Positions 1 to 64,000 of a DNA stretch of 64,000 nucleotides are shown here, one piece after another. Source of the stretch: Chitinophagaceae bacterium. GTDB taxonomy: Bacteria; Bacteroidota; Bacteroidia; Chitinophagales; Chitinophagaceae. The notes under the pieces were generated by a model. That model searched no databases. It was not told the origin of the DNA and worked only from the letters and a program-made list of their open reading frames with translations. Within the stretch, counting starts at the first letter, position 1. Every line of letters begins with the position of its first letter. The position numbers and the translations under genes were made by a program. Where the stretch lies: contig JAIXOJ010000031.1 of NCBI GenBank assembly GCA_027486835.1, positions 23,937-87,936 of the forward strand, read 5' to 3'.

Positions 1-3000
1 CAACTGCTGGTATTTCAGCATCTGCAGCATCTGGCCCAATTCAAACAACTACTAGAACCTACAACGCTGCTACTACTACATTCAGCTATGAAGGCATTGC
101 AGCCCAATCAACTGGTGATGGTTTAGCATCAAGTGTTTATGGATTAACAATAAATAATAGTACGGGTCTTACCCTTACCAATGATGTTACTACAACAGGT
201 AAATTTACCCTTACCAGTGGTACTTTAACTTCTACCAGTGCCAATTTACTTACGATTGGAAGTGCTGCTACCATTACTGGTGGCTCCTCAGCATCTTTTG
301 TAAGCGGGCCAATGCAACATACAGTTACTGGCACTACCGCTTCGGCTAAACTATTTCCAATAGGAAAAAGCACAGCCTACAGTCCAGTAACATTAACTGC
401 TACGCAAGCATCCGCTACTTCTACTACCTATAAAGCTGAAGCATTTTTAGGTGGCTCTACTCCATCACATACTTTACCTGCTGAGTTATCTGTAGTATCT
501 GCGAATAGGTATTATTCTTTGTCTTCAAGTGCCAATAACTTATCAGCAGCTTCTATCACATTGGGTTATGATGCGAATGACTTAGGTAGTAGCATTTTAA
601 CTACAACTACATCAGCCAATATGCGTATAGCTCGTGGAAGCGGTACATGGGTTGATCTTGGTGGTGTAGGCACTGCACCTACTACAGGATCTATCACTTC
701 TACCAATAATTTCACTTCACTGGGAGACTTTGCCATAGCAAATGCTATTGTATTGGGTACCCCACCAAACTTGACTGCTGCAGTTGGTGCTACCGTATCA
801 GCCAATTACAACATCACATTTACCGATGATTTAGCATGGAGAAACGCCATTACCTCAGTTGTCTATGGTTCAACTACATTAACGCCTTCTACTGATTATA
901 CTATTGCTAGTGGTGTAATAACCATTAAGCCGAACGGAGCAGCAGGTGCTGCTTTAAGAACAGCAGGCTCTATCACCATCACGGTTAATGCTACTAACTA
1001 CGACGACGGAGTAGTAACACAAACTGTGGGTGCCGGTACAGCTACTAAGTTGGTAATCAAAACCCAACCAACCGCCCCTGCATCTAATGGAGCCGCATTG
1101 GCCACACAGCCTGCTGTATTTATCCAAGATGCATACAACAATACCACAACTAGTACTGCTGCTGTAACGATAGCAGTAGGTGCAGGTGGATGGACAATCG
1201 GTGGAACTACTACTATTAATGCGGTGAACGGTACGGCTACTTTCTCTGGCATAACTGCTGGAAGTGCTACCGCTGTTACTGGTGCTACCGCATCGATTAC
1301 TTCAGGTTCATTAACAGGATTAACTACTTCTTCATTCAATATCCCTAGTCCGGTTACTTATTACTGGGTTGGTGGTACAGGTGGTGGTGCTTGGAACACT
1401 GCTGTTTGGAGCTTAACCAAAGGTGGCTCGGCTGTTACTGCCTTTACTCCTGCTGCTACGGATGTATTCGTATTTGACGGGTCTAATATTGGTGCAGGAG
1501 CAACTGGTACTATCACTACCACAGGAGGTGCTTCTACTACTACTGTGGGAAGAATCGTATTGCAAAACAATGCGAACGTAATCTTTAACCAAACCTCTGC
1601 ACGAACATTCAACATTAGTGGAATGATAGGCACCGATTTGGATATTCCTTTTGGAAGTACATTAACCACTTCTGGTTCAAACACTACACTTATCGCTTTG
1701 GCTGCTGGTGCAACGGCTTCTATCTCTGGTACTTTAAATATTGGTCAAGCAGGTACAGGTACACACCAACTAACTGCTTTAAGTACAGGTGCAATTGTGG
1801 TGAACAGCACTGGTCAAGTAGTTGCCAACGTTACAAGCTCGGTTAGTATTTTCGGTACAGCTACAGATGGTAGTGTCATTTTTACCAATGGTTCAAAATT
1901 AACTAGCACTAAAGCTGGTGATCCATTTGGTGGGGTAGGTAAAAACGTTGTGGTGTTCCAATCTGGAAGCACGTACGAACTACAAAACAATAACCCACTC
2001 AATTTCTCTGGACATACGTTCTCTAATTTTATTTACAATAGTTCTTCATCTAGTGTAGTAACTACTCCTGGTAGTGCAGGAATTATATTTGATAACATCA
2101 CCATTTCTCAAAGGAGTTTCACTATTTCAGAAACAGGAACAGCCACTGTAATTAAAGGAAATGTAACAGTTGCTACCGGCGCCACCTTAATATTCGCACC
2201 AGCTTCTGCTGCAACCGTAACATTTGCTGGAACTGCTGCACAAACCATTACCAACAGCGGTACCTTAACCATCCCAGCATTGCAAACCATTGCCATTAAT
2301 AACAGCTTTGGTGTATCCCTCGGTTCTGCCATTACATCGTCTGGTGCTGTTGTTCTTACAACTGGCAAAGTGAATCTTGGCGCTTTCAACCTAACTGTGG
2401 CATCCATAACAGGAGGTAGTAGTACTGCTTATGTAAATGCTAGCGGTACAGGTAGATTGGCCATTAGCGCCATCACTTCTGCTGCCACAAGGGTATTTCC
2501 TGTGGGAACAGCAACTTCTTACACCCCGTTAACGGTAAGTAGCTTATCAGTAACAAGTACAGTTTCGGTTGGAGTTGCATCTACAATTACAAATGCAGTT
2601 GTTGATGCTACCAAAGTGTTGAATTTGCAGTGGGCTGTATTGGCATCCCCTACAGCTACTGCCACATTGAGCTATCAGTTTAATACCGCAAATAAAGCTT
2701 CTGGATTCTCTTTCAGTACGGCTTGTGACCTTGGTGTTTATACCTCTGCTTATGCAGTTTCTATTTTCACCACTCCTGCTAGTTCAATTCCAACAGGGTC
2801 TAATCCATTCACACTCACCAAATCAGGATTGTCAATTCCTGCATCTGGAACTAACTTGTATGTAATTGGCAATTTGAATGCTATTGCAGTACCTACCACT
2901 ACTACTTGGACTGGTTTTGCTAGTACCGATTGGAACAACTACCTCAACTGGACAGCACATTCACCTGTAAGTGGTGTAGATGCTAGCATTCCTTCAACTA

Positions 3001-4940
3001 GCCGCAAACCAGTTGTTGCTGGTACGCAAACAGTTAAAGCACTTACTGTGAGTAGCGGTGTTACTTTAACCAATAGTGGAACAATAAACGTTACTGGCAA
3101 TTTGTCCAATAATGGTAGCATCTCTGGAACAACCATTTTAAGTGGTACTTCCCTTCAAACAGTTAGCGGTATCGGAACCGTGAGTAACTTAACAGTAAAT
3201 AATACTGCCGGAGCAACCGTTACCAGCGGCAGCAACAAAGTGAACATCACTGGAGTGTTAACACTTCAATTAGGTACGTTAACTACCAATGGTAATGTGG
3301 TGTTGAAATCTAGCAGCATAGCCAATAGTGCCTTAGTAGCCCCGGTTGGTGTAGGTGGTAATTCTGGAATCATCAGCGGTACGGTACAGGTAGAACGCTT
3401 CATTCCTAAAGGATACCGTGCTTGGAGAGACATGGCACCGAGCGTATTTAATGCAGGTAGCATTTTCAACAACTGGCAAGAAGGTGGTAGCTATGCAAAT
3501 ACTGGTTACGGTGTATTTATTACGGGTACCACAGCAGTTACTGCTTCTAATGGAGTGGATGCCACCACTGGTTTAGACCAAACAGTCAATAGCGTAAAAT
3601 CTGCCTATACATTTACAGGTGGCACTTGGAATGCGGTTACCAACACCAAGACTACCAACCTAAATCCTTTCTTAGGATACCGTTTATTGGTTCGTGGCGA
3701 TAGAAGCTACAATATGTACACCACACCAGTTTCCACAGTGGGAACAACAGGGGTGTTACTAATGGTCAATGCTACTGCACTCCGTGCAACAGGTAATTTA
3801 GTTACTGGCAATGTGGTGTTCGCCACCTCTGGTATCACCAACACAGTAGCAGGCGCTACTTACAATAATGCTTCATTCGGATTGAACAGCACTACTGCCA
3901 CTGGTTTTAGTTCAGTAGCCAACCCTTATGTAGCACCATTGGATTGGAAAAACATCTGGGATAACGGACGTGCCACTAACCTTACTGCTGCCTATTATTA
4001 CCTAGACCCAACTATTGGTTCTACAGGTGCTTATGTATCGTATAACGCCTTCTCTGATGCATCCAGCAATGGAGTTGCAGCCACTAGGTACATACAAGCC
4101 GGTCAGGCTTTCTTTGTAGAAAACACTAGCACTTCGCCTAGCTTAACTATAACAGAAGCCGATAAGGCAATGTCAGCTACCAAAACATCGGTGTTTGGCA
4201 ATGCTAGTCGCAGTCGTTTGGCTATTAACTTGATGAAAGCAGACGGAGCTGAAATCAAACAAATGGATGGTGCAACAGTAGTGTTTGATAAGGCGTTTAG
4301 TAATGGCATCAGTAAAGAAGATGCAAGAAAGATGACCAACCCTGGTGAAAATCTAGCCATCAGTCGTGATGGTCAGGCTTTAAGCATTGAAGGTCGTCAA
4401 CCAGCAACTGCTGATGAAAGATTGCCATTGGCCATGAGCCAATTGACCAGCAGCGATTATCAATTATCTATCGATGCTTCTGCCTATAAAACAGACAACC
4501 TTGATGTTTACTTGGTAGATGCTTTCACCAAAAGCGAAACTTTGTTGACCAATGCCATCAACAACATCAGCTTTAATGTAGATGCTTCCAACCAAGCCAC
4601 TTATGCTAACCGTTTCAGCGTAGTATTTAAAGCCGCTTCCAAAGCAGCTACCACAACCACGCCGATTGTTACTAGCGGCATGAGTGTTTACCCTAACCCA
4701 ATGGTAGGTAATAACCTCACTGTTCGTTTGGGAAGTGAAGTAGTTGCAGGAAAGTATGAGGTAAGCATTACTAACAGCCTTGGACAAACCGTAAGTAAAT
4801 CAATCATGCTCCATAGCGGCGTTAATTCCGCAAAAACCATCACAACAGCTAGCAAGCTAGCTGGAGGGGTGTATCAGGTAACTATTACATCTTCCACCAC
4901 CAACCAAGCTATAGCCACCACTAAGCTTGCCGTAGAATAA
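1..4940 (+). CDS. 5'-partial giant T9SS-secreted surface/adhesin-like protein (paralog 1) ending in a type-A Por/T9SS C-terminal sorting domain
   Basis: Frame 3 is open from the window edge (no stop from nt 3 to 312) through 4940. The product is rich in Thr/Gly/Asn/Ser beta-strand repeats. It shares a conserved module (VQVERFIPKGYRAW...NNWQEGG...YLVDAF) and a C-terminal VYPNPMVGNNLTVRL...YQVTI tail with the other three giant ORFs. Confidence 0.85.
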   Translation, partial: TAGISASAASGPIQTTTRTYNAATTTFSYEGIAAQSTGDGLASSVYGLTINNSTGLTLTNDVTTTGKFTLTSGTLTSTSANLLTIGSAATITGGSSASFVSGPMQHTVTGTTASAKLFPIGKSTAYSPVTLTATQASATSTTYKAEAFLGGSTPSHTLPAELSVVSANRYYSLSSSANNLSAASITLGYDANDLGSSILTTTTSANMRIARGSGTWVDLGGVGTAPTTGSITSTNNFTSLGDFAIANAIVLGTPPNLTAAVGATVSANYNITFTDDLAWRNAITSVVYGSTTLTPSTDYTIASGVITIKPNGAAGAALRTAGSITITVNATNYDDGVVTQTVGAGTATKLVIKTQPTAPASNGAALATQPAVFIQDAYNNTTTSTAAVTIAVGAGGWTIGGTTTINAVNGTATFSGITAGSATAVTGATASITSGSLTGLTTSSFNIPSPVTYYWVGGTGGGAWNTAVWSLTKGGSAVTAFTPAATDVFVFDGSNIGAGATGTITTTGGASTTTVGRIVLQNNANVIFNQTSARTFNISGMIGTDLDIPFGSTLTTSGSNTTLIALAAGATASISGTLNIGQAGTGTHQLTALSTGAIVVNSTGQVVANVTSSVSIFGTATDGSVIFTNGSKLTSTKAGDPFGGVGKNVVVFQSGSTYELQNNNPLNFSGHTFSNFIYNSSSSSVVTTPGSAGIIFDNITISQRSFTISETGTATVIKGNVTVATGATLIFAPASAATVTFAGTAAQTITNSGTLTIPALQTIAINNSFGVSLGSAITSSGAVVLTTGKVNLGAFNLTVASITGGSSTAYVNASGTGRLAISAITSAATRVFPVGTATSYTPLTVSSLSVTSTVSVGVASTITNAVVDATKVLNLQWAVLASPTATATLSYQFNTANKASGFSFSTACDLGVYTSAYAVSIFTTPASSIPTGSNPFTLTKSGLSIPASGTNLYVIGNLNAIAVPTTTTWTGFASTDWNNYLNWTAHSPVSGVDASIPSTSRKPVVAGTQTVKALTVSSGVTLTNSGTINVTGNLSNNGSISGTTILSGTSLQTVSGIGTVSNLTVNNTAGATVTSGSNKVNITGVLTLQLGTLTTNGNVVLKSSSIANSALVAPVGVGGNSGIISGTVQVERFIPKGYRAWRDMAPSVFNAGSIFNNWQEGGSYANTGYGVFITGTTAVTASNGVDATTGLDQTVNSVKSAYTFTGGTWNAVTNTKTTNLNPFLGYRLLVRGDRSYNMYTTPVSTVGTTGVLLMVNATALRATGNLVTGNVVFATSGITNTVAGATYNNASFGLNSTTATGFSSVANPYVAPLDWKNIWDNGRATNLTAAYYYLDPTIGSTGAYVSYNAFSDASSNGVAATRYIQAGQAFFVENTSTSPSLTITEADKAMSATKTSVFGNASRSRLAINLMKADGAEIKQMDGATVVFDKAFSNGISKEDARKMTNPGENLAISRDGQALSIEGRQPATADERLPLAMSQLTSSDYQLSIDASAYKTDNLDVYLVDAFTKSETLLTNAINNISFNVDASNQATYANRFSVVFKAASKAATTTTPIVTSGMSVYPNPMVGNNLTVRLGSEVVAGKYEVSITNSLGQTVSKSIMLHSGVNSAKTITTASKLAGGVYQVTITSSTTNQAIATTKLAVE

Positions 4941-4970
4941 TAACGGGGGAGAATAGATACAAAAGAAGAA

Positions 4971-5007
4971 GAAGACTTCGCTCTAGTAGCGGAGTCTTCT
5001 TTTTTTA
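4971..5007 (+). terminator. Rho-independent terminator after giant gene 1
   Basis: Stem gaagacttcgc / gcggagtcttc (one G-U wobble) followed by a T7 run, 30 bp after the stop. Confidence 0.6.
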
Positions 5008-5366
5008 TGGCCTATTGTAAATTGCCAATAGCATCCTAAGAATAGCTATTGACCTTTGGTTTATTATTCCACAACCCAATACGCTTTGGTTAGTAGTAAT
5101 ACTTCATTACATTTTTATCCATAAAATCCTAATCAAGACCTACATCCATTGCTTATCATTTGCCAATTTTTTGGTTTTACCAAAATATACGTTTAGTTTG
5201 GCTCGTTCAGATAAGTTCATTTATTGGATGAAACCATCTTGCTAATAAAAGCATTGTGATTATTTGCAGCACAAAGCTTAGTTTTAATCTGTTTATGTTT
5301 TAATTTAATCTTTTTAGATGCTATTTTAGATAGGGGTTAACCTGTTTTCAACCGTTTTTGTGAATT

Positions 5367-6128
5367 ATGAGAAAATCGCTCTCTTTTTTAATCGTTGAGG
5401 ATCGTGCTGCAGTTGCACAGGATTTAAAAGAAATCTTGTCAGGTGTGGGCTATAGCAGTATCCTCATAACACGTACCGATGTGGAGGCGATGAATATATT
5501 AAGAGCTCAGGAAATAGATTTGGTACTCTGTAACATGAACCTCAATCAAACCAAATCTGGGATCGATTTAGCTAACCAAATCAACAACAACGTAAACATT
5601 CCCTTCATTTTTATTACCTCATTTGAGTCGGAAAGCGCACTTAAACAAGCCAAGGAAAACAGTCACGCTACTTATTTACTAAAACCATACAGCAGAAAAC
5701 AACTTTTAGCGGCCATAGAGTTTGCTATTTTCAATTATAGCCACAAGCAATTGAAGGCACTGCACCCCGAACTGCAAAAAGCCTATCACGAAGACGGCGA
5801 TTTAATCATCAATGGTCACTTATTAATTAAGGAGAATGCCCAGTATATTAAAATTCCTTTGTTAGATATTTGGTGGCTAGAGAGCAACATCAATTACTTA
5901 GAGGTAAAAACAGCGGAGAAGAATTACTTCATTAGGAGTTCCCTTAAAAAGGTGTATGCCCAACTTCCCAAGAATTATTTTGTGAAATGCCATAAGAAAT
6001 TTGTTATTAATACGGAAGCAGTAAATAGTTTCACCAATCATTTTGTTACCATCAGCGGCAACCAAATACCCATAAGTGCCATTAAACTAACCGAAGTATT
6101 AAGGGTAATGGGGTTGAAGCATCGATAA
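5367..6128 (+). CDS. LytTR-family response regulator with an atypical receiver domain (phospho-acceptor Asp replaced by Asn)
   Basis: N-terminal REC-like fold (LIVEDR, conserved T in FIFITSF, K in YLLKP) plus a C-terminal LytTR DNA-binding domain (LLDIWWLESNINYLEVKT...NYFVKCHKKFVIN). The canonical DLVLLD is DLVLCN here. Confidence 0.8.
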   Translation: MRKSLSFLIVEDRAAVAQDLKEILSGVGYSSILITRTDVEAMNILRAQEIDLVLCNMNLNQTKSGIDLANQINNNVNIPFIFITSFESESALKQAKENSHATYLLKPYSRKQLLAAIEFAIFNYSHKQLKALHPELQKAYHEDGDLIINGHLLIKENAQYIKIPLLDIWWLESNINYLEVKTAEKNYFIRSSLKKVYAQLPKNYFVKCHKKFVINTEAVNSFTNHFVTISGNQIPISAIKLTEVLRVMGLKHR

Positions 6129-6221
6129 AAAGATAGGAATTAGCCGTGGTTAATTGCTTTGATGAAGCTTGTTTAACAATAAAAGGTTGAACGTTTTTTG
6201 ATTTATTCGCAAGACAACGTT

Positions 6222-6530
6222 TTAATATTCTAACGGTTCTTGGTCGGTGCTTCTTATCCTTAAAATTCGGATTTCATTTTTGTAAATTCTGTACGCTACC
6301 CGATATCTGTATATTTCAATATAGCGGTAACTACCATCATTGTTCCTCTTATATTTATCTAAACCGTATCGCTCTGGATTAATACGCAAACCATCAATGG
6401 TGTCTAGTATTTTGTCAAGAAAGCTGTTAGCATTTTGAGTGGACTGCTCTTGTATATAATTATAAATGTTCCTTAGTTGTCTTTTCGATGGAGCATTCCA
6501 TAGAATTTCGTATTCAGGCCTTTCTACCAT
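6222..6530 (-). CDS. RelE/ParE-family type II toxin
   Basis: 102 aa with a RelE/ParE-like sequence pattern (ILWNAPSKRQLRNIYNYI...YRYIEIYRYRVAYRIYKNEIRILRI). Its start overlaps the stop of the upstream small gene by 7 bp. Confidence 0.7.
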   Translation of the reverse strand: MVERPEYEILWNAPSKRQLRNIYNYIQEQSTQNANSFLDKILDTIDGLRINPERYGLDKYKRNNDGSYRYIEIYRYRVAYRIYKNEIRILRIRSTDQEPLEY

Positions 6531-6748
6531 TGCTCTGCTTCTTTCCTCAATTCGCTATGTGTAATAAAATTTCCATTGTCATATTCAGCTTCGGATGCCT
6601 CAATTTCTTTGTTGTACTGTTCAATGCTAATGGTTTCTTGAAGGGCTTCCACCTTAGCTTCCAATAATGTGTATATTTCCTGAATTTGTTCATCTACAGC
6701 TTTGTCAATATACTGATGCAAATGCTTTCTAATTAATGCTATTTCCAT
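6524..6748 (-). CDS. Putative addiction-module antitoxin component
   Basis: 74-aa acidic protein (ISIEQYNKEIEASEAEYDNGNFITHSELRKEAEQW) directly upstream of, and overlapping, the RelE/ParE gene. Typical two-gene TA layout. Confidence 0.6.
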   Translation of the reverse strand: MEIALIRKHLHQYIDKAVDEQIQEIYTLLEAKVEALQETISIEQYNKEIEASEAEYDNGNFITHSELRKEAEQW

Positions 6749-7548
6749 TTCTCAACAATTTTGTGGAGGTTCGATTGAAATTATTATAAATTGAGGATGC
6801 AATCAAATGTATCATTAAAGCTAGTACAATCACTACCATTGATTTAAAAAGTTCACCACCATTTGCAGGCAGAAAGTTTCAAAGTAAGATGGCAAAGTCT
6901 AAAAACTAGCAAAAGCAAGCATCTCACTATGATTTTATAATGAAAGCAGAACACAGATAATTCCCCAATCAACAGTTTATAGACAGCCCTTTGGAACGAG
7001 GGTGTTTTTGGTTTTTTAGAGGATTACTCAAAAAATGAGTACATACGCTTAGTTTTTGAGTAAGGATTCATTATCCAATTGTACGGTTACTCTATTCAAG
7101 AGTAACTGTCCATTATTTATTTGTAAGAATGCTCAGTTTATGTGGAGAATTATTCAATAAATGAGGAACTATACAGTTAAAATGAGTAACTTGCCTTGAT
7201 TTTTAAGCAGAAATGTATTGTGGGTTGAAAAAAAGACGTTTAGTAACAGAAAAAATAGATTAACGAATAAAGAAACTGATTATGTTAAACATACTTTCGT
7301 ATAAGACAATAGAAGAAAAAATTGAGCAAATAAATTTTCCATTGTTCATTAATTACAGAATTGAGGACAATAAAACCAATACACATCAATTAGAAAAAAA
7401 ACTAGGGAAAGGAAAGGGCTTTTTTCAGCGCATGTTTAAAAAGTATGACCCATTGGTATCCATATTGGTTATCATGAGTATTGAGTTGCAATATAATTTG
7501 TTTGAACCCTTTTTAAGTTTATTGCCCGAGCCAATACGGCTGACCTGA

Positions 7549-7653
7549 AAAGAAAAGCAATTGCAAGAAGAAATAGCCAACCTAAAGAAGGAGTTGGAAA
7601 ACATGACTGTACAAAGAGATTTGCTGTTGAAAGTGGCTATGAAGGGTGGGTAA
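7549..7653 (+). pseudogene. Possible remnant of an IS3-family transposase OrfA C-terminus (leucine-zipper region)
   Basis: A short ORF translating to KEKQLQEEIANLKKELENMTVQRDLLLKVAMKGG* resembles the heptad-leucine C-terminus of IS3/IS150 OrfA proteins. No intact transposase follows, and the context is AT-rich and gene-poor. Confidence 0.3.
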
Positions 7654-7820
7654 GTAGCAGGTTTTGTGGAGTATTTCAAAATCCTATAAGGTTTCCAAAA
7701 ACCTTATGGGATTAAATAGGACGTAGATGTAAGTTAGTGCGAATACATTTGGGTTGTTTTGCGCAATTAGTTTGCGTAAATTTTTGAGTTGGAAGTAATT
7801 ATAAAGACGACCACAGAACA

Positions 7821-8546
7821 ATGGAAATACTAATTATCATAATTTCTGTAATTTTTTGCTTATTACTACTATCTATACCTTCGGTATTGACATACATATT
7901 GTTTAAGTACCTCAAAAGGAAAGGAGAAACTCAAAGAAAAGTTGGTCTTATAATTTTTGGACTGACAACAATACTTATGATAATTTATTCTGTTGTTTTT
8001 TTCAAAGACGGGGCGGGTTTTGGACCTGAATACAAAACAGTAGAGATAAAACAAGACATTGGCGGGAAACTAATTTGTAACTCAGTTTATAATGCCGACC
8101 TCCATTCTTGGCAATACAATGTTGATTACAAATACATCGACATTGATGGCGACACTTTAGACTTTACAAGTGGTTTCTTTTACGGACAAGAATGGGATGA
8201 AGATGAGCAAATAAAAAAGTATGACAATTGGTTAATTTTAAAAACAAGCTCTTGGAGGGGTTCAGACAGATTGATAATTAAAAATATTCAATCGGACACA
8301 ACAAAAATATTTGACATAGACAGTGAGTTCATAGAAGAGGACAGTTTGTGGGTGGCACAGAAAATTAAATCTTTAAAGAATTATTGTTGTGATGAAAGAT
8401 TTATCTATGAGATAAATGAAAATAAAATTTCAGTGATATATAAGTTCCCAACTGACGAACATTTGACACAAAAATATGGAGAGCGAAAAGTAACATATAC
8501 AATTGACACAAAAACTGGGAATATCAAAATGACGGAAATAAATTAA
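7821..8546 (+). CDS. Hypothetical membrane-anchored protein
   Basis: 241-aa ORF with two N-terminal hydrophobic helices (ILIIIISVIFCLLLLSIPSVL and VGLIIFGLTTILMIIYSVVFF) followed by a soluble domain of unknown family. Confidence 0.5.
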   Translation: MEILIIIISVIFCLLLLSIPSVLTYILFKYLKRKGETQRKVGLIIFGLTTILMIIYSVVFFKDGAGFGPEYKTVEIKQDIGGKLICNSVYNADLHSWQYNVDYKYIDIDGDTLDFTSGFFYGQEWDEDEQIKKYDNWLILKTSSWRGSDRLIIKNIQSDTTKIFDIDSEFIEEDSLWVAQKIKSLKNYCCDERFIYEINENKISVIYKFPTDEHLTQKYGERKVTYTIDTKTGNIKMTEIN

Positions 8547-8751
8547 CTATTCCCAAAAAGGGTTTTGCTACAAATAGGAGATTTGCAAACTTGAAGCTTT
8601 GTGGTTCTAAAATGTTTTGTACGCTGAAACCCGCCCGAATCCAAAGCCTGAAACTTTTAGCTTCAATGCCTTTATAGAATCCAGTGACCTTTACTTGCGG
8701 TTAAACTTGTAGCCGCTGGTTCATATATTCGAATCAATAAAAAATAAAGAA

Positions 8752-9051
8752 ATGGAAGCGATTAAAATAAGTGTAAACAAACAAATGGATGGCTACACAT
8801 TCAGTATTGCACCGTCTATTAGGGAAAAGCTTCGGAGTTGGTTTCCTAATTCGCATCCAGCAAACAACATTTTTGTTTCTTACGACTTAAAAAGTGATTT
8901 TGAGGTCTATTATGGCAAACTTGAAACGTTTATTTATCCAGCATTGCTGGGGGTAGATAACCTATCCGACCTTATTGAAAAGATTAATGAAATCTCATTT
9001 GTAGATACTCAAACAGGTAATGTATTACATACTCATAAGGTAACTGCGTGA
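8752..9051 (+). CDS. Hypothetical protein
   Basis: 99-aa ORF downstream of the membrane protein. No recognisable motifs. Confidence 0.35.
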   Translation: MEAIKISVNKQMDGYTFSIAPSIREKLRSWFPNSHPANNIFVSYDLKSDFEVYYGKLETFIYPALLGVDNLSDLIEKINEISFVDTQTGNVLHTHKVTA

Positions 9052-9084
9052 AGAAAAATTACCACCTTTATTTATTGCATCAAG

Positions 9085-9350
9085 CAATTGCAATTCTGTA
9101 AGTAAGTATCAATAAAATTGACTTGCAATAATGTTTTAGTTGTTTTCAGGCAATGTAAATCGTGCAACTGCTACACTTTTTTCGGCACAGAAGAGTAGTC
9201 CTTATGTCTTTGTAGTCAAGTAGATTAATGAGTTTATATTGACTCAAATACAATTGCAAATACACTGTATTCGCAATTGTATAGGGGGATTAAGCAGCTT
9301 CAAACCACCATTTGCAACATTGGGTTTAACAATTGCACTTTTCAATTGCT
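9085..9350. promoter_or_regulatory. Cluster of 8 CAATTGC/TTGCAA motifs upstream of giant gene 2, including a near-palindrome tacaattgcaaata...tattcgcaattgta
   Basis: Motifs sit at about 9085, 9091, 9124, 9251, 9274, 9313, 9330 and 9344 within 270 bp. That is far above chance for a 6–7-mer. Confidence 0.3.
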
Positions 9351-9426
9351 TACTTTGTGCGTTCGTTAATTGATTGCTAGTTTTTAAACTTCTGTTTGTA
9401 GTCCTTTTTATTGCTAATAGCCATTT

Positions 9427-12400
9427 ATGAAAGTGATGTTTACACGCTTGCTCGTATTGTTGTGTTGCCTCTATGCCACTAATGTTGTTGCCCAATATTA
9501 TCCTGGTGGAATGTCCAAGAGCAAAATAAATCTATGGTTCGATGCATCAGACACGGCCACGTTAACCAAGTCTTCTGGTCTAATTACGTCATGGAAGGAT
9601 AAAAGCAACAACTTATCTGCTGCACAAGCGACTACTTCTAGACAGCCAATATTAACCAGCCTCAACGGAAAAAATATTGTGGAGTTTAACGGCACTCAGG
9701 GGCTAGACATTGCTTACAATTCATTGCTAGTGCCAAACCAAGGATTTAACGTTGCACAAGTCTTGTATGTGTATGCAGATGCACCAACGAATGTGACCGA
9801 TTTTAGATCTGGTACTTTTTCCACCAATTCGGGCAACACGGGTTCGCCCTACATTGGCGTTCGGTATGTGGTAGTAGATGGTAAATACGAAATTGCTGCC
9901 AACAGAAACAATACAGGATACTATTACAGCCAATACGAAGACCTAAGAGGTAAATGGGCAATGGCCTCCACGACCTGTAATGCGGCAAACAGTAAGGTTA
10001 ATTTTTACTATAACGGTGCAGGTACCTTAAGTAGTACCGTTAGTGGTTATGTGAATAACAATACTGGGGGGGCTATTGGCAATCGGTTTGGTAATTATTC
10101 AGCCATTCATTGGGGGGTAAGCGAAACAGTTTTGGCGGGTTATGATGCCAAAAATTCTGGAAGAAGAATCATCGATTTATACCTAGCTACCAAATGGGGT
10201 ATGCGGGATACGTTGCAAAATAGTTATGGTAACCTATATGCACCTTTAGACGGAGCTTTTACCAATAATCTAGTAGGGATAGGTATAGAAAGTGCAGGCG
10301 ATACCACCAACGAAACTGGTTCCAACAATGGCTTGGGGTTGCAAAACATCAACGGGGTAACTGGATTTCTAAGAAAAGAAGGTAGTTATGTCCTTGCAGC
10401 CGACAATGGGTTATCAGGCAATGTAACAATGGCAACTGGCATTACTCGTTGGAACAGGAGTTGGTATGTGAACAAAACCGATGTATCGGGCTACGGGGGC
10501 TTGCTAAAAATAGTATTTGATTTCACTAGTTATGGTCAGGCCAATGCACTAGATACTGTCAACAACAACTACTACCTTTTATACAATCCAACCAATGGTT
10601 ATTACAATAGCGATAGCAATTATCTAGTCACAGTAAAATCTTATCAACAAGTGGCTGGTACCAAACAACTGGCTTTTTTACTTGATGGTATTGATGTAAA
10701 AAATGGTTTTTATACCCTTGTTTATGCGCCTAAAAATGGTAGTATGGCTGCATTGCCCAATTTGGCAAGTTTTGTAGCAGCCAGTGTTTCTGTGAGTCCT
10801 TCCCCCACTATTCCATCGGTATATTCTGGAAACACCTTCAACTATGTGCAAATAGATTCATCGGCCATCACTTATCCTGTAGCTTACTATAAAATTTATG
10901 CATCCGTTAATGGGGGTACATTAACAGCAATTGATAGCACCAATGGTACTACCAACTACTATGGTCATTATAATTTAACGAATGGCAACACGTATCTGTA
11001 CAAAATAAGTGCGGTATATGCCCCAGGCAAAGAGAGTGCATTATCTGATTCTGCCATTGGCATACCCAATAACAATACGCCACAATGGCTCATTCTGCCT
11101 CAATACAGTGAATCGGGCAAAATATTTATGGCGGCAGCCGCTCCATTGTCGGGTCTTCCGCTAAAATTCTCTTTTGAAAATGTTGCTGGTGGTGGACACT
11201 CTAGCGGTTTTCAACGGGCTTCCCAGTTTACAGATTCGCTGCTAACTGATGGAAATACCTATAGCTATCGATACCGATTTATGGACACCGTAATCGGTGC
11301 TGCAAGTTTGTCTGGATGGTCCACAACCCAATCGGTACTAATGACCGATTCTATACAAGGAGGTTATACCTATAATATGACCTACCTAGACCCCACCACA
11401 CCCTTTGCTCCTTATGGCATTGGGCCAGCTAATATTCTGCCTTCTAATCAAGATGTAACAGGGTTGCGTTTTATCAAGCATGTGCCGGCTGTAGGGCAGC
11501 ATCCCCGTATATTCTGTAGCCCATCCGATTCCACAGAAATTAGGTATCGATTAAAAAATACATCTGCAGGAGTGGCCGCTTCTCGGTTTATTCATGCCTA
11601 CACAACCTTGCTTCAATTGGGTAATTCCGGCTATAACAGAAATACTTTCTATAGTAGAGATACCTTGGGTAATATCTATTTCAGCAATGTAGGGGCTACA
11701 GACAGCAAAGCACTGTATGATTCATTGGCATTAGGAGACATTGGCGTTACTAATAATTATTCGAACTTATGGGGAGGTAATTATGCAAAGATGGCCTACA
11801 ACTTTTCCCATGAAGCCATGGAATGTTGGATTTATCGTAACCAAATAGATACTGTAACCAATACTTCCTACGCTACCCGTGCTAAGAAACTAGCTACCGC
11901 ACTCACGGTTTGGGCCAAGAAAGTGGTTGCAGATAATACCATCGTACCCAATTTAAACATGAGCAATTTTGGAGGATTACACAATGCCATTGCTTATGAT
12001 TTCTTATACGATCAAATGACCAAAAATCAACAAGATACCATTCGCATGGCCATCTTAAAAACTTTGCCTGACAGCAGCAAAGAGCATGGATGTTGGGCAC
12101 CTTCTTACACCACCACTACCAACTGGGCAACTTTTGGCGGTGAAATAACTTGCAATATTGCCGTTGAAGGCGAGCCTGGGTATTCTGCTAAAGATTCAGG
12201 ATTATTAAGAGGATGGGTAAAAACCGTTTGGAATTTCTTGACGTATGGTGTTTACCCAACTGGTAATATGTATGAAGGCATTGGTAAAAATCGATTGAAT
12301 GAATTTTTGCTAATAGCGATGGCCAAAAGAGGATATAGTGTATTGGGGCATCCCAATATCAGGGCATATGCTCAAAAGTATTTACCAGCAGTGGTGCAAC

Positions 12401-15400
12401 CCTTTGGTTATTCACTTATAGGGACAGACATACTAGGCGGGACAGGAACTGGCAGCCCATCTACCGGAGGATGGAAACATACTTTCATGGATATAGGTGG
12501 CTTGAAATGGGCTTTTCCAGCAGATAGCTCAGTAGATTTTATTTGGAAAAATGTAATGCAGCGTCAATATGCAAACCAACCAGGAATTACTAATAATTAC
12601 TACGCATACAATAATACGACTTGTGCTGATAATTATGGGGCTGGTTTCAATACCCATATTCCAGGTTTGATATTTGCCTCAAACTATTTCAGTGCACCTG
12701 TAACAAGCTATGCCAAAGCGGCATTAGGTAACAACAAGTTCTATTTTGATTCATTGGGTGGGCAGGCAGTTATGCGAAGTGGTTTCGACTCAACTTCTTC
12801 TATGGTATTTTTTGCTTGTAGGCAAGACGGAGGAGGGCATACCTACGCCAATAAGAATGAAATATTATACAGTGCATTAGGTAGAATTTGGTTTCCTAGG
12901 GTTACAACCATAGCCAGTAACCAAACCGTTTTTGATGTAGTATCTACTACTCAAGTGTCCAATGCTGTTTTGGTTAACGATTTGGGTGTTTCTCCCGATA
13001 CAGGTACCTCTTGGACATCTGGAATAGTGCCAGGCAAAATGGTGCATTTCCAAAAAACCGATAGTATCATGACCATTGCTGGTGATGCTACCAAAGCCTA
13101 TAGTTACCAATGGAACAGTGGTCCATTTGGTGGGTATCTGTATGACAATCCTTTGTTGAGTCCGCCTTCAGTTACGAAAGTCACCGATTCGTGGAATAAG
13201 TATAGATACAGCCCTTACTATTCCTTTGATAACACGGTAATGTATAACAGGCTTTCCTTTACAGACAATTTTACCCCACCATATTATTATGTACGCACCG
13301 TGGAGCGGCCATATTTCAATGGATTGATGAAAAAGGTGTTTAGAACCGTTTCGCTTATTCAGGCAACCAATCCATATGTAATTGTAGCGGATGACGTGCA
13401 AAAGGACAATGCTTCTAGCAACTATAAATGGATTACCCCTATTGCACCAGACTTAAGTGTTGACACCACTTATGCAAATCTGTCCAACAATAATTATCAA
13501 TTTGATGTGGTGTTAAAAGAACCTACGGCTACAGGCAACCGAAGATTGTTGATTCGACTACTCAATGCCAACGGAGCAATAAGCAGCACCATTGCTGGTA
13601 CCATCGACTCATCTACCTACTCCGCCACAGGTTTGCGGAGGTTTAAAATGGAAGCAAATGCTGTTGACCCGCAATTTAAAGTGCTGTTGTTTCCTTTTCA
13701 AAAAGGCGATGCACTTCCAGTAACCACTTGGAGTGCCGATAAATCCAAAGTATATGTAACCAATGCGGGGGTAACAAATACCATTTCATTTAGCTTAGAC
13801 AGCGCTGGACGAACCAATATTTTGCTCAATTCCTCCGATACCGGAATCAATTGGACAGGTGCAGTAAGCAGGGCATGGCACAATACAGGTAATTGGGCAA
13901 CAGGAAAAATACCCACTGCTACAGATAATGTGGTAATTCCTTCTGTTGGCATTACCAATATGCCTTTAGTAAGTACAGCCATTGCGTATGCCAATAAAAT
14001 ATCAATACAATCTGGGGCTACATTAACCATTGATTCTGTCTTACAACTATCTGGCGATTTGACTTTATTGGGCACTATCAATGGAACAGGTACGCTGAAA
14101 ACAACCAGCAATTCTACCAACCCCATACCCGCTGGTCAAACTTGGAATGTAAATATTGAGTACAACAAAACCACGGGTCTGCAAACCTTGGTGGGAGGCA
14201 CTTATAAAGGGCTTTCTGTGAATGCTACCACTACGGGTAGCACCTTTACCGCAGCCGCCAACTTAGTAGTCAATGGGATATTGAATATAGCCAACAATAA
14301 TACCCTAAACATGGGGGCTTACACGCTGTTGGGTAGCTTCACTAATGCTACTGGAAAGGGAATTTTGCTTACCCAAAGTACCTCAAACCCTTGTTTGGCT
14401 AGTAATGTAACTTGGGCTGGGCAGGTTCAATTCAATTCATTTAGTGGACCGCAATATGTTCCGGTTGGTACTTATCAAAACCTAAACATTAACACTACTT
14501 CATTTGGAACCATCACCGCCACTGGCAATATTTCGGTTGTAGATACACTGAAATTGGCCACCAAAGCAACACTTGATTTAGGAACGAACTTATTGGGCGG
14601 AACTTTGAAAATAGTGAGTGGAAATGGTACTTTAAAAACGGCGAATACTACTTCAACCGGTGCATTACCGCCTAATGCTACTTGGGCAGGCAATGTAGTA
14701 TACTATAGTAGCAGCACACAAACAGTTGCACCTGGAACCTATGTAAGTCTCGACCTTTCAGGAGGTAACAATGGGGCAAGAATTTTAGGCGGCAGTAATT
14801 ATCCCTCAGCTACCATCAACTTAACCGGTTCTTTGGTTGCTACCACGGGTACTGTTACTCCACTGCTAACAACCGTTATTTTCAAAGGCAACCAACAAAC
14901 GGTGCCAGCTATGCAGTTTTATAACCTAGACTTGACAGGTGGTTTTGCTACTCAATTTGTAAATGCTCCAGTGTATGTAAGTAATGTATTTACGCCAGCT
15001 TCTATCACGGACGCAGGAGGAATAGGTACGATTGTTTTCAATGGAACAGGTGCGCAAAACGTTCCTTCTTTTGGATATAATGGATTAACGCTTACAAATG
15101 CTAGAACAGGTAATATATCTATTCCTAGTACTATAACCCTTACAGGTAATTTATCCCTTGCTGGTTTGTCGTTTACTAGTGGAAGTTTGTCCTTTTCTGG
15201 TAATACCATTAACATGAGCGGAACTGCAGCACAAACAATTGATGGAAATGCAGCGATTCCTTATAACAACATCAATATTACCAATACGGCTGCAAATATT
15301 ACCGCAACCACTGACATTAGTATTAATGGGGCATTAGTAATTAATTCAGGTGCAACGCTTGATATGGGCACAGGTCAGTTGTTAGGAACAAACATCACGA

Positions 15401-18400
15401 ACAATGGTACAATTCGCACACAAAACACCAGCACCAATCCAATACCTAGTGGAATTAGTTACGGTGGAACAGTTCGCTATAATAGTACAACTGGCACTCA
15501 AAATATACTGGCTACTACGTATAATAATCTTGATATTTCTGGAGGTACTACTGCGGGTAGAATTTTACCCAATGGAGGAATAATTACCATCACTGGAAAT
15601 TATACGCCCAATACCGCAGGAACGTTAACTACCACAGGTTCTACAGTTTTATTTACTGGTAGTAATGCCCAAAGCATTGCCTCTGCCACCAGTTTTGCGA
15701 ATCTGCAATTGAATAAAACCAATACTGCTACAGCTTTAACCTTTAATGGAACTGTTTCAGTAAATGGCTTGCTATCTCTCACAAGGGGAAGAATTACAAC
15801 CTCCATCTCAGCTGGGCTTATACTTGCAAGTTCAGCTACCATTAGTGGAGGAAGTAGTACAGCTTATATAGATGGGCCACTGACTAGAACTGTTGTAGTA
15901 GGTAGTAACGTATATCCTTACCCAATAGGTATTTACAACGCCTCAACTGATTATTTCTTGCCCGATACCCTCACAGCAGCATCTGCGGCAGGTAATGTTA
16001 CCATCGCCGCTTTCAATGGAAGTACAGGTGGTACACCTGATGGTACTACCGTAACTAGCATCAGCACTAATGAATATTGGCGAGTTAGTTCAAGTGTGGC
16101 AAATACTATTGGTATTACTATTACACCTATAACACTTGGTAGCAACAGAGTGATTGCTCAGGGTAGTAGTAGTAGCACACCTGCTGCCACTTATAGTTTT
16201 AAAGGTGGTGCATTCACTAACACAAGTATTAACACTACTGGATTATCACTAACTGCCAATACCAATGCCTTCCTAGTTGCTGCCGTAGCCACCCTTACAG
16301 CACCTACCATTACAGCAGTTAGTTCTTGTGTACCATTAATTGCTGCGAATAATTTCTTTGCAAGGGATACTATAAATATAACAGGTACAGGCTTTGAAAG
16401 CGGAAGCGTGGTAACAGTAGGCGGTCAACCTGCCACTGTAGTATCTAATGCTGGTGTACCAACTACCCTTCGGGTTTTGGTTAGTGGTTCTGCTGCAACC
16501 AATATCATCACCGTGAGTAATGGTGGAGGCACCACTACTAGTGCAATAGCTACTTTAATTCCTGGTTATGCCACCAGAAACGATGGTTCTTGGAATACAG
16601 GAAGCACCTGGTTAGGTGGTGCTGTGCCTCCCGTAAACAATGCAGTTACAATCAGTAATACGCTTACGCTTGCAAGCAGTGTAGTTAATATTGGCAACAT
16701 GACGATTAACAGTAGCGCTTCAGTAAGTGCAGGAGGTATTGGTATGACCTTTAACGCGGGCATTACCATCACCAATAACGGCGCTTTTAGCTCTAGCAAT
16801 ACAGTTACTTTTAATGGTGTTGCTACTATTTCGGGTATTAATGCCATCACTTTTAATAACGTAACTACGGCGAGTGCATTAACATTTACAACTGCACCAA
16901 CTATCAATGGAAATTTAACCCTCAATAGTGGAGCATCCATTTTAGGCAATAGTCCTACTTACGGAGGAAGTGCTACGCTAGCTTACAATACGGGTGCTAC
17001 TACCCAAGTAGGTGTTGAATGGGCTGCTGGTTTAGCAAGCGGTGCAGGTGTACCACAAAACGTAACCATCGGTGCTGCTGTAGGCAATACAGTAGTTAGT
17101 TTCGGAACATCAAATACTTATCGACAGCTTAATGGCGCGCTCACTATCAGTGCAGCTACTACGGGAAATGGATTGATTTTGAGTACCGTAAGTGGGGGAG
17201 ATTTAAGAGTAGCAGGTGCAAGTGGTATTTCCGCCACACAAACTGCCACCAACGCTTATGGAAATGTGCCAGGTGGATTGGTTTGCAATGGCAGAATGGT
17301 CTTTTTCGTAGCTGCATCTGGAGCTCAATCACTTACAGGGCCTGCAACTGGTAATCCTTTGTCGCTAGATTACCTAACCATTGGTACAAATAGTTCTTCA
17401 ACCAACTCTATTAATATCGGTAGTGATTTGGCTATCACAGCTATTAATGGTGGAGCCCCTATTATTCAAACCAATTTACCTACAAGTTCAGTATCTGGTG
17501 GCACTTATATCAATGCCAACAATTCAGCGGTGTCCACTAGGAATGTAACCTTGGGTACTGTTGGGCAAACTTGTACGGGTACGGCCTATATAAGAGGGGG
17601 TGGAAGCAATCCAGCAAGCGTAACAATTAATGGAAACGGTACAGGAACTTTAAACTTAAATATCGACTTCGGCGGAGGCAACTCCAATGTAAATACCCTT
17701 ACTATTAGTAACGCCAATGTGGCTTTAGCCGCAGCCTTAACCGTGAAAGGTGCATTCAATCTTAATAGTGGAAGTTTCGATGTAGGTGCATTTAGTTTTT
17801 CGCCTAATAGCACATCCACTATCGGCGGAACGCTTAATTTATCATCCGTTACTGGCACAAAAACTTTCACCGGATTGGTTACTATCAACAGTGGCGGAAT
17901 TTGGAATAATACTGGAAATTCAGCAGTTACTTTCCAAGGGGGCATTACCAACAATGGCACATTCAATGCTGGCACTGGTACGCAAACCTTTAATACCAAT
18001 AACCAAGCATTAGCGGGTACAATCACTTGTGCTAATCTAACTGTTACCAGTCCTACTGTGCTTACCAATAATGGTACACTCACCGTTTCTACTGCACTTT
18101 CTGGTACGGGTACACTAACACAAGGGGTGTCTGATGTGCTCAACTTAAATGGTACTTATACGATAACCACTATAAATGCAACAGCTACAGACAATACCGT
18201 CAATTTCAATGGTGCTGCTGCGCAAACCATACCTGCCAATAGTTACTACCATTTGGGTATTGGTGGCACAAGAAACAATAATACCAATGTTACGCTTGCC
18301 AGCGGCACCATCAACATTGCCGGTAATTATACCCGTACTGCTGTGTTTAGTGGTACGGGCAAGTTGGATGCTGCAACTGGTACCCTTGTTTTTAACGGTA

Positions 18401-21285
18401 CGGTTGACCAAACCATCACAGCTAGCACTGCCGAAACCTTCAATAACCTCACCATCAACAATACCAAATCGGGTGGGGGAGTGGTTAATCTTGCCGTGAG
18501 TAACCTTACTTTATCTGGAACAACCAATGCACTCACCCTTACTAGCGGAAAGCTATCCTTGGGGTCAAGCAACCTTACCCTCAATAGTACTGGAGTCATT
18601 AATAGTGTGTCTGCTACAAATTATATTGTTGCAAGCGGCTCTGGTAGATTGGTAAGAAAAGCAGTAACCAGTGCAACCATTTTCCCAATAGGCACCGCTA
18701 CTAGTTATACCCCAATTACGGTAACGAACAACACAGCCTCAGATATAAGCGTGGGTGTAAGCCCTACCATCACCAATGCAGTTTCTGATTACTCCAAAAT
18801 TGTCAATTTACAATGGTCTGTTGCTTCGGCTTCTGCTACAACTTCTAGTACTTTATTGTATCAATTCAATACGGCTGACCAAGCTGCTTCTTTCTTAGTG
18901 GGCAATAGTTGTGAATTGGGCTATTATTCCAATGCTTATTCTGTAAGTACACTTGGAATACCTACTTCTCTTGGGTCAGGTGCTTATACACTCAATAAAT
19001 CTTCTTTAGCATTTGCTGCTGGAACTACTTATTTGTCTGTATTGGGTAATGTGAATGCTATTTCAAACAATTGCACAATTGGTACTTATGTGGGTGCAAA
19101 TGGGGGAGATGCCAATGCTGCTGGGAACTGGTGCGGAGGTGTGCCTACTGCGGCTACCAATATTATTATTGCTACCAATGCCCCTAGGTTAACAGCCAAC
19201 TTGTCAGTAAATAACATCACAAACAATGCAGGTATTCAATTGAACGGCTTTGCGCTCACCGTTAATGGAAACCTAATTGGTGCTGGTACCATAACTGGTT
19301 CGCCTACGTCTAGTTTGGTGGTGAAGGGTACAGGAACCCTTTTGTTGGATCAGTCCACCAATGGTACTACCAATGTGTTGAGTAATTTGACTATTAATAG
19401 CAGTGGAACAGTTACCCTAGGTAATGCGCTTCAAATAAAAAATGCAGTGTTTCCTACGGCTGGTGTTTTAGCTACTGGGGGTAATCTTACCCTATTGTCA
19501 AGTGCAACGGGTACTGCTCGCTTTGCTCAGGGCAATGTTAATGGTGGTTATGTTACAGGTAATATTACCACACAAGCATTCATTCCTGCAAAAGCGGCTA
19601 GAAAATATAGTTTCATTGGAAGCCCTGTTAGCCAATTGATAAGCAATGCTTGGCAGCAGCAAGTATATATTACTGGTGCTGGTTCGGGCGGTACTACCTG
19701 TGGTACTGGTGGTACACAATATAACAGTAATGGATTCGACAAAACCCTGACTAATACACCAAGTATGTTTACCTATAATGTAGCTCCTGTAAATGGTACA
19801 CGATGGGTATCCATTCCAAGCACCAATGCTACCAACCTCGCTCCGGGTAAAGGCTATCGCATCAATATTAGAGGTGACAGAAACCAAGGCACATGTAACG
19901 ACCAATTAAATAGCAACTCTCCTGCTGCGCCTACCAGTGTGGTGTTGAGTGCTACGGGTGCATTAACACAAGGCAACTTTGCAGTAACCCTTAACGATAC
20001 AGCCCAACATTTATACACTTTATTGGCAAACTCTTACCCCAGTCAAATTAGCTTTTCGGCTTTTAAAGCGGACAATTCCGCCATCAATAATAAAATGTGG
20101 ACGTATAGCCCATTGGGTAATGGCAATTACACCACCTATTCTAATGGCATCATTACCAATGCGGTAAGTGGTTACACCGATACCAATGGCGATTACATTG
20201 CCATTGCACAAGCGTTTTTTGTGGAGGCCAACAAAACAGGTACTACGGTTACTTTCCGCGAAACACATAAAGTGGACTCTGCTATCCCCAACTTTAATTA
20301 TTTCGGCACCGCCAATGCACACTTGTTACGCCTTGGCATGTACGCAACCAATGATTCGTTACTCGATGAAACGGCAGTGCGATTCAACCAATACGGTGGG
20401 GCAGATTATCAGCAAGCATGGGATGCCATTTCTTTTAGTGGAGGCAACCAATCCCTTGCAAGCCTCAAGGGGGCTACTGCTTTGGCCATTGCAACACATA
20501 GCGACACGCTACAGATAGACACCATCCATCTAGCAGTTCGCAGCAGCACTTTAGGTAATTTCCAATTGAAATTAAAAGATTGGAGTGGATTTGATGCCGC
20601 TACTTCCTTATTGCTCAAAGACAATTTCTTAGGCAATGTCCATAATCTCTTGGTGAATCCAGTGTATGATTTTACCGTAACCTCCGATACGGCTAGCAGT
20701 GGAAAACGACGTTTTGAGTTATGGTTTAATAAAACGGGCACATTACCTGTTCGTTTTGTAGCGGTTAACGGCAAGCGGGAAACTGGCAAGGCCATCATAC
20801 ATTGGAAAGTTGCCGACGCTGCTCGTCTTAGCCAATTTGTACTAGAGAAAAGGCAGGAGTCTGGTCAATTTTTTCCCATCACTACTGTATTAGCCACCCA
20901 AGCCACTGACTATGATGCAGTTGATTTGCAACCAAATAATGGGCTAGATCAGTACCGCATTAAAGCCTTGGATTTGGATAGGAAAGCCTATTACAGCCCC
21001 ATCATACAATTAACTGGCCGCGACAATGTGCCTAGCTTTAAGATTTACCCAACAGTAGTTGCTAGTCAGCAGTTACAATTGCACATTAATGACCAAGCTT
21101 CTGGCGAGGCCATGATAGATATGGTAGATGTTTTAGGCAAAATAGTATGGCGTAAGGCTGTTCGTTACACCGTTGGTGCAACCACTCAGGTGTTATCATT
21201 ACCACAGGTAGCTACAGGTACTTATCAGGTACGAGTTACTCAACAAGGCAGCCTTCGCTCCACCACCTCAATTGTGGTGCAATAA
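9427..21285 (+). CDS. Giant (3952 aa) T9SS-secreted surface protein (paralog 2). Order: signal peptide, LamG/concanavalin-like N-terminal region, heparinase II/III-like (alginate-lyase superfamily) region, long beta-helical-like Thr/Asn/Gly repeats, IPT/TIG-like segment, shared pre-CTD module, type-A T9SS CTD
   Basis: One uninterrupted 11.86-kb ORF. The N-terminus MKVMFTRLLVLLCCLYATNVVAQ is a signal peptide. An HPRIF... segment parallels HPRVLV... of the separate heparinase-like ORF at 49300. GGGHTYANKNEILYSALGRIWF resembles the HxHxD..G..l core of that family. The C-terminal FKIYPTVVASQQLQLHINDQASG...YQVRVTQQGSLRSTTSIVVQ is a CTD. Confidence 0.85.
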   Translation: MKVMFTRLLVLLCCLYATNVVAQYYPGGMSKSKINLWFDASDTATLTKSSGLITSWKDKSNNLSAAQATTSRQPILTSLNGKNIVEFNGTQGLDIAYNSLLVPNQGFNVAQVLYVYADAPTNVTDFRSGTFSTNSGNTGSPYIGVRYVVVDGKYEIAANRNNTGYYYSQYEDLRGKWAMASTTCNAANSKVNFYYNGAGTLSSTVSGYVNNNTGGAIGNRFGNYSAIHWGVSETVLAGYDAKNSGRRIIDLYLATKWGMRDTLQNSYGNLYAPLDGAFTNNLVGIGIESAGDTTNETGSNNGLGLQNINGVTGFLRKEGSYVLAADNGLSGNVTMATGITRWNRSWYVNKTDVSGYGGLLKIVFDFTSYGQANALDTVNNNYYLLYNPTNGYYNSDSNYLVTVKSYQQVAGTKQLAFLLDGIDVKNGFYTLVYAPKNGSMAALPNLASFVAASVSVSPSPTIPSVYSGNTFNYVQIDSSAITYPVAYYKIYASVNGGTLTAIDSTNGTTNYYGHYNLTNGNTYLYKISAVYAPGKESALSDSAIGIPNNNTPQWLILPQYSESGKIFMAAAAPLSGLPLKFSFENVAGGGHSSGFQRASQFTDSLLTDGNTYSYRYRFMDTVIGAASLSGWSTTQSVLMTDSIQGGYTYNMTYLDPTTPFAPYGIGPANILPSNQDVTGLRFIKHVPAVGQHPRIFCSPSDSTEIRYRLKNTSAGVAASRFIHAYTTLLQLGNSGYNRNTFYSRDTLGNIYFSNVGATDSKALYDSLALGDIGVTNNYSNLWGGNYAKMAYNFSHEAMECWIYRNQIDTVTNTSYATRAKKLATALTVWAKKVVADNTIVPNLNMSNFGGLHNAIAYDFLYDQMTKNQQDTIRMAILKTLPDSSKEHGCWAPSYTTTTNWATFGGEITCNIAVEGEPGYSAKDSGLLRGWVKTVWNFLTYGVYPTGNMYEGIGKNRLNEFLLIAMAKRGYSVLGHPNIRAYAQKYLPAVVQPFGYSLIGTDILGGTGTGSPSTGGWKHTFMDIGGLKWAFPADSSVDFIWKNVMQRQYANQPGITNNYYAYNNTTCADNYGAGFNTHIPGLIFASNYFSAPVTSYAKAALGNNKFYFDSLGGQAVMRSGFDSTSSMVFFACRQDGGGHTYANKNEILYSALGRIWFPRVTTIASNQTVFDVVSTTQVSNAVLVNDLGVSPDTGTSWTSGIVPGKMVHFQKTDSIMTIAGDATKAYSYQWNSGPFGGYLYDNPLLSPPSVTKVTDSWNKYRYSPYYSFDNTVMYNRLSFTDNFTPPYYYVRTVERPYFNGLMKKVFRTVSLIQATNPYVIVADDVQKDNASSNYKWITPIAPDLSVDTTYANLSNNNYQFDVVLKEPTATGNRRLLIRLLNANGAISSTIAGTIDSSTYSATGLRRFKMEANAVDPQFKVLLFPFQKGDALPVTTWSADKSKVYVTNAGVTNTISFSLDSAGRTNILLNSSDTGINWTGAVSRAWHNTGNWATGKIPTATDNVVIPSVGITNMPLVSTAIAYANKISIQSGATLTIDSVLQLSGDLTLLGTINGTGTLKTTSNSTNPIPAGQTWNVNIEYNKTTGLQTLVGGTYKGLSVNATTTGSTFTAAANLVVNGILNIANNNTLNMGAYTLLGSFTNATGKGILLTQSTSNPCLASNVTWAGQVQFNSFSGPQYVPVGTYQNLNINTTSFGTITATGNISVVDTLKLATKATLDLGTNLLGGTLKIVSGNGTLKTANTTSTGALPPNATWAGNVVYYSSSTQTVAPGTYVSLDLSGGNNGARILGGSNYPSATINLTGSLVATTGTVTPLLTTVIFKGNQQTVPAMQFYNLDLTGGFATQFVNAPVYVSNVFTPASITDAGGIGTIVFNGTGAQNVPSFGYNGLTLTNARTGNISIPSTITLTGNLSLAGLSFTSGSLSFSGNTINMSGTAAQTIDGNAAIPYNNINITNTAANITATTDISINGALVINSGATLDMGTGQLLGTNITNNGTIRTQNTSTNPIPSGISYGGTVRYNSTTGTQNILATTYNNLDISGGTTAGRILPNGGIITITGNYTPNTAGTLTTTGSTVLFTGSNAQSIASATSFANLQLNKTNTATALTFNGTVSVNGLLSLTRGRITTSISAGLILASSATISGGSSTAYIDGPLTRTVVVGSNVYPYPIGIYNASTDYFLPDTLTAASAAGNVTIAAFNGSTGGTPDGTTVTSISTNEYWRVSSSVANTIGITITPITLGSNRVIAQGSSSSTPAATYSFKGGAFTNTSINTTGLSLTANTNAFLVAAVATLTAPTITAVSSCVPLIAANNFFARDTINITGTGFESGSVVTVGGQPATVVSNAGVPTTLRVLVSGSAATNIITVSNGGGTTTSAIATLIPGYATRNDGSWNTGSTWLGGAVPPVNNAVTISNTLTLASSVVNIGNMTINSSASVSAGGIGMTFNAGITITNNGAFSSSNTVTFNGVATISGINAITFNNVTTASALTFTTAPTINGNLTLNSGASILGNSPTYGGSATLAYNTGATTQVGVEWAAGLASGAGVPQNVTIGAAVGNTVVSFGTSNTYRQLNGALTISAATTGNGLILSTVSGGDLRVAGASGISATQTATNAYGNVPGGLVCNGRMVFFVAASGAQSLTGPATGNPLSLDYLTIGTNSSSTNSINIGSDLAITAINGGAPIIQTNLPTSSVSGGTYINANNSAVSTRNVTLGTVGQTCTGTAYIRGGGSNPASVTINGNGTGTLNLNIDFGGGNSNVNTLTISNANVALAAALTVKGAFNLNSGSFDVGAFSFSPNSTSTIGGTLNLSSVTGTKTFTGLVTINSGGIWNNTGNSAVTFQGGITNNGTFNAGTGTQTFNTNNQALAGTITCANLTVTSPTVLTNNGTLTVSTALSGTGTLTQGVSDVLNLNGTYTITTINATATDNTVNFNGAAAQTIPANSYYHLGIGGTRNNNTNVTLASGTINIAGNYTRTAVFSGTGKLDAATGTLVFNGTVDQTITASTAETFNNLTINNTKSGGGVVNLAVSNLTLSGTTNALTLTSGKLSLGSSNLTLNSTGVINSVSATNYIVASGSGRLVRKAVTSATIFPIGTATSYTPITVTNNTASDISVGVSPTITNAVSDYSKIVNLQWSVASASATTSSTLLYQFNTADQAASFLVGNSCELGYYSNAYSVSTLGIPTSLGSGAYTLNKSSLAFAAGTTYLSVLGNVNAISNNCTIGTYVGANGGDANAAGNWCGGVPTAATNIIIATNAPRLTANLSVNNITNNAGIQLNGFALTVNGNLIGAGTITGSPTSSLVVKGTGTLLLDQSTNGTTNVLSNLTINSSGTVTLGNALQIKNAVFPTAGVLATGGNLTLLSSATGTARFAQGNVNGGYVTGNITTQAFIPAKAARKYSFIGSPVSQLISNAWQQQVYITGAGSGGTTCGTGGTQYNSNGFDKTLTNTPSMFTYNVAPVNGTRWVSIPSTNATNLAPGKGYRINIRGDRNQGTCNDQLNSNSPAAPTSVVLSATGALTQGNFAVTLNDTAQHLYTLLANSYPSQISFSAFKADNSAINNKMWTYSPLGNGNYTTYSNGIITNAVSGYTDTNGDYIAIAQAFFVEANKTGTTVTFRETHKVDSAIPNFNYFGTANAHLLRLGMYATNDSLLDETAVRFNQYGGADYQQAWDAISFSGGNQSLASLKGATALAIATHSDTLQIDTIHLAVRSSTLGNFQLKLKDWSGFDAATSLLLKDNFLGNVHNLLVNPVYDFTVTSDTASSGKRRFELWFNKTGTLPVRFVAVNGKRETGKAIIHWKVADAARLSQFVLEKRQESGQFFPITTVLATQATDYDAVDLQPNNGLDQYRIKALDLDRKAYYSPIIQLTGRDNVPSFKIYPTVVASQQLQLHINDQASGEAMIDMVDVLGKIVWRKAVRYTVGATTQVLSLPQVATGTYQVRVTQQGSLRSTTSIVVQ

Positions 21286-21532
21286 ATTAGGTGAACAAAG
21301 GTGCTATCCAATAATTTCAAGGCCATTATTGGTCATAGATGATTGGATAGCACCCACAGCCTTTATTGATTATTAGCATTATAGTACCAGGGTACATATT
21401 TATTGACATGTATTTGCAAAGGGAGCGTAGGAATTAGCCATGCCAAAATGGTGAAAAAAATAGTTTATTTGAAGACTTGCTTAAGAAATAGAAATACTGG
21501 GCAAGAAATAAAAATTTTAAAACAGATATAAA

Positions 21533-21787
21533 ATGACAACAAAAGGAATCATTGCAACAGTAGTAATTGCCAGTATGATAGTGGCACAGCCATTAATGGC
21601 ACAGTTTAGTGGTTCTGGGCCATCCACTTTAGCTCCCCCCATACCGCCCCCCCCACCACCAGTACCAGAAGTTCCTTTCGATGGTGGAATGAGCATTGTA
21701 TTACTTGCCAGTGGGATAGGCTATGCTTCAAAAAAATTAAAACAGCTTAAAGGCACACCAAACCAAGATACCAGTTTCATCGGCTAA
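21533..21787 (+). CDS. Mini-protein A: signal peptide + Pro-rich linker + conserved C-terminal PFDGG–TM helix–KK motif (putative sorting/anchor signal)
   Basis: 84 aa: MTTKGIIATVVIASMIVAQPLMAQ | FSGSGPSTLAPPIPPPPPPVPEVP | FDGGMSIVLLASGIGYASKKLKQLK. It lies 247 bp downstream of giant gene 2. The gene at 55126 shows near-identity in the C-terminal 22 residues. Confidence 0.6.
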   Translation: MTTKGIIATVVIASMIVAQPLMAQFSGSGPSTLAPPIPPPPPPVPEVPFDGGMSIVLLASGIGYASKKLKQLKGTPNQDTSFIG

Positions 21788-21792
21788 ATAAA

Positions 21793-21835
21793 TGGGCTAA
21801 TGCCATGCACATACAATGTGCATGGCATTAGCCCA
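21793..21835 (+). terminator. Perfect 19-bp-stem hairpin (gggctaatgccatgcacat / acaa / atgtgcatggcattagccc) directly after the mini-protein A stop
   Basis: Exact inverted repeat read from the sequence. No strong T-run follows, so it may be a terminator or an RNA-stability element. Confidence 0.5.
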
Positions 21836-21854
21836 AATTATTGCTTTACGAAAA

Positions 21855-21955
21855 AGTCGGTTTCTAGATACGCTGTGGGTAATTCCCCTCTTGAGGGGTG
21901 GCGGAACGCCGGGGTGGCAATTCCGCACAAGTTATACAACTAGGAAACATTGGCT
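21855..21955 (+). repeat. Structured ~100-bp repeat element, copy A (two hairpins: cccctc-tt-gagggg and ggcg-gaa-cgcc; conserved ggggtggcaattccgcacaagt core)
   Basis: About 85% identical to copy B at 27605..27715. The second hairpin differs by two compensatory double substitutions. Confidence 0.6.
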
Positions 21956-22126
21956 TCCAATCTCTTGCTCTGCTGATAATACTCTTCACTTGAAGGAGAA
22001 TATGGTTCTTATTTGAGCGATTGGCAAAACAGCACAATAACCACCCTCATCCATGAGTTTTATAAATGCCTATTACAACCATTTACTGAATTAGATAATT
22101 GTTTGTTTTTTAAAAGGCGTTATCAA

Positions 22127-22684
22127 TTAATTGATAAAGTCTTCCACATTGGGCATTTTCTCGAGTTGGTTATTTAATTTCTCTTCCATTTGCGAAAAGG
22201 TTTCATTTCCATTTAAAACTTTGGAAGCATATTCGTACGGATATAGGGATAATACAACTCCATTTTTGTTATATTTTAAGGTCATACCTCTTAATGGATA
22301 TTCTGGTTTTTCATCTTTATATAGTTTAAAACCATACTTTTTAATCAGAAAGTCGCTAAATGAAATAGCTAAAAACAAAGTTGCCTGTGCCTCGCCAAGT
22401 TGATAAGCTTTACAATACAATACAAATCCAAAACCTGCTTGGTCTGTCTGGTCAAGATTATTTGGGTGATTGATTGGGTCTTCCATTTTTCTTGTAATCT
22501 TATTGGCAATAAAATAACCTTCAACCATTTTTAAGCAACCATCAAGCATTTCAGCATCAATATTATCCTCTCTATATCTTTTTTCAAAATATTCGGTTGT
22601 GTGGATTCCATCAATGTTTAAACCTTCCTTTTCCGTTTCTTCTTCTTTCTTAGTTGAAAAGAATAGTTTTCTAAAAAAACTCAT
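22127..22684 (-). CDS. Hypothetical protein (185 aa)
   Basis: Clean ORF convergent with the mini-protein gene. No recognisable motifs. Confidence 0.45.
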   Translation of the reverse strand: MSFFRKLFFSTKKEEETEKEGLNIDGIHTTEYFEKRYREDNIDAEMLDGCLKMVEGYFIANKITRKMEDPINHPNNLDQTDQAGFGFVLYCKAYQLGEAQATLFLAISFSDFLIKKYGFKLYKDEKPEYPLRGMTLKYNKNGVVLSLYPYEYASKVLNGNETFSQMEEKLNNQLEKMPNVEDFIN

Positions 22685-22839
22685 ACTGTTTGTTTATAAT
22701 TTCTATTGATTAAATGTTTGGCGTTAACGAAGGCTTCCAATTTCTTTTCCACTATGGTATTAACCCTATCGTTGCAATATTCCCCCTTTTTTGTTTAAAA
22801 TAAAGATGCATTGCTGAACTTGCCGGACAGCAGCAATAA

Positions 22840-23721
22840 CTACCAATTCAATGCCTCTGGAATTTGATCAAACAATTTTTTCCAATTACGGTCTTCTGTC
22901 TTGTATAAGACCGTTTTTATAGCATACCAAACTGAAGGGTGTTGATAATTTTGGATATAAGCTCTATAGCTTTCTTTAATTTCATTTTTTATATGCTCTA
23001 GTGGTCGTGTAAAATCGAAACGTCCTTCGTTTGGTCGTAGTACTTCTTGAAGTTCTTCTATTGTCTTTGAGTTTGATATTCTCACAATTCTTTCCAAGCA
23101 ATCATAGTAATGATTTGCAGCACTTTTTCTTGCTGCTACTAACACATCCCTTTCATTCAATTCTAAAATACGAAGTGTATAATTGGCTTTATTGAAACTT
23201 TTTTTGTCTTCTTCGGTGGAAATAATTATTTCGAATCGATGGGTGTAGGGGTTCAACACCATAAAATCATTCGGATTTTCTGTCCTTGGATTGATGAATG
23301 CAATTTCATTATGCGGAGGTTTATTCCCACGTTCCGTTTTTGTTACGCTATTGTCTGTAGCGTTGATAACATAGCATTTGTCTAGTTTAAATCCTGAATT
23401 ACAGGTCTTGCAAGCCAAGAGATAATTATCCCATACAAAAGCATGTTCAGGAAAGAATGATTTTGGATAAATATGTTCTATATCCCCTGCCTCATTTTGC
23501 TCACAATAATTACAAACACCCGTAAAAACGCACAAGTCAAATAATTCGCTTTTGATCGTTTCAAATGCCGCTTTTGTTAGTCCTGAACTTTTTGCATTCC
23601 AAAGGGCTTTTGCTTTTGCAGCCTGCTGTTCAAAGGTGGTTTCAGCATTTATTTGAGCTTGCAAATCAGCTAAGGTTTTCTGCGTATTGGCATCTAAGGT
23701 TTTAGTTAGCAATCGAATCAT
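22840..23721 (-). CDS. HNH-nuclease-motif protein, PtuB-like partner of the upstream ATPase (Septu-like)
   Basis: Carries CNYCEQNEAGDIEHIYPKSFFPEHAFVWDNYLLACKTCNSGF, a CxxC...H...P...N...CxxCN HNH pattern. Its start overlaps the ATPase stop by 20 bp. Confidence 0.65.
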   Translation of the reverse strand: MIRLLTKTLDANTQKTLADLQAQINAETTFEQQAAKAKALWNAKSSGLTKAAFETIKSELFDLCVFTGVCNYCEQNEAGDIEHIYPKSFFPEHAFVWDNYLLACKTCNSGFKLDKCYVINATDNSVTKTERGNKPPHNEIAFINPRTENPNDFMVLNPYTHRFEIIISTEEDKKSFNKANYTLRILELNERDVLVAARKSAANHYYDCLERIVRISNSKTIEELQEVLRPNEGRFDFTRPLEHIKNEIKESYRAYIQNYQHPSVWYAIKTVLYKTEDRNWKKLFDQIPEALNW

Positions 23722-25036
23722 CGGTACTTAGTATTTGTAGTAACTCATGCCTTTCGTTTTCTTCCTCGTTAGTGATTTTGCCAAGTGCCGATAACACGTT
23801 TAGTCTTCCCAAACGTTCCAGTTTTTCAGCAGATTTAGCAGACCGCACTGCCTCTTTGCCAAATAACTCCGTACCGTAAGCATCTAGTATGTTGCCATAA
23901 ATGAGCTTTTCTTTTTCAGTTCCCGTAATTTCATTGATAACTACCGCCCCGTTTGCAGCTTCCAATCGCCAGATACTCCCCTTATCACAAGCACGGCATA
24001 TCAAAGGGCTATGTGTTGTTACGATAAATTGTAAATCGGGAAAATGTTGTGTAAACCAACCACCTATTTTGGTTTGCCAGCTTGGATGCAAGTGGGCATC
24101 TACCTCATCTATCAAAACAACCCCAGGCAGTTTTATTTGATTGGTAGCTGCTAAATCTTTAAACACCGGTTCATGACCAAAAGTAATAATCAGCTGACGA
24201 ATCAATTCAAAAGTCAAACTAAGAATAGAACGAAAACCATCACTTAATTGCGTAACAGGAAAATTATTACCAGATGCATCTTTAAAAATGGGCAGTTCAT
24301 CCACTTTTTCAAACCTTACCCCATTTGGCAGCAATCCACTTTTATTTACAAAATGTTTTATGTTATCTAAAATAATACCCGATTCAGATTCCTCTAGGCC
24401 ATATTCCTTTTCCTTTAGCCGTTTATAATCAAGGCTTTTTATCCAAGCTAGCACTTCGGTTAATGCAGCACCTTCATCAAAAACGCTTAAGTGCGCGCCA
24501 ACTTTAGGTGACGAAAGATACACTTTGTCTAATTCTGGATTTCCTCCAGTAAATCTTCTAAAGGAACCAAAGCCTGCCGAGAACCATCCTTTGCCAGTAC
24601 CCCAGTTGTAATTATTTTCTTTATCTGGGTGTTTTATAGATTTCAAATTTGCATCCCCAATTTCAAAATTATAATTATCACGTAGTATTACTTTTTTGTC
24701 AGTATCAATAAAAAGAATCGCATTGCAAATAAGATCTAACTCTTCTATATTTGTTTTGCTTTTACCTGTATTTTCATCGATTTCTTTATCAGTAGTAATA
24801 AAAACACATGTACTCCCAAACGCTTCCCCCTTTCTTAACCATTCATTCCAATCAGCACGGATAGCATGAGCTTCAATAGGACCAATCAAGGCCAATGAAA
24901 CTGCTTTTATGAAAGTAGATTTACCAGAACCATTGTCTCCAATCAATACATTCCATCCCGCATAATGGGGATGAAAGTCGATTGTAAGGGCTTCAATTAA
25001 TCCAATATTTAAAAGCTTTACTCTATCTATATACAT
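23702..25036 (-). CDS. ABC/SMC-like ATPase of the AAA_15/AAA_21 (OLD/RecF-like) family, PtuA-like
   Basis: Has Walker A GDNGSGKST, ABC signature LSDGFRSILSL, Walker B VVLIDEVDAHLHP and H-loop VTTHSP. 444 aa, immediately upstream of the HNH gene. Confidence 0.7.
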   Translation of the reverse strand: MYIDRVKLLNIGLIEALTIDFHPHYAGWNVLIGDNGSGKSTFIKAVSLALIGPIEAHAIRADWNEWLRKGEAFGSTCVFITTDKEIDENTGKSKTNIEELDLICNAILFIDTDKKVILRDNYNFEIGDANLKSIKHPDKENNYNWGTGKGWFSAGFGSFRRFTGGNPELDKVYLSSPKVGAHLSVFDEGAALTEVLAWIKSLDYKRLKEKEYGLEESESGIILDNIKHFVNKSGLLPNGVRFEKVDELPIFKDASGNNFPVTQLSDGFRSILSLTFELIRQLIITFGHEPVFKDLAATNQIKLPGVVLIDEVDAHLHPSWQTKIGGWFTQHFPDLQFIVTTHSPLICRACDKGSIWRLEAANGAVVINEITGTEKEKLIYGNILDAYGTELFGKEAVRSAKSAEKLERLGRLNVLSALGKITNEEENERHELLQILSTDDSIAN

Positions 25037-25305
25037 TAAGTACCAATTTAAAATTCGTGATATTTTTTCTCAACTTGATTACAAGTTCTTTAATTTGGTA
25101 AAGAAAAGCGATTTATTGCTTTGTGAGATTATTGGGGTAATAAAAGAAAAAAGCCCTGGGCGAAATCTTTGCCTTGTGCATCTCTCCCAAATATTCAAAT
25201 CCTATTTTTAAAAGGCAACACCAAACCTAATTCGAATAACACCTTTCTATTTCCAAATAAGCCCCAGCAGCAGGTTTGCGACAGCAATAGCCCTAAAACG
25301 CCGAT

Positions 25306-25520
25306 AAACATCAATCGAGGTTCAATAAACATCAATCAAGGTCTGATAGACATCAATCGAGGTCTGATAGACATCAATCAAGGTCTGATAGACATCAATC
25401 GAGGTTCGATAGACATCAATCAAGGTCTGATAGACATCAATCGAGGTCTGATAGACATCAATCGAAGTGCGATAGACATCAATCGAGGTGCGATAGACAT
25501 CAATCGAGGTCTGATAGACA
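25306..25520. repeat. Tandem array of ~10.5 copies of a 21-bp unit (agacatcaatcgaggtctgat, with cg/ca and ct/gc variants)
   Basis: Repeats read directly from the sequence, with no spacers between copies. The predicted ORF 25169..25528 is just the in-frame translation of the repeat. Confidence 0.9.
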
Positions 25521-25700
25521 GAAATTGAACTTTTTACACCTTTTTGGATAGTTTTTGCTCTAGAAAAGGATAAAAAAGTGATATTTTTAAGTTTTAACTT
25601 TTCAATTAGATATTTTAACGGTGACGACGATTGCGCAATTCAAATTCTTTTTTTACTTTCGCTTCTGAAATTCATTTAAGAACATTAAAAAGCAATTATT

Positions 25701-26378
25701 ATGGAATTTTATAGTATCCCAGCAAGTGTATCACAATTTGACGTTTACCAAGAATCGCTTTATGATTTAGTTACCAAAAATGCCTCTGATTGGGGTATCC
25801 CCGCAGCCGTTGTGGCCAAATTAACCGCATTGCGCAACAAATGGGCACCAGCCTTCAAATTGCAAGCGGACGAATACACCGCTAGCAAGGCCAATAAAAT
25901 TACTCGGGATACTATAAGAAAGGAATATGAGACCGAGATTAAAAACATTATTGAACAATATTTACTCAACAAAAGCACCATTGCCGAAGATAAAAAGGGA
26001 ATGATTGGGATAAAAACCAAAAAAACACCTACTTCCACCAAGGGCGAATTAAAAGGATTTCCAGTTATTGAAGTTCGTATCAATGGTTCGTTGGCACATA
26101 GCATTGTTTTTCGCGATTCCATTGCTACTAAAAGCAAGGCGAAACCAAAGGGTGTTGCTTTTTGCGAATTGCGTTATAAAGTGATAGATACTGGCACGGC
26201 TGGGCCTATTAGTGCAGATGATTTTACAGGATATGAGCTTATTTCTTCTAGTGGTGATAATGTTCGCTTTCCAGAGACGTACCGCGGCAAAACCGCCCAC
26301 TACTTTGCTCGCTGGCGCAGAATAGATGGCTCAACAGGCTCTTGGAGTGCTTTTACAGATGGTGGAGTAATTAGTTAA
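25701..26378 (+). CDS. Hypothetical protein (225 aa), founder of a small paralog family
   Basis: Clean ORF 180 bp downstream of the 21-bp array. A frameshifted paralog fragment with the same downstream terminator sequence lies at 46140..46560 (minus). Confidence 0.55.
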   Translation: MEFYSIPASVSQFDVYQESLYDLVTKNASDWGIPAAVVAKLTALRNKWAPAFKLQADEYTASKANKITRDTIRKEYETEIKNIIEQYLLNKSTIAEDKKGMIGIKTKKTPTSTKGELKGFPVIEVRINGSLAHSIVFRDSIATKSKAKPKGVAFCELRYKVIDTGTAGPISADDFTGYELISSSGDNVRFPETYRGKTAHYFARWRRIDGSTGSWSAFTDGGVIS

Positions 26379-26401
26379 TTCCTGAATAGGTTATGATTAT
26401 T

Positions 26402-26446
26402 AAGCTCGAATGGACTACTACGTAAGTCTGTTCGAGCTTTTTTTAT
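26402..26446 (+). terminator. Rho-independent terminator (aagctcgaa...ttcgagctt + T7)
   Basis: Hairpin plus T-run 24 bp after the stop. The same motif is present after the pseudogene copy. Confidence 0.6.
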
Positions 26447-26883
26447 GGCTAATCTGACTACAAGGGCTTTTTACTTTTTAGTGATTCAAGATAAATGGCA
26501 AGGGGGTATGCAGGTCAAGAGGGGAATATTATAATGAATAAAACAACCAGAATAGTCCTTGCTATGTTGTATAAAAGTTTTATTCTTTTCCTTTCTTCAA
26601 GTGTTAAACAGTTGTGGTAAGGTAAAATGTCACCCAAGGCAAACAAGTTTTATCATCCAAATAAGTAAGGGCAAAATATCATAAAACGCACGCCATTCAG
26701 GCGTTCTAGTTCCCTATCCATAGGAGCTTGCGTTTATACAGATTTTATAGGTGCAAGACTATATCCGTTAGGTAAGCAAAGCGGGGTTTGGCTCAGTAAA
26801 AAAGAAATACCCCCATCCAATGTAACTTCTATTAGTAGGCAGGGTCTGTTGGTTTAATATTAACATAAAACGATTGTAATTAA

Positions 26884-27522
26884 ATGAAAAAGCAATTTTC
26901 AGTTATTGCCCTGCTTTGCCTTGTGATAGTTATTTGCGCAGCCTTTGTAAGCCCTAAGAATGTATTAATCGTGGGCGATTCTATCTCCATAGGTTATTTC
27001 CCAGTGGTTCAAAAAGCATTAGCCCCCGATGTGGTAGTAGAACACAACAGTGGAAATGGCGGTAACACAAAAAGAGGGGTTGACCGCATAGAACAATGGT
27101 TGGGCACCAAGCAATGGGATGTAATCCTTTTCAATTTTGGTCTGCATGACTTAGCAAGGATTGATTCTGCCCACAAATACGATGAAGTAAATGGAAAAGT
27201 GGAGATAACCATTGAAGAGTACAAAAAGAACCTCACCACCATTGTAAACAAGCTCAAAGAAACCACGGCCACCCTCATTTTTGCCACCACTACAGAAGTA
27301 CCCCCTAATGCCAAGGGACGTTTAGTGCAAGACGTGCCATTATACAACGCAGCGGCACTAGAAGTAATGAAAAAGAACGGCATTCAGGTGCTTGATCTTT
27401 ATACTCCATCACTAACCATCCACCCAGCCAATTCAAAGCCCGGCAATGTTCATTATACCGAAGCAGGTTACGAACTATTAGCAGCACCAATAATCAAAGC
27501 CATAAAAGCGGCCCTCAAATAA
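26884..27522 (+). CDS. Secreted SGNH/GDSL-family hydrolase
   Basis: Signal peptide, GDSIS (block I), GNGGNT, and NFGLHD motifs. Confidence 0.7.
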   Translation: MKKQFSVIALLCLVIVICAAFVSPKNVLIVGDSISIGYFPVVQKALAPDVVVEHNSGNGGNTKRGVDRIEQWLGTKQWDVILFNFGLHDLARIDSAHKYDEVNGKVEITIEEYKKNLTTIVNKLKETTATLIFATTTEVPPNAKGRLVQDVPLYNAAALEVMKKNGIQVLDLYTPSLTIHPANSKPGNVHYTEAGYELLAAPIIKAIKAALK

Positions 27523-27604
27523 CATAATGTTAGCAACATACGTTATGCAACAGGAAAACTTTGGCCCTCCCGTACTATTTTCACTGTTTCACTTCTTTAA
27601 AAAA

Positions 27605-27715
27605 AGCCAGTTTCTAAATACTCGGTGGACAATTCCCCTCTCGAGGGGTGCCCAAAGGGCGGGGTGGCAATTCCGCACAAGTCATACAACAGGAAAACTT
27701 TGGCCGCCACAAACT
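27605..27715 (+). repeat. Structured ~100-bp repeat element, copy B (hairpins cccctc-tc-gagggg and gccc-aaa-gggc)
   Basis: Aligns with copy A. It is flanked by the direct repeat caacaggaaaactttggcc at 27549 and 27698. Confidence 0.6.
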
Positions 27716-27744
27716 ATTACTCTATTAAATAAATAAAAAATAGC

Positions 27745-27765
27745 AAAGGGTGCATAAAAGTTTTT
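27745..27765. repeat. Solo/partial terminal repeat of the MITE-like element (gggtgcataaaagtttttcgc)
   Basis: Matches the left terminal inverted repeat of the elements at 46989 and 63390. No right arm is present. Confidence 0.35.
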
Positions 27766-28096
27766 CGCTTTTTCTGCACAAAACTGCAATGCTGTTGATG
27801 TGTGATATATGCTAACTACCGGAAAAGAAAGTTAGATGCGCCAAATAAACAAAGTATAAAAATGTCTTGCAATCAATACCAGGCTAACATTCCAGTTCCC
27901 TCTCTTTTGGAGAGGGGTTGGAGTGAGGTTTAAATTAGGGGGGCGAAAAACGTTAATGCTCCCATCCATTTTCAGGTTTTCCCACTTTGAATCAGTAAAC
28001 TGTAGCAGGTGGTTTCAATATACTTTCTTGCTAAATAAAACCACCCACTTACCACTTACTAGTTTACTTTGCTCACTTATTCATATCTCTTTTATC

Positions 28097-29224
28097 ATGC
28101 GTATTGGCATAGTTTGTTACCCCACATTTGGCGGAAGCGGCGTTTTAGCTACAGAATTGGGCAAGGCTTTGGCCGACAAAGGACATCAGGTTCATTTCAT
28201 CACCTACCAGCAACCCGTGAGGCTAAATGTGTTTAACACCAATATCTTTTACCACGAAGTAAGGGTGCCTACCTATCCATTATTTGACTATCCTCCTTAC
28301 GAAATTGCCCTTGCAAGCACCATGGTAGATGTCATTATCAACCACGACCTCGATTTGCTCCATGTGCACTATGCCATCCCACACGCCTCTGCGGCTTACA
28401 TGGCCAAGCAGATTGTAAAAAAGAAAATTGGCAGAGAAATTCCCGTAATCACTACCCTTCATGGTACGGACATTACCTTGGTGGGCCGCGATAAAACCTA
28501 TGAACCCGTGGTTACTTTCTCTATTAATGAAAGCGACGCCATCACGGCAGTATCCGAAAATTTAAGGGAAGAAACCTATAAAAATTTCGACATTGTAAAG
28601 GACATTTCGGTAGTTACCAATTTTGTGGACATCAGTCGTTTCGATAAAAAACCCATCGATGCTTTCAAAAAAGTAATAGCACCCAATGGCGAGAAAATTT
28701 TGGTCCACGCCAGTAATTTCAGAAAGGTAAAGCGGGTTAACGATGTAATAAAAGTGTTTAGTGAAGTGAGGGCATTTCTCCCTGCTAAACTATTAATGGT
28801 GGGCGATGGTCCAGAGCGATCTTCGGCAGAAGAACTAGCAAGGTTGTTGGGCATTGCAGAAGACATTCGTTTTGTAGGCAAGCAAGAGCAAATGGAAGAA
28901 ATACTGGCAGTGAGCGATTTGTTTTTATTGCCCAGCGAATATGAAAGTTTTGGTCTTGCCGCACTAGAAGCTATGGCTGCGAAAAATGTAGTGATTAGTA
29001 CCAATGCAGGTGGTTTGCCAGAGGTAAATGTGCAAGGGAAAACAGGCTTCTTAGCCAATGTGGGCGATGTAGCCGCCATGAGCGATTTTGCCATCTCCTT
29101 GCTAAAGAATGAAGATTTGCTCTCGCAAATGAAAACCAACGCCTATGAACATGCCTTGAATTTTGACATCAGCCGCATTGTTCCTCATTATGAAGCAATT
29201 TATAAACAATTCTGCCGCATGTAG
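28097..29224 (+). CDS. bshA: GT4 glycosyltransferase, N-acetyl-alpha-D-glucosaminyl L-malate synthase (bacillithiol biosynthesis BshA-like)
   Basis: MRIGIVCYPTFGGSGVLATELGKALADKGHQVHFITY and an EX7E-type C-terminal GT4 fold. The start was moved to the ATG at 28097, because the upstream part of the ORF covers repeat elements. Confidence 0.7.
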   Translation: MRIGIVCYPTFGGSGVLATELGKALADKGHQVHFITYQQPVRLNVFNTNIFYHEVRVPTYPLFDYPPYEIALASTMVDVIINHDLDLLHVHYAIPHASAAYMAKQIVKKKIGREIPVITTLHGTDITLVGRDKTYEPVVTFSINESDAITAVSENLREETYKNFDIVKDISVVTNFVDISRFDKKPIDAFKKVIAPNGEKILVHASNFRKVKRVNDVIKVFSEVRAFLPAKLLMVGDGPERSSAEELARLLGIAEDIRFVGKQEQMEEILAVSDLFLLPSEYESFGLAALEAMAAKNVVISTNAGGLPEVNVQGKTGFLANVGDVAAMSDFAISLLKNEDLLSQMKTNAYEHALNFDISRIVPHYEAIYKQFCRM

Positions 29225-29776
29225 CTTCCTTGGGAGTGTCTAAACTTTCATTTCGTCAATCCAATAAGTAGGCTCTATATCTGTTTCATTCCACAGCTTA
29301 ATGCCTACATCAACTTTCCATTGTAGGGTAGTAATCATCCGTTTTTAATGGCGCTTGCCAGAGAAACTGCCGCTCCATTGCTTTAGCCAAATCTAGGCTA
29401 TGCGTTAGGGTTAAATTGTCCTTTGCATCCTCCGCTCTTGTACTATCCAAACTATTCCAATATTTATGGCAGCATAGTGAAAGCTTGGGATAAAAAGGCA
29501 GCGACATGGAAAATCTTTTTGCACAGTGGGTTGTGTATAAGCGAATAAAAAGACGGTATAACTTTTTGAAATAGTGCATAAACGGGCATTCAGATGTGGA
29601 AAAATAGGGTTTAGCTGTGCATAGAGGGTGAATGGGGTGTGGATTAAAATAACTCACCCAAAATTGGAATTAACCAATTTGTTAGCCCATATTCGTTGCC
29701 CCCCAGCACTAATGGCAAGCGGAATCTTGCAGTTAGTGCTGGGCTTTTTTAACCTCTTTAAATTGTACAAAAGCTA

Positions 29777-31387
29777 GTGGATATTACCAGTTTAAATAAA
29801 GACAGGAAACGAAGAAAAGTGCCCAGCATCGATTTGAGCAATATCGGTTCTGGCAAAGTACAACCTCAAGCAAGAGAACTAGAAGAGGCTGTGTTGGGGG
29901 CAATAATGTTGGAGAAAGGTGCTTTTGATACGGTGAGCGAAATCTTAAAACCAGAATGTTTCTACGTACAGGCGCATGAACATATCTACCGGTGTATGAT
30001 GAGCTTGGAGCAAAAAAGCCAGCCCATAGATATACTTACGGTAGTAGAAGAGCTTCGTTTCAAAGAATTATTAGAGTCAATTGGAGGCCCTTATTTTGTT
30101 ACTAAACTCACCAATTCGGTGGTTAGTGCGGCCAATATTGATGCCCACGCTAGAATTGTGCTCCAAAAGTTTATCCAACGGGAGTTGATTAGAATTAGTG
30201 GTGAAATTATTGGCGAAGCCTATGAAGACAGTACCGATGTATTTGATTTGCTGAATACAACGGAAGAAAAGATTTTTAACGTAACCAAAAACTTCCTTAA
30301 ACAAGATTATAAGGAAATGGGTACTGCTTTAGCACAAGCAGTGATGCGTATTGATGATTTGCGTACCAAAACAGAAGATATTTCTGGGGTACCTAGTGGC
30401 TTTGCATCGCTAGATAGGGTAACATTTGGTTGGCAACCTACCGATTTGATTATCCTAGCAGCACGTCCTTCAGTGGGTAAAACGGCTTTTGCTTTAAACC
30501 TAGCACGCCATGCCGCATTAAACACCTCTAAGCCCACCGCAGTGGGGTTTTTTAGTCTGGAAATGAGTGCTGCGCAATTGGTGCAACGGATATTAAGTGC
30601 GGAAAGTGAAATTCCTTTGGAGAAAATTAGCCGGGGTAAAATGGAAGATTATGAATACCAACAATTGCATACCAAGGGTATCAAAAAGCTGGAATCAGCC
30701 CCCATATTCATCGACGATACGGCCTCTTTAAACATTTTCGAGTTCAGAGCCAAAGCCAGAAGACTGGTAAACAAGCACAACGTAGGCATCATTATGATTG
30801 ACTATTTACAGTTGATGAGTGGCAGTGCCGACAAAAACAGTAATCGGGAACAAGAGATTAGCACCATCTCTCGAAATCTGAAAGCTTTAGCAAAAGAGTT
30901 GAACATTCCCATTATTGCACTGAGCCAGTTGAGTCGTGCGGTTGAAACCAGAAAGGAGAGCAAGATGCCCCAGTTAAGCGATTTGAGGGAATCTGGTGCC
31001 ATTGAGCAAGATGCGGATATGGTAATGTTTATCTATAGACCTGAGTACTATGAAAACATGACGAATGAGCATGGAGAAAGTACCAAGGGCGAAACGCATA
31101 TTAGAATTGCCAAACACCGTAATGGCTCATTAGAGAATATTAGGCTACAAGCACATCTACACATCCAGCGTTTTGAAGATATTGATGATAACAACAACCG
31201 ACCAGGCGGTAGTAATAATTTAGGTGGAGGCAACTTCAAGCCCATACCCTCCGGGCCTTTGAGTCCATTGGGAGGTGCTCCTGCTGGTGCTGGAACAGCC
31301 AATGGCGGTGGTAAGTTCTTTGTTCAAGGAAGTAAAATGAACACAGGCGATTTTGATGCTGGCGCAGAATTAGATGCACCTTGGTAA
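29777..31387 (+). CDS. dnaB: Replicative DNA helicase DnaB with an unusual ~70-aa Gly-rich C-terminal tail
   Basis: DnaB N-domain (EEAVLGAIMLEKGAFD), Walker A ARPSVGKTAFALNLA, and motifs IIMIDYLQLM, SQLSRAVE, ESGAIEQDADMV. The 5' end is assigned to a GTG, so the start is uncertain. Confidence 0.85.
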   Translation: MDITSLNKDRKRRKVPSIDLSNIGSGKVQPQARELEEAVLGAIMLEKGAFDTVSEILKPECFYVQAHEHIYRCMMSLEQKSQPIDILTVVEELRFKELLESIGGPYFVTKLTNSVVSAANIDAHARIVLQKFIQRELIRISGEIIGEAYEDSTDVFDLLNTTEEKIFNVTKNFLKQDYKEMGTALAQAVMRIDDLRTKTEDISGVPSGFASLDRVTFGWQPTDLIILAARPSVGKTAFALNLARHAALNTSKPTAVGFFSLEMSAAQLVQRILSAESEIPLEKISRGKMEDYEYQQLHTKGIKKLESAPIFIDDTASLNIFEFRAKARRLVNKHNVGIIMIDYLQLMSGSADKNSNREQEISTISRNLKALAKELNIPIIALSQLSRAVETRKESKMPQLSDLRESGAIEQDADMVMFIYRPEYYENMTNEHGESTKGETHIRIAKHRNGSLENIRLQAHLHIQRFEDIDDNNNRPGGSNNLGGGNFKPIPSGPLSPLGGAPAGAGTANGGGKFFVQGSKMNTGDFDAGAELDAPW

Positions 31388-31451
31388 GCTGTCAACAAGG
31401 TAAAATCAGGCAACAGCCAATTGATATTTTAGTACGGAAATAAAGTCACTT

Positions 31452-31548
31452 AGGGTGCATAAAAGTTTTTTTCATTACAGCTTTCACCAGATTGGTGGAG
31501 TTATGATGGAGGTTTAACTAATAACTCCAAAAACTTTTATGCATCATC
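31452..31548. repeat. Degenerate MITE-like element copy (gggtgcataaaagttttt ... aaaaacttttatgcatcatcc) with a different interior
   Basis: Terminal inverted repeats match the 46989 and 63390 elements with a few mismatches. Confidence 0.4.
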
Positions 31549-31619
31549 CACTTCGTAAATCGTTTACTGGCATCACCTACCAGCAAATACAGTACGGGAA
31601 TCTCCTATTTTTGCCCACG

Positions 31620-32756
31620 ATGTGTTATTGGAAAAAATTGGCCTGCCTTTTTACTTGCTTGTTTATTACCTGTATGGTAATAGCTCAAGACATAGCCAAA
31701 ACCACTCAATTGCCCACCACAGAAGAAAGTAGCAAAGCAAACACTAGTCAAAAAGACAGTTCAAAGTCACCTGCCAAACGCCTACCTAAAGACACCAGTT
31801 TAAAACCTACTTGGAAACCACCACGCCCAAAACCGCAGAAAGACAGTTTGGGCAAAATGCTGGGCATCATAAAAAAGGATACAGCCCATGTTAGTACAGA
31901 TACTTTGCTAAATCAGGATTCTCTGCTTGTTGCCCAAAGAAAGCTCGACTCTCTAAAATCAGATAGTACAGCAAAAGCCAATGCTGCCAAACTGCTGCTA
32001 ACAAAGAAAAATGATACCTCTACCTATGCTGCTGTATTCTACTGCGAGTATTTGCCCATCCATTTACCTGCAAAGCCCTTGCTGGAAAAAGAACGCAATG
32101 CAACCTCAAACGAAGAATTGTTTTATCTGCTTACGGGTGCTGTGTTCCTGATTGCTATTACTAAACTTATTTTTCCAAAGTATTTCAGCAACATGTTTTT
32201 GTTGTTTTTTCAAACCTCCCATAGACAAAAGCAGGCAATTGAAAATTTAGCCAATAATAAGATTTCTTCCTTGTTGTTTAACCTTGCTTTTGTGTTGTCT
32301 TTTGCCATCTATTTAACTTTATTACTGGGTTATAATGGTTTGGTTAGGTACTCATTTTGGAACCTACTTCCATACAGCTTAGCTATAATCGCTTGCATCT
32401 ATTTAATCAAGTTCGTTTTTTTATACTTTGTAGGGTGGGCGTTCAACGAAGAAAAAGCTGTTTCAAGTTATTCTTTCGTGGTGTTTATTAGCAATAAGTT
32501 GCTGGGAATCATTCTCCTGCCATTTATTTTTTTAGTGGCTTTTAATAGTGGGGCTGCCATCTCCGTCTATTTTACCATCACTTATTATCTTTTTGGTGCG
32601 GCTTTGCTGTATCGTTTTTTTATTGCGGTTAGTTCATTAAGAACGCAGTTAAAGCTAAGCGTACTTCATTTTACTTTGTACCTTTTTTCAATAGAGATAC
32701 TTCCATTAATGCTCCTGTACAAGGCTTTATTCCAGCTTATCATGCATGGGATTTAA
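31620..32756 (+). CDS. DUF4271-like polytopic membrane protein (Lys/Ser-rich N-terminal region, C-terminal multi-TM domain)
   Basis: The start is set at MCYWKKLACLFTCLFITCMVIAQ (signal/TM-like). The ORF as called begins inside the MITE-like repeat. It sits upstream of hemD, as is common in Bacteroidota. Confidence 0.55.
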   Translation: MCYWKKLACLFTCLFITCMVIAQDIAKTTQLPTTEESSKANTSQKDSSKSPAKRLPKDTSLKPTWKPPRPKPQKDSLGKMLGIIKKDTAHVSTDTLLNQDSLLVAQRKLDSLKSDSTAKANAAKLLLTKKNDTSTYAAVFYCEYLPIHLPAKPLLEKERNATSNEELFYLLTGAVFLIAITKLIFPKYFSNMFLLFFQTSHRQKQAIENLANNKISSLLFNLAFVLSFAIYLTLLLGYNGLVRYSFWNLLPYSLAIIACIYLIKFVFLYFVGWAFNEEKAVSSYSFVVFISNKLLGIILLPFIFLVAFNSGAAISVYFTITYYLFGAALLYRFFIAVSSLRTQLKLSVLHFTLYLFSIEILPLMLLYKALFQLIMHGI

Positions 32757-32791
32757 TTTATACAGGGTAGATTAAGAATATAATAACGATT

Positions 32792-33583
32792 ATGCACACG
32801 ATTTTGCCTACTAACAAGTTGCAGCCATTTCAGCTATTAATTGGTCAACAAAAACCAGAGAGCGATAAATCTCCTTTTTTCGAATTAGAGAGAAAATTTG
32901 GCGTACAACTAACATTTGCCCCATTTATTAAAATTGAGGCATTTAGTTCCAAAGAATTTAGAAAACAGAAAATTGATTTGACAAAATTTTCGGGAGTTAT
33001 TTTAACCACTAAAAATGCGGTTGATTATTATTTCAAGACACTGGAGGAACAAAAGATTCCAATAAGTGTAGAAACGAAATATTATTGTTCCACCGAATCT
33101 ATTGGGCTGTATTTGCAGAAATTTATTGAATACCGGAAGCGAAAGATTTTTTTTGGTGTTGACGGCACCAATAAAAGCCTTTTTGAAATCATCATTAAGC
33201 ACAAAGCACCTAACTATTTATATGTATGCAGCGAAAACCAGCAGGATTCCTCCATACTTCAATGGTTAAAGGAGCAACAGTTTGATTACCAACTCGCATT
33301 TATGTACAGAAGTGTTAGCTGCGATTTGAAAGAGGTATTCAATCAAAAACATTTCGACATGATTTGCATTTTTACCCCAAGCGGGTTAAAAAGTTTACAA
33401 GACAACTTCCCCAATTTTGTACAAAACGATTTACTAATTGGTGCTTATGGCGAGAATACTATTAGAGCTGTGGAGGAAGCGGGGTTGCGTATAGATTTAA
33501 AAGCTCCCAAACCCAAAGCATTGACAATGGCAGCAGCAATAGATCAGTTTTTCACGGCGGCGCAAGTAGGTGTACAAGCATAA
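32792..33583 (+). CDS. hemD: Uroporphyrinogen-III synthase (HEM4 family)
   Basis: 263 aa. The FSGVILTTKNAVDYYFKTL segment and overall length and pattern are typical of HemD. Confidence 0.65.
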   Translation: MHTILPTNKLQPFQLLIGQQKPESDKSPFFELERKFGVQLTFAPFIKIEAFSSKEFRKQKIDLTKFSGVILTTKNAVDYYFKTLEEQKIPISVETKYYCSTESIGLYLQKFIEYRKRKIFFGVDGTNKSLFEIIIKHKAPNYLYVCSENQQDSSILQWLKEQQFDYQLAFMYRSVSCDLKEVFNQKHFDMICIFTPSGLKSLQDNFPNFVQNDLLIGAYGENTIRAVEEAGLRIDLKAPKPKALTMAAAIDQFFTAAQVGVQA

Positions 33584-33626
33584 AAAAAGCCCCAACCTAT
33601 TATCTACAGGTTGGGGCTTTTTTTAT
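33584..33626. terminator. Bidirectional rho-independent terminator between the convergent hemD and lpxA genes
   Basis: A-run, gccccaacct / aggttggggc stem, then T-run. Confidence 0.7.
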
Positions 33627-33639
33627 AGCTAAAGGCTTA

Positions 33640-34437
33640 TTACTCTTCGCCCCCAGCAAGTTTTCCAAATCTTTTGATGATTCCTCTTCCGCTGTCTCGT
33701 ATAAACGTAACTATTTCGTCACGCTCGTCTGTAGGCGTAATCTCTTCTTCAATGAAGTCTATAGCTTGTGAAGTATTTAATCCTTTGCTATAAATGACTC
33801 TATAAATGTCCAATATATGGTTGATTTGTACCAAAGAGAATCCACGTCGTTTTAATCCCACACTATTTACGCCACCATAACTCAAAGGATTTCTAACGGC
33901 TTTGATATAAGGCGGCACATCTTTACTAACTAGACTTCCACCCGCAACAAATGTATGCTGACCTATATGTACAAATTGGTGTACGGCACTTACTCCTCCC
34001 ACCACAGCCCAATCGCCAATGACCACGTGACCAGCTAGTTGTACGCTATTGCTAAGTATGCAGTTATTACCAATAATACAATCGTGCGCTACATGGCAAT
34101 AGGCCATTATCAAGCAATTAGTACCCACTTTGGTTTTTCCTCGGTCGTTTGTACCTCTATTGATGGTTACGAATTCCCGAATTGTGGTGTTGTCGCCAAC
34201 TTCTACGGTTGTTTTTTCGCCATTAAACTTTAAATCTTGGGGGATTGCACCAATTACTGCACCTGGAAAAATGCGGCAATTTTTTCCAATCCTTGTTCCT
34301 TCCATGATGGTAACATTACTACCAATCCATGTGCCTTCACCAATAACAACATCACCGTGGATAACGGTGAATGGGTCAATTTTTACATTTGATGCTACTT
34401 TAGCATTAGGGTCTATGTATGTATAAGGGTGCGTCAT
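33640..34437 (-). CDS. lpxA: Acyl-ACP–UDP-N-acetylglucosamine O-acyltransferase
   Basis: Left-handed beta-helix hexapeptide repeats with MTHPYTYIDPNAKVASNVKIDPFTVIHGDVVIGEGTWIGSNVTI. The start was moved to the internal Met at 34437. Confidence 0.85.
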   Translation of the reverse strand: MTHPYTYIDPNAKVASNVKIDPFTVIHGDVVIGEGTWIGSNVTIMEGTRIGKNCRIFPGAVIGAIPQDLKFNGEKTTVEVGDNTTIREFVTINRGTNDRGKTKVGTNCLIMAYCHVAHDCIIGNNCILSNSVQLAGHVVIGDWAVVGGVSAVHQFVHIGQHTFVAGGSLVSKDVPPYIKAVRNPLSYGGVNSVGLKRRGFSLVQINHILDIYRVIYSKGLNTSQAIDFIEEEITPTDERDEIVTFIRDSGRGIIKRFGKLAGGEE

Positions 34438-34551
34438 CCGATTGTTTCGGGGTTTAGTGGCTAACAAAGATTGCATACGTTAGCCCCATTAATAAAAAAG
34501 ATGCCAAAAAATTAATTCTCTAAAAAAAAGTACAAAAAATGATAGAATTAA

Positions 34552-35958
34552 CTAATTACGCTTTACTAGTTGTGCAACAAGGTCTGCTTCGGTAGTTACT
34601 TTTCCATTAACATACACGGTGCCTCTCATGCTGCAAATGCCTCTTCTTATTGGTTCTAACAATTCCATTTTTAAAATCATGGTATCGCCAGGAATCACCT
34701 TTTGTTTGAATTTGCAATTATCAATTTTCAAAAAATAAGTATCAAATTGTCCTTCAGGCATTAGGTTAATGCAAAGAATACCACCCGTTTGTGCCAAAGC
34801 CTCAATTTGAAGTACTCCTGGCATAACAGGATTATTTGGAAAGTGTCCTTGGAAAAACCACTCATTAAAAGTGACGTTCTTAATGCCAATGATATGCTTA
34901 TCAGATAGTTCCGTAACCTTATCTACTAATAAGAAAGGGAATCGGTGAGGTAAAGTTTTCTCAATTTTTTCCAAATTGAAAACGGGAGGGAGGGAAGGAT
35001 TATAAACAGGTACGTCTTTAACGTGCTTGTTCTTTTTTATGTATTGTTTAATTTTTTTCGCAAAAGCAACGTTTGAACTATGTCCAGGTCTGTTGGCAAT
35101 AATTCTCGCTTTTATAGGGTAGCCTATCAAGGCTAAATCACCCACCACGTCTAAGAGTTTATGCCTAGCGGGTTCATTGGGAAACCTTAGTTCTAGGTTA
35201 TTCAAATAGCCTTCAGTTTTCACTTCAATTTTATCTCTGTTGAAAACCTTGGCAAGCCGAGCCATTTCTTGGTCAGATACCTGCCTGTCCACCACAACAA
35301 TGGCATTATTGATATCCCCACCTTTTATTAAATCATGCTCTAAAAGCATTTCCAACTCATGTAAAAAGCAAAAGGTTCTGCAAGGGGCAATCTCTGTTTT
35401 AAAATCACTGATTCTTTTTAGCCCCGCATGTTGCGTACCCAGCACAGGGCTATTGAAATCGATAAGGGTAGTAATCTGATACTCCATGGAAGGCAAAGCC
35501 ACCATTTCTACTCGTTTTTGCTCATCGTAGTGGAATATATTTTCATCTATACTGTACCAAGCTTTTGCAGCATCTTGTTCTGTTACTCCTGCTTTTTCTA
35601 TAAGTTCAATAAAAGGATGAGAACTTCCATCCATTATGGGGATTTCTGGGCCATCTAGTTCTATAAGTGCATTGTCAACACCCATTCCTACTAACGCCGC
35701 CAGTATATGTTCAACTGTACTTACCTTGGCATCACCCACTTGGAGGGTGGTACCTCTGCTGGTGTCAGTTACCAAATCGCAATCAGCTTTTATTAAAGGT
35801 TGGTTAGGTAAATCTATTCTTTGAAATTGTAATCCAAATCCTGGATTAGCTGGTTTAAGGGTCATGCCAACCAAGATTCCCGTGTGTAAACCTGTTCCAG
35901 TAATATTTATAGAACCACTTATGGTGTGCTGTTTGTCCGGGTTAAAGTTTATATCCAT
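34552..35958 (-). CDS. lpxC/fabZ: Bifunctional UDP-3-O-acyl-GlcNAc deacetylase / 3-hydroxyacyl-ACP dehydratase (Bacteroidota-type LpxC–FabZ fusion)
   Basis: N-terminal LpxC (GTGLHTG...) and C-terminal FabZ hotdog (FFQGHFPNNPVMPGVLQIEALAQTGGI). 468 aa. Confidence 0.9.
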   Translation of the reverse strand: MDINFNPDKQHTISGSINITGTGLHTGILVGMTLKPANPGFGLQFQRIDLPNQPLIKADCDLVTDTSRGTTLQVGDAKVSTVEHILAALVGMGVDNALIELDGPEIPIMDGSSHPFIELIEKAGVTEQDAAKAWYSIDENIFHYDEQKRVEMVALPSMEYQITTLIDFNSPVLGTQHAGLKRISDFKTEIAPCRTFCFLHELEMLLEHDLIKGGDINNAIVVVDRQVSDQEMARLAKVFNRDKIEVKTEGYLNNLELRFPNEPARHKLLDVVGDLALIGYPIKARIIANRPGHSSNVAFAKKIKQYIKKNKHVKDVPVYNPSLPPVFNLEKIEKTLPHRFPFLLVDKVTELSDKHIIGIKNVTFNEWFFQGHFPNNPVMPGVLQIEALAQTGGILCINLMPEGQFDTYFLKIDNCKFKQKVIPGDTMILKMELLEPIRRGICSMRGTVYVNGKVTTEADLVAQLVKRN

Positions 35959-36167
35959 TAAAATTATTTTTCAAGGGCGCAAAAATAAGCCTTCACACGA
36001 GGTTTTGAATAATTGTTTTTTACAACGAAAAGCAGGTGCTTTTACTATGCTGTTGTGTAATAAACCATCTGTACATAAATAACTAAGGAACAGAATTTAC
36101 ACGTAAAAAGTAATGGAGAATACTTTTTTTGGCAAAATAGATGTAGGTACATATATTTGCGCCTACA

Positions 36168-36626
36168 ATGAAATTAGAAGAGGCAATAAAGAGTTCAAAA
36201 TTTAAAAGTGAAGTGCATAAAGCAGTGCTGCATGTGCTTTATACTGCATGGTGGCTTAAAACTTTAACGGTAAAAGAGTTGAAGCAATTTGGTATTACTC
36301 ACGAACAGTACAATGTTTTGAGAATTCTAAAAGGTAAACATCCTGAAACAATGTGTGTGAAAGATATTGCTAGCAGAATGATTGAAAAGAACTCCAATGT
36401 GCCGAGAATAATTGACAGACTGGTGGCTAAACAGCTTGTAGAACGTAATAATTCGGAAAGGGATAAAAGGGAGACGGTGATGCAAATTACCCAGAAAGGG
36501 ATGGAACTGTTAGTAGCCTCTACAGAGGTAATGGAGAATAAATATGTCAACTGTTTTACATTACCAGAAGAGGATGCAGTCGTTTTAAACGATTTATTAG
36601 AAAAAATACGGGCAGTAAACCTGTAG
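36168..36626 (+). CDS. MarR-family transcriptional regulator
   Basis: Winged-helix core ...VKDIASRMIEKNSNVPRIIDRLVAKQLVERNNSERDKRETVMQITQKG. Confidence 0.75.
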   Translation: MKLEEAIKSSKFKSEVHKAVLHVLYTAWWLKTLTVKELKQFGITHEQYNVLRILKGKHPETMCVKDIASRMIEKNSNVPRIIDRLVAKQLVERNNSERDKRETVMQITQKGMELLVASTEVMENKYVNCFTLPEEDAVVLNDLLEKIRAVNL

Positions 36627-36677
36627 TTTTTTTTACCCTAATACATGTATATACACTTAAATTAAAAGAATAAAAAA

Positions 36678-37388
36678 ATGAAAACAATTTTGCACAAAGC
36701 TGACTCTAGAGGTCATGCAAATCATGGGTGGTTAAATAGCCATCATACCTTCAGTTTCGCTGGTTATTACGATCCATCAAGGATGCACTTTGGAGCATTG
36801 CGTGTACTAAATGATGACACGGTGGCTCCTGGAATGGGTTTTGGAAAACATCCACATGACAATATGGAGATTGTATCCATACCGCTAAGTGGTAATTTAG
36901 AACATCAGGATACCACCGGACGCAATGAGATTATTATGCAAGGTGATGTACAAATCATGAATGCGGGTAGTGGGATTGCCCATAGCGAAAAAAATGCTAG
37001 CAGAACAGAAGATGTAAAGTTTTTACAGATTTGGGTGATGCCAAAAGAAAAAAACATTCCGCCTCGGTACGAACAAAAATCATTTCCTTTAAATGAAAGG
37101 AAAAACAAGTTAACAACTGTGGTAGCGCCCGATGATGCACAAGCCGTTTGGATAAACCAGAATGCTTGGTTTACACTTGGGGCTCTTGACAAAGAAACAA
37201 CAGCTCAATATCAATTGCACCAGCAGCAAAATGGCGTATATGCATTTGTAATTAGAGGGAATGTCTCACTAAATGGTGTTGAACTTTCTGAAAGAGATGG
37301 ACTTGGGATTACAGAATCTAGCACCATAGATATAACCGCTGTATCCAATACAGAGGTATTGTTCATTGAAGTTCCTATGACCTTTTAA
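36678..37388 (+). CDS. Pirin-family cupin protein
   Basis: GFGKHPHDNMEIVSIPLSG and the pirin metal-binding His pattern. Confidence 0.75.
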   Translation: MKTILHKADSRGHANHGWLNSHHTFSFAGYYDPSRMHFGALRVLNDDTVAPGMGFGKHPHDNMEIVSIPLSGNLEHQDTTGRNEIIMQGDVQIMNAGSGIAHSEKNASRTEDVKFLQIWVMPKEKNIPPRYEQKSFPLNERKNKLTTVVAPDDAQAVWINQNAWFTLGALDKETTAQYQLHQQQNGVYAFVIRGNVSLNGVELSERDGLGITESSTIDITAVSNTEVLFIEVPMTF

Positions 37389-37392
37389 ATAA

Positions 37393-38298
37393 ATGATAAT
37401 GACCAACTATCGTTCTGTTCAACAGATAATACACGCTGAAATGATTGACATGGGTGGCTTTCCAGTAAGGCAGGCTTTTCCTTCTAATAAGGCAGGCCAA
37501 ATTGACCCATTTTTATTGCTGCACCATGCCAAAGTAAAAGTGCCAACACATATTCCTACCAGTAAGGCAGGCGTTGGGCCACACCCGCATAGGGGCTTTT
37601 CACCAGTCACGTTTATTTTTGAGGGTGGGGTACATCACCAAGATTCTAGGGGAAACAACAACATTGTTTATGAAGGAGGTATCCAATGGATGAATGCTGG
37701 CATGGGAATAATTCACAGTGAACGACCACCGCACAATATTCAGGAAATAGGGGGTGTACAGGAAATCATACAGTTATGGGTAAATACTCCTGCTGCTCAT
37801 AAGCTTGACCAGCCGCAATATATACCTGCTGCAAAAAATGAGATACCCTTTATTGAAACTGCCGATGGATTAGCTAGAGTGAACCTAATTTCTGGTGAAT
37901 TAAATGGAGTGAAAGGGGTTATTCCAACATTTACTGAGGTAAACACTTTTACAGGAACTTTCCAAAAAGGAGGGAGTTTCGAATTTGTTATTCCACAAGC
38001 ACATAATGCGTTCATTTACTTGCTAAGCGGTGAAATTTCCATAGAAACCGCTGCTGGTGCGGAATCTATAAAGAGCAACTATATAGCGGTGTTCAACAAT
38101 GACGGAAATGCTTTTAGCATCACAGCAACAGAAGATGCGAGGATTTTTATTGGTTCTGGCCTGCCTTTGAACGAACCCATAGCTGCTCATGGGCCATTTG
38201 TGATGAACAACCAAACAGAAATTTTGGAAGCATTTAGAGATTATCAGCTAGGCAAAATGGGCGTACTAATCGAAGACGGCGAACCTGTGGAAGTTTAG
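37393..38298 (+). CDS. Pirin-family cupin protein (second paralog, 4 bp after the first)
   Basis: GVGPHPHRGFSPVTFIFEGGVHHQDSRGN. Confidence 0.75.
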   Translation: MIMTNYRSVQQIIHAEMIDMGGFPVRQAFPSNKAGQIDPFLLLHHAKVKVPTHIPTSKAGVGPHPHRGFSPVTFIFEGGVHHQDSRGNNNIVYEGGIQWMNAGMGIIHSERPPHNIQEIGGVQEIIQLWVNTPAAHKLDQPQYIPAAKNEIPFIETADGLARVNLISGELNGVKGVIPTFTEVNTFTGTFQKGGSFEFVIPQAHNAFIYLLSGEISIETAAGAESIKSNYIAVFNNDGNAFSITATEDARIFIGSGLPLNEPIAAHGPFVMNNQTEILEAFRDYQLGKMGVLIEDGEPVEV

Positions 38299-38384
38299 CA
38301 GAAACATTTTGAGTTTTTTATTGAGTTTTTTATTTAATCATTAACCGCCTCTTTTAAAAAAACAGAGGCACAATTTTTACAATT

Positions 38385-38912
38385 ATGGCTATTTACAAAT
38401 TAGACGCTTTACACAGCGAAATCACTTTTAAAGTGAAACACTTGATGATCAGTACAGTTACTGGCAGTTTTACGCAATTTGACGCCACAATGGAAGCTGA
38501 ATCAGATGATTTTAGCGATGCTACCATTCATTTTTCGGCGAATGTGGGGAGTATTTCAACAGGTAATGAACAGCGGGATGGACACTTGAAGAGTGACGAT
38601 TTCTTTGCAGCGGAAAAATTTCCAACGTTGAGTTTTGTGGGTACTTCTTTTAAAAAAGTAACCGATAGCAATTATGAATTGTTGGGCAATTTGACAATTA
38701 AAGAAGTTACCCAGCCTGTTACACTTGCGGTAGAGTACGGCGGTGCAATGACGGATTTTTATGGTCAATCAAAAGTTGGTTTTGACATCACGGGCAAGAT
38801 TAGCCGTTCTGCTTTTGGATTAACTTGGAGCGCAGTAACTGAAGCTGGCGGGGTGGTTGTGAGCGATGAAGTAAAGCTTCAGTTGGCAGTACAATTGGTA
38901 AAGCAAGGATAA
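38385..38912 (+). CDS. YceI-family protein
   Basis: YKLDALHSEITFKVKHLMISTVTGSFTQFDATME. The YceI beta-barrel signature, with a length of about 175 aa. Confidence 0.7.
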   Translation: MAIYKLDALHSEITFKVKHLMISTVTGSFTQFDATMEAESDDFSDATIHFSANVGSISTGNEQRDGHLKSDDFFAAEKFPTLSFVGTSFKKVTDSNYELLGNLTIKEVTQPVTLAVEYGGAMTDFYGQSKVGFDITGKISRSAFGLTWSAVTEAGGVVVSDEVKLQLAVQLVKQG

Positions 38913-38954
38913 TAAAAAGAAAAGGGTAATTTTTACACTTAAATTAATATAAAG

Positions 38955-39320
38955 ATGGCTATTGTTAAACAAATTCCGGCGTTGTTGCTAGGGTTATTAT
39001 TTGTAGTTTTTGGAGCGATTTTCTTTTTACACCTACCCATGCCCCCGATGGATGGTGATGCCGCGGCTTTTTCTGGGTTACTGTATAAAACAGGCTATTT
39101 GACTATAGTTAAGGTATTAGAAGTTGCCATAGGAATTTTGCTTTTAGTTAAGCCTACACGTGCGTTGGGCTTGGTTTTGATTGCACCGATTGTTGTAAAT
39201 ATTTGTTTGTTTGAGTTGCTAATTGCACAGAAACCCGGTATTGGAGTGGCTTTGGTCTTGGTGAACGCAGTTGGTATCTTTTTAGCTAAAGAAAAGTACT
39301 TAGGAATCATCAAATCATAA
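38955..39320 (+). CDS. Small integral membrane protein (possibly DoxX-like)
   Basis: 121 aa with three or four predicted TM helices. DoxX/YceI adjacency is common. Confidence 0.4.
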   Translation: MAIVKQIPALLLGLLFVVFGAIFFLHLPMPPMDGDAAAFSGLLYKTGYLTIVKVLEVAIGILLLVKPTRALGLVLIAPIVVNICLFELLIAQKPGIGVALVLVNAVGIFLAKEKYLGIIKS

Positions 39321-39649
39321 TTGAACGCTAACAAAGGAAGGTTTCATCAACTATTTAATTGCGCCTGTTTATGGTATTAATATACTATAAACAGGCGCAG
39401 TTTTTTGCAGTAAACCATTGTGCATAATCTGCAACCAATTTTTATCTAATTGCCTTTGGTGCGATAAATTCTGCATTGAAAACTTGGCCACTTCAAGTAA
39501 ATAATCCAACTAAAGATGTTGTTTAAAATCCGTCATTAATTTACTCATGCATTTGTTGTATAAATGTGTGGTTAAAAAATTCATTCCTCATGTTTTATGT
39601 ACCTCTGACAACAACTTTTTTACTGGTTTGAAGAGGGAAAGCTTTGACT

Positions 39650-40250
39650 TAAAAATGGGTATATATTTATTGCGCACGAATCTGAGCAACCCTAACATGC
39701 CAATACATTAAATGCGCATTAATTTATTTGGCTTGAACTCAGGCATATATATATTGAGCATTAATGCGTAGGGCTTAAACATGTGGCATACATATAACGA
39801 GCATTAATGCGAGTGTATTAAACATTCAAATTGTTAATGAAAACATCGTTAATACGCACGTGAACATGAGCCTTACTAACGCAAACACGTTCATCACATA
39901 CGTGAACATTAGCATTACAGATGTAAACACAGACATCACACACGTGAGCATGATGATTACTGACGTGAACATGACCATTTTGTACGTGAACATGCGCATT
40001 AATATAAACAACACTAATGCAAGAAAAGAAAAAACGGATGAAAGAGACGTGAACATAAGCTTTATAGACACAAACATGAACTTTAGAGAGGTGAACACGG
40101 GGGAAAGAGATGTGAAAACATAGGATAAAGACATGAACACGGAAGAAAGAAACGAGAACACATAGGATAGAGACGTAAACATGAATGTTAGAGACGTGAT
40201 CACGGAAATAATGAGCATGATTAAGCGTTGATGGAATGCGGAAATACCGT
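39650..40250. repeat. Degenerate direct-repeat region with ~21-bp periodicity (core A(G/C)ACGTGAACATG, about 17 copies) preceded by gcattaatgcg-type repeats
   Basis: Read directly from the sequence. Low-complexity His/Val-rich ORFs on both strands are artefacts of the repeat. Confidence 0.7.
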
Positions 40251-40658
40251 TGCACTAAGTGAAATGGTACTGCTTTGCCAAACTGTAGCGCCTGAATGAT
40301 GGGTGCGGTGTATTTGTAAAAAGGTGTTTGAAAAAAGAAAGGTAATGTAATTTAAACTGCTTCAGGTTCTTCCCCCCAGCCCCTCGCATAAGGTGAGGGG
40401 CATAGCGAACGACTTTTATGTACTCTTCCTCATTTAAAATGGGAGTGCTACTAGCCTTAATTTTTTCTTTTTAGCAGCAAGAACCATTCATGGAATTCAT
40501 CCATAATTCAGCGTTTGCCGAAAAAGTGTAGGATATATGTTATCGTATGTATAAAACCCTATTTTTACTGCACCCACTTTTAGAGAATGGGTAATGGGAG
40601 TGTTGGCTCATTAATGTATTGATTACACCTTTTTTAAAAATAAATTAATCATAAAACC

Positions 40659-43600
40659 GTGTTTAGCATGAAACAGAGAAAGCCACTAGTTTGGTTAGTA
40701 GGTATGTCGTTAGTTGTGTTTTTTTCAACTATTCATTTAAGCTTTGGCAAAGCTGTATTTGCCAACCATAAAGAGGATAGAATTACTACCCCTCCATCGA
40801 ACAAACAAGCAACTCATGCAGTAAATGAACTTGAGCGTAAGCAAAGAATCCCTATTAGCCCCACCGCTACCCCAACCATTAGTTCCTTTTCGCCCGCCAT
40901 TGCCTGCCCTGGCAGTACGGTGAATATTGTGGGTACTGATTTTACTGGGGCTACTGCTGTACGATTTGGGGGTGTTGCTGCGGCTTCTTTTGTTGTTAAT
41001 TCTGCCACGAGCATTTCGGCTGTTGTGGCTGCGGGGGGTGTCAATGGCGTGGTTACTGTCACTACCCCAAGCGGCACTGCTACTAGTGCCACCAGTTTTT
41101 CAGTGGGTAGCGGCACGGTGGCTTATGCCTATATGACCAACTATGCCGACAATAATGTGAGCATCGTTAATACATCCACAGGTGTTGTTAGTTCCACCCT
41201 TGCCGTGGGTGCAACGCCATCTGGTGTAGCGGTTAACCCAAGTGCTACACGCGTCTATATTGCCAATTCAGGCGATAATACCATTAGTGTTATCAATACA
41301 AGCACCAATACTGTATCTGCCACTATTACTGTTGGTACCCAACCAGTAGGCATAGTGGTAAGCCCAGATGGCAGCAAGTTATACGTGACCAATTTTGGAG
41401 AAAACACCGTTAGCGTTATAAATACTAGCACAAACACCGTAACTACAACTCTAACGGTGGGCAGTGGTCCTACCGCCATTGTTATAGCTCCAGATGGCAC
41501 CAAAGTGTATGTGGCCAATAGTTTTGCCAATACCGTTAGCGTCATCAATACTTCCAACAACACCGTTAGCACACCGATGGTATTTACTGCTTTCACTTAC
41601 CCTGCGGGGCTTAGTATCAACAGTACAGGTACCGTTTTGTATGTGGCCAATCAATTTAAGAATACGGTTAGCTTCATCAGCACTGCAAGCAATACCATTA
41701 CAAAAACCGTTGCTGTAGGCAAAAACCCTATAGGATTAACCCTAAGTTCAGACAATGCCACGCTTTATGTGGCCAACAATGGTGGTAATTCTGTGAGCGT
41801 GGTGAATACAACAACAGCAACAGCTACTGCTACGGTTAACGTAGGTAGTGCACCCTTCGGATTGAGCGTTACACCCGACGGCTCTAAAGTGTATGTGGCA
41901 AATAATGGAGGCAACACGGTTAGCGTTATTAATACGAGCAACAATACGGCTGGAACATCTATTACCGTTGGTGGGTCACCTTTTGGTTTTGGTAATTTTA
42001 TGGCTAGTGTTGTTACCCCTTGTTTACCCACTATCAGTTCATTTACCCCCACCACAGCAGCTTTAGGCACAACAGTAACCATTTCGGGTACTAATTTATC
42101 AGGAGCCACAGGGGTGAAGTTTGGAGGTGTGGCTGCCACTTCTTTTTCGGTAATTAACAGCACTACCATTACTGCGGTAGTGGGTAGTGGTGCTACTGGG
42201 GATGTAGCTGTTACTACTTCTGGCGGTACTGCTACTAAAAGCGGTTTTACTTTTTGTACTAACGTTACCCCATCTGTTACCATTTCTGCAAGTGCTGCTA
42301 CCATTTGCTCAGGGAGTAGCGTCACTTTTACCGCAGTACCCACAAACGGAGGTAGTAGCCCTAGCTATCAGTGGAAAAAATTCAACACCAATGTGGGTAC
42401 CAATAGTGCCACTTTTACTACTTCCACCTTGGCCAATGGTGATTCTATATTGTGTGTAATGACCGCTAACAATGCCTGCCAAACCACCCCTACGGCAACA
42501 AGCAAACTTATTGGTGTAAGTGTGTATGCCACACCCGCTTCGCCATTTATATCGGGTGGCACTTGCGTGGGCAGTACTTTACAGGTGACCCCATCTAACA
42601 ATCTATCGCAGATTGATTGGCGACTTAACGGAAACACCATAAGTTCTGTGACCAATTTCGGAAGCAGTGGCAACACGTTCGCTGGGGGTAATGGTAGTGG
42701 TAGTGGCGTTAGCCAATTGAATTTGCCTATTGGGGTAATGCTCGATAATGCAGGCAATGTATATGTGAGTGATGGCAGTAACAACCGTGTTGTAAAATGG
42801 GCACCTGGTGCTTCAACTGGGGTAGTGGTAGCTGGGGGCAATGGTGCAGGCAATGGCTTAAAGCAATTACAATTTCCCGAAGGCATTTATGTGGACGGAA
42901 GCAATAGCGTATATGTAGCCGATAATAATAATCACCGAGTTGTGAAATGGACTTCTGGTGCTTCGGCAGGCGTATTGGTGGCTGGTGGAAATGGCCAAGG
43001 CAGTGCCGCCAACCAATTAAATTATCCCGATGGTATTTATGTGGATGCCAATGCTACAATATACATTGCCGATGCCTTTAACCACCGCATTCAAAAATGG
43101 ACGGCTGGGGCAACCACAGGTGTTACGGTTGCAGGAACTGGCATCAGTGGTAGCGGAGCCAGCCAATTAAATTCACCCTTAGGCGTGTTTGTGGATGGAG
43201 TAGGTACGGTTTACATAGCCGATTTCAACAATCATAGAGTACAAAAATGGACGGCTGGTGCATCATCTGGTGTTACGGTAGCGGGAGGCAATGGCCAAGG
43301 TAGTGCGGCTAACCAATTGAACAATCCAACTAGTGTATATGCCGACGAAGTGGGCAATGTGTATGTATCTGATTATGGTAACCACCGTGTTCAAAAATGG
43401 ACAGTGGGAGCTACCACTGGCGTTACCGTTGCTGGGGGCAATGGCAATGGCATTACCGCCCTTCAATTATCTAACCCCAACGGTATTTATTTAGATGGAT
43501 CTGGTAACTTATATGTAGCCGATGGGGGCAATAACCGTGTACAAGGGTATGCCGCAGGAGCTATTAAAAGCAACAGCTACACTACCACCGCGGCCGGTAC

Positions 43601-45986
43601 TTACACCGCCAAAGTATATAGCACGGGCGGCTGTGCTGCCACTAGCGGTAGTGTGGTGGTGAATGCAACTGTTAAGCCATCTATATCTATATCATCTAGT
43701 GGTGCAAGTACTTGTGCGGGTACCACCGTATTCTTTACAGCAGTTCCTACTAATGGTGGTACAAGCCCTATCTACCAATGGAAAATCAATGGCGTGAATA
43801 TCGCTGGTGCTATGGCAAATACTTATTCAAGTAATAGTTTGCCTAACAACAGTTTAGTAAGTTGTGCACTCACCAGTAATGCTGCATGTGCCAGCCCCAC
43901 CGATACTACCAGCAATTTTATATTCATCAGTTACAATAGTACGCCCAATTTATGGACAGGCAACACTAGTACAGACTGGTCTGTAGCCAGCAATTGGTGT
44001 AGCAATACCGTACCCACCAGTGGAGCAGACATTAATATTCCTGTAGTATCCAATGGGCGATACCCTGCTTTAGCTAGCAACACTACTATTGGAAGTATTA
44101 ATCTGGCTGCTGGTGCTAGCCTACAACTCAATGGCAAAACCCTCACCATCAATGGAGCAGTTGCGGGTACGGGTGTTCTTAAAGGTTCTACTACATCGGG
44201 CTTAGTGGTCAACAGCAGTAGCACTTCTACTTTTTATTTCAACAAAACAGCTACCGACACATTGCTTGGCACACTCACCATTAGCGGCAGCGGTGGTGCT
44301 AAACTGGGTAATGGCTTGGGTATAACCAGTTTACTTTCCCTCAATGCGGGCAACCTTGACCTCAATGGTAATAACCTTACTTTAGAATCCACCTCCATTT
44401 CAGCCACTGCGGTGGTAGGGTCTGTAACAAATGGTGCAACTATTGCGGGTAAGGTAACGGTGGAACGTTTTATTCCCAAAGGCTTTAAAGCTTATCGGCA
44501 GTTGAGTGCGGGCGGGGTGTACAATGCTGGTTCATTCTTTAACAATTGGCAAGAAGGCGGCAACAAGCCTAGTGGCTATGGTACACATATTATTGGCAAC
44601 AAAAGCACTACGGCTGGCTTTAACACCACTACAGGACTAGACAACACCGTTAATGGCAAAAGGGGCTTGTTCATTTATACCAATGGTGGTTGGGATTCCA
44701 TCGGCAATACCAAAACCACCAATATCGATCCCTGTATGGGTTACCACATTGGTATGTTTGGCGACAGAACGGTGAACTTATACCAATCTAATTTTGATGC
44801 ATCAAGCGCTTTGGTTACGGCAACAACGATCCGTACAACGGGTCAATTATTAACTGGTTCTGTTACCTATACCAGCACTAGCACCACTGGTTCATTTGGT
44901 ACCAGTAGTGCTAAACTAAATACCGCCAATAATGCGGGCAGCTTGGTGGGCAATCCTTATGCTTGCGCCATCGATTGGCACAGTCTAACCAAAACGGGCT
45001 TGACCAATAGTTATTACTATTTCGACCCCACTTTCCTCATTAGCAATAGCTATCAAGTGTTTGTGTCTTATAACGCCACATCGGGTACCAACAGCAATCC
45101 GGGCAATTCAAAAATTAACCGTTACATACAACCTGGTCAGGCATTTTGGGTGGAGAATACGGCTAGCAGCGGCACCAGGCAGTTGGTGATTAGCGAAAGC
45201 AACAAAGTGACCAATCAAGCTTACACGGCAGTGTTTGCCTCCGAAAAGCGGGTGAACCGTTTGGCTATTACCCTTTGGAAAAACATTCCTAGTAAAGGCA
45301 ATACCAATATCGATGGTGCTGTGGCCGTGTTTGATGCACCATTTACTACTGAATTAGGTGATGAAGACACCAAAAAAATGCCCAACAGTCACGAAGACCT
45401 AGCCATCTTAGCGCAGCAAACTCCATTGGCCATCAATGGGCAACCCGCACCCAAAGCTGGAGATCGAATGCTGTTGCAATTGGACAAATTAGTGCCTGGT
45501 GTTTCGTATGAACTGCGTTTGGACGGTAGTGAATGGCAGTCTGAGGGCTTAACTGCTTATTTGGTAGATCAATACTTACAGAAAGAAACGCCTTTGGGCA
45601 GTGGTGTTTTGCACTACACTTTCACCAGCGCCTCCCCCTCCAATAATGAACAGCGGTTTAGCATAGTATTTAGCCAAAAACCCGCTTCGGCCAGCTATGC
45701 TACCACCCAAATTCTGCCCGCTGTTTACGCAGTTTACCCTAACCCAGTAGTAGGCAAAAAAGCAACCCTTAGTCTTACCAATGTACCAGCAGGAAAATAC
45801 ACCTTGGCTTGGTATAACGCTATGGGTCAGTGTATTACTAAACAACCAGTTTATCACGCCGCTGGTAGTGGCAACATAACTTACCCACTTTCTGCTATTA
45901 ATAGCAAAGGATTTTTTAACCTTCAATTGACTAACGACAAGGGCGAAGTGGTGTACACACAATCTGTATTAGTGGTTAGGGATTAG
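40659..45986 (+). CDS. Giant (1775 aa) T9SS-secreted surface protein (paralog 3). Order: IPT/TIG-like domains, YVTN beta-propeller repeats, NHL repeats, Cys-containing Ig-like modules, shared pre-CTD module, type-A CTD
   Basis: Signal peptide, YVANSGDNTISVINTSTNTV-type YVTN repeats, NHRVVKWT-type NHL repeats, VERFIPKGFKAYRQL...NNWQEGG module, and C-terminal VYPNPVVGKKATLSL...VLVVRD. Confidence 0.85.
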   Translation: MFSMKQRKPLVWLVGMSLVVFFSTIHLSFGKAVFANHKEDRITTPPSNKQATHAVNELERKQRIPISPTATPTISSFSPAIACPGSTVNIVGTDFTGATAVRFGGVAAASFVVNSATSISAVVAAGGVNGVVTVTTPSGTATSATSFSVGSGTVAYAYMTNYADNNVSIVNTSTGVVSSTLAVGATPSGVAVNPSATRVYIANSGDNTISVINTSTNTVSATITVGTQPVGIVVSPDGSKLYVTNFGENTVSVINTSTNTVTTTLTVGSGPTAIVIAPDGTKVYVANSFANTVSVINTSNNTVSTPMVFTAFTYPAGLSINSTGTVLYVANQFKNTVSFISTASNTITKTVAVGKNPIGLTLSSDNATLYVANNGGNSVSVVNTTTATATATVNVGSAPFGLSVTPDGSKVYVANNGGNTVSVINTSNNTAGTSITVGGSPFGFGNFMASVVTPCLPTISSFTPTTAALGTTVTISGTNLSGATGVKFGGVAATSFSVINSTTITAVVGSGATGDVAVTTSGGTATKSGFTFCTNVTPSVTISASAATICSGSSVTFTAVPTNGGSSPSYQWKKFNTNVGTNSATFTTSTLANGDSILCVMTANNACQTTPTATSKLIGVSVYATPASPFISGGTCVGSTLQVTPSNNLSQIDWRLNGNTISSVTNFGSSGNTFAGGNGSGSGVSQLNLPIGVMLDNAGNVYVSDGSNNRVVKWAPGASTGVVVAGGNGAGNGLKQLQFPEGIYVDGSNSVYVADNNNHRVVKWTSGASAGVLVAGGNGQGSAANQLNYPDGIYVDANATIYIADAFNHRIQKWTAGATTGVTVAGTGISGSGASQLNSPLGVFVDGVGTVYIADFNNHRVQKWTAGASSGVTVAGGNGQGSAANQLNNPTSVYADEVGNVYVSDYGNHRVQKWTVGATTGVTVAGGNGNGITALQLSNPNGIYLDGSGNLYVADGGNNRVQGYAAGAIKSNSYTTTAAGTYTAKVYSTGGCAATSGSVVVNATVKPSISISSSGASTCAGTTVFFTAVPTNGGTSPIYQWKINGVNIAGAMANTYSSNSLPNNSLVSCALTSNAACASPTDTTSNFIFISYNSTPNLWTGNTSTDWSVASNWCSNTVPTSGADINIPVVSNGRYPALASNTTIGSINLAAGASLQLNGKTLTINGAVAGTGVLKGSTTSGLVVNSSSTSTFYFNKTATDTLLGTLTISGSGGAKLGNGLGITSLLSLNAGNLDLNGNNLTLESTSISATAVVGSVTNGATIAGKVTVERFIPKGFKAYRQLSAGGVYNAGSFFNNWQEGGNKPSGYGTHIIGNKSTTAGFNTTTGLDNTVNGKRGLFIYTNGGWDSIGNTKTTNIDPCMGYHIGMFGDRTVNLYQSNFDASSALVTATTIRTTGQLLTGSVTYTSTSTTGSFGTSSAKLNTANNAGSLVGNPYACAIDWHSLTKTGLTNSYYYFDPTFLISNSYQVFVSYNATSGTNSNPGNSKINRYIQPGQAFWVENTASSGTRQLVISESNKVTNQAYTAVFASEKRVNRLAITLWKNIPSKGNTNIDGAVAVFDAPFTTELGDEDTKKMPNSHEDLAILAQQTPLAINGQPAPKAGDRMLLQLDKLVPGVSYELRLDGSEWQSEGLTAYLVDQYLQKETPLGSGVLHYTFTSASPSNNEQRFSIVFSQKPASASYATTQILPAVYAVYPNPVVGKKATLSLTNVPAGKYTLAWYNAMGQCITKQPVYHAAGSGNITYPLSAINSKGFFNLQLTNDKGEVVYTQSVLVVRD

Positions 45987-46139
45987 TGGTTAGTTGAGTG
46001 CATAATTTACTTTCTTAACCTTAGCTATTGTCAACCTCCCGATTATTCAGTTAGTCGGGATGTTTTTTTGATGGAACTCCCTACACTTCTAAGAGGGAGA
46101 GAGAAGTATTAGGATAACTCTGTTTTCAAAACCGCTGTA

Positions 46140-46560
46140 CCCTGATTATCCTGTACTCAAACAAAAAAAGCCAGACCAGACAACTTTAGTAGCCCATTCG
46201 AGCTTAAATAATAATAACCTATTCAGAGATTACAATTATTCCGCCATCTGTAAAAGTACTCTAAGGATCAGTGGAGTCATATTTTCTGAGGCAGCAAGCA
46301 AAATAGTGTGCGATTTTTAGGCGGTGCGTCTCAGGAAAGCGAATACTATCACCACTAGAAAAAATTAACTCATATCCTGTAAATTCTTCTGCACTAATTG
46401 GTCCAGCTGTGCCAGTATCTATTACATTATAACACAATTTACAAAAGCAACACCCTTTGGTTTCGCCTTACTTTTAGCAGCTATGGAATTGCGAAAAACA
46501 ATGCTGTGTGTCAATGAACCATTGATACGATCTTCAATTAATGGATGTCCTTTTTATTCG
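46140..46560 (-). pseudogene. Frameshifted, 5'-truncated paralog of the 225-aa gene at 25701..26378, including its downstream terminator sequence
   Basis: Minus-strand translation gives ...IEDRINGSLTHSIVFRNSIAAKSKAKPKGVAFVNCVIM* then, after a frameshift, DTGTAGPISAEEFTGYELIFSSGDSIRFPET... This matches ...IEVRINGSLAHSIVFRDSIATKSKAKPKGVAF...DTGTAGPISADDFTGYELISSSGDNVRFPET of the intact gene. Downstream it carries taagctcgaatgg(g/a)ctacta. Confidence 0.6.
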
Positions 46561-46579
46561 CTTCAAACCAGCCGCTATT

Positions 46580-46750
46580 TGACGGCAACCAAACGAAGCC
46601 TCCGCGAGCCTCTCGTCAACTGACGGCAGCCAAACGGAGCCTCCGCGAGCCTCTCGTCAACTGACGGCAACCAAACGGAGCCTCCGCGAGCCTCTCGTCA
46701 ACTGACGGCAATCAAACGGAGTCTCCGCGACCCTCTCGTCAACTGACGGC
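46580..46750. repeat. Tandem array of 4.2 copies of a 41-bp unit (tgacggcaaccaaacggagcctccgcgagcctctcgtcaac)
   Basis: Read directly from the sequence. It lies immediately 5' (on the coding strand) of the pseudogene. Confidence 0.9.
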
Positions 46751-46988
46751 TGAAAAAAGAAGCTTTTTACAATAAGAAATCAATTGAGGGAAAGCCCATC
46801 GAAGCATCCAACCGCTTGAAATCAATTGATGGCGAAAGATTAACCCTCTTTGCAGTTAAGTATTTGGAGAAATCTGCTTGTCATGCGTTGGTTGGTTTCG
46901 GGGTTTAGTTGGAGTGACTACAAATTTTCTTTTCTTTACTGAGCGCTTTTGTATCTCAGCATTTCAAATATGGTTGCTGCTTTTTAAT

Positions 46989-47091
46989 TGGGGGTGCGTA
47001 AAAGTTTTTCGCTATGAAGCTTCGTTTTAACTTATACAGGGTTTCAAACCCTATATAAGTTTGCGAAAGGGGCGAAAAACTTTTACGCACC
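46989..47091. mobile_element. MITE-like element: 21-bp terminal inverted repeats gggtgcgtaaaagtttttcgc / gcgaaaaacttttacgcaccc around an ~60-bp structured core (gggtttcaaaccc hairpin)
   Basis: Perfect TIRs. A second full copy at 63390..63490 carries the same core in inverted orientation, with TIR positions co-varying (gcgt/acgc vs gcac/gtgc). Confidence 0.55.
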
Positions 47092-47207
47092 CAACCAGAT
47101 TGGCTTATTTCCCTTCTGGAAATATCTAGGACTAAAGCATACAAGATATAAATGGTACTAAGCACTCTCCGGACCATTGACACTTGTTATGAATAACCAA
47201 CAGAAAT

Positions 47208-49145
47208 CTATCTAGGTACTTCCAACTTATTGTTTTCTCGCTTTACGTCGGCCAATCGAAAGCTAGGGTCTATTTCTATTGATTTAATATCCTTCAAATT
47301 ACGAGAAATGCTAAGCGTATAGGTAGGATGCGTCCATTTCCATTCAGGTGCTATAACCCTTGGCAAGTTGTCTTCTTGCAGCTTATAGCCAAAGAGTAAA
47401 TCAAGTGGCACATAATACAATTCTTTGCTACCATCTTTATAACTGATTAACACATCCACAGGCATAGGCATTTTGCCAAGCCGTTTAAGGGTAATTTCGG
47501 TTTTATTGTTCACCAGTTCAATATTACCCACTGCATAATCAATGGTTTTGATACTATTAACCCAATATTCTTTGTACCACTGCAAATGCAAGCCACTTAC
47601 CTTTTCCGCCACTCGAATAAAGTCATTGGCATTGGGATGTTTAAATCGCCACTGGTTGTAATATTCATGTAAAATAACATTCCGTACACTGTCACCCACT
47701 ATGTAGCCCAACTGCGCCAAAAACACCGCACCCTTAGCATATGATGCCGCTGAATAACCAAAATTGGTGTTGAAATGATCAGCATGGGTAGATAGCGGTT
47801 CCTCATAAGGACTCGCTGCAAGATTAAAGTAGCCAGCATAGCTATCGGCCTGTTTAAGGGGTAAATCATCCTTTTCTTTAGCGTAAGTAGCGGCATTCGC
47901 TGCTTTAGTGGCTGCATTAACAAAGGGCGATTGGGTAGCCCAATTGGCATTGTAATAATCGGTTACTTCATTTTCGGCAAAAGAGGTAAATCCTTCATCC
48001 ATCCAAGCAAAAAGGCTTTCGTTAGTACCCAATAAATGCTGGTACCAATTGTGCATCCATTCATGGAAAACAGCCCCTAGCCCTGGCCCTCTTAGCAAAG
48101 TAGCCATGGCATATTCCATTCCACCATCACCACCTTGTATAAAGGAATATTGCGGATAAGGATATTTTCCATAATGGCTTTCTATAAAGGGTAATACCTT
48201 TTCTGCGGCATACAAAATATTGCTCCAAGCACTGTCTGTACGTTTATCGCCCGCTTTGTAAACCACATGCAAGGTTACACCACGGGTTTTCTTAGATAGG
48301 TGTTTAAAATTGGGATCGGCAGCCCAAACAAAATCATGGATATTTTCCCCTTTAAAGTTCCAAGTTATTGTTTTTCCAGTAGCGGCAGGCACTTTTACAC
48401 CCGCATCTTCATAGCCAAAACCGATGGAATTCGCATTTTGTAAAACGCCCGTACCAGCAATTAGGTAGTTTTTATCGATGGTTATTTTTACATCATAATC
48501 ACCCCACACGCCATAAAACTCACGAGCTATATAAGGGTTAGCATTCCACCCTTGGTAATCGTATTCCACCATTTTAGGATACCATTGACTCATACTAAAC
48601 CGCACCCCCTCGGCATTATCTCTACCGCTTCGGCGGATTTGCAAAGGAACTTGCGCTTGAAAAGCCAACTCAAGATTGGTTTTGCTTCTAGGCAAAATGG
48701 GTTTACTTAGTCTTACTTCCAGTATCGTTTCATGGTTAACCAAGGTTTGAGCAACCCCGTTTATTTTAATGCTATTTACCCGCTGGTACCCAATTTGGTC
48801 TTCGGTAAGTTTACTGATTCGGTCGCGAACCCTACCATCCCAGTCAAGTCGTGGTTCTCCGTTTCTGCTAGTGCCTAGTACGGTTTTACCTAGTTCTTGG
48901 CTTCTCACATCCATGCTGCTATTAGGCTGGAATGCATTCCAATACAAATGAAAAAACAACTTGTCCAATGTATCGGGCGAATTATTGATATACTCAATTA
49001 CTTCAGTACCCGAAAATTGATTGGCATCTACATCCACTTGCACAGCAATATTGTATTTTATACGCTGCTGCCAACGGTCAGACTGTGCAACAACTGATTG
49101 GCACAGTAAGCAACAAATAACTACTCTAAATATCCAATTTAACAT
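47208..49145 (-). CDS. Secreted M1-family zinc metallopeptidase (aminopeptidase N-like)
   Basis: Signal peptide, HEWMH (HExxH) and downstream WMDEGF zinc ligand. 645 aa. Confidence 0.75.
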   Translation of the reverse strand: MLNWIFRVVICCLLCQSVVAQSDRWQQRIKYNIAVQVDVDANQFSGTEVIEYINNSPDTLDKLFFHLYWNAFQPNSSMDVRSQELGKTVLGTSRNGEPRLDWDGRVRDRISKLTEDQIGYQRVNSIKINGVAQTLVNHETILEVRLSKPILPRSKTNLELAFQAQVPLQIRRSGRDNAEGVRFSMSQWYPKMVEYDYQGWNANPYIAREFYGVWGDYDVKITIDKNYLIAGTGVLQNANSIGFGYEDAGVKVPAATGKTITWNFKGENIHDFVWAADPNFKHLSKKTRGVTLHVVYKAGDKRTDSAWSNILYAAEKVLPFIESHYGKYPYPQYSFIQGGDGGMEYAMATLLRGPGLGAVFHEWMHNWYQHLLGTNESLFAWMDEGFTSFAENEVTDYYNANWATQSPFVNAATKAANAATYAKEKDDLPLKQADSYAGYFNLAASPYEEPLSTHADHFNTNFGYSAASYAKGAVFLAQLGYIVGDSVRNVILHEYYNQWRFKHPNANDFIRVAEKVSGLHLQWYKEYWVNSIKTIDYAVGNIELVNNKTEITLKRLGKMPMPVDVLISYKDGSKELYYVPLDLLFGYKLQEDNLPRVIAPEWKWTHPTYTLSISRNLKDIKSIEIDPSFRLADVKRENNKLEVPR

Positions 49146-49299
49146 ACAAATGGCTACTTTACAGATAAAGAAAGCAGCAATTATATGATATACCTATAAC
49201 ACCTCAAACATTTAACCCATAAACGACCTCATCATTTAACCTTTTGTACTTTTTAACCTTGAGAAAAATGGAATATTCACCCATGCTTATCTGCTACAT

Positions 49300-51621
49300 T
49301 TGCTCTCTAACGAATTGCTTATGAACTTATTGCCACCCGTTGTAAAACAAGTAAGCAGCGCATTATTGCTTATCTGTTTATCTTTTTTTACTACACTAGC
49401 TCAAAATAAATACCCTGTAAAAATGCCCACCCATCCCCGTGTATTGGTAACGGTAAAGGATATTCCAGCATTAAAAGAGCGCATTCAACATCCTGATTTT
49501 GCTTCGCTAATGCGGGCATATAAAGAACAAAAAGAATATGCCACAGATGGGGTATCTGCCAATGGCGAACCAGATGAACACATTCGGCAGAAAATTGAAT
49601 CGCTGGCTTTTGATTATTTGCTCAACTCAAGTGCAGCAAAAGAAGCTGGGTTGGCTGCGGTACAATTGATACAGATTTATCTGCCTTCAATTACCAAAAC
49701 AAAGGGCTATCACCAGAATGCACATACCTACGATGCGGTTTTTACAGCAGCATTGGTGTATGATTGGTGCTATGATTTGCTGGATACAGCCACTAAAACC
49801 AAACTGATTGCACAAATGAAAAACACAAGCTGCTTGGCTGAGTATTGCATCTTTAAAAATACCCCCAAACAATACCTCAATGGCCACTATGGCGAGTATG
49901 CCCCCTCTGTGTTTTTGGCAATGGGCTTGGCTATTTATGACGAACAGCAGGACGTGTTCGACTTTGCCTACCAAGAACAGGTGGAACGTTTTGCCCCCAC
50001 CCGCAATCCGTGGTATGCTTCGGGGGCGCATCATCAGGGTAGTCAATATATCCATGTGCGCTATGGCAATGAGCTGTTGCAGGCTTTTTTGTTGGATAAA
50101 TTGGGCATTAGTCCATACAAAAGAGAAATAAGCACCGTGGCATTTCGGGAGCTGTACGCCAATATTCCCCAAGCAACCGATATGGACGGTATGCCCGAGG
50201 GAGATTGTCACAACAACATTACCATGGGCAATCATTATATGGCCTTTGTTCCCATTGCTGCTACGCTTTCGAAAAATCCTTTTTTGCAAGGGTATGCTCA
50301 AATGAGCCTAGAGAAGTTATCCGAAATCCCTACAAGGGCTTTTCTCTTCTACAATCCTTTATTAAGCGCTGCACCATTTGACAGCTTACCATTGAGCCGT
50401 TTCTTCTCTTCACCTTCTGGATTAATGATTGCCCGCACCAAGTGGGACATAGACAAAAAGGGCAAACCCTCCGATGCCATGGTGGTGCTGATGAATATGC
50501 GGGAATACAATGCTAAAAACCATGTTCACTTAGATGTGGGGCATTTTGGCATTTATTATAAAGGTCATTTGGCTTTAGATGCAGGTATTTATCAAGGCAA
50601 AGACCCCAACAATGAATGGGGTAAGCTGAACTATGTGAACTATTATGCCCGCACCGTGGCCCACAATTCCTTGCTCATCCTCGACCCCAACGAACCCACG
50701 CCTTACGAAGGCTCTAACATTAAAGCTACATCAAGAGATGGTGGGCAGTTTTCGTTTAAAAACCGTGCGTTCGACAGTATTCAAGAAATGTTTGCGGCGG
50801 ACAAATCTGCCGAAATATTAGCCCATGAAATTAGTAAGGGTATGAGTCCAGACTATACCTACTTGATGGGCGACATGACAAGGGCGTATAATGTGCCGAG
50901 AAACGTAGCCGTTTATCCTGCAAAAGCCGATACGGTGAGAAGAAGTTTTGTGTTCTTGAACCTGCACAACCCACAAGTGCCCGGCGCATTGATCGTGCTG
51001 GACAAAGTGGTAAGCACCAATGATTCTTTCCAAAAAAAGTGGGTACTGCATTCGCAGAACGAACCCACCGTTAGCAATGGCAGCATCAGCTTAGAAAGCA
51101 CGGAAGCAGGGAGGAACGGCAAGTTGGTAAACGAAGTGCTGCTTCCCCAGTTCGGCAACCGACAAATAGAAAAGATTGGCGGTGAAGGCAAAGAATACTG
51201 GGTGGACGGCAAAAACTGGGGTACGGTAACCCAGCAGGACGCCGGCAGATGGCGGATAGAACTATCGCCCAAAACAGCCGCGAAATCAGACAACTTTTTG
51301 AACGTGATCCAAGTGATGGATGCCGCGCCATCGCCCAAAACATTGCCCGTTGCAAAAGCTTTTTCGACCGAAGGCAATTATGTAGCCATTACCATAGACA
51401 ATAGAATAGTAGCCCAACACCTGCGCTTATGCACCAACGCAGCCCCCATCACTTTCACCATTGGGGATAAAAAGAAAGTGTATCATGCTTTGGTAACCGA
51501 CTTGAAAACTGGCAAATGGAAAGTGTATGGAAAGCAGATAGTGACTGTAGCGAAGGATGCAGGTACTGCTTATTTTGATACAAAAGGAGGAATGGTTAAG
51601 ATGGAGTGGGTAGGGGAATGA
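49300..51621 (+). CDS. Heparinase II/III-family (alginate-lyase superfamily) polysaccharide lyase-like protein
   Basis: NHVHLDVGHFGIYYKGHLALDAGIYQ...YYARTVAHNSLLILD matches the HxHxDxGxF...D.G.Y...HNt core. It also has an N-terminal HPRVLVTVKDIPALKERI and a signal peptide. Confidence 0.7.
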   Translation: MLSNELLMNLLPPVVKQVSSALLLICLSFFTTLAQNKYPVKMPTHPRVLVTVKDIPALKERIQHPDFASLMRAYKEQKEYATDGVSANGEPDEHIRQKIESLAFDYLLNSSAAKEAGLAAVQLIQIYLPSITKTKGYHQNAHTYDAVFTAALVYDWCYDLLDTATKTKLIAQMKNTSCLAEYCIFKNTPKQYLNGHYGEYAPSVFLAMGLAIYDEQQDVFDFAYQEQVERFAPTRNPWYASGAHHQGSQYIHVRYGNELLQAFLLDKLGISPYKREISTVAFRELYANIPQATDMDGMPEGDCHNNITMGNHYMAFVPIAATLSKNPFLQGYAQMSLEKLSEIPTRAFLFYNPLLSAAPFDSLPLSRFFSSPSGLMIARTKWDIDKKGKPSDAMVVLMNMREYNAKNHVHLDVGHFGIYYKGHLALDAGIYQGKDPNNEWGKLNYVNYYARTVAHNSLLILDPNEPTPYEGSNIKATSRDGGQFSFKNRAFDSIQEMFAADKSAEILAHEISKGMSPDYTYLMGDMTRAYNVPRNVAVYPAKADTVRRSFVFLNLHNPQVPGALIVLDKVVSTNDSFQKKWVLHSQNEPTVSNGSISLESTEAGRNGKLVNEVLLPQFGNRQIEKIGGEGKEYWVDGKNWGTVTQQDAGRWRIELSPKTAAKSDNFLNVIQVMDAAPSPKTLPVAKAFSTEGNYVAITIDNRIVAQHLRLCTNAAPITFTIGDKKKVYHALVTDLKTGKWKVYGKQIVTVAKDAGTAYFDTKGGMVKMEWVGE

Positions 51622-51759
51622 TGATGGTGTAAAGTTCTTGTAACGAAAAAGGGTTGCCAACCATTTGCACGTTGATAACCCTTTTTTTATGATGCTTTAA
51701 TAGGTAAGAAACTGCTCCTTAAATTGATAAAACCGTAGAAAAGTTTATCCAATCTTCAT

Positions 51760-52023
51760 TTAATCAATTTCAATTGATTGTTCAAATAATACATCTGGAC
51801 AAAAATCAACTCCATTTCTCCAAGATAATGCGCCAAAGGAATCAATCGATACTTGCTTGAAATTTTCAACATCAAGCAATTCTTGCATGATTGGCGTGTT
51901 GGGAAATTGGTTTAACAAGCGACCTATATTTACTCTACGCAATTTCTTTGCTTCCTCAAATAAACAATCAATCGTATAATTATCCGTATTTATCTTCTCG
52001 ATGTGTGTAATAGTTTGTAGCAT
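51760..52023 (-). CDS. DUF2442-like small protein
   Basis: 87 aa, paired with the adjacent DUF4160-like gene 9 bp upstream. Confidence 0.5.
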   Translation of the reverse strand: MLQTITHIEKINTDNYTIDCLFEEAKKLRRVNIGRLLNQFPNTPIMQELLDVENFKQVSIDSFGALSWRNGVDFCPDVLFEQSIEID

Positions 52024-52032
52024 GGTTATAAA

Positions 52033-52296
52033 TTAATGAAGTGGTTCAATTTTTTCCCAAGTTGCAGGATTATTATTTAATGTTTGGAAATTGAGTAGTA
52101 GTTCATCTTCATGCAAAACGCACCATGCTTGAATCATCTTCAATTGTTTGTTTGGCATAAATCCTTCGATAACTTCTGATGTTTTGATGTCAATTATAAC
52201 CTTATTTCCTTGATATTCGGCATGAAAATGAGGTGGTACATGGTCAGCAAAGAACATTTTTATCAATATTCCATAAAATCTACAAATCTCTGGCAT
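52033..52296 (-). CDS. DUF4160-like small protein
   Basis: 87 aa with FADHVPPHFHAEYQGNKVIIDIKTSEV. DUF4160–DUF2442 is a frequently paired two-gene module. Confidence 0.5.
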   Translation of the reverse strand: MPEICRFYGILIKMFFADHVPPHFHAEYQGNKVIIDIKTSEVIEGFMPNKQLKMIQAWCVLHEDELLLNFQTLNNNPATWEKIEPLH

Positions 52297-52401
52297 AACA
52301 TAAATTTTTCTTTTCAGAAGCTGGAAGTAAAAATAGTTCTAGAGAGCAATAAAGCAATAAATGATTGAGAACTGCCGAAGGTAAAGTTGTTTGTACCATC
52401 A

Positions 52402-52998
52402 TTAACAAGCCCATTCTTGGGGCTTAAATGTTTTATAGTCGTTCATGATTGTAACGGAATCGCCGCTTGGTTTCAATACGAAAAGACCTTTCTTCTCGGC
52501 ATACACATCAACTCCTTTTCCTACAATCATACCCGCCACCCCTGCTAACAAGGTTTTGCCTTGCGCTCCGGGCATTGGGTAAGATTGGATTTTTTTCATT
52601 CTTTCTAAATGGGCATCCACATCATCAATTTTGAGGGTGTTCTTCACTTCTAGGGCAACAACATATTTTTGATTGTAAATCAGAATATCGATTTCATACA
52701 CAAACCTGCCGTCCTCGTCCTGCATTTCGAAGTGATCAGCAATGGAGTGCACGGGTATTCCCCAACTTTTAAACTTATTGATTACATCTGCACGAACCTG
52801 TTCCTCAGCAAAACGGCCTAAAGTGTCCCCCAAATCGGCAATTTTTTTGTTTACTTCCCTGCTTATTTTCTCCATTCGCTTGTCGGTTTCAGCAAATTGC
52901 TGCTTTAAATCTTGAGTCAGCTTTTCGCTTAATTTTTCCATCCGCTTATCCGATTCCGCAAAAAGTTGTAAGATGCCTTCGATAGTTAGTTCAGCCAT
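52402..52998 (-). CDS. PD-(D/E)xK nuclease-fold protein (DUF3782-like) with two N-terminal coiled-coil repeats
   Basis: Two repeats of FAE(S/T)DKRMEK(L/I)S(E/R). Core YEIDILIYNQKYVVALEVKNTL gives D...E-V-K. The start was moved to MAELTIEG at 52998. Confidence 0.5.
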   Translation of the reverse strand: MAELTIEGILQLFAESDKRMEKLSEKLTQDLKQQFAETDKRMEKISREVNKKIADLGDTLGRFAEEQVRADVINKFKSWGIPVHSIADHFEMQDEDGRFVYEIDILIYNQKYVVALEVKNTLKIDDVDAHLERMKKIQSYPMPGAQGKTLLAGVAGMIVGKGVDVYAEKKGLFVLKPSGDSVTIMNDYKTFKPQEWAC

Positions 52999-53122
52999 AA
53001 ATCTAGAATTTTTGTAAAAATAAATGCTCTTTGGTTTGGGATAAAAACAACTAACTGGATGTATTATATTTACTTGTAGTTGCATGCAAATAAACAACAC
53101 TGCATCTATTTGCTAGTGCGTT

Positions 53123-54145
53123 TTAATGCCTTCTTTTCACCTGCACTATACGAATGTTTTTACCTTGAACATCAATGATTACATTATCTGTTTGCAGCGT
53201 TGGTGGTTTAGTGATGTCCGATTCCGAGTAACCATTAAAATGACTAAAGTTAACACAATGATTATCTCTTGAAATTGCTAAACCAGACGCATGATTCGAT
53301 TTTGGAACAGTATTGTCGTTGAAAGAATCAACTAGCTCAAACCGATTATTGATATACTTACCGATATAAGCATTTGGATTGGATAGCTGCAATGCGAATA
53401 AAGTGTCTTGTACCATAAAATTTAGAGCAGTTATTTCAAAAGGGATTTCAAGTATGGGTACCTCATTAGCATATTTCTTGTTGATTTTAGATATGTAGTA
53501 GTTAGGAGGATACAATTTTTCAAAACTTTTTGTTTTGGAAACATACAAATAAGGGTAACACACACCAAATTGAATTTGATCTTCAACTTCAATGATTTTT
53601 TCAGGATTCTTTACTAAATAGGAAATGTGTTGTGTGCTTAATATATAGCCGAGATGCGTTTTAAATACTTGACTTATCATAACAGTTGGAAAATAGAACC
53701 ATTTTCTGGTATGTTTATGGTAGAAGAAAGTGGCACCATAGCTACTTTCTTCACCATCAACTGTACACATTGGGTAAGTAAAATAAATCCTGTATGCAGA
53801 GTCGTCATAAATGGCTTTGTTGCCAAATTGTTTATCTACAATCGAGTCTTCTGTTACATAACTTGATTCGAATTGATTCAATAAAGAATCTTGATCCAAC
53901 AATTGAAGCTGATTAGCGGCAGCGGTATCTAATATTAAATCTAGAGAATAAGCTATTAGCTTCTTTTTTTCATCCCAAAAGAAGAAATGTTGATTTAAAA
54001 ATTTGATTGTACTAATCGGAGTGTCAACTATAATACCCTGATAGGTCAGTTGAAATTTTTGATTGCTTTCAATAGCTGGTTTTGGTTTACAAGAAACCAA
54101 TAATGCCATAACTATCAGATAAGTAAATGAATGCTTCATGTCCAA
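53123..54145 (-). CDS. Hypothetical lipoprotein
   Basis: Signal peptide with a lipobox (LLVSC). 340 aa with no recognised domain. Confidence 0.5.
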   Translation of the reverse strand: MDMKHSFTYLIVMALLVSCKPKPAIESNQKFQLTYQGIIVDTPISTIKFLNQHFFFWDEKKKLIAYSLDLILDTAAANQLQLLDQDSLLNQFESSYVTEDSIVDKQFGNKAIYDDSAYRIYFTYPMCTVDGEESSYGATFFYHKHTRKWFYFPTVMISQVFKTHLGYILSTQHISYLVKNPEKIIEVEDQIQFGVCYPYLYVSKTKSFEKLYPPNYYISKINKKYANEVPILEIPFEITALNFMVQDTLFALQLSNPNAYIGKYINNRFELVDSFNDNTVPKSNHASGLAISRDNHCVNFSHFNGYSESDITKPPTLQTDNVIIDVQGKNIRIVQVKRRH

Positions 54146-54391
54146 AATTGATGGGTTTCAAATTTCTCTTAGAAAATTTAATGCTCTTGGAAAACATCCA
54201 AGTTTTATGGCAATATAGGGTTTGCATGTTATCAGCTTTCCTCCTACAGCGACCATCACATTCACTCACTTTCTTCATCCCAAAATGAAATCAGGTGTTC
54301 ATCTAGAAAACAAGATCCTAAGTGCAATAAAAAAGAGCCATCAACCGAAGCTGATGACTCTTTTTTTTAATGCCTTTTTGATAACAGTGTA

Positions 54392-54580
54392 CTATTTCTT
54401 TTTGTTTTTGTACAGTTTGTTCACTCCGTAAGAAGCACCCGCTGCCAGCAACAAAGAAATACCACCATCAATTGGAGCAGCACCACCACCGCCAGAACCT
54501 GGAGGGGTTGCATGAGCTACTGTTGCGGCCAAGAACAACACAACTGTCATCGTAATCATTTGAACCAAATTCTTCTTCAT
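54392..54580 (-). CDS. Mini-protein C: signal peptide + Gly-rich linker + IDGG–TM helix–KNKKK
   Basis: 62 aa: MKKNLVQMITMTVVLFLAATVAHA | TPPGSGGGGAAP | IDGGISLLLAAGASYGVNKLYKNKKK. Same architecture as 21533 and 55126. Confidence 0.5.
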   Translation of the reverse strand: MKKNLVQMITMTVVLFLAATVAHATPPGSGGGGAAPIDGGISLLLAAGASYGVNKLYKNKKK

Positions 54581-55052
54581 AATTTTTTTTCAGTTTTTGC
54601 CCTCATCCCCTAAAGAGTGCATTATTTAAATTAAATTTCCTACATAGGGTATATAGGAATTTGCTAAATGAGATAATTAAGCTACGATCAAATTACCCAT
54701 TGAAATATGAGACTGTGGCAAAATAAGGATTCATTTGTAAAAAACAAACCGTATTTCCAAAATAGGTGGGTTTTGCATATTTATGATCAACTGTTGGGCG
54801 TACAAATACTAAATAATATAGTAAGCCTTTCTTTCCAAAACCCCCTTTGAGAGATATTGGCTTAGCACATCAATCTAAATAGCTACAATTTAACAATTAT
54901 AGTGAGTGTGAAAGCTGATAGTTCTTATACCTCTTTCCCAACCATTTTCCATAAGCGAGGGCTAGCGAAATTTATAATAACACTATGCATAATGTAGGTC
55001 AATACAATTTAGGACATTAGCGATAGTATAGTAAACCCCTTCTTCCTTTGTC

Positions 55053-55093
55053 ACAAAAAAGGCACAGCTCAATATAAATCAGTGCTGTGCCTT
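55053..55093 (-). terminator. Rho-independent terminator of the giant-4 + mini-protein B operon
   Basis: Stem aggcacagc / gctgtgcct followed by a T-run on the minus strand, 35 bp after the mini-protein stop. Confidence 0.6.
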
Positions 55094-55125
55094 TACACAA
55101 AAAGATGGTCGGTTTATGACTGTAA

Positions 55126-55365
55126 TTATTTTTTGGGGCTGCCGATGCTTTTGATTTTCTTAGCGGCATAGCCAATGCCACTAGCTGCTAAGACCAAACT
55201 CATGCCTCCATCAAAAGGAATGACTGGGCCACCGCCAGTTGTTGGAAATCCACCACCGCTACCACCGCCACCTGGGGTAGTACCACCACCCCCAAACTGG
55301 GCAGATAGTTGTAAGGAAACCAAAGCCGCAGCCCCCATCAATACTGTTTTAAATATCTTTTTCAT
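55126..55365 (-). CDS. Mini-protein B: signal peptide + Gly-rich linker + PFDGG–TM helix–KK motif, probably co-transcribed with giant gene 4
   Basis: 79 aa: MKKIFKTVLMGAAALVSLQLSAQ | FGGGGTTPGGGGSGGGFPTTGGGPVIP | FDGGMSLVLAASGIGYAAKKIKSIGSPKK. Only 13 bp separate it from the stop of the 1233-aa gene. Confidence 0.6.
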   Translation of the reverse strand: MKKIFKTVLMGAAALVSLQLSAQFGGGGTTPGGGGSGGGFPTTGGGPVIPFDGGMSLVLAASGIGYAAKKIKSIGSPKK

Positions 55366-55377
55366 GCCTTTTCTTTT

Positions 55378-58300
55378 TTACCTTATAAATAATGATGCTG
55401 AACAAACCTTAGATGACTCATTGTTGAGTACAATAGTATAAAAACCTGATGATATAGACGCATTTAATTCAATTGTATATTTGCCAGCACCTCCTAGATG
55501 TTTAATGGATTGACGAATCTCTACCTTGCCTAAAGCATTGTAAACAACTACTTGGTAGTTCCCTTTGGGTAATGCCTCGCAGAAAAGCTGTATTTTATTA
55601 TCCACTACAGGATTGGGAAATACTCGGATACTTGCTTTACCGTCATTCTGGGTATTGGCTATGATTGGGTTAAACTTAGCATTTGCAAATTGGATACTAA
55701 AGCGTTCTGTACTGCCTTCGTAATGACCAAACCTATACTCCAATCCTTCCGTTTCTATCTTGACTTGTTTACCCAACAAAGCATCTACCAAAAAGGCTTC
55801 TTGGCCTTTACTGCTAAATTCAGTAGCATCAATATGTAATTGATAGGAGGTATTAGGTACTAAATTCCAAAGCTTTAATGGTAAAATATCACCAGCATTC
55901 GGCATGGGCAAACCATCGATAGAAATATCTTGATTACCCTCTACAATTGCGAGGTTCTCTTTTGAATTCTGCATTTTTTTAGCATCCTCGGCTCCATATG
56001 CTTTGGCGTATTCTTGGTCAAACACGGCCACCGCTCCATCTATGTTTTTACTACCGATGCCTTCCAGATTTTTCCATAGACTGATAGCCAATCTATTAAT
56101 TGGTTTTGAAGTTTTATACACTGCCGTAAATGATTGGTTGGTTACTTTGTTGCTCTCTGCAATTACTAGTTGCCTTGTACTGTTGCTAGCTGTATTCTCC
56201 ACCCAAAATGCTTGTGCAGGTTGTATGTAACGGTTGATTTTAGATAAGGTGGGGTTACTATTTGTTCCAGTACTTGCATTGTAGGATACAAAGACTTGGT
56301 AACTATTACTCACCAAAAAAGAAGGGTCAAAATAATAATAGTTGTTGGTTAATCCTGTTTTGGTTACTGCGTGCCAGTCGATGGCACAAGCATAAGGATT
56401 CGCAATAAAACTACCCGCATTATTAACCGTTGAAAGTTTGGCTGAACTTGTACCAAAGCCTCCACCAGTTGTGTTAGTCGTTCCAAAAGTAATTGTCCCT
56501 GTTACCAATTGTCCTGTTGTTCTGATGGTAGTTGCGTTGGTCATGCTACTAGAAGTGTCAAATTTATTTTGGTAGAGGTTTACATTTCTGTCGCCAAACA
56601 TGGCTACATGATAACCAATACAGGGGTCAATATTGGTGGTTTTTGTATTGGCTATGGAATCCCAAGCATTGTTTGTGTAAATAAACAATCCCCTGTTTCC
56701 GTTGGTGGTGTTATCCAGTCCTGTAGTAGCATTAAAGCCAGGGCTTGTACTTTTATTTCCTATAATGTACGTACCATATCCCATTGGCCTACTTCCTTTT
56801 TCCTGCCAATTATTAAAGAATGAACCAGCATTATACACGCCTCCTGCACCTAACTGGCGATAGGCTTTAAAGCCTTTAGGAATATAGCGTTCTACAGTTA
56901 CACTGCCTGTAATAGTTGCACCATTAGTTATTGGGCCAACAGCTGCAGTGGCTGAGATAGAAGTTGATTTTAGGGTTAAAAAATTTCCGTTAAGGTTGAG
57001 GTTACCAGCGTTTAGTGAGAGCAATCCAGTGATTCCCACACCCGTTCCCAATTTGGCACCGCCTGTTCCGCTAATGGTTAAAGCGTTTAATAAAGAATCG
57101 TTCGCTACTTTGTTGAAGTACACAATAGACGTACTGCTACTGTTCACCACCAAACTGGATGTTGATGATCCTTTCAATACCCCCGTACCCGACACCAAAC
57201 CATTGATGGTAAGGGTTTTTCCGTTGAGGCTCAGACTTGTTCCTGTAGGCAAAGAAAGGTTGCTAATTGCCGTATTTGCAGCTAACACGGGATAACGCCC
57301 TGTTGCCACAACAGGAATATTGATGTTGCTGCCTGCAAGCGGTACAGTATTGCTACACCAGTTGCCACCAACTGACCAATCCGTGCTAATAGCTCCTGTC
57401 CAAGTATTGGCAACACCAGTTACTGTAATGGTGATGGCATTGCTGGTTACTTGGGTTGGTACTGCACAAGTGGCGTTACTGTTTAATACGGCAGTTACTT
57501 TATCATTATTGGCCAATGAGTTACTACTATAGGTGTTGCCAGTAGCCCCAACGGAACTACCATTTACATACCACAAAGGAGCGGCAGTTCCTGCATTAGC
57601 TGTATTGGCAGTGAACGAAACACTAGTACCTGCGCAAATGGATGTTTTATTAGCCACAATAGAAATGGAAGGCGTGAGGTTAGCGTTCACAGTCATCTTT
57701 ACGGAGTTACTTGTGGCAGAAGTGGTAGTAGCACAGGTGACATTGCTTGTTAAAACAACTGATATTAAGTCATTATTTGCCAAGGTTGATCTAGTGAAAG
57801 TGGGTGCGGTTGCCCCAGAGATATTTATACCGTTAATTTTCCATTGGTAGGAAGGGCTTCCTCCTCCGTTAGTAATAACGGAAGAAAACGTAACACTACT
57901 TCCAGAACAAATATTACTAGCACTAGCATTAATACTAATGGTAGGGGTAACTTTTGGGTTAACGGTCACTTTGATGCTATTGCTCGTTTTCGTAGGAGGA
58001 ATGGCGCATACCGCATTACTAGTAATTGTACAAGTTATAGCATCGTTGTTAACTAGACTGCTTACGCTATAAGTAGCCGATGTGGCTCCAGTGATGGGAA
58101 CACCATTTTTGTTCCATTGGTAAGAAGGACTTGTTCCGCCATTGGTAATAGACGCAGAGAAAGTAATAGAAGTACCGGTACATATAGTGGTGGCTGTTGC
58201 GTTGATAGCAATAGTTGGCGTTACTGGGATACAAAGTACAAATCCAGCTAAACTTGCAGTGCCCGTTGGCCCTACCACTGACACCGTTCCACTTGCACCA

Positions 58301-59079
58301 CTAGCCACCACTGCTGAAATAGTGCTATCATTTAGTACAGTAAATGAGGAAGCGGCCACCCCACCGAAACTAACACTACTGGCTCCAGTAAACGAACTAC
58401 CACTTATGGTAATGGTAGATCCCGCTGGGGCTACCGTTGGTGTAAAACTGGTAAGTGTAGGCACACTGCGAACAAAGGCAATACTACCTATAAAACCTCT
58501 TGGATACCTAAAGGGCATAAAAGGTAAATTATCTCCTGACCATCCTACGTTTCCACCAGTAATAATATTAACATTGCCAGCGGTTGCGGTATACACAGTT
58601 TCATCAAACAAACCTTCATAACTGAGGCCTTGCCCGCTACCGTCGTCGGCATTAACACAAAAGCCATAGGTTCGTCCTGGTGGAACAACCACATATAAAG
58701 CATCGGTTAGCATATTTACCCCCGCAGTGCCAGCAATAGTACCAGTACCCGCACTTACCCATCCATTTAAGCCATCACCAACATCGCCCTGAGTCCAAGT
58801 ATCACTGGAAGACAGAACGGCAGTGGGATTATACAAAACCGTCCAATTATGATTGCCTGCATTGAGTAGGTGGCAGCTTACCGTGTTTACAGTGATAGGA
58901 AATACGTTGTTATTTTGAACATTGAAAATGATAGAGTTAAATGCATAATTATTGAAAGAATGCGATGTGGTAACTGTTGTTTGCGCATTCAAGCCGTTGG
59001 TAAGGCAAACAAGCAGCACTAATATTCCTATCTTGGTGAAAGCGTATAGGTTTTTCATTTTTGAAACCAAGTAATCCAT
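55378..59079 (-). CDS. Giant (1233 aa) T9SS-secreted surface protein (paralog 4): IPT/TIG-like domain, four Cys-containing Ig-like modules, shared pre-CTD module, type-A CTD
   Basis: Signal peptide. Four ~75-aa modules with C..G(S/T).V(T/S)F.A....GG(T/S)(S/A)P.YQW(K/N). About 75% identity to paralog 3 over the VERYIPKGFKAYRQL...NNWQE region. C-terminal VFPNPVVDNKIQLF...SLFIR. Confidence 0.85.
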   Translation of the reverse strand: MDYLVSKMKNLYAFTKIGILVLLVCLTNGLNAQTTVTTSHSFNNYAFNSIIFNVQNNNVFPITVNTVSCHLLNAGNHNWTVLYNPTAVLSSSDTWTQGDVGDGLNGWVSAGTGTIAGTAGVNMLTDALYVVVPPGRTYGFCVNADDGSGQGLSYEGLFDETVYTATAGNVNIITGGNVGWSGDNLPFMPFRYPRGFIGSIAFVRSVPTLTSFTPTVAPAGSTITISGSSFTGASSVSFGGVAASSFTVLNDSTISAVVASGASGTVSVVGPTGTASLAGFVLCIPVTPTIAINATATTICTGTSITFSASITNGGTSPSYQWNKNGVPITGATSATYSVSSLVNNDAITCTITSNAVCAIPPTKTSNSIKVTVNPKVTPTISINASASNICSGSSVTFSSVITNGGGSPSYQWKINGINISGATAPTFTRSTLANNDLISVVLTSNVTCATTTSATSNSVKMTVNANLTPSISIVANKTSICAGTSVSFTANTANAGTAAPLWYVNGSSVGATGNTYSSNSLANNDKVTAVLNSNATCAVPTQVTSNAITITVTGVANTWTGAISTDWSVGGNWCSNTVPLAGSNINIPVVATGRYPVLAANTAISNLSLPTGTSLSLNGKTLTINGLVSGTGVLKGSSTSSLVVNSSSTSIVYFNKVANDSLLNALTISGTGGAKLGTGVGITGLLSLNAGNLNLNGNFLTLKSTSISATAAVGPITNGATITGSVTVERYIPKGFKAYRQLGAGGVYNAGSFFNNWQEKGSRPMGYGTYIIGNKSTSPGFNATTGLDNTTNGNRGLFIYTNNAWDSIANTKTTNIDPCIGYHVAMFGDRNVNLYQNKFDTSSSMTNATTIRTTGQLVTGTITFGTTNTTGGGFGTSSAKLSTVNNAGSFIANPYACAIDWHAVTKTGLTNNYYYFDPSFLVSNSYQVFVSYNASTGTNSNPTLSKINRYIQPAQAFWVENTASNSTRQLVIAESNKVTNQSFTAVYKTSKPINRLAISLWKNLEGIGSKNIDGAVAVFDQEYAKAYGAEDAKKMQNSKENLAIVEGNQDISIDGLPMPNAGDILPLKLWNLVPNTSYQLHIDATEFSSKGQEAFLVDALLGKQVKIETEGLEYRFGHYEGSTERFSIQFANAKFNPIIANTQNDGKASIRVFPNPVVDNKIQLFCEALPKGNYQVVVYNALGKVEIRQSIKHLGGAGKYTIELNASISSGFYTIVLNNESSKVCSASLFIR

Positions 59080-59844
59080 ACGAATAATTTTATTTAATTC
59101 GTTGCGAAAGTAACGGAATCAATCAGAAAGAATTGACAGTAGAAAAAGTAATGAATTTTATGTGGGTGCATTGATGTTTTCCTAGGGATTAATTATACTA
59201 TGTCTTGTTTTAAAAAAAACACGATCGTTTGCTAGGTGAGGGTGGCTTAACATTTATATGTTTCTGAGATATTACATTGATGTCCGATTCCCGCCAAGTA
59301 AAATTTGTCCAGTCGTTGGCTATTTCTTAGGAAAATAGCTTTTGCTGTAAAATAAGTAATATTTCCTGCAGAAATGCGGCTAATGTCAGTGTTATTCTCC
59401 CCCAATTGATCGAGGGAGTTTGTTCATCTGAGCGGCCGTCTATTGAAAATTTTTCATAGGGTTATCCAAAAAAGGTCATGATTTTCTACCTTCTAATAAC
59501 ATAAACAACAAAATAACTTGATTGAATGGTACTAAAGGCACATTTAAGCCACTGATGTGTACAATTAAATCAACGCTCATTCTGGATAATAAAATGGTGC
59601 TAGCGAATTATTAGACGTGCAAAAAGATGTCTGTAAATAATATTAAGCATTTATGGGTGAAGTTGGGTAGAAGTGATATTATGTGGATTGGTTTGTTTGC
59701 CAACATGTATTCGTAAGGAAGCTTTAAAAATTTGGAAGGTCTAACTGCTAAGAATTCAGACTTTGTTTTTTTCCCCCTTTTAAATTCAATGAGCCAAATT
59801 TATTTTTACACGAGCACTTACTTCCTACTACGTATCATTCTCTT

Positions 59845-60258
59845 TTATTTTGCATCGGAATCTTCAAAAAAATGGGCGATCGCTTCAATGTTTTTAATCT
59901 CTTTACATACAGTTACGTTGAGGCTTTTCTCCAAATAGCCAATAACCTGAGTATATTCTTTTGCTTTTTCTTTATCTGGTTGTGAAACGGACGAGCTAAC
60001 CATCATTACATAAAACCGATTGTCATTGGGTATATCTTGGAGGGAGTTTAGAAATTCCCAACCATTCATTACTGGCATATTGATGTCCAGCAGTACCAAA
60101 AAGAAATTACCCTCTTTATCATTAGCGATATATTCATAGGCGGCCTTACCATCAGAAAATGCTAAAGGATCCAATGAAATATTTGACTTAGCCAAAATAC
60201 GCTTATGCATTAAGGTAATTACAGGGTCATCGTCAACAATCAAAACTTTTAAACTCAT
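59845..60258 (-). CDS. Single-domain CheY-like response-regulator receiver
   Basis: VLIVDDDP and the canonical FLVLLDINMPVMNGWEFL, with conserved T and K positions. Confidence 0.8.
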   Translation of the reverse strand: MSLKVLIVDDDPVITLMHKRILAKSNISLDPLAFSDGKAAYEYIANDKEGNFFLVLLDINMPVMNGWEFLNSLQDIPNDNRFYVMMVSSSVSQPDKEKAKEYTQVIGYLEKSLNVTVCKEIKNIEAIAHFFEDSDAK

Positions 60259-60449
60259 GGCAAAATAGGTTTATAGTTAGTCAGGGTTGGAGCAGAATAT
60301 ACTCAATCAAATAATTAGTACCACATTGCAGTGAAGTAGCCTAATTTTTTTAAAAGTAGTGTTTATGTTGAAATAAATACCAAGAAAAAAATGAAGTGGA
60401 TAAAATTGGGTATATCCCAAGTTTTATAATTGAAATGTTATCCAACTGT

Positions 60450-60502
60450 TAGTAAAGCAAAAATGCCGAATAAAACGGAATAAATTCCATCTTATTCGGC
60501 AT
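60450..60502 (-). terminator. Rho-independent terminator after bcp
   Basis: 11-bp stem atgccgaataa / ttattcggcat with a structured loop and a T-run on the minus strand. Confidence 0.6.
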
Positions 60503-60516
60503 TGTAATAACCTTAA

Positions 60517-60993
60517 TTAATGAGTACTTAGTTCATCCCAAGCGGCTAGTATTTCTTCCGTATGGTTTTTAGTATCAGGTTTGGCGATAATTTTTTTAAT
60601 TTTTCCAGCTTCGTCAATTAAAAAAGTAGTACGGGTAGTACCCATGTAGGTTTTGCCCATAAACTTTTTTTCGCCCCAAAGATTGTAAGCATCTACTATT
60701 TTCTTTTCCTCATCGGAAACCAAGGGGAAGGGGAGATTGAATTTCTCTTCAAATTTTTTGTGGCTTTTCACGTTATCAACGCTCACGCCCACTATTTGAA
60801 AACCTTTGTCAAGCAAAAGCTGGTAATTATCTCTCAGGTTGCAAGCTTGTGCTGTACACCCTGGAGTATCGTCTTTTGGATAAAAGTAAAGCACCAATTT
60901 TTGACCTATAAAATCTTTAAGGGCTATTGTTTTTCCATTTTGGTCTAAGGCTTTAAAACTAGGGGCCTTAGTTCCTTCTTTTAATACTGCCAT
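60517..60993 (-). CDS. bcp: Thiol peroxidase, peroxiredoxin Q/Bcp family
   Basis: LVLYFYPKDDTPGCTAQAC peroxidatic-Cys motif. 158 aa. Confidence 0.85.
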   Translation of the reverse strand: MAVLKEGTKAPSFKALDQNGKTIALKDFIGQKLVLYFYPKDDTPGCTAQACNLRDNYQLLLDKGFQIVGVSVDNVKSHKKFEEKFNLPFPLVSDEEKKIVDAYNLWGEKKFMGKTYMGTTRTTFLIDEAGKIKKIIAKPDTKNHTEEILAAWDELSTH

Positions 60994-61276
60994 TGTAATC
61001 AGTTAAATCTGTTCTATTAAAAAGAATCTATCTATTGAAGCAGTGAAATGTAGGGTAATAACCCTCATATTTACCTATTTACGGGATTCCGTTCTAATTA
61101 CAACTGTATTTTAACAGTAAAAAGCCCCTATAGATGATTGTATGTACTAAAAAGAGCTATTGATTAGTTCCATTATAGACCACTAACTTAAAAATTAGGC
61201 TGTAGTATAAATAGGTTCAGTACGGTAATAGAACCCTCAATATTTATTCTATTCAAGTACTGTATAGCGGGAGCAA

Positions 61277-63211
61277 TTATTCAACATTTGACGGATTCTC
61301 TTGGAGCGGCGGTAGTTTGGAATCCATCGCTTTTTTTACATCCATTAGTTCCATCAACTTAAGCCCTAGCAATCCATCCATAGACGAACCTTGTCCATTT
61401 GCACCACCAATCAATACATCTGGTATCAATTTTATCCTGCCTTTAGATAGCTCTTCTGTTATTTTATAGCGGGTAAAGTTCTCGCCTCCCAATGCCTTTA
61501 CAGCCAGCTCATAAGCCTCGGCGGTTGATTTACCAACGGCTAATATTTTACCAGCCTCGGCATTACCAGTAAGACTAATTTTTTCTGCTTCTGCTGCTGC
61601 TCTAAGTTTAATGGCTTCCGATTCTGCAACTGCGCGTGCCTTGGTAGCTTCTGCTTCGGCAAACGCCCTCATTTTAGTAGCTTCTGCTTCGGCACCTACG
61701 GCTAGTTTTACGCCTGCTGCGTCACCTTCTGATTTTTTTACGGTAGCACTTGCTGTTTTCTCCGCTATTTCCACACTTTGTTGTGCTTTTACGATATCCT
61801 TTTGCATATCAGCGATAGCGGTTTCTTTTTCCATTCCTTGCCTAGTTTCTTGCGCACTTTTTTGAGTGTCGTAAGTTACTTTTTGCTCCTCGGCTAGCTT
61901 ACGATCGGTAAGTGTTTTCATCAATGATTCGGGTGGTACAATGTCGCCAATTAAAGTATCTACTGCATTTACATTGTATTCATCCAGCACACGTTTAATG
62001 TGCTCTTTCGCAGATTCCTGCCTTTCTTTTCTTGAACTGAGGAATGAAATAACATCGCTGTCTTGTGCGGAGTTTCTGAAATAGTTGCCAATAGTCGGTT
62101 CCAATACCTGAGAAACCAGATTTACCATATTGCCAAAGCGGGCAATCACTTTGGGGGCTTCTGTGGTGGGTACGTGGATAATTTGTGCTACATCTAAATT
62201 AAAAGGAAAACCATCCCTAGAGCGCACGGTAATGGTGGACAGATTCTTATCTAAGTTGTGTGCTTCACTTCTTGCGCTAGCCCAGTTCAGCACTAAATTG
62301 GTGGTTGGTACCAACTCCACTTTCATGATGTACTTGTTAATAGGGTATTTACCAGGGCCTAATGGCTCTAGCCATACGCCTTTGAACCCTTTTTCAACAA
62401 TGTTGCCATGCTTAAACTCTGCGCCAGTAGTGTCTCTGCCTTCTTGACCAATGTAGGAAATTACCACGCCTACATATCCAATTGGAATCTCTGTCATGGG
62501 TGTTTCTTCCAATTGTACGGCCCAAGGATTGATATTATAGGAACCGGCCAATATTACTTGTGGCTGCAAACCCCTGTTGCCCCCATTTTTTATGAATTTA
62601 TCAAAATCTTGAAAGTTGTTATGACCTTCCACCAATTTACCTGCAATTTGCCCTTCATCAATGGGTTGACCGTCCAGTGTTGTAACGATGCCTACCCTAC
62701 TTTCCTGTATCCGAATCATTTCGGTGGTGGTCACTTGAAAAAGCTGGGTGTTAATACGATAAGAACCAGCCGTGATGTAATCGGTTTGTCGCCCTCTTTG
62801 TCCACCATTAACTAAAAACTTTTCTGCATCTTGAAAATTATCGCACTCCACACTTCTGGCCAAAATATTACCCGTAGGTATTTCTGAACCATCCTTTGCC
62901 ATGATAAGGCCAATTTGTCCTTCGGGAATAATGGTAAAATGTTCCATTGTTACCCCATATTGCCAGAACCATTTACCAAAGTACAAGCCAGGGGCGAGGG
63001 TTTTGGCTTGGAAGCCAGCTTCGCCTTTTGTGGCTATGATGCGTCCATCTGGAAGTGCTTTTTCATCACCAAATAGCACGAACTTTTTGGTTACCAACCC
63101 AATCTTGTCCTCTGGTACGATCACCATTCCAAATAGAAAACGAAGAATTAATTTGTAAGAAGCTATCGCAGCTATGAGGAGAAATAGCCACCAAAAATTT
63201 AAAATTTGCAT
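61277..63211 (-). CDS. Flotillin-like SPFH/band-7 membrane protein
   Basis: N-terminal TM helix, SPFH domain, and a long Ala/Glu-rich coiled coil (AEAEATKMRAFAEAEATKARAVAESEAIKLRAAAEAE). 644 aa. Confidence 0.75.
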   Translation of the reverse strand: MQILNFWWLFLLIAAIASYKLILRFLFGMVIVPEDKIGLVTKKFVLFGDEKALPDGRIIATKGEAGFQAKTLAPGLYFGKWFWQYGVTMEHFTIIPEGQIGLIMAKDGSEIPTGNILARSVECDNFQDAEKFLVNGGQRGRQTDYITAGSYRINTQLFQVTTTEMIRIQESRVGIVTTLDGQPIDEGQIAGKLVEGHNNFQDFDKFIKNGGNRGLQPQVILAGSYNINPWAVQLEETPMTEIPIGYVGVVISYIGQEGRDTTGAEFKHGNIVEKGFKGVWLEPLGPGKYPINKYIMKVELVPTTNLVLNWASARSEAHNLDKNLSTITVRSRDGFPFNLDVAQIIHVPTTEAPKVIARFGNMVNLVSQVLEPTIGNYFRNSAQDSDVISFLSSRKERQESAKEHIKRVLDEYNVNAVDTLIGDIVPPESLMKTLTDRKLAEEQKVTYDTQKSAQETRQGMEKETAIADMQKDIVKAQQSVEIAEKTASATVKKSEGDAAGVKLAVGAEAEATKMRAFAEAEATKARAVAESEAIKLRAAAEAEKISLTGNAEAGKILAVGKSTAEAYELAVKALGGENFTRYKITEELSKGRIKLIPDVLIGGANGQGSSMDGLLGLKLMELMDVKKAMDSKLPPLQENPSNVE

Positions 63212-63389
63212 GATTGCCTTTTTATTGTTTTATAAAATTATTGGCAAAAGTATAGGCTTGTTTTGATGTCGTTTATTTAATTTTTCTTTCTTCTAACGTC
63301 CTAGTCACTACTCGGTAAAAAAGGTTGCGCATCTTGTTTTTATTAATTCTACAGCGCTCATTATATTGTTACGAATTCTACAACTAGTC

Positions 63390-63490
63390 GGGTGCACAAA
63401 AGTTTTTCGCCGCCATCGCAAACTTTTAAAGGTTTTCAAACCCTATAAAAGTTAAAACGAAGCTTCAAAGCGAAAAACTTTTGTGCACCC
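63390..63490. mobile_element. MITE-like element, second full copy (gggtgcacaaaagtttttcgc ... gcgaaaaacttttgtgcaccc), inverted core relative to the 46989 copy
   Basis: Perfect 21-bp TIRs. The interior ggttttcaaaccct...aagttaaaacgaagcttc is the reverse complement of the 46989-copy interior. Confidence 0.55.
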
Positions 63491-63730
63491 CTTTCTTTGC
63501 CCAGAGTGCTTGTATTGTTTATTGTATCCACTAAAAAATGTGTTGCTTAATTTTAAATAGTTAAGACAATCTGTTTGCTCGAGAATTATTTCGTGTCAAC
63601 AACTGAAGTTTAGCCTAAGAAATATGTAATTATTCTGTAGATGGCGGTAATATAAAACTCATTTTTTGCAAAATCAATTTACAATTAAATTAATTGTTTA
63701 GGCTTCTTTGGTTATTTCTCTAAGATAATT

Positions 63731-64000
63731 ATATCAGCGAAGGCGAGGAATATATCAGCGAAGGCGAGGAATATGTCAGCGAAGGCGAAGAATATGTCAG
63801 CGAAGGCGAAGAATATGTCAGCGAAGGCGAAGAATATATCAGCGAAGGTGAGGAATATATCAGCGAAGGCGGGGAATATATCAGCGAAGGTGAAGGATAT
63901 ATCAGCGAAGGTGAGGAATGTATCAGCGAAGGTGAGGAATATATCAGCGAAGGTGAGGAATATATCAGCGAAGGTGAAGAATATATCAGTGAAGGTAAGG
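63731..64000. repeat. Tandem array of at least 13 copies of a 21-bp unit (atatcagcgaaggcgaggaat, with variants) running to the window edge
   Basis: Read directly from the sequence. It lies 240 bp downstream of the MITE-like copy. Confidence 0.9.

Follow-up and report, generated by a model that had tools for sequence, protein, structure and literature searches.

A short inverted-repeat element of freshwater Chitinophagaceae: a probable MITE family and its ISKra4/ISLre2-like partner insertion sequence

The short repeat analyzed in this work is very probably a MITE, that is, a non-coding and non-autonomous DNA transposon, the ends of which match those of an ISKra4/ISLre2-like insertion sequence (IS) of freshwater Chitinophagaceae. 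Direct support for this conclusion is provided by the ends common to MITE and IS, by the 8-bp target-site duplications (TSDs) detected at the level of the family, by the homology of the transposase and by the intergenic location of the copies; we infer that the partner transposase mobilizes the MITEs in trans. The first-pass annotation of the window, by which we mean the whole analyzed stretch of 64 kb, had proposed a MITE-like element, and both the TSDs of the family and the finding of a cognate IS with the same ends bear out this proposal.

Four dispersed copies, referred to here as A, B, C and D, were found within the window, in agreement with the earlier estimate of at least four. Copy A (46992..47092, + strand) is intact and 101 bp long, with terminal inverted repeats (TIRs) at 46992..47012 and 47072..47092, both reading GGGTGCGTAAAAGTTTTTCGC and pairing at 21/21 positions; they enclose a core of 59 bp, inside which a 33-bp central palindrome occupies 47029..47061. 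Copy B (63390..63490, − strand) is likewise intact and of 101 bp, with TIRs at 63390..63410 and 63470..63490, both reading GGGTGCACAAAAGTTTTTCGC and again pairing at 21/21 positions, and with the central palindrome at 63421..63453. The earlier description of both as full copies with perfect TIRs holds, and the position of B was given correctly; A had been placed at 46989..47091, which is corrected by the coordinates above. The two copies are reverse complements of each other over 108 nt at 85%. When B is flipped, it differs from A at 14 of the 101 positions, 10 of which fall in the 59-bp core (core identity 83%). The hairpin reported previously for the core, GGGTTTCAAACCC, lies at the center of the 33-bp palindrome in both A and B.

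The remaining copies, C and D, represent insertions of greater age that have decayed. Copy C (31453..31546, + strand) is 94 bp long, its arms carry 2 and 4 mismatches relative to the consensus, and its core is unrelated to the cores of A and B. A degenerate copy overlapping the 5′ end of the DUF4271 ORF had been expected at 31452..31548, and this is where copy C was found, with the ATG of the ORF in its right arm. Copy D (27748..27963, + strand) is a TIR-bounded element of 216 bp, the left arm of which (27748..27768) is perfect. This arm had been taken for a solo one at position 27745; it is indeed present, but it is accompanied by a diverged right arm at 27943..27963, which matches at 18 of 21 positions. 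A possible fifth relic, heavily decayed, is located at 40301..40425 (+ strand), where a right arm, GCGAACGACTTTTATGTACTC, with 4 mismatches is preceded, about 105 bp upstream, by a stretch beginning with GGGTGCGG; the evidence that it belongs to the family is slight, and we do not lean on it. When the window was searched with the arm pattern and up to 3 mismatches were allowed, 7 matches were obtained against 0.01 expected by chance. No ORF of at least 80 aa is present inside copies A, B, C and D (101, 101, 94 and 216 bp, respectively).

All four copies are placed between genes. Copy A lies between convergent genes, 116 bp past the stop codon of the M1 peptidase gene (47208..49145, − strand), and a distance of 179 bp separates copy B from the start of the SPFH/Band-7 gene (61277..63211, − strand), upstream of which it is situated. 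Copy C separates dnaB (29777..31387) from the DUF4271 gene, and copy D is flanked by a GDSL lipase gene and an ORF for a GT4 glycosyltransferase. In the DUF4271 ORF as mechanically called, the ATG (31539..31541) falls inside the right TIR of copy C (31526..31546; cttttATGca), and the Pfam domain begins only at residue 195. The true start of this ORF is therefore probably situated downstream of the called ATG, unless the MITE supplies the start codon. A tblastn search of the 64-kb window revealed no homolog of the transposase. On the basis of the M1 peptidase, the closest named relative of the source organism is Parasediminibacterium sp. JCM 36343 (73% identity). No orthologous empty site was found 3′ of the M1 peptidase gene, where copy A resides: the closest relatives share 73-74% aa identity, have other neighbors at this place, and synteny is broken.

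Outside the window, the same ends were encountered repeatedly. Contigs representing one genome per species were scanned with a loose pattern (16 specified bases), so that the matches listed are mostly due to chance; among these listed matches, Chitinophagaceae MAGs, Parasediminibacterium sp. JCM 36343 and Niabella were enriched. When JGI metagenomes were searched for the 21-nt consensus, 26 contigs from lake metagenomes were obtained, and viral contigs scanned for the element ends gave no match. Across these loci the consensus TIR, GGGTGCATAAAAGTTTTTCGC(T), common to more than 30 elements, is near-invariant, while the interiors are highly variable. The GGGTGCATAAAAGTTTTTCGC ends bound elements of 90-104 bp, a few non-coding elements of 346-969 bp, and insertion sequences of 1278-1282 bp. 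At least three unrelated types of core, of approximately 44-62 bp, occur in the short elements. The central palindrome of the A and B cores, containing TATAGGGTTYRAAACCCTATA, was found also in L120 and L075, and copies A and B are members of the subfamily defined by this core palindrome. Several copies were present within single MAGs, both relative orientations are common among the copies of other genomes, and all 29 copies examined are intergenic (29/29), adjoining the 5′ ends of genes more often than the 3′ ends. A 688-bp 'long element' in L097 turned out to be two adjacent MITEs. The origin of the cores by simple internal deletion of the IS was also considered and is not supported, as no likeness to the subterminal sequence of the IS was seen when they were compared by eye.

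Some relatives have a different kind of interior. In five TIR-bounded elements with perfect 8-bp TSDs (L123 12896..13334, L130 48..494, L122 1811..2029, L127 652..1620 and L058 2306..2879) the interior is almost entirely a tandem array, for example of a 41-mer repeated 7.9-9.9 times, a 42-mer repeated 5.5 times or an 11-mer repeated 8.9 times. Such array-filled elements are mobile elements with variable-number tandem repeats as cargo.

The target-site duplications, recommended by the first-pass annotation as a check, were found outside the window but not at its own copies. For 32 TIR-bounded elements outside the window, the 8-mers flanking both ends were compared, and the right 8-mer displaced by 9-59 nt served as a control (1581 comparisons). 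The flanks were identical at 8/8 positions in 10 of the 32 elements, at 7/8 in 2 and at 6/8 in 4; the displaced controls gave 8/8 in none of the 1581 comparisons, 7/8 in 0.5% and 6/8 in 1.3%. The duplicated 8-mers are AT-rich and show no evident consensus, and a single duplication of 9 bp was also noted. None of the window copies has a clear TSD, the agreement of the flanks being 0/8 for A, 2/8 for B, 5/8 for C (GTCACTTA and TCCACTTC) and 2/8 for D. Approximately half of the elements outside the window are also devoid of a TSD, and assembly chimeras across repeats are a likely cause of this; L136 and L138, for instance, have a common left flank and different right flanks. An inversion between A and B was considered as a cause of the missing TSDs in the window and rejected, as the flanks, compared by eye, are not reverse complements (0/8 and 4/8).

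The cognate full-length transposase with matching TIRs, which the first-pass annotation had suggested looking for, is encoded outside the window by ISs of 1278-1282 bp with the same TIR of 21-22 bp. The same perfect TIRs bound positions 104..1381 of L124 (1278 bp) and 183..1461 of L114 (1279 bp), both of which are metagenome contigs, and between them lies a pair of overlapping ORFs, the smaller of 66-70 aa and the larger of 303-345 aa. The large ORF (ORF B) finds its best profile match in the NCBIfam model ISKra4 (NF033572; E 6e-54, 184 bits), followed by ISLre2 (E 3e-29), and Pfam UPF0236 passes as well; its intact relative of 395 aa, P0002, matches NF033572 with E 4e-48 and 164.5 bits. As predicted from these profiles, the partner transposase is an ISKra4/ISLre2-like (prokaryotic Mutator-like) DDE transposase, with both scores against the ISKra4 model, 184 and 164.5 bits, lying below the curated NCBIfam cut-off of 205 bits.

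P0002, with 80% transposase identity, resides in an IS of 1282 bp with an identical 22-bp TIR (L136-L140), and the IS copy in L138 is flanked by the TSD TTTGAATT. Relatives whose transposases share 64% and 51% identity measure 1252-1256 bp and keep the terminal octamer GGGTGCAT, differing further in; the one at 51% identity, in L142, has the TSD TTAAATAT. The octamer is invariant in all autonomous relatives seen, and the inverted repeats of these ISs are 21-24 bp long and end with CCC. A database search returned more than 1200 homologous transposases, mostly on contigs of 1.2-1.5 kb, and such short contigs are as expected for collapsed repeats. The few homologs that bear a name are annotated as 'UPF0236 family transposase-like protein' and come from Chitinophagaceae or Ferruginibacter. 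In the NCBI MAGs GCA_947372715.1 and GCA_947447855.1 the IS is found at contig ends.

The transposase gene contains a position-conserved run of A residues approximately 240 nt into the IS, which comprises nine residues (A9) in L124, L114, L111 and L142, eight (A8) in L141 and ten (A10) in L136 and L138. The length of this run sets the structure of the coding region: A10 gives one intact ORF of 395 aa, and two ORFs are present in L124, L114, L111, L141 and L142. The A9 forms in L124, L114 and L111 have their second ORF in the +1 (or −2) frame. Judged from the reading frames, homopolymer or transcriptional slippage would fit this pattern better than −1 ribosomal frameshifting, and the variation in the length of the run suggests that either transcriptional slippage or phase variation may operate.

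Features of this kind have been described previously. Elements of the p-MULT type were reported to have inverted repeats of 18-39 bp with a terminal C and direct repeats of 8 or 9 bp, and those of p-MULT 4 were found in Bacteroidetes (PMC3942029, Guerillot et al. 2014). In the ISMich2 group of p-MULT 4 the transposase is encoded in two ORFs, for which a −1 frameshift was proposed (PMC3942029). In the entry for Acetivibrio cellulolyticus CD2 of the supplementary table to the same paper (PMC3942029), the end of the element begins with GGGTGCATTTAATTTCC and thus has the same octamer. Judging by this entry, the octamer seems to be shared beyond the IS group described here, and appears common across Mutator-like bacterial elements.

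The following course of events may be proposed. The ends of 21-22 bp would be the binding and cleavage sites of the DDE transposase encoded elsewhere by the 1.28-kb IS, and the enzyme would act in trans on any DNA provided with them. Such an activity would account for ends that are conserved across genera and yet enclose cores of about 60 bp belonging to several unrelated subfamilies. Insertion into an AT-rich intergenic target would duplicate 8 bp, rarely 9, and by analogy with IS256, ISLre2 and TnGBS it might proceed in a copy-out-paste-in manner, via a circular intermediate. The opposite orientations of A and B would follow from the lack of a fixed orientation of insertion. Each of these two copies has one base of the octamer GGGTGCAT changed, so that recognition by the transposase may have been lost; A and B are probably old copies, immobile at present, and they may no longer be recognized by the enzyme.

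How the arms of A and B came to change deserves a separate discussion. The first-pass annotation had pointed to purine/pyrimidine differences between the arms of the two copies that remain complementary within each copy, and this is precisely what we see: A7 is replaced by G on both ends of A, T8 is replaced by C on both ends of B, and neither copy has a change confined to one arm. The 28 other family elements carry 33 one-arm changes and 1 mirrored change, from which A and B differ (Fisher P=0.005). A third mirrored change is a transversion within the central palindrome, at pair 43:65 (A:T in copy A, T:A in copy B). As positions 7-8 form part of the invariant octamer GGGTGCAT, the agreement of the two ends is unlikely to be due to recognition by the transposase.

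One explanation would be that A and B have been exapted, i.e., that selection preserves each of them as a long hairpin by means of compensatory substitutions, and that this hairpin works either in RNA, as a stabilizing or terminating 3′ structure or as a small RNA, or in DNA, as a cruciform or a protein-binding site. The perfect pairing of the arms (21/21) in copies whose cores are only 83% identical, the mirrored changes in the arms and at pair 43:65, and the changes on both sides of five pairs in the alignment of the 4-sequence subfamily would fit such a possibility. So would the predicted folds of A and B, which are very stable (−44 to −57 kcal/mol) and on both strands far better than those of shuffled sequences (z from −7.8 to −11.7), and the fact that it is the conserved octamer that was hit, which makes pressure from transposase recognition unlikely as the cause. 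Nevertheless, only two copies and three events are involved, and three other differences between A and B at paired positions are uncompensated. In a sister subfamily of 12 copies there is no compensated TIR pair, several pairs are broken, and the covariation term equals +0.47. The gene context of the two copies differs, with A 3′ of a gene and B 5′ of a gene. Neither A nor B is followed by a U-tract or a terminator-like tail, and no Rfam 15 family was matched in the window at the gathering score; the sub-threshold matches are only look-alikes of miRNA hairpins, with 17-25 bits against thresholds of 63-249 bits. Taking these points together, we regard exaptation of this kind as decidedly unlikely.

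The same pattern can also be produced without any function, by quasipalindrome template switching, in which one arm of an imperfect inverted repeat serves as the template for the nascent strand, so that its sequence is transferred to the other arm (PMC7202029). This process also accounts for the transversion, a change that lacks a wobble intermediate. Because the sister subfamily contains no compensated TIR pairs and three differences between A and B are uncompensated, we favor template switching over selection for the hairpin as the source of the mirrored changes, bearing in mind that three events cannot decide. That A and B are domesticated hairpins with pairing kept by selection, and that they exemplify a MITE of Bacteroidota exapted as a structured regulatory element at the RNA or DNA level, is unlikely; this reading rests on the three mirrored doubles, on the stems of 21 bp that remain perfect despite 17% core divergence, and on the loss of the octamer and of the TSDs. 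In a milder version, A and B may be a natural record of hairpin-templated arm-to-arm conversion in bacterial MITEs. In either case the mirrored arms are a small natural example that could help to separate hairpin-templated mutation from selection for structure.

Another reading would see the repeat as a REP-like family of palindromes or terminators, located at gene ends and spread by a route that does not involve a DDE enzyme, such as a RAYT-type enzyme or recombination. REP and BIME repeats are imperfect palindromes of 20-40 bp, lacking TSDs and associated with RAYT enzymes of the Y1 (IS200/IS605-like) type. The family described here resembles them in being composed of short, intergenic and strongly hairpin-forming repeats, and the copies in the window are without TSDs. 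On the other hand, its units are of 101 bp with TIRs of 21 bp, unlike the 20-40-bp REP units; its 8-bp TSDs are highly significant across the family, its partners are of the DDE type, and a DDE-transposase IS carries exactly the same ends. No RAYT gene adjoins the window copies. The first-pass annotation had named copies sitting always at gene ends as terminators as the case that would speak for a REP-like family, and this case was not seen: gene starts are more frequent neighbors of the copies than gene ends, and A and B lack terminator-like tails. The REP-like reading is thus largely refuted, and we consider it highly improbable.

The earlier note of an orientation-flipped core stands insofar as A and B are reverse complements, but it is not the core alone that is flipped: the whole element is inserted the opposite way, and since the arms are identical, this looks the same and requires no special mechanism. 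An invertible DNA switch, in which a site-specific recombinase would flip the core between the inverted repeats, could be read from the different orientations of the A and B cores between arms that read the same, but it is barely credible, as insertion of the whole element in either orientation gives the same picture when the arms are perfect inverted repeats, either orientation is frequently seen in other genomes, A and B occupy separate loci and are not two states of one, and no recombinase gene adjoins the window copies.

The vicinity of tandem arrays was also considered. Both full copies had been said to lie about 240 bp from such an array, and the distances are indeed 242 bp for A (array at 46580..46750) and 240 bp for B (array at 63730..64000, continuing beyond the window). 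Elements were close to an array in 11 cases, which does not significantly exceed the 8.2±2.1 expected if intergenic positions are drawn at random from the same loci (P=0.14), and the spacers of 240 bp next to A and B show no relationship to each other (local score 11; shuffles gave 11.9±2.0). For these reasons the equal distances are a coincidence, and a composite unit consisting of array, spacer and MITE was rejected.

Several other repeats were noted in the course of this work. Intergenic tandem arrays with periods of 14, 21, 41 and 42 bp and unrelated units are unusually common in these Chitinophagaceae genomes; those of the window are at 25303..25520, 46580..46750 and 63730..64000. An inverted duplication of approximately 400 bp (26044..26444 vs 46163..46561, 80-89% identity) relates the 3′ part of a 225-aa ORF (25701..26378), for which there is no Pfam match, to a copy without an ORF, located upstream of A in a gap of 1.2 kb, and a tandem array is found no farther than about 0.5 kb from either copy of this duplication. 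Small repeats of a second family are GC-rich palindromes, e.g., ccctctcttttggagaggggttggagtgagg and cccctcgcataaggtgagggg, and are represented at 27601..27709 and 21851..21959, which resemble each other, as well as at 27895..27935 and 40376..40403. A palindromic unit of this small GC-rich kind is contained in the interior of the 216-bp copy D, and a similar motif occurs in the core of a Niabella MITE. Finally, an inverted similarity between 43945..45283 and 56069..57410 (72-74% over about 1.2 kb) joins the 3′ part of a 1775-aa ORF (40659..45986, + strand) and a 1233-aa ORF (55378..59079, − strand), which suggests that these two putative giant repeat-rich proteins have paralogous C-terminal regions.

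The results account for an intergenic repeat of frequent occurrence, which can lead gene calling astray, as in the case of the ORF at 31539 with its ATG inside a TIR, and which can break assemblies, as indicated by the ISs at contig ends. By published description, the partner IS resembles the ISMich2 group of the ISKra4 family (PMC3942029) in its best profile, which is ISKra4, in inverted repeats ending with C, in direct repeats of 8 bp (one of 9 bp) and, in L124, L114, L111, L141 and L142, in a transposase encoded in two ORFs split at a conserved site; it departs from that group in the +1/−2 frame found in L124, L114 and L111, compared with the reported −1, in the existence of intact A10 forms, and in profile scores below the NCBIfam cut-off. 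In the literature searched we found no MITE described from the ISKra4 group or from Chitinophagaceae. With this repeat, the Mutator-like ISKra4/ISLre2 group of Chitinophagaceae gains a MITE family together with its autonomous partner, the kind of element being ordinary.

Among bacterial MITEs, those mobilized in trans by a resident IS include the Correia elements of Neisseria, RUP of Streptococcus pneumoniae (with IS630-Spn1) and Nezha of cyanobacteria. The family described here is similar to them in that its members are non-coding, about 100 bp long and equipped with long TIRs that are the same as in an autonomous IS, in the TSD of fixed length seen at the family level, in the many intergenic copies present in both orientations, and in the strong potential to form hairpins. 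It is unlike them in that its partner is an ISKra4/ISLre2-like element of the Mutator type from Chitinophagaceae, in that several unrelated cores share one TIR, and in that the interior of some of its relatives is made up of a tandem array.

Follow-up and report, generated by a model that had tools for sequence, protein, structure and literature searches.

In the PEP-CTERM/exosortase system (EpsH/XrtA), proteins bear a signal peptide, a short proline-containing motif (P-E-P), a helix and a C-terminal basic cluster, and their genomic partner is an exopolysaccharide locus. Many PEP-CTERM proteins were reportedly described by Haft et al. in 2006 as being also short and of low complexity. SprF/PorP proteins of Flavobacterium johnsoniae, which represent a different kind of partner, are outer-membrane beta-barrels of several hundred residues that serve type-B C-terminal sorting domains (CTDs). 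Curated models also exist for a PID-CTERM tag (NCBIfam NF046080, Pfam PF28310) and for the exosortase XrtX (NF046081); our literature search found no paper on the PID-CTERM/XrtX system or on a link between it and T9SS genes, and no experiment on any member of the family described below. In F. johnsoniae, deletion of xrtF or of its partner gene produces colonisation and biofilm defects identical to those caused by deletion of porU, porV or porZ, and the exosortase substrates were stated in the same 2024 study to be unknown (PMC10936215). PorU, for its part, joins T9SS cargo to A-LPS by way of a linking sugar that bears Ser or Gly (PMC7468200).

Our analyses of a 64-kb stretch of DNA from a Chitinophagaceae bacterium (64,000 nucleotides in total; hereafter the window) have identified three members of one family of mini-proteins, the third of which (mini-A) lies far from the other two. 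These genes, and the giant genes that precede mini-B and mini-A, are as follows:

Positions 55126..55365, minus strand: mini-B, an open reading frame for a PFDGG-type mini-protein of 79 aa; sequence MKKIFKTVLMGAAALVSLQLSAQFGGGGTTPGGGGSGGGFPTTGGGPVIPFDGGMSLVLAASGIGYAAKKIKSIGSPKK
Positions 54392..54580, minus strand: mini-C, an open reading frame for a canonical PID-CTERM mini-protein of 62 aa; sequence MKKNLVQMITMTVVLFLAATVAHATPPGSGGGGAAPIDGGISLLLAAGASYGVNKLYKNKKK
Positions 21533..21787, plus strand: mini-A, a PFDGG-type mini-protein of 84 aa with a Pro-rich linker, found by motif scan and as an open reading frame
Positions 55378..59079, minus strand: giant gene 4, which precedes mini-B in the gene pair and encodes a cell-surface protein of 1233 aa whose repeats are Ig/PKD-like and whose C-terminus is a T9SS type-A sorting domain
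Positions 9427..21285, plus strand: giant gene 2, encoding a T9SS type-A cargo protein of 3952 aa (TIGR04183, 28.9 bits; cutoff 23)

Mini-B and mini-C are real genes. A sequence-only reading of this DNA had proposed both of these genes and had noted that they differ in an FDGG or IDGG motif; both points are borne out, with PFDGG present in mini-A and mini-B and PIDGG in mini-C. That reading did not take the motif at the C-terminus to be a signal for protein sorting. The three mini-proteins share a common architecture, whose signal peptides and tail layout were read directly from the sequences, viz. a signal peptide, a Gly/Pro-rich linker, the motif P[F/I]DGG, a membrane helix and a Lys-rich tail. 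In mini-B the signal peptide comprises residues 1–22 (ending in LSA, with Q as the next residue) and is followed by a Gly-rich linker, PFDGG, a short membrane helix and a KK..K tail, and in mini-C the signal peptide (ending in AHA, with T next) precedes a Gly-rich linker of 11 residues, PIDGG, the membrane helix and a KNKKK tail. The distance from the motif to the stop codon is 23–30 residues in mini-B and mini-C and 37 residues in mini-A.

This architecture is widely shared. Mini-B has 59 homologs in the database (best non-identical match, E = 1e-23), and at E <= 0.001 a family profile recovered representatives of 1377 clusters. The best 150 of these are all 59–174 aa in length and carry mainly the motifs PFDGG (62), PIDGG (44), PLDGG (21) and PVDGG (7). 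P-x-D-G-G is invariant among the aligned family members and is kept in about nine-tenths of the top representative matches where it is readable, and the residues A22 and Q23 at the end of the signal peptide are kept in at least 90 % of the aligned sequences.

The tails of these proteins relate them to the PID-CTERM system, with which all three share the placement of motif, helix and basic cluster at the extreme C-terminus. The assignment of mini-C as a canonical PID-CTERM protein is based on its match to all 25 positions of NF046080 with 48.8 bits, above the cutoff of 26. Mini-A and mini-B, in contrast, have PFDGG and a helix longer by one residue, and their scores against this model (24.2 and 17.4 bits, respectively) are below the cutoff, as are those of five PFDGG mini-proteins from related genomes (20.5–25.8 bits). 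A comparison of 26 PFD tails with 44 PID tails by hhalign nevertheless indicates that the two are homologous (99.2 % probability, E = 3e-19), with a single gap in the helix that corresponds to the membrane segment of PFDGG tails being one residue longer. In agreement with this, a profile dominated by PFD mini-proteins also retrieves those with PIDGG, PLDGG and PVDGG, and a tail HMM built in this work recognizes both mini-B (E = 3e-14) and mini-A (E = 1.4e-15). The name PF28310 comes from precomputed annotation, in which it is found on most homologs of mini-B and of mini-C and, although not on mini-B itself, on two of its close homologs; our local Pfam library held no model that matched the mini-proteins. 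On these sequence comparisons, mini-A and mini-B fall into a PFDGG subfamily that has diverged from the canonical type, scores just under the curated cutoff and is expanded in the Chitinophagaceae; its members will therefore be labelled "hypothetical protein" or not be called at all, although a genome may have as many as 14 or more of them.

The layout of the mini-proteins is also that of PEP-CTERM proteins, and the enzymes found beside their relatives (see below) belong to the same exosortase/archaeosortase family. The differences are that the mini-proteins carry P-I/F-D-G-G and not P-E-P (no P-E-P motif or PEP-CTERM model was found on them, and PID_CTERM was the sole NCBIfam model reported at E <= 1), that they are encoded next to T9SS cargo genes and not at an exopolysaccharide locus, and that the tag is found on mini-proteins alone. 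None of the large open reading frames (>=180 aa) carried it, either among 99 matches in 1.06 Mb or among 85 matches in a further 0.49 Mb; the full-length family profile favours mini-proteins, and large PID-CTERM proteins may therefore exist elsewhere. Unlike a classical sorting signal, the tag is confined to mini-proteins in the sequence covered, and what would be called its "cargo" may be no cargo at all.

An exosortase gene was not found in the 64-kb window. In other genomes, PID mini-genes are directly followed by a gene of the exosortase family at seven of the loci that we inspected, and at five of these the stop codon of the mini-gene and the start codon of the exosortase gene overlap. 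In three related MAGs, the PID-type mini-genes that lie immediately upstream of an exosortase gene resemble mini-C. The exosortases behind PID mini-genes in relatives pass TIGR04178 and have XrtX as their best match (120–143 bits), and the second-best model across the exosortases found in this work is XrtF (TIGR04128; 57–100 bits); the scores of the Chitinophagaceae enzymes are below the XrtX cutoff of 170 bits, which, together with the lack of XrtX in the window, sets this locus apart from the PID-CTERM/XrtX system as modelled. In a metagenome sample, which was scanned with a narrower PID alignment because the broad one was too diverse, an exosortase gene is directly behind 12 of the 69 evaluable mini-genes, and four of these 12 enzymes pass the XrtX cutoff (212, 192, 184, and 172 bits). 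The association is not strict in the other direction, since XrtX-like genes with no PID mini-gene upstream are present at four loci. The exosortase genes behind mini-genes are in turn followed by a gene for a small membrane protein of ~125 aa, an arrangement that is shared with XrtF of F. johnsoniae and its partner; however, XrtX is represented by a separate NCBIfam model, and the small partners seen here match no NCBIfam model.

The second genomic association of this family is with the T9SS. Giant gene 4 is identified as type-A cargo by TIGR04183 (30.4 bits for the whole protein and 36.3 bits for its C-terminal 150 aa; cutoff 23) and by Pfam Por_Secre_tail (34.6 bits), and it also has Ig_3 and PKD_3 domains. 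The sequence-only reading had suggested comparing synteny in related genomes, and the pairing of giant gene and mini-gene is conserved there, with 51 of 55 genes upstream of mini-genes encoding a Por_Secre_tail; in the metagenome sample, which is independent of these genomes, the same is true of 45 of 51 upstream neighbours. A mini-gene lies directly behind 47 of 74 genes with a T9SS CTD (27 lack one) and behind only 2 of 259 other genes (257 lack one), an association (odds ratio 224, p = 2.5e-35; median gap 80 nt) that bears solely on the kind of gene upstream, as the loci were picked for having a mini-gene. Overall, at least about two thirds of the evaluable mini-genes come immediately after a type-A cargo gene of the T9SS. 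Relatives carry the family genome-wide, with copy numbers that range from 1 to at least 14; PFDGG mini-genes, of which a single genome may have at least 14, each stand behind a T9SS gene of their own. Similarity between linkers tracks similarity between the upstream CTDs (Mantel r = 0.67; 0 of 2000 permutations), a correlation that could come from co-duplication alone. Genes of this family stand behind T9SS cargo genes across the Bacteroidota and diversify with the cargo, a pairing that may reflect a connection, so far undescribed, between two systems of protein sorting. Within the window, giant genes 1 and 3 also pass TIGR04183 (29.8 and 23.7 bits; cutoff 23), and behind neither of them did we find a mini-gene or a degenerate remnant of one. 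The arrangement resembles that of PorP/SprF, where a cargo-specific gene likewise lies directly behind a large T9SS cargo gene and is present with its cargo in many copies per genome; the mini-proteins differ in being inner-membrane-type peptides of 60–90 aa encoded behind type-A CTD genes, and their sequences are unrelated to PorP/SprF.

The organization of giant gene 4 and mini-B supports a two-gene unit, as had been proposed earlier from the short gap between them and from a hairpin and T-run behind mini-B. The relevant intergenic features of the window are listed here:

Positions 55366..55377, minus strand: spacer of 12 nt, A-rich, from the stop codon of giant gene 4 to the ATG of mini-B; sequence AAAAGAAAAGGC
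Positions 55053..55094, minus strand: terminator-like hairpin behind mini-B, with an 11-bp stem and a 15-nt loop, followed by a T-run
Positions 54329..54366, minus strand: strong intrinsic terminator behind mini-C, with a GC-rich stem, a UUCG loop and U6
Positions 21300..21354, plus strand: hairpin between giant gene 2 and mini-A, with a 13-bp outer stem and no T-run after it
Positions 21793..21835, plus strand: perfect 20-bp hairpin directly behind mini-A

The gap had been given as 13 bp; the adjacency holds, and the true spacer is 12 nt, 13 being the coordinate difference. A terminator within this gap would have spoken against an operon. No secondary structure is predicted for the spacer (0 kcal/mol), which is too short to hold either a terminator or a promoter. 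The hairpin behind mini-B (stem 55094..55058, with T's to ~55053) was recovered by folding (-23.3 kcal/mol for the region, z = -2.9 vs shuffles) and by a purpose-made scan for a hairpin with a T-rich stretch. A generic terminator scan had missed it owing to its 15-nt loop and, through its limits on loop and tail, had missed all of the relevant hairpins, for which reason the regions were folded directly. The terminator behind mini-C (-26 kcal/mol, z = -6.4) and the hairpin behind mini-A (z = -6.5) are each more stable than all of 200 shuffled sequences. A scan for sigma-70 promoters returned 16 sites where 16.6 are expected, and the Bacteroidota -7 motif TAnnTTTG gave nothing usable upstream of mini-A, mini-B, mini-C or the giant genes. 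With both genes on one strand, an unstructured gap between them and a terminator-like hairpin after mini-B, and with the pair conserved in relatives, giant gene 4 and mini-B are predicted to be co-transcribed. In front of mini-A the distance from the stop codon of giant gene 2 is 247 nt, and the intergenic region folds with -34.5 kcal/mol (21286..21400). Among relatives with longer gaps, 23 of 49 have an intergenic hairpin, with T-rich sequence after it, that separates the giant gene from the mini-gene; tight coupling of the two is therefore not universal. The hairpin at 21300..21354 resembles these intergenic hairpins.

The above observations can be accounted for in several ways. It is extremely improbable that the open reading frames are not genes, or that they encode unrelated small hydrophobic peptides (toxins, leader peptides) whose position is coincidental: although they are very short and partly of low complexity, and although mini-B lacks a Pfam match in the local library and the exact sequence of mini-C is absent from the protein database, hundreds of homologs share the conserved signal-peptide end, the invariant motif and the conserved tail, this tail is covered by curated models in NCBIfam and Pfam, the genomic position is highly non-random, and terminators are located directly behind the stop codons. 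The proposal of the sequence-only reading that mini-B and mini-C arose by a recent local tandem duplication and are diverging beside a surface-protein locus is, in our estimate, very unlikely. Their location on one strand only 545 nt apart, their common architecture and the presence of a third copy in the same window speak in its favour. However, mini-B and mini-C are only 35 % identical, whereas mini-A and mini-B are 41 % identical across 33 kb, and no nucleotide similarity was detected between the flanks of mini-B and mini-C. Mini-C shares 67–95 % identity with PID-type mini-proteins from other genomes, and mini-B and mini-C differ by the one-residue indel in the membrane segment. PID-type mini-genes, moreover, hold a distinct and conserved place upstream of exosortase genes, and the numerous PFDGG mini-genes each have their own T9SS gene in front.

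The reading that we consider probable is that mini-A, mini-B and mini-C are secreted proteins consisting almost entirely of a sorting signal, and that they are processed by an exosortase and act together with the neighbouring T9SS cargo. It competes with the possible, though unlikely, alternative that the mini-proteins are never cleaved and serve as single-pass inner-membrane peptides, with a Gly/Pro-rich stub in the periplasm and a basic tail in the cytoplasm, acting as cargo-specific tethers or chaperones before entry into the T9SS, so that their likeness to sorting signals would reflect mere membrane-anchor features. This alternative agrees with the restriction of the tag to mini-proteins and never large proteins, with a window that holds no exosortase gene, with PFDGG scores under the PID_CTERM cutoff, and with the tight pairing and joint diversification with T9SS cargo. 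It is difficult to reconcile with the near-universal retention of P-x-D-G-G, which a plain anchor would hardly require, with the repeated adjacency of PID mini-genes to exosortase genes, including the five overlapping stop and start codons and the enzymes that pass the XrtX cutoff, and with the homology of the PFD and PID tail profiles.

In the exosortase-processing reading, each mini-protein would begin with a signal peptide for Sec, continue with a linker of 10–30 residues that is rich in Gly/Pro, and end in a PID-CTERM-type tag whose P-[I/F]-D-G-G motif is followed by a short membrane helix and then by clustered Lys/Arg residues. Mini-B and the 1233-aa type-A cargo protein would be translated from one shared transcript. 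By analogy with the PEP-CTERM/exosortase, PGF-CTERM/archaeosortase and GlyGly-CTERM/rhombosortase systems, we infer a pathway in which the mini-protein is exported by Sec and its signal peptide removed, leaving mini-A and mini-B with an N-terminal Gln, and in which the C-terminal helix would keep the protein in the inner membrane until an XrtX-type exosortase, encoded outside the window, cuts at or near the P-x-D motif and passes the short peptide to an acceptor. An N-terminal Gln after removal of the signal peptide is usual in the Bacteroidota and is usually cyclised, so that the N-terminal amine of mini-A and mini-B would be blocked as an acceptor. As the family stands behind T9SS cargo genes and co-diversifies with them, the envelope is the most likely site of action of the processed peptide, which would work there with the neighbouring cargo, e.g., in its attachment or display. 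The comparison with PorU and A-LPS concerns the same step, i.e., the fate of type-A cargo after removal of the CTD, and sets an acceptor amine of Gly or Ser beside the Gly-rich peptides of the mini-proteins; it differs in that a covalent link would be purely hypothetical for the mini-proteins.

A more far-reaching proposal, which we regard as quite unlikely, is that PID-CTERM mini-proteins are the missing substrates that link the small exosortases of the Bacteroidota (XrtX, possibly also XrtF and XrtY) to the T9SS, with the peptide serving as a cargo-specific attachment partner or even as a transpeptidation acceptor. Each T9SS type-A cargo gene would then have a mini-gene of its own, whose product the exosortase would turn into an envelope-anchored Gly/Pro-rich peptide that partners the giant adhesin, in a role comparable to that of SprF/PorP for type-B cargo or, in Porphyromonas, of the A-LPS linking sugar with its Gly/Ser. 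If true, this would explain why xrtF mutants phenocopy porU, porV and porZ mutants in F. johnsoniae. The results presented here bear on two questions, viz. how type-A cargo is attached in those Bacteroidota that lack A-LPS of the Porphyromonas type, and what the substrates are of the small Bacteroidota exosortases; in F. johnsoniae, exosortase mutants behave like T9SS attachment mutants (PMC10936215). Mini-proteins that carry an exosortase-type tag, some of them encoded beside exosortase genes and most of them behind T9SS cargo genes, provide a concrete candidate for the link between the two systems, and one that is genetically testable.

Our analyses have identified three tiny genes in the window, two of which (mini-B and mini-C) are the minus-strand open reading frames that a sequence-only reading had reported and are present where it placed them; the third, mini-A, was recovered by a six-frame motif scan.

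21533..21787, plus strand: mini-A, 84 aa, downstream of giant gene 2 (3952 aa) with a gap of 247 nt
21793..21835: perfect 20-bp hairpin directly after mini-A
54329..54366: terminator of mini-C, stronger than the mini-B hairpin
54392..54580, minus strand: mini-C, ORF of 62 aa
55126..55365, minus strand: mini-B, ORF of 79 aa

No further copy or remnant was found in the window, including the regions 3' of giants 1 and 3. Mini-B and mini-C share a three-part build: the N-terminus is a hydrophobic signal peptide, a linker rich in Gly comes next, and the tail runs from P-F/I-D-G-G through ~14 residues that are small or hydrophobic to a Lys-rich end. In the PFDGG group (to which mini-A and mini-B belong) the A-Q at the end of the signal peptide is conserved in at least 90 % of sequences, in agreement with the N-terminal Gln that signal peptidase I commonly leaves in Bacteroidota.

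Against the NCBIfam model NF046080 (PID-CTERM protein-sorting domain; cutoff 26 bits), mini-C matches end to end at 48.8 bits; mini-A (24.2 bits) and mini-B (17.4 bits) fall below the cutoff, and five PFDGG minis from relatives (20.5–25.8 bits) likewise lie just under it. The local Pfam set includes no model for the minis, but most homologs of mini-B and mini-C carry the precomputed annotation PF28310, named PID_CTERM by another tool. When profiles of the tails alone were compared (26 PFDGG against 44 PID-type), the probability was 99.2 % (E = 3e-19), the alignment containing one single-residue gap, in the helix. From the model scores, the annotation and the tail-profile match, mini-C is a canonical PID-CTERM member, and mini-A and mini-B belong to a divergent subfamily just below the curated threshold. 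Searched with a family profile, 1.84 billion representatives yielded 1377 matches at E <= 0.001; the top-scoring 150 are all 59–174 aa long and carry the motif PFDGG, PIDGG, PLDGG or PVDGG. The tail HMM matched 99 ORFs over 1.06 Mb (window and relatives), none of them of 160 aa or more, and 85 ORFs of 45–179 aa over another 0.49 Mb of loci from metagenomes. Scanning a single genome from each species gave 77 loci; all except one bear the label Chitinophagaceae, among them Parasediminibacterium and freshwater MAGs. Each genome has 1 to at least 14 copies, and mini-proteins are the only matches. The PID-CTERM family is large and made up of mini-proteins in the samples searched; because a full-length profile is biased towards small proteins, this restriction applies to these samples, and large proteins with the tag may occur elsewhere.

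Mini-C had been taken for a diverged local duplicate, and this view is not borne out. Its identity to mini-B is only 35 %, whereas it is 67 % identical to the database homolog P0064, which appears to be the mini of equal length preceding the exosortase in locus L005 of a relative, and shares 95 % identity with a protein from a closer genome. Being closer to proteins of other genomes than to its neighbour, mini-C is no recent copy of mini-B.

The gene upstream of mini-B (giant 4; 55378..59079, 1233 aa) scores above the curated cutoff for a T9SS type-A sorting domain. All four giants (312..4940, 9427..21285 and 40659..45986 on the plus strand; 55378..59079 on the minus strand) have a type-A T9SS C-terminal sorting domain (CTD), and a conserved C-terminal module is common to them as judged by eye (e.g., VERFIPKG..A.R......(V/F)(Y/F)NAGS.FNNWQE in giants 1, 3 and 4); a mini lies behind giants 2 and 4 only. 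The pairing of giant and mini is conserved in relatives, Pfam Por_Secre_tail being found on 51 of 55 upstream neighbours (53 same-strand neighbours from relatives and 2 from the window).

Association of mini genes with T9SS-CTD genes (genes of at least 200 aa with downstream sequence; CTD model cleaned of non-CTD neighbours)
T9SS-CTD genes: mini within 1 kb, 47; no mini, 27
Other genes: mini within 1 kb, 2; no mini, 257

The association is strong (odds ratio 224, p = 2.5e-35; median gap 80 nt) and, because the loci were picked for containing a mini, bears solely on what kind of gene lies upstream. Among the PID-type minis of the metagenome sample, Por_Secre_tail is present on 45 of 51 distinct upstream neighbours, and the T9SS pairing thus extends beyond the PFDGG subfamily. 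One example is a metagenome scaffold on which a 72-aa PID_CTERM gene lies 7 nt behind a 1112-aa Por_Secre_tail gene; its mini-protein is also found on a TARA (ocean survey) contig. Linker subtypes track CTD subtypes (Mantel r = 0.67; 0/2000 permutations), hence cargo-mini pairs are inherited and duplicated as units, a result that does not by itself prove physical interaction.

The proposal that giant 4 and mini-B form an operon gains from the spacer before mini-B, which is 12 nt long, A-rich and unstructured, so that no intervening terminator is possible; the hairpin and T-run after mini-B are real (55053..55094). None of the observations that the sequence-only reading had named as counting against the pair was made. 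The usual gap in relatives is 60–110 nt, and in 23 of 49 a stable hairpin with a T-rich stretch behind it lies there; a hairpin is also present between giant gene 2 and mini-A. Many pairs may therefore be expressed independently or with attenuated coupling, mini-B being at the tight end of the range. The gap hairpins (loci L002–L078 from relatives, e.g., L002 at about 8100..8170) usually lie 10–25 nt past the stop codon, and could be attenuators, partial terminators or mRNA-stabilising elements setting the ratio of the two products. Downstream of the minis themselves, a hairpin and T-rich stretch occur in 55 of 79 cases.

No exosortase was found within the 64-kb window. The enzyme is present in relatives (three Chitinophagaceae MAGs and four related metagenome scaffolds, the latter representing two gene contexts), where the genes occur in the same order.

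Gene order at exosortase loci of relatives and metagenomes (L-numbers denote loci)
1: large protein; T9SS CTD by the CTD model built here and by C-terminal sequence in L005 and L059
2: PID mini-protein
3: exosortase, 196–199 aa
4: membrane protein, 105–143 aa, without family match
5: NHL-repeat protein, ~960–1370 aa; T9SS CTD confirmed in L005, L085 and L086
6: PFDGG mini-protein in L005, L059, L075 and L082

In L005, L059, L075, L081 and L082 the exosortase start overlaps the mini stop; in L085 and L086 it is found 90 nt past that stop. These enzymes pass the general exosortase/archaeosortase signature, with XrtX as best model (120–143 bits; cutoff 170, not reached). PID-type minis were also used to seed an independent sample of metagenome loci, in which an exosortase was the next gene, within 400 nt downstream, for 12 of 69 evaluable minis; four of the 12 exceed the XrtX cutoff (212, 192, 184 and 172 bits) and two are XrtY-like. 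In the metagenome contigs L132 (6256..6837) and L162 (6348..6971) the exosortase 3' of a PID-type mini matches XrtY best, not XrtX (126 and 120 bits; cutoff 160), and exosortases of more than one type may thus use one kind of tag. The adjacency is not universal, as no mini lies upstream in two XrtX-like contexts. All XrtX-like genes examined (L005 5120..6080; L059 1341..2298; L075 5250..6207; L081/L082; L085/L086; L083/L084; L087/L088) are followed by a small membrane-protein gene (105–143 aa, no NCBIfam or Pfam match), which may be a counterpart of the exosortase F-associated protein. Beyond it lies a large gene, often with NHL repeats, which is T9SS cargo wherever a Por_Secre_tail record exists; hence, the exosortase locus is itself tied to T9SS cargo.

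Other genes of the window were also noted. Two overlapping minus-strand genes at 22840..25036 (444 and 293 aa) match the Septu/retron-Ec78-type PtuA ATPase (125 bits) and PtuB HNH endonuclease (52 bits), both far below equivalog cutoffs, and are probably a Septu-like anti-phage defence pair. The 1.2 kb after giant gene 3 (45987..47207) holds no convincing gene; overlapping short ORFs there (46483..46623 and 46545..46664) share the terminal peptide KRSLREPLVN, pointing to a short direct repeat in the DNA. Small overlapping minus-strand ORFs at 6222..6748 (74 and 102 aa) have, by eye, a toxin-antitoxin-like layout and adjoin a LytTR-type response regulator (5367..6128). In the GTG-started plus-strand ORF at 27923..29224, the match to BshA (bacillithiol synthesis) begins at residue 59, so that the true start is probably downstream of the longest-ORF start. 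The 773-aa product of 49300..51621 (plus strand) matches the heparin/heparan-sulfate lyase HepB over its full length (445 bits; equivalog cutoff 600) and is a polysaccharide lyase relative; its gene adjoins an M1-type peptidase-like gene (47208..49145).

The PID-CTERM domain and the exosortase have curated models, and this kind of system is therefore already known to curators. Our literature search found no paper mentioning PID-CTERM or XrtX, nor any linking an exosortase substrate to T9SS cargo genes; likewise, no description was found of the below-threshold PFDGG subfamily and its expansion, of a tag confined (in these samples) to mini-proteins, or of the systematic position of minis behind T9SS type-A cargo genes.

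The reality of the genes, their family assignment, the exosortase adjacency elsewhere and the strong T9SS pairing are established here. By analogy with exosortase, archaeosortase and rhombosortase systems (summarized in part in PMC7468200), the mini-protein would be exported by Sec and anchored by its C-terminal helix, an XrtX-type enzyme would cleave near P-x-D, and the remaining peptide of 10–30 residues would be handed to an acceptor. The main rival explanation is that the mini-proteins may instead serve as an uncleaved inner-membrane tether. A possible role of the mini-proteins with the neighbouring T9SS cargo is suggested only by gene order, with some added support from F. johnsoniae: there, xrtF and its partner gene share with porU, porV and porZ one phenotype in colonisation and biofilm formation, and the study describes the substrates of the exosortase as unknown (PMC10936215). 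That the mini-proteins connect two sorting systems is a testable reading, to which we assign a low probability.
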